The notes under the pieces are model-generated. The model saw only the letters and a list, made by a program, of their open reading frames with translations. It did no database searches and was not told the DNA's origin. Of a stretch of DNA of 50,215 bases, positions 1 to 50,215 are shown one piece after another; the stretch's first letter is position 1; each line of letters opens with the position of its first letter. The position numbers and the translations under genes were made by a program. This stretch comes from Folioceros fuciformis (lineage: Eukaryota). Location of the stretch: contig JBNGIO010005972.1 of the NCBI GenBank assembly GCA_049999805.1, forward strand, positions 1 through 50,215, given 5' to 3'.

Positions 1-489
1 GGGATGGGGGCGGCTGCAACCCCTGCCTCTAGCTCTAGCTAGGGCATGGCCTCCACAACCGTTCATGCCAGCCAAGCAATCAGCCAGCCTATCGTCAGAC
101 CCTGACCCCTGACACTGACATACCCAGATACCCGTTCCTATGTTCAAACCATTATTATATTATTATATTATTATATTATTTAATTATTATATTATTTAAT
201 TATTTAATATTATATATCTTTAACTAATATTAAACTAATCACCCAACCCTATGGCCTGGTACCGAACCTAAACCTTCCCAGCTCTGGGACCAAACTTATA
301 CCCACTCTTATAACCAAACCCACTATTTCTTGGTCAATTAACCCAATTAACACAAAGAAAAATAGGAAAAATGACCAGAAAATTAAGGAAAATTAGGGAA
401 AATAAGTTGAAAAAGAAAACCAAACCATACCACTATTAACCCTTTTTCAACCAAAACAAACTACTACCCTAAACTTTTGGAGGTTCACA
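1..489 (-). mobile_element. Terminal ~490 bp of a dispersed repeat, probably the 5' end of an LTR; contains an (ATTAT)n tract at ~151-215
   Basis: The reverse complement (TGTGAACCTCCAAAAGTTTAGGGTAGTAG...) aligns with 49814-50215 and 28413-28810. It starts with TG, as LTRs do. Confidence 0.7.
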
Positions 490-700
490 CCTGTTGCTGG
501 TCAACCGCTAGATCCAATAGATCAGGATCCTCCACCTGCAGATGTTTTACCAGATGCTTTAGACTTACATGAGCAGAATGTACCTCTTGTCCCCTTAAAC
601 GTTGCAGTTCCTGAACCACAGTTGGAACCTTCACCTCTCAGGAGATCAGCTCATACACATCGATCAGCTCATACACATCGTCCTAGATCAGAGTGGATTG
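490..700 (+). mobile_element. Probable copia integrase-RT linker fragment with an 18-bp tandem duplication (644-679)
   Basis: Pro/acidic reading ...PEPQLEPSPLRRSAHTHRSAHTHRP resembles the copia PLRRSxR motif. GATCAGCTCATACACATC occurs twice in tandem. Confidence 0.35.
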
Positions 701-1502
701 ATCCCCCTTACAACTGTCTGACAAGGAGGACTACACGATTGCGCTCAGGACACGCGTCGAAGGAGGGATGCATGTGTAGGTGTCTGTAAATGTTCAGACT
801 CTGGAAATGAAACATGAAAATGAATTGTTAACGAAACAGAGGGCACCAACAGCCGTGTCTGGCTCTAGCTGCAAGTAGCAACAATCAGGCAGCTTGCTGC
901 ATGTGCGACCACAACAGAAGGATGACACCTAGGAGCCCCCAAGAAACACCCAAGAAACAATGGAAACCACGAAACGTTTCTACTGCAAGGTTCTCCCGTA
1001 AAAAAGTAGTGACCAAAAGGATTAACACAGTATGAGGTTTCCAGTCCTTGGTCCTGTGAAGAGCACAGTGGTAGGTACACGGGTTGGTGTGAGATGGAAG
1101 AGTAGTCTGGCGTCGTGCGCCAACTGTGATTAGGACTGGCCCCATGCGCTTAGCTTACGTGTCAGAAAATAATTGTGAAGGACGGACAAAGGAACCTGAG
1201 AAAGGTGTTTATGTTGGAGTGTCTTGGAGAAGGAGGAGACCAAAGCTTGCTAGACGGTGCTGAGAGACTAGGTTGGAAAGGAATGGCTCATAACGTAGGC
1301 CTCCGCGTTGTTGCGAGCACCCTTGATGGGAGTCCGTTGTAGATTTGAGTGTCGGCAAGGCGGCTCTGGGCTGGTGGCTGGCGTATTGGTAAACCTCAAG
1401 CCTGGAGGGACGATGATGGAGGCTTTGAAGTGGCAAGTTCGAGGGATGAGGAGAGGGGACCCGATCATGGCATCCATACAACCGGTACCAGTAGCAGTTG
1501 AA

Positions 1503-3049
1503 ATGCGCTTGCTCTTCCTGTTCGTCAGATGCATGGCGCTGCTGTTGCTTGCGGCGATGCAATTGCACGCTGCCCCTCTACAACCTGCTTTCTGGGCGTG
1601 CAACCCGCGCCCGGATTTGGACTTCAATGTCACTTTCGGCACCAGGATACCCAACTGCTGCAGCCACGCAGAGCTAATGACGCTGCAAGCGGAGCCGGAG
1701 CACAAGACCTGGCAGCAGTATCTGGAGCAGAACCCGCTGCCTCGCGAGCTCCGCTTCCGCCCAGCCGCGCATTTGGTGGCCGGGAACGAGACGTACCTCC
1801 GGCAGCTGGACCTTGCGTATCGGCTCATCCGTGCCATCCCCGACGCCGACCCTAGGTCGCAATTCCAGCAAATGAACCTCCACTGCATCTACGGCGTGCA
1901 GGGAGTGGTGCCGCAGGCCGGGGCCCTAGACCTGGATTACACCGTGCATTCCAACTGGCTCTTCTTCCCCTTCCACCGCTGGTGAGCTTGTGATATCTGG
2001 TTCTTTCTTCCCCTGCAATGGCCGTGAGGTTGCACGTATTTCGACCCAGTGCACGTTCTTGCTGTTGCTTCAATTGTTTTTTGCAAGCCTTTGCGGAGAT
2101 GCGATGGCGATGGGTAAAGCCAATACGCGCCCACCTCAGTGCCTGGTGGGTCATTGCAGGTTCACGTTCTTCTACGAGCGGATTCTGGCCAAGCTGGTGG
2201 GCGACGAAACGTTCGCGCTGCCATTCTGGAACTGGGACAACCAGACTTCCGATTTGGAGCAAGAGCCCCCGCACGCCATCCCGGGCTTCATGAAGGACCC
2301 TGACCGCTACCCGGGGCTGTACAACAAATACCGGGACCCCCGACACGCGCCGGATGCGCCAAGGACTATGGTGAATTGCATCAAGGAATCGGTGTTCGAA
2401 GGCTACTCAGCATACTCGGCCGAGGAAATGGTTGCACAGCGGGCCATGAACAACGCGCACTTGCACGAGGTGATCGTGAAGCGCACCGCCAACGGCGAGC
2501 GGGAGCCCTTCCTCTCCTTCCCCGCCAGGAAAGGCGCTATGGTTCCCGACTTCTCAGAGTTCCAGGGCACATTCGAATCTCAACCGCACATAGCGGTGCA
2601 TTTCTGGGTGGGAGACCGGGCGTACTCCTACGCTGACATGGGCGTCACCTACCACGCCGTCCGCGATCCCCTCTTCTTCTTGCACCACGCCAACGTGGAC
2701 AGGCTCTGGAACGTCTGGCTGGTGAGTTGAAGTCGTCCAAATGTCATGTTCCAGAATCTGATGGCCGGACGCCATTCGAATCGCTATACTTACCGGGGCT
2801 GGGGCTGTGGTGCTGCTGTAATCCATGCACTTGCAGGGGCTGGAAGGAAGGAGCAACTACGACGACCCAGACTTCCTGGATGCCGCTTTCTACTTCTACG
2901 ATGAAAATGCCGAGGTCGTCAAAGTCACGGTTGCAGATTGCCTCCACTCAGACCTGTTGGGGTACAGTTACCAGCAAGTGGACAACCCCTGGCTCACCTA
3001 CGACGCCTCACAGCACCAACAAACATTCCCACAGCACGCAGAAGCGTAA
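1503..3049 (+). CDS. PPO: Polyphenol oxidase / tyrosinase-family protein, copy 1 (signal peptide, no C-terminal shield domain), ~417 aa; exons 1503-1981, 2160-2721, 2837-3049
   Basis: CuA HCIYG...VHSNWLFFPFHRW; FALPFWNWD; CuB PHIAVH...DMG...RDPLFFLHHANVDRLW; DWL-type domain DPDFL...FYDEN...GYSY...NPW. GT-AG introns 1982-2159 and 2722-2836 restore the frame. An alternative ATG lies at 1533. Confidence 0.93.
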
Positions 3050-4122
3050 CTAGGTGGTAGGATGCGGACTCGATCCGGGCTTCGAATTCCCCCGCGTCTG
3101 CCAGCGTTCGACATAACGAGAAAGCAGAGATACGTTTCTGCTGTCATCGTTGCTGTGGTCATTGCCGGACCCTTTTGGCAAAGGCAACAGGAATAAGGCA
3201 CGCAGTTGTCGTATTCCAAGCATTATTGTTTGTCTATGTAACGTTAAATCTTTTACTTGAATTGAGCTGTTCGAAAAAAAAGGCAGCTCTGCACGTAGAT
3301 GCTGTGAAGTGTGTCTTGGTTACGCTTTGTGGGTGGGATTGTGGGATCTGTTTTACAGCCTCGATTGGGACGATATGTAAATGTAGCTGCGTAAACAGGC
3401 TATGCATGAGCCTCCGTCATGCCCGTAAGCCATTGATCGTGACTCCTGACGAAAGGAGCCACACTGTGCACACTACTGGGATGGGTGTCGCGTGCTGCGT
3501 GTAGTACTCAGTCTAATGCCCCTGGCACGTAGAGCTCAGGTTACAGGCGGAACGCACAAGAAAAAATGGACGGTGGCTGGTCAGTCATAAAGTACAAACA
3601 CGAACTGGTGCTGCTGCGACTTGGCACGCGCCTGGCACATTTTCTTTTTGCTTATTACATCCAGCATCGGACCAGCGGGCTGTACCCTCCGTCCCAGACT
3701 TTCGACAAGTCCAGCCCCAGCTGCGAAGCCCTGCGCCGCGACAGGTGTCAAGCGAGGTTCGCAGCATCTTGCCATCGGAATATCATCTTGGGCCACGCGG
3801 ACCGGCGGCTCCGGACTCTGCCACTGTGTTTTCCTGGAGACTGGACTCCTCATCACGAGTGGGGTCCCAGTAGGCCAGAATAGACTCACATTGGAGACTC
3901 CAATTGGGCCCACCCAGAAAGAGTACAATAATGTACACAACTGCACGCACTGCCGAGCGGTAGGCTCTCGTTGGTAGCAACCGTGGAGTGTCTGATTTCT
4001 GCACGCAAAGGCATCGGAGAGGTGAATGTTGCTGGAGTAGGTACGCTGGTGAGGTTGAAAATTCAGACAGCCCACATGTGAGTTCTCACTTCCAGCTCCT
4101 CCACAGCAAGGTTGTGGCGTCC

Positions 4123-5649
4123 ATGACAGGCTTCCACGACTCGAGAACGTTGCAGCGGCCGCTGAAGCTGCGGGTGCCGCTGCTGCTGCTGCTGCTGCTA
4201 AGCGCTGCATTGGCAGCGCTACCGGTGGCAGCCGCCCCCATCTCGGCTGACTTCTGGGACTGCAACACGTGGCCGCAGTGGCCCGCCAAGATCGGCAATC
4301 TGTGGCCCAATTGCTGCAAGCTGAAGGAGCTGCTGCGCAAGCCCGAGCCCCTGTACAAGACCTGGAATGAGTACGTGGAGCAGAGCGGGCTCCAGAGCAG
4401 GCAACCCGTGGTGCGACGGCCTGCGCATCTGCTTGCCCAGAATGACACCTACTTGCGGCAGCTGGACCTGGCGTACCACAGAGTGAAGGCGCTGCCCAAC
4501 ACCGATCCCAGGTCGCTCTTCCTGCAGATGAATTTCCATTGCATCTACGGCAGCCCTGGCGTGGTGCACCAGCCCGGCCGCCCCGACCTCAGATACGTGG
4601 CGCACAACAGCTGGCTCTTCTTCCCCTTCCATCGCTGGTACCTTGATTTCGGACTAACCTCAAGCCCGGATCCATGCTCATTCGTTCTTCCAGCCTGCTG
4701 CAGCGTTGTAGTCTTCAGACTTTGCATGCTGCAATCCAGCAATGTACGCTAATAATTGTCATGGAATTGTATGTGCCGAAGGTACACCTTCTTCTTCGAA
4801 CGAATCCTTGCAACGCTGGTGGAGGACGACTCCTTCGCCCTGCCCTTCTGGAACTGGGACAACCAGAGCCCCGACTATTACCCCCTGCCGAACGTCGTCC
4901 CTCCCTTCATGCGCGACCCCAACAATTTCCCAGGCCTCTTCAGCTACAACCGCCATCCTCGGCACCTACCCGGAGCTCCCCTCACGCTGGTCAATCTCAA
5001 CGTGGACTCCTCCCGGGAAGGATACTCCGCCTTCTCCCCGGAGGAGATTGCAGAGCAGCGGAGAGCCAACAACGCGCATCTGCACAGAGTGATCGTGGAG
5101 AGCACCGCTCACGGAGAGCAGGGCCCCTTCCTATCTTACCCGGTGCGAGCAGGCGAAGACATCCCGGATTACAGCACATGGTCGCAGGGCTTTGAGGCGC
5201 AAGCGCATCTTGCAGTCCACATATGGTTGGGAGACCCGGAACACTCGTTTGCGGACATGGGTGTCACTTACCACGCTGTTCGAGACCCGCTCTTCTTTTT
5301 GCACCACGCCAATGTCGACAGGATGTGGAACGTGTGGCTGGTGGGCATTTCATTTCCTGTTGTTATCGCACTTCAATTTTGTTGCTCTTGCAATGCGGCC
5401 CGATCTGTCATGAATAATGCGCATGTCACCTGGCAGGGGCTGGAGGGAAGGAGCAACTACGATGACCCAGATTTCCTGGATGCTGCTTTCTTTTTCTACG
5501 ACGAGTTTGGGGAGCTTGTGAGAGTCACAATTGCGGACGGCTTGGACTCGTCCCAGCTCAAATACACCTACCAGGAGGTGGAAAATCCCTGGATCGCCTA
5601 CGGCGCCTCGTCTGCGGCACAGGAAGCCCAAGCCCATTCCCAAGCTTGA
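4123..5649 (+). CDS. PPO: Polyphenol oxidase copy 2, ~428 aa; exons 4123-4637, 4782-5340, 5437-5649
   Basis: Poly-Leu signal peptide; HCIYG; AHNSWLFFPFHRW; AHLAVH; RDPLFFLHHANVDRMW. Introns sit at the same codon positions as in copy 1. Confidence 0.93.
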
Positions 5650-7019
5650 CGCTTTTTGTGAGCTATGATTTCGTGTCTTGTTGATTCTCAGTGCCGAAAT
5701 GGGACATCGTCATTTCCTTGTGTACGTGTGTGCATGTAAAACTGTGCTCGCAAGCACATACTGTACGTACATTATATGCGGATACAATCATATCTACATA
5801 CGGTATTCTATTTCCGTGTTGTCAGACGACGAAGTCGTTTCAGACCACCTGGATCTTGACATGAGGGGAGGAATTGGAAAACATGTACACTGTATACCCG
5901 TCAGGAAGATCATCTGCTCACGACCGGTCTTGAGGCATGTCTGGCCCTTGCTACCGACAACATGTGCACCGATTCTGAAGAGAATATCTCATGGTGGGAT
6001 TCGGTTGCGAACCAGTCTGTCACAAAACTGGACTACAAGGAAACACCGTCCCCAGTCGGGACCCCATCCATCCGTCTTCCTGCCTCACAGATGATGGCCC
6101 TTCTACTCCGTTCTGGTACAAGTGACAAAACTAGCAGACAGGTAAACACCGTTCCCAGCCCAGCCGGGACCCCATCGGTTCGTCTTCATGTCCATGGTCA
6201 TCTGGAAAACAAACAGCTCTGCAAAGCTGTGTCGGCTAAAGCAAGCACCGGAAGGTAGGTACTGCAGCACTCTTGTGAGGGTTAACTGTGAGTTGTGTAC
6301 GCCGCTAGTCACACTTCAAAGCTTAGAGTTTACGTTGCTATTTTTCTCTAAAGAAATTATGTATGATTGATTTGCTCAAAGTCTGGTCTGGGGCTCAAGT
6401 CGTGAAGGAAAAGGTGCTTTGTCGTGGGCCACCTGCTATATGCACAACGTGTAGATGTAGTGAAAAGGCAATTTTTCCATCGTTGTGCAGAGGACTTGAT
6501 CAGGGACTTGTCAACGTCCAGACAAGGGCCTGGAAAGGACTTCGCTGACAGAGTGTGACTCATTCCATTCCCGCAAGCGCAAGACCGCATCGACCACAGA
6601 TGGTACGGCTTGATGCCTTCCTTGCTGCCTCCTGGCTTGCAGGGGGCTATGATTAAGAGCATGGGTCCCTCGGCTGGTCCCTCTCCCTTGGTTATTCGCT
6701 TGCACTATTCCCTGGCGGGCCCGGAATACGCCTGCGCGGCTCATTATGAAAGCCGCGCTCTACGGGCCCATGCTGAACCACCGGACAAAGTTGTGAGGCA
6801 CGGCTTTCCAAGAACATGGGCCCCACCACATTCCATCCTGCCCATGCTCCATGCATACCATGAGGCCACCGGTCCTGCCCTGGTGTGCTCTTCACCGTCG
6901 CGCACGCCGGTGCGATTCCACCGGCTACCTCCCGTCTATCTCCACAGCTTATACATACGAAGACGTATCGCTAATCGGATACATTTGAATGTTGAAATCA
7001 AATTACTTGCCTGCTCCAG

Positions 7020-7275
7020 CGACGCGAAGTTTTCGTGCTCGCTCCAAGTCGGGAGGCCAAGAAGGAACGTCGCGAAGCCTTTGTGCTCGCTCAGGTCGAG
7101 AGGCCAAGAGGCAACGCCGCTAAGCATCCGTGCTCGCTCANNNNNNNNNNGTGCTCGCTCAAGTCGAGAGGCCAAGAGGCAACGCCGCTAAGCATCCTTG
7201 CTCGCTCAGGTCGAGAGGCCAAGAGGCAATGCCGCTAAGCATCCGTGCTCGCTCTAGTCGGGAGGCCATGAGGCA
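7020..7275 (+). repeat. Left subterminal tandem array of the MULE, 47-bp unit GTGCTCGCTCAAGTCGAGAGGCCAAGAGGCAACGCCGCTAAGCATCC (spans an N gap)
   Basis: Units recur at 47-bp spacing (e.g. 7151, 7198, 7245). Confidence 0.9.
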
Positions 7276-8873
7276 TCGCATGCAACACTATGAGAACTAG
7301 AGGAACTGGGTTTGGGGTCTATCGTTTCTTTTGAATTCCAGCATGTTTTCTCATTACTGTAGTTGTAGATATCAATCCATTGTATGATGGATACACTTGT
7401 AGCCTAATCCACGCACAAGATCTTGGGGTTGTCCATCATCACGTTGTGATCAGTGTCCTTGTGGTGCAATGTGACAAGATTGTTCTGTATGTGGCCTGCC
7501 CCAACTAGAACTTGAAGTTGCTTGCAATTGGCAATTGTAGATATTGTGAGGAGCATCTAGTGTTCAGGAAATTGAACTTCTGACTACGTTTGATAATACA
7601 AGATGCAAAATGTAGGGCACGAGTTGTGGCCTTTGAAGCAGCAAGGGATTTTTTTTGTCTATGTCACCAATTCAGCATAGTACATTGTAGATAAACAAGG
7701 AACGTGGTGAGTTGTTGCACGGGCTAGTTAGGAAACATTGGTAGTGTTCCTTTAGCATTATATCTCCCAAGAATAGTGGACCACCATACATTAAGGTGGA
7801 TAGAGTTGAGGCAATAATGCGACAGCAGTTGTTTCATAGCGAGGCACTATCTCCTAAGACACTCCCAACCAGCCTATTCTCATGGAAGCTCCTTCTTATG
7901 AACTGCCTACATATCTAGTTCAACATCAAAATTAAACCAAGCTAACAGTAAGGTGGAGATAAATATTCCATGTCTAGCATTATTTTTTATTGGCTTCACT
8001 TTTGGAGCTATTGCTATGGGCTTGATTGTGTTAGGCATGTTGTGAGCTTTTAGTAAACGAAATAGTAGTTGATAGAAAATTTTTCAAATTGCATATAGTA
8101 TTACTTCTTTCACTAGCAATTCAAATAGCAAGTAGCTACTTATAAAGAAGCACTCACGTGCCTTAGCTACCAGCTTGTTGACCACTAGATGCCTAGTTTG
8201 TAAATATTTGTTTCTGTTGCTTTGTGACAGGAACTTGCTAGGCCTCAACGAATTCTATAGGAAGGGCACCCTTTGCAATGTGCCTAGGACCTTGACTTTC
8301 TCAAAATACTAGTTTTCTTTTTAAGCTGTTATCTCTTGTAAGGATGCTTTCCGAAAAAGTAAATTGTTAATGGACACCTAACTCTTGTGCTCCTAGCTCT
8401 TCAATTTTCCAAATGGCTTGTTGCAAGAAGCCTGTAGTATGCTTCTCCAATTGTCGCCATTTTTCAACCATTATGCATATTTTCTTGAATTGTGCCTCCA
8501 AAACTGCACCTCTTTGATATTATTGGTTGCATTGGGTTGCACTTATGGCTTCATTCATGGCCTCTAGTATTTCTTTTTCCGCATATTCATGATCCAATGT
8601 TTTTGCTGTAAGATGAATGGGGACATCTTCAAGTTGTGCCATGTGCATAAAATGCCACACGAGTTGCTGAGTCAAAGTAAAGTTTCCCCAATAACATCCT
8701 AACCTTCCCTTGGTGATTACAAATAAAGCCCTACATAGCATATGGGCAATTGCACAAAGGCCAATTAGTGGAGGCATGTTTCACGTCATATACCGACAAG
8801 TGATTTTGTTTTCGCTCCGGACATAAGCTGAAGAATTGGTCTCTACGGGCAAAACAACATTTGCATCATTGAT

Positions 8874-9554
8874 TTTTTTTTTCGCAAAGAAAAAAAATAT
8901 GATTATACGTAGCTCAAGATACAGCAAGATTACAGTACTTGCTCACATAATTGTGTAAGGCATTAGTCTACATGCTAATTCCTAAACTGCAGAAGTGATC
9001 AAACCAGAACTATCATGTAGGCGAGAGATCCCTCGTCAATGGATGACTCACCTTCCCCATGGGTAGGTGTGGTTCCACTGGCCATTATGCCCAAGGAATT
9101 CGGCTGTCTTCCACTCTGTTCGACTGAACTTGTTGTGGGCAAAAGTACGAATGCTCTCCACAGTCACCAGGACCTATTCCTAGATACGCCAAAGTAGAGC
9201 TTTCCTTGATACCAGGTCGTTACCGCCATAGACCATTGCTATCTAGTTTTGCCACATGACGAAGAGAGACAGAGACCATACCACTCCCCACCACTGCTTC
9301 TGTACAAGAGGCTCTCCTGCCCGCTCATCAAGCTCGAATAGGGCGGTTTGCTCTGTAACCAAAATGGTTCTCTCTAGGAGAAGGTTTTGAAGCCTCCTGC
9401 CAACTTCAATCCAGACACCTTGCGCATAGTTGCACTGAAAGAAGATATGTTGGCTTTTGTGAGAGGCGCCAACATTACAAAGCCTACACCATTCCTCCCC
9501 CGTGGTTGCCAGCAACCCGTCCCAACAATCTGTGTTAGGCAAGCAAGCTTGAAA
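8874..9554 (-). mobile_element. 5'-truncated L1-like LINE (zf-RVT region plus 3' end) inserted in the MULE transposase
   Basis: CRLCNVGASHKSQHIFFQCNYAQGVW zinc-knuckle. Poly(T) at 8873-8882 is the minus-strand poly(A) tail. TSD GCATCATTGAT (8863-8873) / GCATCATTAAT (9555-9565). Confidence 0.8.
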
Positions 9555-10859
9555 GCATCATTAATATTTGAAGCCTTCGTCACGACATGTGGCACCATTC
9601 TCTTTAATTTCACATTTCCTATAATGCCTTGTGTGGAACGTGAAATTTTGGGACATGGGACGGGCTCCTATCCTACCGTGTTGAGTGCTTTGCCCAAATA
9701 ATGGTTTGATTTGTGTCTTTGTTTTTTTTCCTTTCTGTCTATTTGAGTCTTGTTTTGTGTTCCTTGGTCTTTGATGGTCAACTTATGCATCGAACATATC
9801 TACACATTTTGTAGGTCTATGAAGTCAATATCTAACAAGATTTTCCATCAATTATTTTAGTGTACATACCAGAAGGAGTGGAATTTATTAAGACAGTTGG
9901 TCTGATTTTGGTAGGTTGGCCTACGGCCATTCAAAGTGTCTTTGAGAGCAATGTGTTTGTCAATCCTATGTGTGAGGCGGAGGATAAAACTCCCAAGTCT
10001 AATAGGGTAATATGAAATAGGTGTTAGTTAATGTCAACTAAGTATCTGTGGATAATAAGCCTACGTGGCAGGTAGGTCAGACAACAAGAGGATGTCATGT
10101 ACTTAGGGAGATCAAAGCAGATTCAGGACATGTGTGAGCATGCATAGTGGGAGTAAAACAAACGATGGAGGGGCAAGCTCCTTATATATGCAGTGAAGAT
10201 TTTGAAGGCCAAGGAGCGCAAGAGGACTGATTTCTCAGTGTGTGAAGGAGAGGTGGAGTCCTTGGGCTTCGATGTTTTGGGAAATTGGCAGCTGCCTATA
10301 TAAGATGGCCAGAGCTACCAAGACAACTCACGTTGGACATAATGACAAGGCTAGAAGGAGAAGCGGAAAGGGTGACCCGCTAGACTTCGAGGAACTTTGG
10401 AAGAAGAAAGGGTGCACCTTCAGAGCTACATGTTGAAGACCAATCAAGAGCTGTTGAAGATTGCCAAGAGGAAGGCCATTGAGCCTCATGACGATGTCCG
10501 AGCTAAGTTGAAGAAGTCCATCGCTCCCATGTCGGAATGGAAAGAAGACAATGGCATGGATGGAGAAGATTCTGAGTGCAAGGAGTTACTTGAGTAGGAG
10601 AAAGAAGAATGGGCATGAGAAGCTGCTAAAACATTGCCTGATTGAGCAGAGCTACCGCCATAGGAGGGACTCATTACCGAACCACCTATAGAGATAGAAG
10701 GGAGTAAACCTACGAACGGTGGAGAAAGACAGCTAGAGAAAGGAGAACCTATTACGGAGAAGGATAAAGAGCGAGAAGAGATGCAAGAGGGGAAAAAGGA
10801 CAAAATTTGACAATATTGTTTAGAGAGAACAATAGACTTGAATAATGAATGAGATAATA

Positions 10860-12505
10860 ATGATTACAAAGAGTTGGTCTTAAATACTAAACCCTAAGTG
10901 TTAACTATGTAACCCTTCATAATATATCTAACCCTAGTCTAGGTAACCTTGTGACCGTGGTTACTATAATTAACACACCCCCTCAACCACGACGTTGGTC
11001 ATACTAAGGGCACAGACAAAAAACGAAGATGGCCAAAGTAGAAAACGAGTTGAGTGTTGGACGATTATGCATGTAGTAAGCTTCATCCGTCCAGCACCCA
11101 GCGCCTCCATCTGCAACCCAAGGCAAGTAGGAAGAATACTCTTCCAGGCCCAATGCCTCCAGGTGGAAAACATGCTTGCTTGTCGGTAAGCTCTTTGTAA
11201 GCACATCAGCGGTGTTCAACTCTGTTGATATACACTCAATCTTGATGACCTTATGCTCCATAGAATGTCGAACAAAATGATGGTGAACTTCTATGTATTT
11301 GGTGCACACGTGAAATTGAGGATTCCCTACCAACACTATGGTTGACATGTTGTCACAGAAGATGGTTGTAGGGATAGCCTGTGGAAAATTCAAACCAGCA
11401 AGGAAAGTCAGCTCCCATTCGGCCTCCTTGGCTGAATCCGTAAGAGCCTTATAGTGCATTGGTGGATGAGAGAGCAATGAATGTCTGCTTCTTCGAACTC
11501 CAATTAACAGTTGTACCAGATAGGAGGAAGCAGTATGCAGAGATGCTCTAACATTGATCTGGGTTAGTCACCCAGTCCGCATAAGCCTACCCCTTCAAGG
11601 TGAGGTCATTGTCTTGCCCTTGAAAGCAGAGTCCAAAAGTAAAAGTTCCTTTTAGATACCTTAAAATCCATTTAACGGTCATCCAGTGTTCTTGGCCAAG
11701 ATTCTCCAGATATTATGAAATTGCACTCACGGAATGCTGGATGTCAGGTTGTGTCCAGCAGCTGATATAGTTGAGGCAGCCCACAACATGCCGATAAGGA
11801 ATCTGGCTCATGGCTTCTCGATCATCATCATCCTGAGGACACTAAAGAGTAGAAAGCTTAACACCAACACATCCATGAGTACTAACTGGCTTAGCATCCT
11901 GAAGATTAAAATGCCAAAGTGTCTCTTCGATGTACTTGGTTTGATGAAGAATCAAAGTACGTGTTTCCCTATCCCTAAGAAGCTGTACACCTAAAACAAA
12001 AGTGAGAGGACCAATATCTTTCATATCATACTATTTATGAAACATGCCCTTAGCCCAATCTAACAGCCCTTGATTATTTGACGCCAAGATGGCATAATCT
12101 ACATAAAGAGCTAAAACAACTAGGTAACTACCCTTGGTGTAGAAATACATATGAGAATCTGCTGGGTTATGCAGGAAACCTATAGAGCGAAGATACTTGT
12201 CTATGCATTTATACCACTCACGGGCACTATGTTTGAGCCCATATCAGGTCTTCTTAAGATTACATGCCCAATCTGGGTGTTCAAGATGCACAAGGCCCTC
12301 AGGCTGATCCATATAAATGTTTTCCTCCAAATCGCCATAGAGGAAAGCTGTGGAGACATCCATATGTTCCAAATCCGAATCCCTAGCTATAGCCCAGGCT
12401 AATATCATCCGGATACATTGAGTCTTCACAACCGGGCTAAAGGTTTCGTTAAAATCAACACCTGCTACTTGAGAAAATCCACGAGCAACAAGGTCATGTT
12501 CGCCT
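10860..12505 (-). mobile_element. Ty1/copia fragment (RT-RNase H, PPT, start of 3' LTR) nested in the MULE
   Basis: LVARGFSQVAGVDFNETFSPVVK; HMDVSTAFLYGDLEENIYMDQPEG; IFCDNMSTI...TKYIEVHHHFVR...ADVLTKSL. Minus-strand PPT TTGAGGGGGTG, then TGTTA at 10975. The left boundary is approximate. Confidence 0.88.
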
Positions 12506-14385
12506 AGCACGGCAAACATGTCAAAGGCATAGGAAAATCAATGTAGATAACCCAAATGTAAGTTGGATGGCACTAATCTCAACTTGCAATCATCGACTAA
12601 AAAGGCATTAGGTGTTCACTCACCCTTACTTTGAAGCATAAATAGCTTAAGGTTCGAAAGCCAAGTACTAATGTCCAAAGTAATTACTGAGTTGGTGATA
12701 ATCCAAGCCATAGGAATGCCATTCATGTGGTCGTCGAACACTAGACAAGTGAATAATTAAAAGTACAAATTGTGCACGCCAAACATCATGTTAGTTTATT
12801 AACTTACTAACTTAATAAAATAATTGAACTTATGAGCTTAATTTTTTTAAACAAAATTAGCTTAAAATATAAATACCTAAACTAAAGTTTTGTGCTATTA
12901 CCTTCCATTGTTGGTTCAAAATGTGGTGTTCATGGTTATCAAGGACTTATGATTCACTTTAGCATCATTCTACGTTGAAATGGAGTTTGTATGCTAAGAA
13001 TAAAGTTTGGAGACAAACCTTGATCCTTATAGTACAATGGAAAATGCATTTCCAATGGAGGTCTTTCCACAAATGCACACTATCTGCGTCATTACTGTGT
13101 AGCCTCCAAGACCTTGCTTGCAACTCACTTTGAAAATTCCAAATGTCCTTCATAACCAAATAATCGTCCTATTGAAGTTGACATTAGATTAGTTGACATT
13201 AGAAGGATTAGCTTTCCTCTTGGCATAATCTTTAGCCACATGGTCTCCAAGAATATTATGTGGACTTAATTTGCAAAGCAACTTATGCTTTACTCACTCT
13301 CTTTTAGTGTTAGGGAAGGTGCTATTTGAAACTTAGTTAGCCCATCAAAATGTAAGAGCCCCTGACAAAAGTTATTATCACTATTAATATGGAACCAACC
13401 ATGTATATGAATTTGAGCAACAACAGGCCAAGGTACCAACCGACTAATGAAAAAAATAAATTGGCAATTATATTTCACGTTTTCACCAGCATTAACCCAG
13501 GCTTTTCTATTGCTTTTTTCCACTTTAGGTCGTATTGACATGTCTAACAAGAGCTCCTTGCTAGTCAGCCCTTTTGTTCTTAGGTCCATAAGCATACTCA
13601 TATTTTGTATATTCTACAGCGCTAGAGTTTGTGACTTTGTACATCCTTTGCAAGGGAGCTTTCTAATGCTCTCTTCTCACAAGCTTGGTTGGAAAAATGA
13701 AGTTATCCTGCTCTCCTTGCAAGAAATCATCTGTCTTGTTTGCCATAACATATGCCAACTTAATAGAAGACATTTTTTGGCGAATTGTATGAGTACTTAC
13801 AATCCACTATAAAGACTCTTTCCCAAATGCACCAAGTGGAGGATATTGGATGAGAAAGGTGCAACCCTCAAGAGTAGCATCTAGATCCAAGCTGGCCATT
13901 CTTTGCCTATGAGTTGATGCCAGGAATTTTTGGAAATAAATCAAAAGTCAGCATATGGCTACACCTAAAATCACCAAGTCATGACCTGTGAGCTGAGCAA
14001 CAATGGATTCATTAGAACAGAAATTAGAAAAGAGAAAGAGATCATTCATGGCAGCAACAAAGTACCTCAAAAATTAGGAAGGCAATGACATATCGTAGTG
14101 CAGAAGGATGATATAATTGTCTGCTGTGAGGGTTAAGTGTGCACAATGGTTTGATAGGAGGGCTCAATCTGCACAATGGTCAACTACAATCAGTGAACTA
14201 GCACCTTGGTTTGTTGCAATGCTTATAATCATACTTTGGCACAAGCATGGCAGCAACTAAAGCCAACCACAATGAACTCAGATGCACATTCCAAACCCAA
14301 GCATCCATACACTCTTACCAGTTTTCATGATTGTGGAGGTATAACAATAGCTAGATAGCAGGCATGGCCACTGCTACAAACAGCA

Positions 14386-14697
14386 GACACTTGTAAATTA
14401 TTACTGTCCAGCCCCAGCGCCTGCAAATTAGATCCCAACTCTAGCTTCAGTGCCTGCAAATTAGAGTCCAGCTCTAGCCCCAACACCTGCAAATTACAGT
14501 CCAGCTCCACCTCCAGCGCCTGCGGATTATAGTCCAACTCCAGCTTCAGTGCTTGCAAATCACAGTCCAGCTCCAAGCTGCAAAAGTTGAGGTGCTTGCA
14601 AACTATAGTCCAGCTCCAGCTTCGGTGCTTGCAAATCACAGTCTAGCTCCAAGCTGCAAAAGCTGAGGCGCTTGCAAAATGTAGTCTAGCTCCAAGT
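14386..14697. repeat. Degenerate ~33-bp tandem repeat (GTCCAGCTCCAGCTTCAGTGCTTGCAAATCACA-like) inside the MULE
   Basis: About 9 units visible. Reads SPAPxPxPANY on + and LELDCNLQAL on -. Confidence 0.85.
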
Positions 14698-14739
14698 TTC
14701 GAAGTTTTTTGCCTAAATAATGTGGGCGATGAAAGGCTT

Positions 14740-15035
14740 CAAAGTTTTGGCATGNNNNNNNNNNNNNNNNNNNNNNNNNNNNNNNNNNNNNNNNNNNNNN
14801 NNNNNNNNNNNNNNNNNNNNNNNNNNNNNNNNNNNNNNNNNNNNNNNNNNNNNNTTTGGCATGAGGAACGTGGGCGAGGTAAAAGAACAAGCTTCGAGAC
14901 TTTGGCATTTGGAACGTGGGCGAGGTAAAAGAACAAGATTCGAGACTTTGGCATGAGGAACGTGGGCGAGGTAAAAGAACAAGCTTCGAGACTTTGGCTA
15001 GAGGAACACGGGCGAGGAAAGTATTCGAAACATTG
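14740..15035 (+). repeat. Right subterminal tandem array of the MULE, 46-bp unit TTTGGCATGAGGAACGTGGGCGAGGTAAAAGAACAAGCTTCGAGAC (spans an N gap)
   Basis: Units start at 14855, 14901, 14947 and 14993. Confidence 0.9.
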
Positions 15036-15626
15036 GCACCCAGTTTGAGATACGATGTTTAATAAATATATGAGATACAAAATACAGACGCCTGGCCATG
15101 CACAAGGCCGGTGACCGGTGGTCTCGCACCGGCGTGCGCGACGGTGAAGAGCACGCCTGGCACGACGGGTGGCCTCATGGTATGCATGGGGCATGGGCAA
15201 GGATGGCATGTGGGTCGCTCACGTGCTTGGAAAGCCGTGCCTTATAAATAACTTTGTCAGGAGGTTTAGCATGAGCCCGCTCTGTGACGTCTGATGGCTG
15301 CCGTGCCCGAAACACCCTGCTACCCTTCCGACAACCCGTCGTGATGCGTGTCATCCCACGGCCTCTTGTACCGGCTCGGGCTCGAGCTCGTCCGTGAGTG
15401 ATCTTGCTTCGACCCTTCTTGGGCATGGACATCTGTCCCCGTTGCTGGGCCCACAGTGCAATGTTGGACAGAGCATACATGCACATATGTGCATATGTCT
15501 GCATTTGTTGTAGTGGACACGAGTGTAAGGAAAGCCTGTTCTTGCGGACTCCCGGGATCCTCCACCCTGTCTACACAGCACACGTGTTTCAAAAGTTTGC
15601 CGCAGTGCCGCCTACCATCGAACAAA

Positions 15627-15630
15627 CCTG

Positions 15631-15673
<43 letters not shown>

Positions 15674-15712
15674 CCCTGGCCCTGGCCCTGGCTCTGGCTC
15701 TGGCCCTGGCCC
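15627..15712 (+). repeat. (CTCTGG/CCCTGG)n hexanucleotide microsatellite
   Basis: About 14 direct hexamer units, ~340 bp upstream of the PPO copy 3 ATG. Confidence 0.95.
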
Positions 15713-16050
15713 ACTAGCCCAGGCTGGGCCCCAGAGTTCGTTCTCGTGTTCAGGGACCCTGGCCAGGACCAGGAAGAAAGACGCGGGCCCATTGGAAGGC
15801 GACTAGAGAGAGATGAAGAATCACGACTGGTAGGCAGCACCAACAGTAAGTTATGCAGCGTGACCCCGAGAGTGACCATGGCGGAGTTTCCCTCCGAGTG
15901 TGGCCACATGGCGCACACAATTGCATAATGTCACACGACTACGCTGGGGCAAGCCCTGTGAGAAAAGCTGTCATTGCACGAGGAGCTAGCTACTTGGCTT
16001 ACACAATCTTCACTGCTCAAGGGAGTGGAAACTGTGAGCGGAAAACAGCC

Positions 16051-17490
16051 ATGGTGTGCAGGACCACCCTGCTGCTCCTGCTCTTGGCCATGGCCATCGG
16101 GGCAGCAGCCGCTCCCCTGGAGGCTGACTTCTGGAACTGCAACCCCAACCCGGCCTGGCCCGACAGAAATGGTAATCTACACCCAAATTGCTGCAAGCTG
16201 GAGGCGCTCATGCGCAAGCCCAAGCCGCTGTACAAGACATGGCATCAGTATTTGGAGAAGCACCCACTTCCCAAGCAGCCCAGGGTGCGGCAGGCCGCGC
16301 ATCTGGTGGCCAACAACGACACCTACCTGCGGCAGCTGGACCTAGCGTACCAGCGGCTCAAGGCGCTTCCTGATTCCAACCCCATTTCCGAATTCAACAT
16401 CATGAACCTGCACTGCGTCTACGGCTCGCCTGGAGTGATAAAGCAGGCCAACCTCACCGACCGCCTCTACCTAGTGCACAACAGCTGGACTTTCTTCCCA
16501 TTTCATCGCTGGTACTCACCCTGCTTTGTTTGCAAGCATTGCAATTGAATTTGGCCTTCAAGCTGCTGTGCACGAATTTGAGAACCTCCTGTGTAGGTTT
16601 ACTTTCTTCTTCGAGAGGACCCTCGCCAAGTTGGTGGGAGATGATAACTTTGCTCTGCCCTTCTGGAACTGGGACAATCAGAGTCCCGATTATGAGCATC
16701 TTCCCAACACCATGCCCCTCTTCTTCCGAGATCCCGTCAAGTACCCCGGGCTCTACTCCAAGTATCGGGATGTCCGCCACCAGCCTGGAGCTCCGCCTGC
16801 AGTGGTCAACCTCATTCTGGATGACGTGCGTTCCGCAGGCACTAAAACTGCGGTTACGCCTGAAGAGATGGCTCGACAGCGCGCCATCAACAACGCGCAT
16901 TTGCATAACCTGATTGTGGAAAGGACTGCCACTGGCGAGAGGCACCCCTTCTTGTCCTACCCGATTCACCATGGGGAGGAACTCCCACACCCCGAAGGCT
17001 GGAACGACATTTTCGAGCTGCAGGCGCACATTGCTGTGCATTTCTGGACGGGAGATAGCAGTATGTACTATGCCGACATGGGTGTGATCTACCACGGCCC
17101 CAGGGATCCCCTCTTCTTCGTACATCACGCAAACGTGGATAGAATGTGGAATGTGTGGCTGGTAAGGACCTTCAGTTTTTCTGTTGAACGATTTGCAGCT
17201 CTTTGCCCATACCAGCATAGTTTCTGAATAATTATGTGTCCTATGAGTTGTGTGTGTTGCAGGGACTGGAGGGCAGGAGCAACTACGATGAGCCAGACTT
17301 CCTGGATGCTGCTTTCTTTTTCTACGATGAGGATGGCGAAATTGTTAGAGTAACTGTGGCCGAAGGTCTTCATAATGAATTGCTTGGATACACGTACCAA
17401 GAGGTTGAAAATCCATGGGTCACCTACGATGCCTCGGCTGATCCAGATTTTTCGCTTCACACCACTTCTCTTGGGCATGTCCAAGCTTGA
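16051..17490 (+). CDS. PPO: Polyphenol oxidase copy 3, ~417 aa; exons 16051-16511, 16597-17161, 17263-17490
   Basis: Signal peptide MVCRTTLLLLLLAMAIGAAA; HCVYG; VHNSWTFFPFHRW; AHIAVH; RDPLFFVHHANVDRMW. Same two intron positions as copies 1 and 2. Confidence 0.93.
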
Positions 17491-19021
17491 TTTGTTAGCC
17501 TTCTTATACCAAGTCCGGCAGTGTATACTTATCCGGATCGTCATGTTTTTCAAACCACAGAACGGACCGAAAAAAAGAGAACTGTAAACCACGTAAGTCC
17601 TCTTCCAAGTACAGAGCTCAGCCTGGTATCTACCATTGTTCTGATTTGGAAGGTTCAAACACCTTGCACTCCAGACGCATCCACACCTTTCGCTCCGATG
17701 ACTGTTGTAGAACACAGTGAAGACACGCTTTGCAGACTATAAGAAATCGAATGAGCTGCGTATTTGGCTTTAGTTGGTGACGATGATGCTACAACCAGGT
17801 CACCCAAGCAGCTGATGCCACCCACGACCCATACACGCTAACTGCCGCCTGCAGTTGAGAAAGAACAGAATAGCATTCGCACTGTGCTCTTCTTTCACCT
17901 TAAGGAATTCGAGTCGAATCACAATTATGGCCTCCAAGATTCGGAGTATGTCTCTTCTCTCTTCCCCTGCCTCCTTCCCTGTCCGGTGCCAAGCTGTTTG
18001 TCGGACTTACTGCTCGGCATATGGAGTCGGACGTGACACAAGTACTCATGCATGCACCTTTGAACCACAAGCCATTATGGTCTTGTTTGTTTTGCATCAT
18101 CCCTGTTACTTTTGGAAGAACTCCATTTGGCTACCATGTAACATTGCATGTACAGTCTACTTTGCAACAACATCAGCTGCTGAAAAGTTCCCGGGTCGTG
18201 GAAATGCTCCAGCCAGAGGGACATCACACCTTTCTGAGGCGGAGTTGGAAGCCATAATTCGAAGCTGGGCCTTGAGCAATTTCAACCTTACCAGGCTGCT
18301 TAGACCAGCAACCTTCACGGCTCCGAGGCCAGTGCCATTTGAGCGCAAAAAACAGACCTCTAAACACAAGAGCGTAAATGCATCTTTGTCTTGATGCATC
18401 AACGTGAGGATGCATTGTTGCCCACCGGCTATCCGTCGCCGAAGTTTAACAAGCCTATACAACATGTGCGACTCGCTGGCCGGGGTCTTCTCTCCCTTCC
18501 CGGGAAAGTGCTTTTTGTCCGCGGTGAGCAACATGACTTGTTTCGTTATCCCACGCAATACGGGCACTTACAAACCAAAAAAAAAGGCCATGGGTGCCAC
18601 TTTTGAAGAGGAACCAACTCGGGCAGTAGAGACGGACGTGGAAAGGTTAGAGAGGCTTGCGCAAGATGAGGATTATCTGAATGCAGCCCGTATATCTGAA
18701 TGCAGTCCGCAACAAACTTCATGCCAAGCGGATTCGATCAACAACCTTTGATCTTCACATCGACAACCTTCACATCCAGCAAGTTACATAACAATAATGC
18801 ACAGATACGTGAGGTAAACGAAGCGTGGATGAAGTCCTTGGTTAGATAGATGCAATCATGGTCGGCATTTTGCCTCTGTTATGTATGATAGATCCAAACA
18901 GGCATCTCAGAAAGAATATGTTTCGATGACAAGATCACAATGCAACAATATCATATTGGGGGTGCTTGGAAGAAACCACTGAACACCCTAAACACCAGCT
19001 GGGAACATCTGGTGCAGAAGC

Positions 19022-22000
19022 TGAAGGATTGTTAGGGGAACCACATGATGAAGGAGGAGAGGAGAAAGCAAGGTCTCTTACTCTATTGAAAGGGAGCTCA
19101 AGAGGGTATTTATACGCTCTAGAAGAGCTCCAAGGAAGCTTCACAAGAAGTTCACAGGAAGCTGCGCAAGAAGCTTCCTAAAGATTAGCTTAAACTAATC
19201 TAAACAAATTATACTTAATTAGACACTTATCTTAGACTAAACACATTGGGCTTTAATAACCCTACAACCTCCCACTTAAAGGGTAATTTACCTTCATAGG
19301 AGAGTGGTCTACCTCATGCCCATGAGTGTCTGAGCTTGTGCGAATTGCTCCGTAGAGAGCCCCTTCGTAAGAATATTTGCAGGGTTCTAACTGGTGTGAA
19401 CTTTAACAAGTTGTACCTCTTCTCTTCCAACACCTCTCGAATGAAGTAATACTTCACTTCCACATGTTTGGTCTTCGCATGAAACACTGGATTCTTCGCT
19501 AATTGGATAGAACTCTGGCTATCACAATGCAACACTGGCAGCTCAACCTTGATCCTTAAATTTCCCACTAAACGAGCAAGCCGCATGGCTTCCTTGCAAG
19601 CCTCAGTCGCTGCAACATACTCGGCCTCCGTGGTAGATAGTGTTATGCACGATTGCAAACGAGATCGCCATGAGACTGCCCCTTCAGTGCACATGCAGAC
19701 ATAACCTGGTGTGGACCTCCTTTTGTCCATGTCCCCTACATAATCAGCATTTGTATATCCAAGGACAGATGCATCTTCACTACCAACATATGCACAAAGC
19801 TTTTGTACCATTTAAATACCTCATATCTCTTTTTACTGCCTCCCAATACTTCTTGCCAGGGTTTGACATAAACCTGCTAACCACTCCCACTGCAAAAGCA
19901 ATGTCAGGATGTGCAGCAATCATTGCATACATCAAACTCCCTATAGTTGATGAGTATGGAACCTTCTCCATTTCAGCTTTGTCCTCCAAAGAGCTTGGGC
20001 AATCCTTGCTTGAAAGTTTCACATATGGAGGCAACGGAGTATGCAATACCTTCCTCTTCTCCATGTTGAAACGTTGAAGCACCATGTTAACGTATTTAGT
20101 CTGAGACAAGTAAAGCAAATGCTTATGTCTGTCTCGACGAATACGCATACCAAGAATATGGCTGGCCTCTCCCAAGTCTGTCATGTCAAAGTGAGTGTTC
20201 AACTTTGACTTCAATGCTCAAATCTCATCACTATTATTCCCAGCAATTAACATATCATCCACATAGAGGACCAAAATGAGCAAGCTTCCATCCTTAGCTT
20301 GCTTCGTATAGAGGCAATGATCCTCATCGCTACGTTTGTAGCCTTGAGAAAACATAAATGAGTGGAACTTGTAATACCACTCTCTGGGTGCCTGTTTCAA
20401 ACCATAAAAGGCTCTTCTTTAACCTGCACACTAGATTCTCTCTACCCTTCTAAATGAAACCCTCTAGTTGCTGCATGTATACCTCTTCTTGGAGATTACC
20501 ATTCAGAAATGTTGACTTCACATCCATCTGGACAAGTTCCATGTCATTCCTCGCAACCAGAGCAAGAACACATCCGCAAAGTGGTCATTTTAACAATTGG
20601 TGAGAACATCTCATCAAAGTCAATACCTTGCTGTTGCTTAAACCCCTTAGCAACCAATCATGCCTTGTACTTGGGTTTGCTATTATGAAATATGACCTTC
20701 ATCTTATACACCCATTTGCATGGCAATGCCTTCTTATCCCTAGGCAATCGAACCAACTCCCAAGTTTGGTTTTTATGGAGCGAATCCATCTTCGACTGCA
20801 TCGCCTTCTCCCACTTGCCCTTGTCAGTCACTGACATGGCCTCTTTATAACAAGAGGGCTCCCCACAATCCGTCAGCATCACATAATCAAGAGATGCAAC
20901 ATACCTGTCAGGACGACATGAAATCCTTCTTGACCTACAAAGCATAGGCGCCTCGACCGGAGCTGGTCTCTTCTTCTACAAATGGAGGAACGGGTTCCTG
21001 TACATCACAACGTTCAACCTGCCTGTGACGGTCAAGTCCATCTCCTTGGAAGACCACCCGTCACACTTCCACAATTGGAATAGGCTTCTTGTGCATTTTA
21101 TTCTCATTGAAGAACACTTCATTGCTGCAAACAACCTTCTTGGCTTCTGGATCCCATAAACGGTATCCCATCTCAACAGAGTCACCATAGCCAAGAAAAA
21201 TACATTTTTTTGGACTTGGGTGTCAACTTGTCTTTTGGAACATAATAGTATGCCTCACAACCAAACACTCGTAGATGCTTGTAAGACAGCTTCTTTCCAG
21301 ACCACAGCTTCTCGGGAACCTGTTCATCCACAGCCTTATTAGGAGATCTGTTAATAGGATGCATCGCAGTAGACACTACTTCTGCCCAAATGCGTTAGGC
21401 AATCCAGAGTTTGACAACAAACTACGCATCCTCTCCTAGATGGTCCTGTTCATCCGTTCAGCCACACCATTCTTGGGAGGAGTATACAAGGCAGTCAATT
21501 CTCTCTTGATTCCCTTGGAATAACAGAATGACTGAAAAGCCTTCGAAACATACTCTCTACCATTGTCTGTCCTTAGACACTTTAGTTGGAGGCTAGACTA
21601 ATTCCCCACAAGGATGACAAATTTCTGAAACACTGTCGGAACATCGTCCTTTTTCCTCAAAGGATAAACCCACACCTTGCATAAGAAATCATCTATGAAA
21701 GTGACAAAATAGGATGCACCGCCTAATGATGCAATGAGCATAGGTCCACAAATGTCACTATGAACCATTTCAAGAGGTTTACTTTTATGTTTACATCTTG
21801 CTCCATGTGGTGATTTTGTCTATTTCCCATACAAACAGTGCTCATACGCGGAGAAATCGGAGAAGTAAAAAGTAGGGACGTAACCAAAACGAGATAACAT
21901 CTTCATTCCTTTTTGAGGCATATGTCCTGACCAACAATGCCACAAGAAAACATTTGGCTGTTCTGTTACACAAATCACATGATCCTTGACAGTGGTCACT

Positions 22001-23660
22001 TGAAGTGAGTACAAAGTGCCACACTTCGATTTATGAGCTAACACAAGAGAACCTTTGGAGATCTTCCAAGAATGATCCCCAAACCAACAGTGGTAGCCTG
22101 TGTCATCTAACTACCTTGCGCTAATCATGCTTTTTGTTAACTTTGGAACATGCCTAATATCCTTCAGTATGGATGAAGATCCATTGTCAAACTTCAACTG
22201 CACATCACCAATGCCTGCAATCTCGCATGCGTACAACAGAATTCACCTCGTCACCCGACCCGAAACAAAAAGAGTATCATGGCCGGAGACAATGATAACA
22301 TTCAACATTGTTACAACTATGAGATTTGCTATGGGAAAAGGCTTCGCTCCTTTTGCTTCCCCTTTGAAGTGGACCTTCTTCTCACCATGAGGGCATTGGA
22401 ACCTTTTGAAGGTTCCATATTCTTCCTGTTCACCTTTTTTGCTAACAGGCTACCTTCTACATTTACAATGGTGAGACCACTGGCAGGAGCAGAATTACTC
22501 AGAGCTATACGAAAGGTGTCCCAACTCTCTGGTAATGTGACCAACAGAAGTATAGCTCTGAGTAATCTAGGAACGAGATACCTTGAGATGAGAGCTGGTT
22601 GAAAATGGTATTGAACTCATTCAGATGATCGGACATCTTCGTCCCTTCCTTCATCTTTAAGTCCACTAATTGTTTCAACTAGTACACATGAGAAGCCGCA
22701 CTTTGCTTCTCATACAGGTCACACAACTTCTACCACAACTCATAACTTGTGGTCTTGAACTTTTACATTGAAGTAGACTGACTTCGACAATGTTACCATG
22801 ATGGTAGATCTAGCAAGCTCATCTAGATCCTACTACTCATACTGAGTCATGCTAACAGGTTTCACACCTAACAACTTTATGGGCTTGATCTGCTTTTACA
22901 CTTGTTCTTTCCAGAACGGGAAGTTAGTTCCATCTAACTTCTCAATATTGAACATAATGTTTTCTGAGGATGTTATCCTTTAAAATCGATGCAAATGAAA
23001 CAAAGGCTAGTTAGAAACGGTCTAAATGTAATGTAGATTCTGAAAGTTACCCTTATGGTAATCACGCCTTGTTCTAGATCGGCTAACACAACTTGTAGAC
23101 CTCAAACCATCGTACGAGTCTGTGCACAATCTCGACGATCAGCACCACCGTTCTTGCCATGACCAAACGCACTATTTTTGCTGCTTTGCAGCGTTCGGAA
23201 CCCCATGACAGCCTTCCTCCTTCGCAGCATCAGCTGCCCTCTGACGCCGGTCACCTTGGACCTGACTCGGTTTGACGCCTCGCAGTCTGCACCGCGGCGA
23301 CCTAATGTCCTAATCACTGCGATCCACACACAAGGGTTCAAACGGCCTAGCACCTATAGCCATCACCCTCTTGCTCCACAACCTTTGCTCTGATACCAGC
23401 TGAAGGATCGCTAGGAGAGCCACATGATGAAGGAGGAGAGGAGAAAGCAAAGTCTCTCACTCTATTGCAAGGGAGCTCAAGAGAGTATTTATACCCTCTA
23501 GAAGAGCTCCCAAGCAAGCTTCACAAGAAGCTCACAGGAAGCTGCGTAAGAAGCTTCTTAAATATTAGTTTAAGCTAATCTAAAAAAATCATACTTACCT
23601 AGACACTAATCTTAGATTAAACACATTAGTCTAAGCACATTGGACTTTAATAAGCCTACA
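19022..23660 (-). mobile_element. Full-length degenerate Ty1/copia LTR retrotransposon
   Basis: LTRs at 19022-19266 and 23401-23660 (TG...CA, roughly 10% diverged by eye). tRNA-iMet PBS TGGTATCAGAGC on minus at 23387-23398; PPT next to 19267. gag (TLPESWDTF), GAG-pre-integrase, integrase, RT (LYVDDML) and RNase H (ITLSTTEAEY, HCDSQS) remnants with stops and frameshifts. Confidence 0.95.
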
Positions 23661-24290
23661 CTATCTGCACCTATGTTAGATATGGAGCAATTCGTAAGCA
23701 ATCCACCTTACAGAATTGAACCTAAGGTGATGGATTCAAGACTTGAAACTGAGAGCAAGCTGATTAATAAGCTGTGAATTTTGTGCTATAGGCTTGAATC
23801 ACAATGCTCATTGTCCTGTGGTGCACTTCCTCCCAGCGTGCTCTCCTAGTCTTCCTCAAGTTGTGAAATCCTCTTGCAAGTCGATGAAGCCAAGAATCTT
23901 GAGTAAGCTTTTGGATGTGACCATCTCGAGCTCGGGTCTTGAATTGATCCTCCTTGTGGCTTGGGTTCGTAAAGCACTTCGGACTTGATTCTGATCCACG
24001 TTGTTGCCGGGGTCTGTTCCAGCCGCCTGTGTCTAGAATTTGACAGCCTTGAGGCCAATTCCTGATCCAGCCGCCTGCAATCGGCGTTGGATCTAACCAC
24101 ACTGCATGGCGGCCAGAATCAAGCCCCCTTTGGGCTCTGGATCCAGCCGCACCACCTAGTGGGTTGGATCTGGCCTCCTCGCGACCTGGACAAGATCTAG
24201 GCCGCCTCGCATCCAAGAGTCGATCTCGTCGCCCCGCGGCCGAGATTTAGGCCGTCATAGGGCGTGGATGAGATCCCGTCGCCCGCGGTC

Positions 24291-24553
24291 GGGATCTGGG
24301 CCACCCTACGGCTGGGATCTGGGCCACCCTACGGCTGGGATCTGGGCCACCCTACGGCTGGGATCTGGGCCACCCTACGGCTGGGATCTGGGCCACCCTA
24401 CGGCTGGGATCTGGGCCACCCTACGGCTGNNNNNNNNNNNNNNNNNNNNNNNNNNNNNNNNNNNNNNNNNNNNNNNNNNNNNNNNNNNNNNNNNNNNNNN
24501 NNNNNNNNNNNNNNNNNNNNNNNNNNNNNTGGGATCTGGACCACCCTACGGCT
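24291..24553 (+). repeat. 23-bp minisatellite GGGATCTGGGCCACCCTACGGCT (at least 7 copies, N gap), within a GATC-rich region (~23960-24740) that is probably TE-derived
   Basis: Six exact copies at 24291-24428 and one near-exact copy after the gap; degenerate copies flank the array. Confidence 0.9.
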
Positions 24554-26021
24554 TGGATGAGATCCTGCCACCCGACGGCCTGGATCCGGGCCGCCCTGCT
24601 GCCTAAACGAGATCCTGTGCCTCGCGGCCGAGATTCGAGCTGCCCTGCGAACGGGGCCTGATCCTGCCACCTCACAGCTAAGATTTGGGTTGCCTCGCAG
24701 CCCGGTATTGACCCTACCGCCTAGTCCTAACCCCGGCGCCTAGCAGTCGGGATCCAAGTCATGTCGCCGCTATTGGGTGCCGATGTTGTTGCGCGCCACC
24801 ATTGCCTTTGCCCCCGCGAGACTACTGGGCGCTTCCCAAGTTCCCGAATTTGTGCACGCAAGGACAATCTTGCAACCACCTAGAGAGCAAATTCTTGCGT
24901 GCATTCTAGATTCTATCATATGAATGCGAGGATGCCGAGTTGAGGCTAGCGTCAAGTACGTCGGGTGGAGACCGACGCCGCTAAAGCCCGACTCAGGCCC
25001 ATGGGCCTGCTTCCTCAAATGTGCACGAACACCTACACCACTCTCTTGATCGTAGGAGACCCCTACGTAATGAAGGTCTCGTGAGTCTTCGAAGTGAAGT
25101 GTTTTCCTATGCGACAAGAGAAAATCACGAAAGTTGCAGTATAAGCAACTGGGCTAGCACAAGTTGCGCTGGCTGGGAGTCCGTCAGTCACAGGCACACC
25201 AAAAACCAACTCTAGATTCAGGACATGCAAGTGCAAGCCTTTCTCCTCTAGTTATTGCACTTTCTAGGAGCAACTTCAAAGACTAACTTCCTTGTCCCTT
25301 GCCTCCTAGTGTTAGTGCCTTCCTAGGGTTTTTCCAGCGTGTTCATACTTGCTGAGTTCTAGCCTTCTTCTAGGTACTTAAATTTGTCTATTATTCGTAA
25401 TAAATACGTTCCCAAATTAATGAAATAAAAGGAAATAATAGTTATTATCCATATTGTGCTAAGGGACAAACTGAAAGCTATGAATGCGAACTTGCCTTAC
25501 CTTCCTTCTTGTGCTCGAGCATAGCAGTGGAAGTAGTCTCAGGAGTCCCGGCAATCTCGATTGCAGAATGAACATGTCACTTGTCCCGACCTCCCTAGCA
25601 GCTTCCAGTGAGGTGGAGGGCAACGACTTTTAAGACACAAAGGGCCAATGCCGCAAAGATGTGGATGTAGTTGTGGATTCCGAGGCCAACCAAGATGGTC
25701 ATGTTTTTGTTTAACTTAGTGCTTAGCACAGTGAAAGTGGATGTTATGCTATAAACGTAAACATGTTAAATTTTGTCGATTTTGTATACAGGAGAATGAC
25801 GAATTGTCCTACAAATTGTTCTTTGTTTATGTTGAACATGAACTTTGGTGCGCCAGTAGATAGATGCACCAAAGATGAGATAACTATTTTATCAAATAAT
25901 TTAAGCTTGAAACGAGACAGGTCCCACAACATCTTGGTCTTGCAGCAAATAAACGAAGAATGGATATGTCTGACACATGTCAGAATAAGATTTTATTTGA
26001 AAAATGTATTAAATGTAGATA

Positions 26022-27458
26022 TAGTCAAACCTCTCTAATTGGGACCCCTATAAATGAGAACCCCCTTTTAAGTGGGACGCCCAGGCTTACTCCCTTGAAT
26101 GTGCTACATGCTAAATGGGAAACCCCTCTAATTTGTAAAGGGGAACATGTCTCCCAAACATTCAATGCAAGTACACCTCTATAAAAGGGAAAATATATAT
26201 TTAAAAAAATAAAAAAAATGAAGAAAATCATCTTACTGAGATTAAATCATTATGTCACGTTAAAGGCTATCGAGATTATATCATAAGACATAGACAGTCA
26301 TCGAGATTGAGCCTATATATGTAGTAGTTCTGTACAATATGTTTTGTGATCAAAAGCATTGTTCCTAGTACATAAGTTATTTCATTGTACAAGTTGTCTT
26401 ATGGTGTTGTAAGTTGTGTTATGGTGTTGTAAGTTGTTATCTTGCTGTGAGATATTTTGTAGGTGTTCCTTACCCAATGTGACAAGCGTGTATCAACCTT
26501 TGGACCGAGGAATCATCCGTTCTTTCAAGGCCTTGTATCGCAAGTTAATGATTTCGTACCAATGCAACCAGATCATAGAAAATGCGGCTACAACTATTGA
26601 TGTATATCAAGCAGTGGTTATGCTGGTAAAAGCTTGGACTTCATTTGTGAGTCCTCATACCATATGCAATTGTTGGAGGCATAGTACTTTGGATGCGGAA
26701 TTGCATGCACAAGATGCTCGGTTCCGTGAGTCTTTGGATCTAAACAGTGCACCATATGATCCAAAGGATCCATTGTCGGATCCTCAAAATCACTCTAATT
26801 CGTTGGAAACGCAGGTAGAAGAGCTACAACAGTCCATGCGAAGCTTAGCATTATGAACATCTGAGGATATGACAAGAATTGCTGATGTTGGATATCCAAC
26901 GATGACAGTTGAAGAGTATCTGAACTTTGAGGAGGATGAAGTATTGGAGACTACGTATATCTCTACATAGGACGAAATATGGCAAGCATTAATCCCTGCA
27001 GTTGTCAATGAGGAGGGTGAGGAGAATGATACAGCGTCAGTAGAGACCATAATACCAAGACCTCGTACAACAAAGGATGCTGAAGATAATGCTATGAGGA
27101 TAACGAAGATGTTTTTGGAAGATATGCCACATAACACTCTTGATGCTTTGAAGTTGCATTCTCAGTTGGAAAAACATATTGCTAGTCATTGGATGAAAGC
27201 AATTCAACATCAATCAAGGATTGATGATTATTTTAACCCGGCAAACTAGAATTAGGTTCGCAGCTATGTAGTATGAGGGAGCATTTTAGATTTTTTGGAA
27301 GCCTTTAAGCTCTTTCAAATTTTTTATTTAAAGGATTTTTTTTGATTTTTTTTAAATATTTTTATTTTCAAAAAAGATGAAAATGCCTAAACGAGAACCC
27401 CTCTAAATGGGACGATTTTTGCTACTCCCAATTGTTCCCAATTAGAGGGGTCTGACTG
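26022..27458 (+). mobile_element. pogo/Tigger-like (Tc1/mariner superfamily) non-autonomous DNA transposon
   Basis: 23-bp TIRs TAGTCAAACCTCTCTAATTGGGA / TCCCAATTAGAGGGGTCTGACTG (20/23 match). TA on both sides (26020-21, 27459-60). DDE_1 fragment LPNVTSVYQPLDRGIIRSFKALYRK...AW...TICNCWR. Subterminal GAGAACCC...GGGACG repeats. Confidence 0.88.
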
Positions 27459-27647
27459 TATGTGACCAAGACGACGTAAACTCAAATATGCATCAAACAG
27501 GCTTTGTGGAATTCGATTGTTAGGTGCAAACCATATTTGTCTCTAACGGGAGCAATTGTACATCTTCTCTTCACTCTGGTATTTTGCTACACCACACTCT
27601 AGACCTGCACACATGCACACTTACTCACAAGATAATCTTCCTCTTAG

Positions 27648-27714
27648 TACCCACTACGATATTATGCAATCAGAAACTACTGTAGTTTGTGATTGCATAA
27701 TATTGTAATGGGTA
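27648..27714. repeat. 67-bp near-perfect palindrome (33-bp arms, 1-nt loop)
   Basis: TACCCACTACGATATTATGCAATCAGAAACTAC-T-GTAGTTTGTGATTGCATAATATTGTAATGGGTA; 30/33 positions complementary. Confidence 0.9.
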
Positions 27715-28412
27715 AAAGGATGGGACGACTTTGAACTACTACTAGTGAAGACCAATTGGTATGTGTGTTGCAAAGAGCATTAAATTGTTTGGACTAGAAA
27801 TAACTTCCACCGAATTTTGTGGAGCACATTTACAAGGCCAAAACATGGAAGTTGATTGTTGAGCAATAGGCAGAGTTTGCAGGCCTATAAGACTTTTAAC
27901 AAGCTTATAACATATAAGGACGCTTCGAACCCGAAAAAATCTTGTCAAGTAGGCATACTTTGTGGCAACATTGCGGACATGGCAAAGGTGGTGGAGGGTA
28001 GACCATTCTTGTTGCTGCTACTAGGCCTTCCTCGAGAGCTAAATCGCAACACGTGCTTGACCTCGATTTGACAAAAGGTTAAGTAGAGATGAGTTTGCTA
28101 ACGTGATGAAGCAATTTCGATCAATAACATAGTCTGAGGTATTTCGTGTGTTGGTTTTTCACTCTCTAGATCACACAAGTATAATAAGAGAGGTTTGGGA
28201 CACATGTTGTGGGGCAGTGACAACATGTTTTTGGCAAAAGATTAATGTGATATCTTTGACTGGCGATAAGGTGTATGATGCAAGTGATTTTTTCACTACT
28301 GCTACTAGGACAAAGGCAAGGATTGTATGTTGAACCAATTGGCCCTAGGAGGGTCAAACCACATCTAACTATATGGGAAAAAAGAATTCACCAATTATTT
28401 GAAGGAAAAGGC

Positions 28413-28810
28413 TATGAACCTCCAAAGTTTGAGGTAGTGGTTTGTTTTAATTGAAAAAGGGTTAATAGTGGTATGTTTGGATTTCTTGTTCTACTTTTTT
28501 TTCTATTTTTCTTTTATGTTTTAGTCATTTTTCCTATTTTTCCTTGTACTAATTAGGTTAATTGACCAATAAATAATTGTTTTGGTTATTAGAGTGGATA
28601 TAGGTTGGTCCCAACTTGGAAAAGTTTAGGTTTGGTATTGGAAAGGTTTGAATTTAGGTTTAGTGATTGGGTTAAAATTAATTAAATAGTTAAATAACAG
28701 TTTGAACCTAGGAGGAGGAATATGGGGATATGTTAGCGTGATCTGGCTGGCTGATAGGGTTGCATGATTGGCTGAACGGCCATGAGGACCGCACCCTAGC
28801 TAGGGCAGAA
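28413..28810 (+). mobile_element. Diverged internal copy of the repeat found at both window ends (putative LTR 5' part; may extend to ~31193)
   Basis: TATGAACCTCCAAAGTTTGAGGTAGTGG... aligns with 49814 onward. A TATA-like CTATAAGAGG at ~30531 and a CA at 31193 are suggestive, but no TSD was found. Confidence 0.65.
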
Positions 28811-31800
28811 TTGTGGTCGCTCCCATCTCCATTCCTCTCCCTCCCTTCCTCCCTTCTCTTACATTTTTCTTTCCCCGCTTCCCCTTTTCCCCCTTCCTTC
28901 TCAATCTATTTGACCCAATCTTTTCGTGCTTGGATCCAAGCTACAGGCAAGAGGACATATCCTCCAGTGTTGGGATTGAATGTGCGCACAGAAGGAGCCG
29001 GAGCCAAGTTGAAGGATTTGTGCATTGCACGGACCAATAGCGGCGCGGCTAGTCGACACCCTGACCCGATCCATCCTTGCCATTTTGATCTTGGCCACTC
29101 TGCAAGACCTGTCATCCTGATCCTGTCCTTCAACGCCCCCTGCATCGTTTCTTTTGATTTTCTCAACTACCCCGGTTCTTGCCAACCACTGCAACGCCAA
29201 CCACAACCCTATCTCCTCCCTTATCTCTTTCCGATCTCCCCTCCCATGTGTTCTGATTTCCTCCCTGATCCACTCCCTACGCCGATTTCTCATCTCTGTG
29301 CCCACCCCCACTACTGTTCCTTCCCTGCACACTCCCTCCCTGTCCCTTAGCCTCGCCAGCCTCTTCTTCTCCCATCTACCCTGTCCCGATTTTGCTTATG
29401 CAGGCCTTATTCGTTGCCCGCGCTGCTGGATCTGCCCAGCCCTAGACTCCTGTTGCAGGATTGAGGAGCGCTGACTAGTGATCTCCTGCTATGCAAGCCG
29501 CACTGCCATCCTACAGGCCAGTGTTGTCCCTCCCCGCTGTTGTCCCGACCCCGTTGCAGGAAATCCAGCCCACGGTGCTGCAGGAGCGCCCGCCATCGCC
29601 ACCACTACTGGACGATCCAGTTGTGCTGCCGCGGCACAGCAATTTCCCCCCCCTGCCACCGCGTCGCCGTCCAGCTCATTGCCCGTTGATCCTTTAGTCT
29701 TAGTTTTTTGGATTTAATTCCAGAAATTCAGACTCTACTCTTTCTCACCTATTTCCTTCTCTTGACAGTCTAGGAACTATCCCAACACCCTCGGATCAGT
29801 TTTCGATGGCCGAGGAACCATTTCGGCTAGAAGCCAATTCTGCTGAATAAGCTATCGATTTCAGGCATGGTTCTGATTGTTGATCACTCCTCTTCTTATC
29901 TCTCCCCTTTCTTCTATCACTACTCATACTAATACCAAGGGCCTTCCGTCTCAGGACTGTTCGATAGTCCAACAGCCCATTGTCCCTTGAGGTCGTCGGT
30001 TGGATGTGATGGATGCAAGTTCGTTACCCTAACCCATTCCAATAGGAGTTTAACGTCTACAACCTCTCCACCAACATCTTTTGCTATGTTCTTCTTGCTT
30101 CTAACACGTCCCAGGTAGGTTTGACCTACTATCCGTGGGCCCTGTAGAACATCCCTTTAGGACTAAACTAATAAATTGAAAAGTACTCGTCCCATGAGGG
30201 CTGTGTGTTAGCCCCCATGGGAACTGTTAGGGGAGATGCTGCAAGAATGAAGGTGACTGTTTGGAGGCAACCTTAGCTGCCATGGAAATAGTGGTAGGAG
30301 AAGCTTTTGCCTCAACAATAAGAAGGCCGCGCCCACCACATCTAGAAGAGTAGTCAAAAGCCAAGGATCAACAAGAGCTGTTGGTAGGGCCATCAAGGGG
30401 GCTGTAGCTCGTCGAGTTGATGGTAGGGTAGACTAGTCTAGAATAATGGTGTGCTATAAACTATTATTTTGGTTGTCGTGTCCTAATGGTCAACCTGTAG
30501 AGAGAGGAAGGGGACTAGAGCTAGGAGTCCTCTATAAGAGGCTGTGAGCCTCTAAAACCCGCTTGTCACTTCACGATCTTTCTCGAGTTGTCCCTACTTG
30601 GATACAGTAGTGTGTGCCGGTTGTGCATGTTGTGCAACGTCTAGTAAAGCTTTGAGAAATAGTGGCCAAGGTTAAAGGCTGGGTTGCTTTAATTCTTGAT
30701 CGTGCTCTCCGTGTTGTGCCCCATGATCTATAACATTCTTGTTTCCTTGTAGGACTGGAGTGAGTACCAACCATGCTCGCATGGTGTCTAGTAGGATGAT
30801 GGGTGGTGGCATACTCTTCTTTGGGGTTAGTCTAGTGACTCTTGCCGAGTGGGGGAGTCAAGAGGGAAATGTAGAAGGTAGTAGTGTTGTTGCTTGTGTT
30901 AGTGCTGGAGTGAGCGAGAGGTTAGTGTTGTTGTAGTGGCTGGAGTGAATTTGTGGGCACCGAGAGAGGTGCAGTCAACTGTTGGACAACGAGGATTGTC
31001 CGACGCCTAATTGGAGCTGGAGCGGAGCCCTCGAATCCGTCATCAAATTCATTGAGTCCGATCCTCCATCCATAGCAGCGAACCATCGCTCCTTCGTGGG
31101 AATGAAACCCAATGTCTCAACGACAGTGGGATAAGTGTGGACACTAAAGGTCGAACCCTTTGGCAAATAGTTGCCTGGGGTTTTGCCACCACAGGAGCAC
31201 AAGTTTTGCTACACCACAGCTGATGTTCGTGGAGTTTCTCTATACCAAAAGCTTGTGAAGTTATTGATAAAACTGCTACAGTTGTTCACAATGAGGGGGA
31301 TTGGGTTTGACATGGATGCAAAAACTCTAATGCAAGGGATGGCTGCTGTAGCGAAGTGTTTCTGTAATGTCATTACTGTAGACTTGGATCCACGAGTTGA
31401 CAAGTTGACTTGGATCCACGAGTTGACATGGTGTTTGTGCCTACATCAACTAGCACTAGATTACACCACACTTGTGGGATCTTGTGTAGCCTCCTCTACT
31501 AAGCGAACATTAAGCAATCGGCCTTCAGCCTTCTGGAGGGTTTAGGGATGCTTTTGTGAAGACTTCTTGGTCCTTATCACATATGTGTTGATTTACCTTT
31601 AATGACCACATGCCAAGTCCCTACGAATCCACTCACTTTCCAACGCTGTCATGCACTATTGCCATGTGGCTATGTAGATAACTACCTACACCACTACGTA
31701 CGTGATCATGGGTACATACACATAATGTATATGCATGCCCAACATTCTCAACTGCTCAAGGATCCTTTATTATCATGCACCATCATACCATAACCTTCGC

Positions 31801-31959
31801 AAATGTTCCCTAGAGAGAACTGGCCTTGCAACTAGAAGCATGTAACAACATTTATGGTGACTTGGTTTGCATTTGGATGTCTCTTTCAACCCCTAAAAAA
31901 TATACTATGATTGTGTTAGAATTTTTTTTATAGAGTTGGGCACTTGGGCACTCTATTAG

Positions 31960-32320
31960 AAAGAAAAAATGTCTATGTTTATGATAGCTAGATCAGGATG
32001 CCCCATGGCTGTACACTGCCAATCTGGTTATGTTCATTTAGGTTAAAAATACCAGATCATAAATACCCAAGTGTCCTTATTTAGGTTAAAAATACCAGAT
32101 CATAAATACCCATGTGTCCTTATTTAGGTTAAAAATACCAAATCATAAATACCCAAGTGTCCTTATCGGTATTCCACAATCCAGAAAAAATGTCTATGTT
32201 TATGATGATAGCTAGANNNNNNNNNNTATTCCACAATCCAGAAAAAATGTCTATGTTTATGATGATAGCTAGATCAGGATGCCCCATGGCTGCACATTGC
32301 CAATTGGTATTCCACAATCC
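31960..32320. repeat. Local tandem duplications (43-bp unit ATTTAGGTTAAAAATACCAGATCATAAATACCCAAGTGTCCTT x3; ~50-bp unit around an N gap)
   Basis: Direct repeats are visible. The copy flanking the gap may be an assembly artefact. Confidence 0.75.
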
Positions 32321-33257
32321 ATAACCTTGGCAATGATAGAAGAAAAAAAAAGTGTGTAGTATGTGGTAAGGTATGTGGTAGTACCTAAAGTGACATAGAA
32401 CCCTAAAACCCATATGTAGGTGCGAGATGCTCCAAAACATTCACCTACAACATATGGTTGAGAAAAAAAAAACCTAATAGTGTACCGCATGTCCTATGCA
32501 TATTCCATAGGCTAGCCATCTAAAGCATACACGTATGTACACCTCTTTCCATGGACACTTGACCAAGAGAAGGTTCAGGGGTTACAGGTTGTTCTAGGCT
32601 AAGAAAGGCTTGACAAATTATTGTTGGGCAATATTATGAATTTTTACTCATTTTTAAATGGAAGGAGAAGCCAGAAAATATTCTATGGCCTCGTGTAGTA
32701 GATACATGGAGTGCCATCTAAATACACATATATATTTTTACAACAATGATTATATTGGTACTTTTATGTATTAATATAATGCCCGCTCAATGATCGTCAG
32801 CATCCTGGGTCCGGGTTCTAGTGAACGGCCCAACGGGCACGTCGGGCTGCTTTCCTGCAGGAGTGAATCTACGGGCTTATAAGTTAGCACGCCACCTTCT
32901 AATCTGCCCCATTGTATGCCAAGGCCTTCTCAGGCAGGTTTGCACGTGTCCAGGTTCTCCGGTTGCTGCAAAGCATTCAGGGGGGCAGGGGGAAGGCATG
33001 TGGAAGGGGAAGGCTTGTTTTCCTGCTGGAGGTTTCCTTCCCTGCTGCGGGTCTCGAGATGTAGCTTCTGTAGGGAGGTCTCCTCCTGTGTTCCCGGGAA
33101 GTCAGGAGACTGCGGGCCTCCTTTGTTGGTGGGTCCCAAGAAATAAGCTCACCCCTTCAGACCTTTTCTTGCAGCCTGCTCTTGTTGCATGTGCAGGGCA
33201 ACTTGGGATTAAAGGGCAGGTTTCTGCCTTCAACAGGATCTGCAGTTAGGTGGGAAC

Positions 33258-36200
33258 ATGGCAGATGCTGTCCGCTCAGACAATTCAAACAGCAACTGCA
33301 GCACTAGCAGTTCGCGGTCGACATCAACCGCAGCAACGTCGTCTGCGGCCCGTAATGCAAGATACGATGCAACCGACTGTACCGTGTCTATCATCTTCGG
33401 CCAACGCGGCCGGCAGAGGCAGCGGCACCACCAGCATCGTCATTCCAGGTCGCGGAGCAGCGTTGCACGCAGCTCTAGCCAGAACTCAGTCCGTCGGGGT
33501 AGGAACAGTGATGGTGAGAGGGCTCCGGAGTCTGGCTCTGGGGTGGAATCTCTGCGGCAATTGGAGCAGCCCGAAAGCGCCAGTGTGGCCAACACAGGGT
33601 ACTTCAACGGGCAAGCACCAAGGCTTTTAAGAGACATGTCGGCACCTACGGAAGTGGAGTTCTCGGATGCTGTGTGTCAACTTCTAACAGGGCAGTCATC
33701 GTACAATATAAACAGTGAGGCGCACATGACGCGTAGCGTCAGTCTAGATCTTCTCAGTGACTCTGGTAGCATATCGTTCACGGATGAGGTGGATGAGGAA
33801 GCCAGCACTGACCTTCCGCTCATGGACTATGAAGTGGAGTCACGTGTAGATCGCGAACCTGGTCAAAACGAGGGCCAGTCTAGTGATGAGGCATCCTCCA
33901 CCCATAGGGGAGCACCATCCACCGTAACTGACTGCTCAGCACTGCCAGATTCATCTACTTTAGCTGAGATATTCCGCTGCTTCATCTGCCTTGGAAAGGT
34001 AGGTAATGCCCTGTTTCTGGAGGGGGATGCATATCTGGTGACAAACTGTGGAATTCATATGTCCCATCTCTGGACCAACTTTGTTGAAGGTAGTGGACGC
34101 TCAGGTGTGTCCCTGCTGTTCCAAGTTGGTTTGCTTGCCATGTATCAAGGTACTCCTGGCCACCCTGCACCCTTCACATCATGTGATGGCTTCATCGTAC
34201 ATGTAGTAGGTCGCTTTTCAGCAAATAACAGTCGCCTGAAACTTGCAGCGGTGGCTCACCGACCAGAAGTCAGAATGCCCGCACTGTCGATCCCCTCTGC
34301 TTGTCTCACAGCTTGTGAGCTGCAGGTTCATATCAGAGATTTCAACGGTATGCAATGTTTGAAACGGCTAGAGAAAATATGGGTTGAGCACCTTTCTTAC
34401 TCTGCACGAATTTGCTGCTTCTGAATTTGTGGTTTTGCCTACTCCTTTCTCAGGAGGTGGAGAAGATGCAAGGGAAACTTGGACAGGGTGCCATGGAAAA
34501 GGTGAACATCTCGTAGGCTTCCCCTTGTGCATGGTCATTTACTAAGTTATGTAACGCACAGTGTGAGGTATATTGGACACTGTTGCCACGTGTCTGCAGC
34601 GACGCAGCAGGATTAAAATGAAAAACGCGCAGAATCATAGGTCTATATGGGCATGTTGAAAGTCTGTGTGCTGACCCCTCAACTTGCTTGAACAGCTGTG
34701 TCCAACACATGAGAGCCCTTTATCTTATTTCTGCACCTCCTGCTCCGTTGCAGTCTGCTCAGACTGTGCAATATTGGATGAGGTACACCTTTCCGTGCTG
34801 CTTTATTATTAGGTCATAGAAAATCGTTAATCGCAAGGTGGTGCCTCAACTCTTCAATGCGGGTGAGTTTCCTTTGGAATCCGGCAATTTGTGCAATAGT
34901 CCTCCATGGCCTGTGTTCTCAGGAGCACAAGGGTCATGCGTTTGAGAGGCTAAGTGTGACATATGGACGACACAAGAAAAAGATTCGAATGGAAGCTGCA
35001 GGCTTACGTCGTCGCCGAAAAGTAAGTCCTGTACTCAGCTGTCTGTTGGTTCGCTTGGGAAAAATGGGATATTTTGAGACGACTTGAACTTGTTTCAATG
35101 TGACATCAAGAGTCTCTAATGGTCTTAAATCCAGGAACTTTCTAAACTCATAGCATCAGTGGACAAGAACATTGAAGCTGTTTTGAAGGTGATTTACTGG
35201 ATCTGGTTGCCTTTTCGTCGCCATCTTCAAGGTGCTAAGAAATGAGTGGACGTTTTTAAACACAGGACTTCTACTATGCAGGGAAAAGATGAATCTGCGT
35301 CTGAGCTGTACTTTGCGTTCAAAAGGATGCAGGTACATTTCATGGGCTATCCGCGTGACTTTTCTGTATCTGAAGAAAACTGTTATCCATTTTTTTAACT
35401 CAAATTAGCATACCCTAATTACTCTGGTATTCTGAGGATAACGGTGTTCCGTTCTGCAGGCTAGGTTGGAAGAACAGTTAAAGTGTAAATTGTTGGCATT
35501 GCTAGCACAGAAAGGGTCAATGACACAAGAGGTAATCTGCGCTATTGTGGATTAAGGTGTTTTGGGTTGACCCAGTCTCGAGTTGTAGGTTCGTAGAATA
35601 GATCTTCACCAGTCAAGTGTAGTAAGAACTCGGCTTGCTGAAAAGGCCGGTCGCTACTCGCTAACTTTGGCAGGTAGATCTTTTGGACACTATCTTGACT
35701 GAACTGGAACAACAGCTGAATACAATACCAAAAAGTGATCTCATTGCACAGGAGCCTAACATTAGCCGCATGCTTCAGGTTTGAGTTTTTTGCCATCTTG
35801 CTGGTTCTGTAACGCATGCTTGCTGGTTCCGTAACTTGTGTCTGGACAGTAGACGGCTAGTCTATTTTTCAGCTGATCCTGATAACCATTAGTGATCCCT
35901 GCAGGACATACATACAAGGACCATTTCAGATGTTTCCAGGACTCCAGTCTCTGCAGAATTTACATCCGAGGTCTGAACAGCACATATCCCTTAACATGCT
36001 CCTGATCTTTGGAAGGCAGCTTGAGTGATTACCTGAGCCCGTGCAGGTGGTCCCTACTTATGAGTATGGTGAGCTCATTCTCACGAACTACAAATTGAAC
36101 ATAGAGAAGACTCAACCTACAGTGTTCTTGTCTACCAGCAGTCAGAATGTGAATGAGCCAACAGATTTCACAAGGGACGTTGTCTACAGTGAGGTATCTA

Positions 36201-38022
36201 TACTTAGTTACGGAGTCTGGGGCAGGAATAAGCATTAACTTCCAAAATCAATGCTATGGGCCTTAACAATATTTGTTTGGACGGACAGATACTGCAATCT
36301 ATTGGCGTCACTTGGCGATTGAAGGTGCATAATTAGTTGTAGAAATGCATAACTCTACCAGCAACTTGTTTCAGTCCCGACCGACCGTTGACATTGAGAA
36401 TATTAATGTGAAGAGCTTGTGGAGCTTGACTCTAGCATCACAGGAAAAGACTTTTGCAAGGCATTTTACTCCTTTCGAAAATGTACATTTCTACTTCAGG
36501 TGTATCCCAGTGGTAGTGAATCCTCGCAGGGCACCTACTTATCTGTGTTCATGGAGGTTGTGACCTTTCGGAGAAGCTTGTGGCTCAAGCTTTATGCTCT
36601 CTTGTCTTTGTACAAGTACTGAACCCACATACATCTTAATCAGATGGTTGATGGTGGTTCTGAACCTGCAACATATGATTATGGAATAGAGATGCTACAT
36701 AGAACCAAGCCTCACCAACGAGTTATACGGAAATTTTCATCGGACTTTGAGGTGGGACTGGTTGTCTGGTGACGTGTTGTTACGTACCTGAAGATCTAAT
36801 AGGAATTGAATGCCTGAGAGTACTCACTCTCTCCTTCACAGGCCGGTGCTTGCTGGGGATACTATCAGTTCTACAGGATTGACCTTCTGGAAAAGGAAGG
36901 CTATCTACTTCCTCAGGAGGACACATTGACGCTCCGGTTCTACGTTCGACCCCTGACGTAAGCTCCAGCGGCCTTATCCGTTGCTCGTGAAAATGTAAGC
37001 AAGTGGTTGTCGCTTGCAGATTTTCTCAGCAGAACCAGGATCTGCAGCGGGTCTTGGCAAGAATGCAACTGGAACGAGACACCGCTAATGAGCAGGTGAA
37101 TGTATATCATGAGAGTTTCTAAGTGCAATTCGGATACTTGCAAGTAATTCGGATATGCACTATTGCCTGAAGCTGTGTAGACCATACATCGGAGGGAATG
37201 AGGTTCAATGACAGATTTGTTTTCTAGGTGGCTCTACTTCGGAGGGCATTCACTGCCACAGTTGTACAGCGGCGTCGAAGAAGGGCCACACGAGTGCGTG
37301 AATTTCAAGGTGGCGTACCTCGTGCAGTTGCAGGTGTGGTGACGAGCAACTTACTCAAAACAGGCACTAAAAGCCTGACTGTCACAAGGCAGCAACATCA
37401 GAGAAAGCAGGACAGTAGCTGCAAAAAATCCAGCAAATGCGCGCAGGAGATGTGGTCCCAAGGCGGCAGTAGATGCAGGTCAGCGACGAACTCAGATATC
37501 AGGAATATCCTTAGAATGGGAGATGCACGAAGACGAGATGTCATCTCCGATTGGGAAAGGTTTGCCCGATTTGGCAAGGAATTCCAGGGCGTAGCTGTTG
37601 ATCTAGAGCCTGCTGAAGCTGACCCGTGCGGAACGGGTTACAGAGAGGACGGGGAAGTGACGGCTGCAGATGGATACAAGCAAGCACTCACAGAGGAATC
37701 AAGGAGGAGCGCCGACGGAACTGAAGGTCAGTTGAGCAGGCAAGTGCACCTGCAGTTAGGCGAAAGCAGAAGCGCAACAAAGAAGCACTGCGAAAGCCGG
37801 CGACAAACTTGTGCATCCACAAGTTCCAAGCTGTCTGACGAGGAGAAGGTGCTGGCCGCATCTACGGAAAAGGCCCCCACAGTGGAGAGCTTTACAATGA
37901 GCTGTGAGTGTAAAAAGGGGTCCTCACTAGGTGAGCTGCTGCCTGGAGATGAGTACCCACAATTGAGCGATCGCTTGGATGACTCATACCCTGGCGCTAA
38001 TCACCTAGATATCATAGCATGA
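33258..38022 (+). CDS. TRIM37: TRIM37-like E3 ubiquitin ligase (RING - B-box - coiled coil - MATH/TRAF), 18 exons, ~938 aa
   Basis: Exons 33258-33998, 34090-34149, 34249-34347, 34454-34501, 34696-34782, 34923-35021, 35135-35188, 35282-35332, 35460-35531, 35674-35778, 35905-35970, 36047-36193, 36289-36324, 36500-36556, 36644-36751, 36842-36957, 37020-37095 and 37228-38022 splice into one open frame. RING [50 protein letters not shown]; B-box CPTHESPLSYFCTSCSVAVCSDCA..EHKGH; MATH WRLKVYPSG...YLSVFME...[26 protein letters not shown]. Collinear with animal TRIM37 as I recall it. Confidence 0.9.
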
Positions 38023-39351
38023 TGCAGTTGATGGCTGATGGAACGTGAGTGGGAAGCCGTCTTCAGCCTCCGATTCTTGCCTCGGGTTGACGAGGGATGG
38101 AATGGGAGGTCGACAATAGGGGAGTAAATCCGGCTTGCAAGGCTATCACTTAAAGTTGGGTGGGGCCTGTCCTTGTGGCCTGCGTTTCAATTTCCGTTTC
38201 GAGAGACGGAGTTTGAAAAGGCACGTACAGCCTTACTCATGTCGCACGTTGGCCTCCACCCATTGCCGGCGGGGCCATGGTGCCTTTTCCATGTTCCACA
38301 GTCGCGATCAGAGTCCTTCGGGTGTCGAAGCCGGAGAGGCCGGATAGGTAGGGGGGATAGCATGCACGTCCATGTACGATTGAACTTCATTCGGAACTAG
38401 TCCTTGGGGTCAACGAAATAGAGAGGAACTGTCTTCCCAAACATCACCTCAAGCATGAGAGTATTGGGTCGAAGCCATTTCGCGCCAATGAAGTTTCCAT
38501 GAACGGTGGATTGTCCACCTCCTGGAGTCTGTTTCCCAGATAGTTAATCTACGTAATGACGCTCTCTCTCTCCCAGGTGACGGATGGAATCACGTGGAAC
38601 GAAGACGGGTTGTTTTCTAAGGCTCCTCCGGGGTCATACTCCGGAGACGTACACGCTAGGTACTTGGTCGAGATACGACGCGGTCTGGGTTATCTTCTGG
38701 CAACGCTGCATACGGCACATCTCCAAAGCTGACTGGAGCTGCCATCCCAGGAGAGAGCTGGCTGCGCGCGGGTTTCAAGTCGTCTCTGTGGCAGCAGGCA
38801 CCTTGCTGGTTACGTCTTCGCGTCTGCACTGGACAAGGATAGCGTGACGGTGACATTTTGGACCCACGCAGGGTTTAAATAAAAAATTTCCAGCAGAGCA
38901 GCAGCTGCTCCCTCGGCGTCCTCAATAAGGAATTGGGTTCAGGGCTAACATCCTCCATATCATATCTGTGCAGAGTACAGTCTCATTGGAACGAGGGTCT
39001 ACAGGTCCGTGATGTTCAAGGTTTGAAGATGTCGGCCGACGTGATCAGGTCTTTCCTTCCTGAGACATCAAATCTTGTGCTCTCCAGCTCCAGGCTGCGG
39101 CCGCTGTGGCTTCAGGCCTTTCCAGTTGACGTTGCGGAAGCTTGTCCAACTCCCTCATTCTCCGTCTCTGTAAGTTTGGTCTTCCAGGGCAGGAGACAAT
39201 GAACGCCCGGTGTCCTCATTCTTGAACATTCTGACTGTTTTTTCCTTTCTTTCTGATACATTCTGGCTGTTGAAGACCCGCTAGGGTTGCTAGAAGTGAA
39301 GAAGGGCTGTTGTTGTTAACACTGCTGTCACTCTCTCTTACGTGATATGTC

Positions 39352-40089
39352 ATGCAGCTCCTATGGACGCACACCATCCTCACTGTGAAGTGGCCATATC
39401 TGGCAGTTATCTGTGTTTTGGGTATTGTTTCGGGCCTGGGAGCTGGCGGCCATTTGCTTTTCGCCGCCCTTTCCGATAGCAGGAAGCCTCGCATCAGTTC
39501 AGGTTTCTTCACATGGGGGTCCGCCTTTGTCTGGTATGCTCTCATGTGTGTAGGAGGCTTGGGATTCCACTGCTTCCAACGACACCCAACCTTCTATTTC
39601 TTGGACTTGGTATCCACAGGTTCTTCGTCTATGTCAATGTTGATGGGCTTGGCTGTATTCGCCAACCTGGTGGATGACAGGACCCTGATATGGCGACTAG
39701 CATGCTTTGTAACTGACGTGTGCGTGGCAGCTGTGGGATTATTCGCTCCTCCTTTGATTCGTGAGCAGGTCTATATTGTCCCCACTTTAGTGGCGCTACT
39801 TGCAGGGCTTTTGCTCCTTGCAAAATGTCTGATTGCTTCCTTCAGACAGGGAAAACTTGTTCACGACCTGACAAGAGACTCCCCTCAAAGTTGGCTCCTG
39901 CTTGGGTCCTTCTTCATCCTTCTAGGTGTAGCAGCTTTGTTAGGAGATAGGTTCCTGTGCTTCTTTTTCGGATCGAATGGCGGGTTCATAGTTTGGTTTT
40001 TTTTGGCATGTGACTTGTTTATCCTTTGTGCATACAGAGTTGTCCTCTCGATGGATAAAGAGCAGACGAGATTATTGAAATGCCAGTGA
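39352..40089 (+). CDS. Intronless multi-pass (about 7 TM) membrane protein of unknown function, 245 aa
   Basis: Single long ORF with ~7 hydrophobic stretches and short loops, in a gene-dense context. Confidence 0.75.
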   Translation: MQLLWTHTILTVKWPYLAVICVLGIVSGLGAGGHLLFAALSDSRKPRISSGFFTWGSAFVWYALMCVGGLGFHCFQRHPTFYFLDLVSTGSSSMSMLMGLAVFANLVDDRTLIWRLACFVTDVCVAAVGLFAPPLIREQVYIVPTLVALLAGLLLLAKCLIASFRQGKLVHDLTRDSPQSWLLLGSFFILLGVAALLGDRFLCFFFGSNGGFIVWFFLACDLFILCAYRVVLSMDKEQTRLLKCQ

Positions 40090-40451
40090 CTGATGCTAGG
40101 AAAATGCTTCTACTGTAGGGATGTATAGTAACAACGTGAGAGAAGTTGTATTGATTGATTGCAATGTCTTTTAGGGAGCATTACGCAAGATTTGTGGACA
40201 ATGAAATACCATCTTCTGAAAAATGAACCTGCCGTAGAACCGAAACAAATCCGTAAGAAGCGCAACATGAGCGTGCAGAGAAAACGAGTCTCTCCTATGC
40301 TCTTTGGCGGCGTTCCGTTGCGTTTCGTGGCTCACTGTCGCACACGCTTACTGCATCAACAGTATCTACTCCCGAGCTTGCCAACTGTCCAGAATTCACA
40401 TGGGCCACTGTTTCAGTTGGTTCTTTATGAACCCGATTCAAACCATTTCAG

Positions 40452-42061
40452 ATGATCGCCAGGGGCTCTCTCCAGGTTGCAGGCCAAGGGAAGATGTGTG
40501 GGATGCGCCTGCTGCCTGGAGGGCATTACGTCCGCGGATGTAAGATATTTGGATCGGGGGAGAGCAGTACGCTGCGTGCGCGACTGGCTGTTTTTGGAAA
40601 CGCGCAACAGGATCGGTTGTGGACTGCTGCTGGTCCAATCACGTCATGGCATCTCAGCTCCGGGCTGCAATTTGGATCTCGCTCCTGCGTCATGGCTGAT
40701 CCTTCTCGTCAACAATGCAGGGCTACCCACAACGTGGATGCTGCTCAGCTGAGCACTCGGCCGTCCCCTGGTAAGTTCTGCGCATCCAGGCACAGCTGTT
40801 GAGAAGATCATTCATCATGACCGTTCTCGGAAGAAGAGGAGGTTGGCATCCAACCCAGCGCTGGCTGGAGTGGCGTGTTGCTGATCTCCATGATGGGTTC
40901 ATGTCACATTGCTCCTCCTTGTAAAGCAGAAACGTTGCACCTATGGCGAACGGCAGATGCAGTCTGCTTTGATGTGGACAGCACAGTGTCTCTCGACGAA
41001 GGAATTGATGAACTAGCTACCTTCTGTGGCGCGGGAGAAGCTGTCGCAGCATGGACTGCCAGGTCTGTCGGGTTGGGTTTCTTTAGGGCATACTACTGCG
41101 CTTGCGGGTCTGGCTGGTGATGCTACTTGAGTCTCATTTCCTTTTATCCGGTGGCTTTGAAGGTCCCTGATATATTTTCGTTCATGTGTCCCTGATGCAG
41201 AGCCATGGGCGGCTCGGTGCCGTTTGAGGAGGCCTTAGCTGCAAGACTGGCTCTGTTTCAACCATCGTTCTCAACACTGACTGAATTTCTGACCAAGAAG
41301 CCTTCCAGGTACGGAAGGATTAGCACCCTAGAAAATAATTTTGAGCCTCGCAGAGCAAGTGTCTCTTTTTGTGGTTTAATGCTGTTGAGGGCTTTTTTTG
41401 CAGGCTTACCCCGGGGATCACCGATCTGATAAGTGGCTTGCAGTCTCGTGGGGTTGATGTTTTCCTTGTTTCTGGAGGATTCCGACAGATGATCGAGGTG
41501 AGGCATAACGCTCACATCGAGCCTGGTGAAACCCAGAAGACCTGGCTGCTGACCCTTCTGGATGTCGTCTTGCAGCCCATAGCGTCTATCCTTCACATTC
41601 CGCGAGAGAGAATCTTTGCCAACACTCTGCTGTTCCATCCTAATGGGCAGTTCTCTGGCTTCGACTTGAATGAGCCGACCTGTCGGAGTGGAGGCAAAGC
41701 AGAAGCAATAGCCAGCATAAAGCAGGTGAGCCGGTACCTTAAGTTTGCTTCGTTGCTTTTTGGCACGCCGTGTGAGCGTCTCGTGTTTGCTGCAGAAGCA
41801 TGGGTACCACAAGCTGGTCATGATAGGAGATGGAGCTACTGACCTGGAGGTATCCAAGAACCTGGATTTGAGCATTGAAGGTAGGACCTGCGCATTGTGA
41901 GGTCCCATTTGACCTGTTGCAACCTGCAGGCTCGCAAACCGGGGGGTGCAGACATCTTCATCTGTTATGGTGGCGTGCAACTTCGGGAAGCCGTAGCTGC
42001 GAAGTCGGACTGGTCGGTCATGGATTTTGAGGATTTGATTCAAAATATTTCCTCCTCATAG
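40452..42061 (+). CDS. PSP: Phosphoserine phosphatase (HAD family) with N-terminal transit-peptide-like extension, ~329 aa; exons 40452-40770, 40930-41062, 41201-41308, 41404-41497, 41576-41725, 41796-41849, 41930-42061
   Basis: ADAVCFDVDST (HAD motif I); RAMGGSVPFEEAL; LVSGGF; SGGKA; MIGDGATDLE. All introns GT-AG. Confidence 0.95.
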
Positions 42062-42579
42062 TGCTAGAGCTGTTTAGACTCCGCATCTTCCATGACCTAA
42101 ACTCTCTTCCTCTCCTGGCGCTCGAAGGCCATGTACCCTAATAAGCTAGGGCCGAAACGAACTCCGGCAACAGTCTGTCGGACGGGGAAGTAATATATAG
42201 CTCACATGACCATATTCATGTTTTGTCTGGTCCTTGCGCCTTTGATGTGCACGGCACCACCCCATGTCTCCTTCACCCCGCATTTGGCAATTTTCTGGTT
42301 TTCATTGCAATCATCAATCTGCAATTTCTATCTCTAAATACGACAAGTGTATACCTATACTGTGCGTGTACAGCGTAGACTAATGGTATGAAGAGATGCT
42401 CATAGTTTTAGATTCGATTTAAATTTAATTGATATTTTCCAAGGTTGGAATGACCTACAGTCTCCGGTAGGTACTGTAGTTTCCATACTGCCGTACCCAC
42501 GCCCCATATTAGGGCTCCGCCTTGTCTTTAGGGCTCGAGTATTTTTAACGCTGTGTGGTGGCGGCCAAGTTTAGCAGCG

Positions 42580-43311
42580 ATGGCGCCGACTGTGGCAGGC
42601 AGCGGTATTGCGGTGGGTCTCAGCAGAGGGCATGTGGTCACAAAGAGGACGCCTGCTGTTCGCCCTTCTGCTACCAAGGGGGTACGTATGCTGTGACATC
42701 GGCCACGCTCGGGTTTGCACCTCGACTAGGAGTGTGTAGATATCGTCTATCCTGTGATGGGAGTCTGTGATTGGAGTCTGTGATTGTTCGTTGTTGCTGC
42801 TGGCTGCCCAAGTCTGGTGTTTTCTTTGCTTGTGGAGACCCTTGCTTGTTTGGCAGAGTACGACGCTTTTGACGGATCAATTGAGCTTGGGTTGTGGTCC
42901 GATGAATATGTCAACGGCTGCTCAGGATGATGTCTGAGGCTTTCTTCGTGGTGTGTTGCAGAGGAAGGGGAAGAGAACGGGATTTGTACGGTTGTTGATC
43001 CGTGAGGTTGCGGGATTTGCTCCGTACGAAAAGAGAATAACAGAGTTGTTGAAGGTCGGGAAAGACAAGCGTGCCTTAAAGGTGGCGAAGAAGAAGCTGG
43101 GTACTCATCTCCGAGCCAAGAGAAAGCGTGAGGAGATGGCTACTGTACTCCGAAAGCAAAGGTCCACAACTGATGTTTGTTCTTTAGCCGACCTAAAGCA
43201 AGCTGTATCTGGGGGTTTAGTTTACCTGCCCTGTTTGCTGCGGTCATTCTTTGCTCATCTGTCCCTGGTTGCTGTTTCAGGGCAACAGGTGGTACCGAAA
43301 AGAAGAAGTGA
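42580..43311 (+). CDS. RPL36: 60S ribosomal protein L36 (eL36), 110 aa; exons 42580-42681, 42962-43161, 43281-43311
   Basis: [15 protein letters not shown]...[48 protein letters not shown]. Confidence 0.97.
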
Positions 43312-44272
43312 GCCATCGTCACGGGGAGATTGTTAGGCATGGGTGCAATTACCCTGGATGTCGAAGTTTTTTGAACTGGCTGTGTGGAACAGTTCGTTTA
43401 GTAGATGAGAATCCTATTCTCCGCGGCTATTTAAATTCGGCTGTGTGGCTGGAAATTAGTCATGCCACTTTTGTTTTTGGTCTCTGTGTATCAAATGCTG
43501 TCTCCACAATTTCTCTTAAAAGTCGCTCCATACCTTTCAGTCTGAATCTGAAGCATCCTCGTGTAATGCTGTATGTGCTGACTCGTTGTTTTTCTGTTGA
43601 TCACCTGCTAGCCCATAGCCATCTTGGGTGCATACACCGCGTCCTGAGGCTGGGAAGATTTCCAGGCTTTTATGCTCTGTTGTTGATGCTGTCATATTTG
43701 TTGACTTGTGGACTTCCGGGATCAGGGTTTTGCAAATGACCGTGTGGGCTCTTCTTCAGCCCCATCTTAAGTTTGAGTCTCCTCATTCCGTTGTTTTCCC
43801 CCGAGGTCAGGGGGCTCTGGCTTTCGCAAGTTCGTTTTCATAGTTGCCTAATTTTGGAAGGCCTGAGCTCCGAACGTACATGTCTGTCTTACGCTAGAAA
43901 CAGGGAGTGTTACCCTTACTGTTGTTCATGCCGGATTCGTAGATAGCACAGGGTGATAACGAAGTGCTTGGCAAAATAATTCGAAGCCTCATGCAGAGGT
44001 GGTACATGCACCAATGCAAAGCAAAAACATTAGAGAGAAATGGGCGAACGGGCTGATATACGAAGGGCGTGTGTGATTGGAAGGCAGAAGCGCTCCTTAT
44101 CCGAGTCAGCTAGGTCGAAGTTGCTGGATACCCATCTCCGCCATTCGTTTCTCCATCGCTGGAATTCGTGTGTCTCGCGGGCTCAGTCTTGTTGGCGTGC
44201 GCCCTCCTCCACCTCTGCCTTCAGTTGGAGTGAAGTTTGGCACTCGGATCGGGCATATCCTGCGAGGTCGAA

Positions 44273-45301
44273 ATGGCGATGGCGGTCGCAGTGGCTGGCA
44301 GCAGCGTGACGGCGTTGAGGAGCGGGAACAGGGCCTTCGGTTGCGGGGTGCAGGGCCTCAGGCCCATGTCTGTGTCCGTGTCGCTGAGGAAGATGGAGGC
44401 TTTAAAGAGACAGCTGCCGGCCATTTGCGCCAAGCTGGAGACGCCGGAGAAGAGTAATGTGGGCGTCGAGGCAGCGTTTGCGGGAGCCATGTTCGCGGCC
44501 CTGGCGTCGGCGGAGCCGGCCCTTGCGGTGCAGCAGCTGGGGAGCTTGGCCGCCGGTGCGGACGACGGGCGAGGCGCGGCCCTGTTGGTGCCCTTGATCC
44601 CCGCTCTTCTGTGGGTCATCTTCAACATTCTACAGCCGGGGCTGAACCAGCTCAACAAGATGCGGGGTGCTAAGGCTGTGGTCGGGGGCGTGGGATTGGG
44701 TGCGCTGGCGTCGCTGCTGGCCGTGCCTGAGGCGCAGGCGGCGCAGGAGCTGGCTAGCATTGCGGAGGGGGACCAACGAGGCCTGCTTCTGCTGGGAGTT
44801 GTGGTGGCTGCACTTGGCTGGGTGGCATTCAACATTCTGCAGCCGGCCCTCAACCAGCTGAACAAGATGAGATCCAGCAAGGGCGTGGTTGGCGCCGTCG
44901 GCTTGGGCGCTTTGGCGTCGCTGCTTGCGTCTCCGTCGGCGGAGGCCGTCCAAGAGTTTGCTACCATCGCCGAGGGTGACCAACGGGGGGTTCTGCTGCT
45001 GGGCGTTCTCGCTGCTGCGCTGGGCTGGGTTCTCTTCAACATCTTGCAGCCAGGGCTGAACCAGTTGAACAAGATGAGGTCGGGCAAGGGAATTGTGGGT
45101 GCCGTTGGTTTGTCTGCTGCTGCCGCCTCGCTTCTGGCCACTCCCGCCGCAGATGCTGCGCAAGAGTTGGAGCAGCTGGCTGAGGGAGACCAACGCGGGG
45201 TCCTACTCCTCGGTATTGTGGCTCTCGCCATCGGATGGGTGCTGTTTAATATTCTGCAACCGGCTTTGAACCAGCTGGATAGGATGAGATCACGAAAGTG
45301 A
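44273..45301 (+). CDS. psbY: Nuclear-encoded photosystem II PsbY polyprotein with four PsbY units, 342 aa, intronless
   Basis: Transit peptide, then four units of [hydrophobic signal ending ALA/AQA/AEA/ADA] plus D(G/Q)RG..L....A..WV.FNILQP.LNQL..MR. Confidence 0.95.
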   Translation: MAMAVAVAGSSVTALRSGNRAFGCGVQGLRPMSVSVSLRKMEALKRQLPAICAKLETPEKSNVGVEAAFAGAMFAALASAEPALAVQQLGSLAAGADDGRGAALLVPLIPALLWVIFNILQPGLNQLNKMRGAKAVVGGVGLGALASLLAVPEAQAAQELASIAEGDQRGLLLLGVVVAALGWVAFNILQPALNQLNKMRSSKGVVGAVGLGALASLLASPSAEAVQEFATIAEGDQRGVLLLGVLAAALGWVLFNILQPGLNQLNKMRSGKGIVGAVGLSAAAASLLATPAADAAQELEQLAEGDQRGVLLLGIVALAIGWVLFNILQPALNQLDRMRSRK

Positions 45302-46541
45302 GCTTTCCCTTGCTGTGTAATCTGTACATCATCAGGGAACTTGACTTGATGGGCTTCGCACGAGGCCCCATTGTGAGACATGTAGGGATCCGGGATGTGT
45401 GTGAGGAGGCGAGATGTTTGGCTGTTGTACAAACGTCAGTGAAGGGCTGGAACTCTCTTGTCTGACTTGTCCTACCGAACGAAGTCTTTTACACACTGTA
45501 TCAAAGAGTGGAGCTAGAATGGCTCTTGCAAACCTGTATACTGTCCGGCTCACCAACCGCTATTGCTATGCTAGCCGTCTTATAAATTGTATCTCATTCT
45601 AATAAATCTGGTGGTATTGTGTTCCTTCTGTGGAACTCCTTTCTACCTCTACCTCTTTTATCTTGTTGCCATTCCAGCCCTCAGCTTCTAACCGGCGTCC
45701 TGTGCCTTTGGCCCAGCGGAAACGTAACAGCGTCGTCTGTTTTTGCTCTCAAGTCAGTTTTTCTCGACATCTGTAGCTCTCGGTGGCAGGTAAGTCAGCA
45801 CCATTCGGTGATTCACAGTAATGTAGTCATCATTCTATTCATACGGTTCGACAGTGCTACCTCAGAAAGGGAAACCTACGAAACACAGTTCGCAGAAGCC
45901 GAAGTGGAAGAAACGTACCAATGGAACAGTGTCCTTCTGGACTTGTATGATCTCGCCATTCCTCATTTGTCCACGTTTTGTAGCAAATTCGCTAACGAGT
46001 GTTCCTCTAGTCTAGGATTCCTCTTGCTAGCATGCCAATGCGGAGAGTTCGGTGGTAAACATATGCTAGTGAGCAAATAAGGTTAGTACCAGTCAGGACA
46101 GACTGGTAAATTCTAGAAGACCCGTATGGACTGCAGCATCCCTCCTAGGATCGACAAGGGTCAAGAAATGGTGGACGAGCTGCAAGGCGAAAAATGGTTC
46201 AGTTGTTGTATGAATTACATCACAAAAATGCTAATGCGGCATTCCGCATAATACAGTCTCAAATCTGTACGGGAGGAGGAGGGTGCTGATTGAGAGGTGG
46301 GGAATCACTCCTGTCTCAAAGTAGCTCGTCATCTATCTCAACACTCTGGCATCTTCGTCGACAACATCGCCATCCTCCCAGCGATGGGCTCATCAAATCT
46401 AACTCGTCCAAGGGAAGCCCTATTCTGCAACAAGGCAGGAGTTCTGAATCCCCGCAGCCATCATGGTGTTCAGAGTCTCACGTGAATTTGCTGGTCAGCC
46501 GTATTGCACCTGGTGCTGGATACCGGTGTATTTAAGATATC

Positions 46542-47537
46542 TCACACCTGTGCCAAGCCACGACTGAGCAACACATCGTCATAGTAGTCTCGCACCCCAT
46601 ACAAATCAGAAAGATCAGCCAAGTTCCGACACCTGTTCACTGCCTTCCCTTCTGGAAATTCCAAGCAAGAGTAGTGCATGATCATCTCCTTGAGTGAGTG
46701 CTTTGTGCTCTTAACATCGTTGTCCCACAGCACGCAGCTCCGTAAGTAATCCCTCTTCACATCCTCCCACTCCAGCTTTCCCTCAGGCCTAAACACGGAC
46801 ACATTCCAACACGCAGCTCTGGCCACCATCACAGACGAGGCCCCGGTTGCGTCCCTGATGCGCTGGAAGTCCTCATACTCAAACACATCTCCATTGGCAA
46901 TGACAGGCACAGAGAGCGCAGACACCACATGCGCAATCCCATCCCAGTGAGCCGCATCCCTAGGCCGCTCGTCCCTCCTCCTGCCGTGCACAGCCACGGC
47001 CGCCACCCCGGTCTTCTCAATCCGCCTCGCCAGCTCCACAGTCTCCTCGTAGGTCTTGAGCAGCCGGATCTTGCACGACACAGGAACGTCTAGATTCCGC
47101 CTCAAGGTCCGCAGGATGTCCTCCACCAACTCCGGCTTGGTGAGCAGCGCAGCTCCCATGCCGGCGTGCACCGAGAAGGCCTTTGGGCAGCCCATGTTCA
47201 CGTCGATGGCTGCCACATCCCGGCACACAACCTCCGCCGCCTTGAGGGCCCGGACTGCATCGGAAGTCCCTACCTGGAACACCACCCGACGTTTCTCCTC
47301 CGGACAAGTGCGGAACACGACATCGTTGCATGTCTTGTCCACCAAATCCACTGTGCCTAGAAGCAGATTCTCTTGCCGACAACACCGCAGCACCCGGTGG
47401 TCCACCAGCTCCTCAGAGTAGGTGATGTCAGCCCCGTACTCCGCTGCCAGCATGCGCATGGGCAGCGTGCCCACTCTCACCATCGGGGCCAGGCAGTGCT
47501 TTCCACCGTACTCCAGCCAAGAATCCTCCGCCATCAC
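46542..47537 (-). CDS. DUS2: tRNA-dihydrouridine(20) synthase, DUS2-like, 331 aa, intronless
   Basis: LAPMVRVGTLPMR; VVFQVGTSD; DVNMGCPKAFSVHAGMGAALL; CKIR; AVHGR; PVIANGD; VMVAR. No C-terminal dsRBD. Confidence 0.93.
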   Translation of the reverse strand: MMAEDSWLEYGGKHCLAPMVRVGTLPMRMLAAEYGADITYSEELVDHRVLRCCRQENLLLGTVDLVDKTCNDVVFRTCPEEKRRVVFQVGTSDAVRALKAAEVVCRDVAAIDVNMGCPKAFSVHAGMGAALLTKPELVEDILRTLRRNLDVPVSCKIRLLKTYEETVELARRIEKTGVAAVAVHGRRRDERPRDAAHWDGIAHVVSALSVPVIANGDVFEYEDFQRIRDATGASSVMVARAACWNVSVFRPEGKLEWEDVKRDYLRSCVLWDNDVKSTKHSLKEMIMHYSCLEFPEGKAVNRCRNLADLSDLYGVRDYYDDVLLSRGLAQV

Positions 47538-47729
47538 TCCAGGGTTTCAGGAAAACCAGGGGCGCATCCACAGCGCTTGCCTTCTCCTTCCACCGGCGAA
47601 TTTGCGCCGGCCCAGAGAGCAAGCTGCTGCAATTACAGACTCTAAGCTTTGCATCGAATCTAGCTGTCACGAAGATACATGGAGAAGCCTTGTATGACAG
47701 ACTCCTGGGCTCTTCGAAGGCTTGACTTT

Positions 47730-49700
47730 ACATCACGCTTGACGAACGCTTCCAGACGATCGCCTGGTCCGCGTCCCCTGCAGTTTGTGGGAACTGCAGG
47801 GGACGCAGACCGCTTAACGCATAAGCGTCTTGGTACATGTTAGACACTCTTTGAAAGGCTAGGTGTCTATTCTCGACTCCTCCTGCACGGGCACTTTCGA
47901 GACTGCCTGATGCCGTGCCCAAGGAGTGCAATCACATCCCTGGAATGCTTGATCCGTGGTGCTACCCAAATACATACATGGTTGCACGGATCGATTGCAT
48001 GCAATATACAACCTTCACGTTGACACCTGCAGATCCGGTAACCAATTTTCTCAACGAAGGACTGGTCATCTCTGGAACTGCACTTGTCACCTCACTACGG
48101 GCGAGGCTAATGTTCAAAGATCGACATGCTTGCATCTCTAATCCCTGTAACAGTTCTGGTGTGGAAGCAAAACTCTAATCCCAGTTTTGATACCTTTAAT
48201 ACTATTTCAGAAAGAGTGACTTGTGCTACTTGAAGGTCACAAACACGAAAGTCGTGAGAGAGTAGCGTAGGGAGTCCCGTATGATGATTCCAGAAACAAG
48301 AGGAATGCCAATGAAAAGAAGCAACACTTTTGGCGATTTTTCAGCCACCCACCTGAATGCCCTGGCCTCTGTACACCACTTCCAGATGGAAGCGAGAAAG
48401 GAGAATACACAACACCATCTACATCACAAAATTGATAATGGTCACCAGTGTAGCACACAACTGTCCTTCTTTGGAATGGCCCAGGGATGTTCATTCCATA
48501 TGAGAACTATGGCAATGCCAAACAAAAAAACCCCCGGCCCTGTAGGGCTCAAGATCCGGGAGTGAGGCCCTAAGCAATACCTGTCATGAGTGCAGGGCCT
48601 ACAAGCTGAGGCCTAAGCACGATCTGTCAGGATTGCAGGCCCTGCAAGCTGTTTCAGGATGAGGCTCACCACCACATTTCGAGAAAGGTCACACCTGACC
48701 GTCTCATAAAGAACGTCGCACCGAACTGGAAACATCATAACCCATGGTCCTAAGGCACTAGGACAAGATGCGGGAGCCTCTTCTTGATTCCTTTCACATC
48801 TCCACAAGAGTCCGAAAGACGCAGTGTCGATACCATAGACGCCTTCTTCACCGTGCCTCTCACAGCTGCTATGAATAGTCTACATACCAAGTTAGCCAAG
48901 CAAACGTATGCGAAGTGACTACATGGCAGATTTTTAATTCACAAAGAGCTGCAATCTTCCATCAAATCCTCCACCAGCGACGACGGCTTCGTCCGCTCCA
49001 GGGTTTCCAACAACTTCGCATAACAGCTCCAACCCATTGGATAGCAATGCTGACACATACCTTGCAGATCGCTAACGTTGGCCGAGAGCCGTTACCAAAC
49101 CGCAGTTCCCTGCCGGAGTGTGGGCCAACACATCGTAACTGGAAGACTTCACTGGCGTATGAGACTACCCGCTTTGATGGTGCACCAATATACTGAATAA
49201 GCTCTCCAGGCTGCACAATAATGTCGGCCAGTGTTATTGAACCACTTGCCACAAATTTGCAACGCGAACCGCCATAGGTGGTCTGACTTTTGCAGGAGGC
49301 GGTTGCGAGGCAACGGAGCGGCAGAGAACCTCCACGTCATTGCTTCCAAGCCCGGTTTAGGACACCATTACGGCAAGGGAATGATTGCCTTCCGTACGCC
49401 TGAGAACTCCAGGAATCCGTCCCGTTGCCGGAGCCTGTACAGTTCGAACCATACACAAATTGGATAGAAGTTAGAAACCCACCTTGGAGCGAAGGTTATC
49501 AGCACTTGTAGACTGTCGGCAAACTCGCTTACAGAATACAGGTCCGTCATCCAGCTTTACAATCTTGGTGAGAAAGCAATTTGCCTGCCCTTTTTGGAAA
49601 TCGGATCTCCGAGAATTTCTATCAATTTCTTCCAATCAGGCGATCGTGCTCCCGCTCTAAGACTGTGACGGAGCGAACGGTGGATTACCTCTCCTCGTCC
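47730..49700 (-). pseudogene. Candidate multi-exon gene or pseudogene of unknown product
   Basis: Several protein-like segments flanked by plausible AG/GT sites (DWKKLIEILGDPISKKG; MTDLYSVSEFADSLQVLITFAPR; KFVASGSITLADIIVQPGELIQYIGAP; LLETLERTKPSLVEDLMEDC). No family recognised, and there is an in-frame TAA near 49558. Confidence 0.25.
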
Positions 49701-49813
49701 AAACACTAGATCACAACGTATGCCTTTTATGTGACCTCTCTACTAATCCCCTTTCCTCTTCATGCAATGCATTCGCTTTGCATACTTTCCATAGCTCTCG
49801 TGGACTAGCCAAT

Positions 49814-50215
49814 TGTGAACCTCCAAAGTTTGGGGTAGTGGTTTACGAACCTCCAAAGTTTGGGGTAGTGGTTTACGAACCTCCAAAGTTTGGGATAGTG
49901 GTTTGTTTTGGTTAAAAAAGGGTTAATAGTGGTATGGTTTGGTTTTCTTTTTTTATTTATTTTCCCTAATTTTCCTTTATTTTTTTGTTATTTTTTCTAA
50001 TTTTCTTGGTGCTAATTAGGTTATTTGACCAGTAAATGGTTGGTTTGGTTATTAGAGTGGGTATAGGTTTGGTCCCAGACCTGGGAAAGTTTAGGTCCAG
50101 TACCAGACTATAGGGTTGGGAAAGTTTGAGTTTAGCCTGCCGTCAGGCTGGCTGATTGTCTGGCTGGCTTGAACGGTCATGGAGGCCGTGCTCTAGCTAG
50201 GGCTAGAGGCAGGGG
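49814..50215 (+). mobile_element. Start of the same dispersed repeat (putative LTR), with a 30-bp near-terminal unit triplicated
   Basis: Begins TGTGAACCTCC. GAACCTCCAAAGTTTGGGGTAGTGGTTTAC-type units at 49817, 49847 and 49877. Inverted match to 1-489. Confidence 0.75.

Follow-up and report, generated by a model that had tools for sequence, protein, structure and literature searches.

Does a plant genome encode polyphenol oxidases (PPOs), which are copper enzymes that oxidise phenols, directly in an open form, routed to the secretory pathway and built without the C-terminal domain that shields the active site? This question is raised by three genes located between positions 1503 and 17490 of a stretch of DNA 50,215 nucleotides in length (hereafter called the window). 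An earlier note had described these genes as a tandem trio of secreted PPOs that end shortly after the DWL domain. PPOs are among the most expanded enzyme families of bryophytes, and the aurone-forming enzyme of Marchantia is the only one described as having a well-characterised activity (PMC13240065). The reading we favor, at a probability of about 0.72, is that the locus carries three functional paralogs of a short-form, secretory-pathway, plant-type PPO (tyrosinase plus DWL) from a bryophyte-grade plant, most likely a hornwort as judged from the relationships of these PPOs. The presence of three tandem short PPO genes of secreted type is confirmed by our analysis, and every test run supports the predicted architecture, which consists of a signal-type leader and the Tyrosinase and DWL domains, with no KFDV domain and no downstream KFDV exon.

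Models derived from the reading frames reveal three intact genes on the plus strand, each with three exons, that encode proteins of 417, 428 and 417 amino acids. Gene 1 (1503-1981, 2160-2721 and 2837-3049) begins with an exon that, on the basis of frames, hydropathy and alignment, encodes a 23-residue leader (1503-1571), an N-terminal region with Cys and Cys-Cys motifs, and the CuA region up to FHRW, and that ends at a GTGAGC donor at position 1982. The second exon of this gene carries the remainder of the tyrosinase domain, including the third CuA region and the CuB motif HIAVH...HH (PF00264, E 2.1e-25, profile positions 37-211 of 214), and the third carries PPO1_DWL with the sequence YSY (PF12142, E 1.1e-20), a tail of 18 residues and a TAA stop codon at 3047-3049. 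Gene 2 (4123-4637, 4782-5340 and 5437-5649) has a leader of 37 residues with a long n-region (4123-4233) followed by the CuA part, a tyrosinase domain in exon 2 (PF00264, E 1.8e-23), and a third exon with PPO1_DWL (PF12142, E 2.2e-20), an 18-residue tail and a TGA stop codon. Gene 3 (16051-16511, 16597-17161 and 17263-17490) is organized in the same order, with a 20-residue leader (16051-16110) ahead of the CuA part, a tyrosinase domain (PF00264, E 1.3e-21), and PPO1_DWL (PF12142, E 7.5e-19) followed by a 23-residue tail and TGA.

All introns are of the GT..AG type and occupy two positions common to the three genes, and GC3 is 0.68-0.80 in the exons versus a GC content of 0.41-0.53 in the introns. 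The genes are old paralogs under purifying selection, with pairwise identities of 59-64%, dS values of 1.3-1.6 and dN/dS ratios of 0.20-0.26. The proposal that they had expanded locally therefore holds only in an old sense, given this degree of divergence. The term 'tandem trio' likewise requires some adjustment. The genes do share a strand, but gene 3 is not adjacent to gene 2 and instead lies 10.4 kb downstream, past copia-type fragments and two gaps. Genes 1 and 2 are separated by only 1.07 kb (3050-4122), a spacer with neither an assembly gap nor KFDV-like coding potential. The spacer between genes 2 and 3 (5650-16050) holds retroelement fragments and runs of N at 7141-7150 and 14755-14854. 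On its minus strand are a copia-type RVT_2 (reverse-transcriptase) fragment at 12247-12537 and a further retroelement-like open reading frame, with no Pfam match, at 11007-11567. No PPO remnants were found in this spacer by tblastn.

The catalytic portion of each protein is that of a plant PPO. A Pfam scan, which had been suggested as a check, detected Tyrosinase in all three second exons (E 2e-25 to 1e-21) and PPO1_DWL in all three third exons (E 1e-20 to 8e-19), with the latter matches spanning profile positions 2-49 of 52. The YxY of the DWL module reads YSY in gene 1 and YTY in genes 2 and 3. Alignment reveals that all six copper-binding histidines are present (HC.YG, VH.(S/N)W, FHRW, H..VH and LHH), as is the 'water-keeper' glutamate. 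Each protein also has the four cysteines whose aligned counterparts in plant PPOs form the two N-terminal disulfides, with a pairing that we take to be that of the grape structure.

The distance from the closing PW of the DWL domain to the stop codon is 18, 18 and 23 residues for genes 1, 2 and 3, respectively, against the 15 to 20 residues estimated earlier. Because the proteins stop 18-23 residues after DWL, the C-terminal shielding domain of ~150 residues is not encoded. Searches for this domain agree with the earlier claim that PPO1_KFDV is absent. Pfam finds PF12143 in none of 71 downstream plus-strand open reading frames at E<=10, and tblastn searches of the window with nine C-terminal segments as queries yield matches confined to the DWL parts of those segments, with none in KFDV. 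A custom shield HMM built from 104 C-terminal domains gives a best E-value of only 9.9 among the 1964 six-frame open reading frames on both strands of the window. The search is sensitive, since a control HMM (101 rows, of which 100 had E-values no higher than the seed-plant range) recovered 13 of 13 held-out long forms from lycophytes, ferns, liverworts and hornworts, including the Nothoceros long form P0296 at E 4e-14.

It could be argued that the short ends are artefacts of gene modeling or assembly, or that they mark truncated pseudogenes, such that the real genes had or have a KFDV exon. Two observations give this view some footing, namely the two gaps between genes 2 and 3 and the tblastn alignments that extend beyond the gene 3 stop codon. 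The latter, produced by two C-terminal queries and reaching 17553 and 17586, exhibited no real similarity on inspection, and a relic of the shield domain past gene 3 was therefore rejected. Moreover, all three paralogs end at the same place despite their divergence, the spacer between genes 1 and 2 is free of gaps, the dN/dS ratios are low, no KFDV-like signal occurs anywhere in the window, and the hornwort transcript discussed below has the same kind of end. We consider truncation by artefact or decay to be hardly credible.

We next consider the N-terminal leaders, which precede a conserved 'AP' by 23, 37 and 20 residues in genes 1, 2 and 3. Their hydrophobic cores reach 10-residue Kyte-Doolittle means of up to 2.7-3.3, Ser and Thr make up 0-10% of the residues, small residues occupy positions -1 and -3, and no twin-arginine is found in any of the three. 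In alignments, the leaders end at A|AP, which is the start of the mature chain in canonical plastid PPOs. Features of a bipartite plastid/thylakoid leader are absent, and plastid-type comparators carry ~80-130 residues before the AP. These rule-based features and the alignment fit the earlier proposal of an ER-type signal peptide rather than a bipartite transit peptide, and each leader is thus probably a cleavable ER signal peptide. One complication is that in-frame ATGs occur upstream of the proposed starts of genes 1 and 3, as far as ~68 and ~66 codons away, respectively. If used, these would add long N-terminal extensions.

Such extensions, or an unrecognised 5′ exon, might supply a stromal transit peptide, in which case the hydrophobic leader would be a thylakoid transfer domain and the proteins would reside in the plastid or thylakoid lumen. 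The open upstream frames with their additional ATGs, and a leader that ends at the same AxA|AP site cut by the thylakoid peptidase in canonical PPOs, speak for such a scenario. However, conservation among the paralogs is confined to the hydrophobic core and what follows it, no twin-arginine precedes this core, and gene 2 has no upstream in-frame ATG. Furthermore, the closest homologue, P0001, is a 'complete' transcript open reading frame that begins directly with the leader, and Physcomitrella PPOs are described as being in general predicted to be secretory (PMC3472199). A plastid location is therefore very unlikely.

In the mature part of the three proteins (45-46 kDa), no 19-residue window exceeds a Kyte-Doolittle value of 0.9 and no membrane segment is found, nor is there an ER-retention signal (KDEL or HDEL). 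For such proteins, the apoplast or cell wall would be the default destination of the secretory pathway, with the vacuole as a possible alternative. The shared sequons pointed out earlier, N[ED]T and WDNQ[ST], occupy aligned positions in all three genes, and the proteins may carry N-glycans at N[ED]T and NQ[ST]. However, WDNQS is weak evidence for glycosylation because it also occurs in the lycophyte PPO P0003, which has a plastid-type leader.

Delivery to the vacuole rather than the wall, with a role in soluble specialised metabolism like that of aureusidin synthase, would be one way to interpret these leaders by analogy. AmAS1 and PtrPPO13, given as the only plant PPOs with both a signal peptide and a proven location, are vacuolar (PMC3472199), and a conserved H-x-[E/Q]-A at the end of all three tails could serve as a sorting cue. 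Nevertheless, we recognise no vacuolar sorting motif. The aurone-forming Marchantia PPO probably resides in the cell wall, predictions place many bryophyte PPOs outside the cell, and it has been suggested that hornworts, which are reported to be without PSPG-type UGTs, may emphasise cell-wall phenolics (all as given in PMC13240065). On balance, we judge a vacuolar destination to be somewhat unlikely.

The closest relative of the three proteins is a 418-residue 'complete' transcript open reading frame of Nothoceros aenigmaticus (P0001; EukProt EP00246), which is 46-47% identical. A profile search of 1.84 billion representatives (E<=0.001) followed by blastp revealed no closer relative among the best 150 of 4834 proteins. 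Like the three proteins, the Nothoceros protein has a leader of the signal type that ends at A|AP, HCxYG instead of HCxYC, both sequons, and no shield domain. Its gate residue is Ala, which is small like those of the three genes, but its tail is 41 residues in length rather than 18-23. In a tree of 44 rows it groups with the three proteins at 100/100 support. Given that the identity is only 46-47%, P0001 is best regarded, from sequence comparison, as a distant paralogue or orthologue.

The origin of this hornwort short clade is more difficult to place. A FastTree analysis of 285 rows put long-form Calypogeia PPOs as its sister group with a support of 92. This placement was not recovered in the careful 44-row tree, whose backbone is unresolved, and we therefore name no sister group. 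That the shield was lost secondarily is no more than the more parsimonious reading. The three proteins also fall outside the short clade of Marchantia and Riccia in the 44-row tree. An origin independent of that clade is not advanced as an established claim, because a single clade is not rejected by the AU test (p 0.083).

An AlphaFold2 model was evaluated for P0001, a 46%-identical homologue that stands in for the three proteins themselves (pLDDT 87.5, pTM 0.88). The model superposes on nearly the whole of the processed, active plant PPOs from grape (2P3X) and walnut (5CE9) and of sweet potato catechol oxidase (1BT1), with TM scores of 0.89-0.90 by target length, whereas only the catalytic part of latent PPO forms is covered (TM 0.56-0.63). 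The three genes are predicted to encode the same fold and the same chain extent as 2P3X, 5CE9 and 1BT1, and they end about where those enzymes end once the shield is proteolytically removed. This cleavage was placed just after YxY by Tran et al. (PMC3472199). The difference is that the grape, walnut and sweet potato enzymes start out as latent plastid precursors of ~60 kDa and have both the thioether Cys and the Phe gate, whereas the genes described here encode the short form directly. Their products would thus equal the proteolytically activated form of ordinary PPOs and would need no activation.

Latency might nonetheless be imposed by the short tail or by a separate partner, in a manner analogous to Streptomyces tyrosinase with its caddie protein. 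Bacterial short tyrosinases with caddie-type control do exist (PMC7010833), and in the P0001 model a tail helix (residues 386-397, pLDDT 81-95) packs confidently on the core, such that part of this longer tail possibly forms a small plug. The tails of the three proteins are shorter, at just 18-23 residues, and diverge except for the last four, which form the conserved H-x-[E/Q]-A noted above. In addition, no conserved small open reading frame lies beside the three genes. A closed state of this kind seems improbable, and the favored reading remains that of enzymes that would be open when made.

The thioether and gate positions of the active site are unusual. The cysteine that forms the thioether (HxxxC, four residues past the first CuA histidine) is Gly in all three proteins and in P0001, and is Cys in 275 of 294 aligned homologues. 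The position of the Phe gate is Thr, Thr and Ile in genes 1, 2 and 3, respectively. With Gly for Cys and these residues for Phe, a more open and flexible active site than usual would be expected, although loss of the thioether could instead mean lower stability or changed activity. The residue at HB1+1 is Ile or Leu rather than Asn, which, by the Asn/Glu rule that we take to distinguish tyrosinase from o-diphenol oxidase chemistry, suggests that the enzymes act as o-diphenol oxidases. A likely role would be to oxidise and couple phenolics that are extracellular or bound to the wall, and the proteins may be constitutively open apoplastic or vacuolar enzymes for the synthesis of wall-bound pigments or polymers.

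More tentatively, the three proteins and P0001 might represent a DWL-bearing clade of the hornwort lineage that lost two 'type-2' PPO hallmarks together, the C-terminal shield and the Cys-His thioether, while the Phe gate was replaced by small residues. The always-open, secreted design of the fungal 'short PPO' would then have arisen anew by convergence. If true, the thioether would matter mainly for the latent, shielded pro-enzyme, and the substrates of these enzymes would be bulky or bound phenolics of the wall, for example of the hydroxycinnamate or lignan type. Hornworts are, to our knowledge, a plant group that makes no flavonoids. The thioether Cys is absent from 11 of 28 short forms versus 1 of 249 long forms (Fisher p 1.6e-11, with kinship ignored). 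Only 3-4 of 14 kinship-aware independent pairs carry information. These agree in direction, and this underpowered comparison gives a sign-test p of about 0.13-0.6. This Cys is reported to be only 76% conserved in type i PPOs (PMC11803259). We regard the joint loss as a doubtful possibility.

The statement in the earlier note that secreted or truncated PPOs have been described in some bryophytes proved to be sound, as short forms are in print for hornworts, liverworts and mosses (PMC7010833; PMC13240065). Therefore, the genes described here are new members of an already published class that is abundant in hornworts, and the discovery is incremental. Table 1 of Davies et al. 2026 (PMC13240065), whose legend defines a short form by the presence of PF00264 and the absence of the C-terminal PF12143, lists short forms among all PPOs as 29 of 39 in Anthoceros agrestis, 30 of 41 in A. 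punctatus, 6 of 10 in Leiosporoceros, 20 of 32 in Phaeoceros and 24 of 71 in Marchantia. The three genes, which are complete and carry PF00264 without PF12143, fall within this definition. They share with the bryophyte short forms described in print a tyrosinase domain without PF12143, a non-plastid leader and membership in large lineage-specific families (Davies et al. 2020, PMC7010833; Davies et al. 2026, PMC13240065). The short forms of Marchantia are designated 'Type-1' and are described as nearer to bacterial and fungal sequences (PMC13240065). In contrast, the proteins encoded here contain DWL and are nearest to plant PPOs in both sequence and structure. Among the features of plant-type PPOs (type i of Meitil et al. 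2025), they have tyrosinase and DWL but not KFDV, the thioether Cys or a bipartite leader.

Long PPOs of the secretory pathway or vacuole, namely those of Physcomitrella, AmAS1 and PtrPPO13, are similarly described as having a signal peptide and no transit peptide (PMC3472199), but they keep the C-terminal domain. The same is true of the hornwort long form P0296, which has a signal peptide and both sequons. Fungal short PPOs (type f, such as AoCO4; o-methoxy phenolases) are reported to be secreted and free of a shielding domain (PMC11803259), and would in principle work in the same way, as extracellular phenol oxidases that are always open. They differ in belonging to the type 1 lineage and having no DWL, and none is among the sequence or fold matches listed for the three proteins or P0001, of which the best are all plant PPOs.

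Naturally shield-less PPOs routed for secretion would be active wherever they are delivered. In early land-plant lineages they are therefore candidates for roles in UV screening, in defence or in the cross-linking of wall phenolics. The genes examined here are clean and intact, have a hornwort relative that is supported by a transcript, and should be convenient test cases for determining activity without activation, location in the cell, and the effect of a missing thioether and small gate on substrate range. The window also contains an intronless tRNA-dihydrouridine synthase gene, for which no match was closer than those to liverworts and mosses, at 72-75%.

The earlier note described three tandem polyphenol oxidase (PPO) genes, here called g1, g2 and g3, and this observation is confirmed by gene models, Pfam searches and alignment. 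All three reside on the plus strand within positions 1503-17490 and have an identical three-exon layout: g1 (1503-1981, 2160-2721 and 2837-3049; 417 amino acids), g2 (4123-4637, 4782-5340 and 5437-5649; 428 amino acids) and g3 (16051-16511, 16597-17161 and 17263-17490; 417 amino acids). GT and AG bound all six introns (85-178 nucleotides), which occupy two sites shared by the three genes: one interrupts the Trp codon of FHRW, and the other follows NVWL. A tblastn search of the whole window with these models revealed no additional PPO copy. The window represents plant (eukaryotic) DNA whose introns are short and whose overall GC content is 48%. Genes g1 and g2 are 1.07 kb apart, and g3 is located a further 10.4 kb downstream, beyond a spacer that carries an RVT_2 fragment, a second retroelement-like ORF and two assembly gaps. 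Gaps of N occur at 7141-7150, 14755-14854, 24430-24529 and 32217-32226 (four in all), and retroelement or transposon fragments occupy 11007-12537 (minus strand), 19317-20217 (minus) and 26413-26853 (plus), representing copia-type RVT_2 (E 2.5e-22 and 3.4e-07) and DDE_1 transposase (E 3.4e-11).

Protein identity is 59-64% across the three pairs. We rejected the possibility that the genes are recent copies or decaying pseudogenes, given an exon GC3 of 0.68-0.80 versus an intron GC of 0.41-0.53, pairwise dS values of 1.3-1.6 (saturated) and dN/dS ratios of 0.20-0.26. As judged from these sequence measures, g1-g3 are old duplicates under purifying selection. An antisense ORF of 335 codons (3581-4588, minus strand), rich in Ala, Arg and Gly, overlaps the g1-g2 spacer and the beginning of g2; Pfam recognizes no domain in it, and the GC richness of the sequence probably accounts for it. 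A microsatellite-like stretch at ~15600-15760, ~300 nucleotides upstream of g3, translates as (GS)n/(GP)n, (EP)n or (WL)n depending on the frame.

Pfam searches with the nine exon translations identified Tyrosinase (PF00264) in all three second exons (E 2.1e-25, 1.8e-23 and 1.3e-21 for g1, g2 and g3) and PPO1_DWL (PF12142) in all three third exons (E 1.1e-20, 2.2e-20 and 7.5e-19), while the first exons gave a single sub-threshold Tyrosinase match (E 0.14) and otherwise none. Four cysteines (C...CC...HC) in each protein align with the N-terminal cysteines of plant PPOs, where we take them to form two disulfides, as in the grape structure. The proteins end 18 (g1), 18 (g2) and 23 (g3) residues past the PW that closes the DWL domain, in agreement with the early stop that had been proposed.

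The absence of the C-terminal PPO1_KFDV domain (PF12143; the shield) was likewise borne out, by three kinds of search. First, PF12143 matched none of the 71 plus-strand ORFs (all those of at least 30 amino acids from stop to stop) in 2950-4200, 5550-8600 and 17400-20400 at E<=10, and the sole PPO-related Pfam matches among them fell on the known exon 3, at its DWL end. Second, the C-terminal 230 residues of nine long homologues (lycophyte, liverwort, conifer and angiosperm), used as tblastn queries against the whole window, recovered the DWL parts only, with everything else at E>=0.09. Two of these alignments, past the g3 stop codon, were considered as a shield relic and proved on inspection to be without real similarity. 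Third, a shield HMM built from 104 C-terminal regions, run with all filters off against every six-frame ORF of 15 or more amino acids on both strands of the whole window (1964 in all), gave a best E value of 9.9. A control HMM of 101 rows, made by removing three lycophyte rows, recovered 13 of 13 held-out long forms from lycophytes, ferns, liverworts and hornworts (E 7e-35 to 5e-4), the other ten of which had never been in training. Among its detections was P0296, a long-form PPO of the hornwort Nothoceros (E 3.6e-14), and it also found some 40-residue pieces, such as three of ten for P0296 and five of eight for each lycophyte protein. Given this sensitivity, a shield split among exons in the hornwort manner would most likely have been seen.

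The C-terminal tails of g1-g3 are divergent except for a final H-x-[E/Q]-A, which is HAEA in g1 (3035-3046), HSQA in g2 (5635-5646) and HVQA in g3 (17476-17487), all on the plus strand. This ending might act as a signal for sorting or processing.

At the other end, the leaders preceding a conserved AP (23, 37 and 20 residues in g1, g2 and g3) have a hydrophobic core whose highest Kyte-Doolittle mean over 10 residues is 2.7-3.3, at least one basic residue, Ala at -1, 0-10% Ser plus Thr and no twin arginine. Canonical PPO leaders, in contrast, span ~80-130 residues and carry RR(D/Q)(V/L)L; their mature-chain start aligns with the A|AP of g1-g3. These features favor a leader of the signal-peptide type over a plastid type, as the earlier note had suggested. 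Nucleotide conservation among the genes starts at the hydrophobic core, with none upstream; additional in-frame ATGs precede the proposed g1 and g3 starts, and the nearest one in g1 would add just 12 residues to the n-region. In the mature parts (391-397 amino acids, 45-46 kDa, pI 5.3-5.8), hydropathy points to no membrane-like segment (the highest mean over 19 residues is <0.9), and neither KDEL nor HDEL is present. The common N-glycosylation sequons, N[ED]T and WDNQ[ST], do align across g1-g3 and are compatible with, but no proof of, passage through the ER; WDNQS is also carried by a lycophyte PPO whose leader is of the plastid type. Both sequons also align in P0296 and in P0001, a 418-residue PPO from Nothoceros aenigmaticus.

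P0001 was the top match in a word-indexed search of longer proteins with g1 exon 2 (265 candidates, 57 at E<=0.001). It is a Trinity/TransDecoder ORF labeled 'complete', with Pfam Tyrosinase and DWL only, and begins straight with a signal-type leader ending in A|AP. The spliced models share 46.2-46.6% identity with P0001 and at most 44% with any other protein (blastp), and nothing nearer appeared among the best 150 of 4834 matches (E<=0.001) when 1.84 billion representatives were searched with a profile. Its C-terminus is SAAA, unlike those of g1-g3. Two trees, a careful one of 44 rows and a FastTree of 285 rows, both unite g1-g3 and P0001 in a clade (support 100/100 and 100, respectively); the backbone of the PPO family is poorly supported. 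Long Calypogeia PPOs bearing signal peptides are sister to this clade in the FastTree (support 92) but not in the 44-row tree. In the latter, short PPOs (without PF12143) from Marchantia and Riccia (P0389, P0384, P0414 and P0422) form a separate clade (100/99) that adjoins Chara (88/74); constraining them together with the hornwort short clade costs 14.9 log-likelihood units and is not rejected (AU p 0.083). Because the shield is homologous across the long forms of hornworts, liverworts, ferns, lycophytes and seed plants, its loss in the ancestor of the g1-g3/P0001 clade would be the simpler reading. This affinity of the PPOs, taken with the matches of a tRNA-dihydrouridine synthase gene described below, makes a hornwort the probable source of the window.

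Exon 1 of the hornwort short clade carries an insertion of ~10 residues between the CC pair and R.R..AH (consensus-like L..L....P.P.YKTW..YLE) that is absent from other PPOs in the same alignment. Five metagenome-derived short Tyrosinase-DWL proteins (P0008, P0023, P0024, P0028 and P0029; 343-372 amino acids, ending at PW), from JGI, ENA and Logan contigs of 1-35 kb, also form a clade (100/99). The 44-row tree groups them with lycophyte and seed-plant PPOs (81/76, a weak placement drawn open) and not with Sorangium; they may correspond to the DWL-bearing catechol oxidases of bacteria that PMC10541563 discusses.

A model of P0001 from a 53-row alignment that included the window exons has a mean pLDDT of 87.5 and a pTM of 0.88, with lower confidence in the insertion region (pLDDT ~71). 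The top Foldseek matches in the PDB are the processed, active enzymes of grape (2P3X), walnut (5CE9) and sweet potato (1BT1), with TM scores of 0.89-0.90 normalized to their chains of 336-339 residues, whereas latent forms (6ELS, 4Z11-14) are covered over the catalytic part only (TM 0.56-0.63). The grape chain has 339 residues, and phmmer aligns its residues 336-337 with the PW of P0001; Tran et al. place ordinary shield cleavage just after YxY (PMC3472199). This match in fold and length to processed PPOs suggests that the g1-g3/P0001 family directly encodes the shield-removed form. A tail helix in the P0001 model (386-397) is confident (pLDDT 81-95); the shorter tails of g1-g3 lack this segment.

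The six copper histidines and the Glu before CuB are present in g1-g3. At HB1+1, g1 and g3 have Ile and g2 has Leu; at HB2+1, g1 and g3 have Phe and g2 has Ile. By the residue rule for these positions, this would point to diphenolase rather than tyrosinase activity. Four positions after the first CuA His, 275 of 294 aligned homologues have Cys and eight have Gly, among them g1-g3 (HC.YG at ~1884-1898, ~4540-4554 and ~16414-16428, plus strand) and P0001. This Cys is joined to the second CuA His by a thioether bond (PMC3472199), and its reported conservation in plant-type PPOs is just 76% (PMC11803259). The gate residue, which is Phe in 191 homologues and Leu in 72, is Thr in g1 and g2, Ile in g3 and Ala in P0001; non-Phe gates are noted in Chara and Physcomitrium (PMC10541563). 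Cys is missing from 11 of 28 short versus 1 of 249 long forms (277 usable rows; Fisher p 1.6e-11, kinship ignored). On the tree this corresponds to five changes of state. Of 14 independent pairs, three to four carry information, and every one of these points the same way (underpowered sign test, p 0.125-0.625), which is suggestive of a coupling between the losses of the thioether Cys and the shield. In g1-g3 the thioether Cys, the Phe gate and the shield are all missing.

Related architectures are known from the literature. Tran et al. (2012) predict signal peptides for Physcomitrella PPOs and regard vacuolar enzymes as the sole proven non-plastid PPOs (PMC3472199). PF12143 is missing from 13 of 16 Chara catechol oxidases and present in 20 of 32 Physcomitrium PPOs, leaving 12 without by subtraction (PMC10541563). 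Davies et al. (2020) describe 'short' Marchantia PPOs without the C-terminal domain, including an auronidin-related gene (PMC7010833), and Davies et al. (2026) tabulate short and canonical PPOs in 20 bryophyte genomes, with 29/39, 30/41, 6/10 and 20/32 short forms in four hornworts and many bryophyte PPOs predicted in the cell wall (PMC13240065). Because this class is already described, g1-g3 are further members of it. Our search of the open-access literature found no report on the enzymology or localization of a hornwort short PPO. The proposed architecture of leader, Tyrosinase and DWL without a shield is supported, and the suggestion that such enzymes are constitutively open apoplastic or vacuolar oxidases can reasonably be inferred.

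Other genes are also evident in the window. An ORF of 355 codons (44234-45301, plus strand) contains four PsbY units (PF06298, four stretches, E 4.5e-47) and looks like a four-copy PsbY polyprotein; Arabidopsis PsbY has two copies. A ribosomal protein L36e exon is found at 42938-43150 (plus strand, E 9.7e-30). A tRNA-dihydrouridine synthase gene on the minus strand at 46545-47546 (334-residue ORF, apparently without introns) best matches liverworts and mosses (72-75%), followed by lycophyte, conifer and Chara proteins (69-71%).
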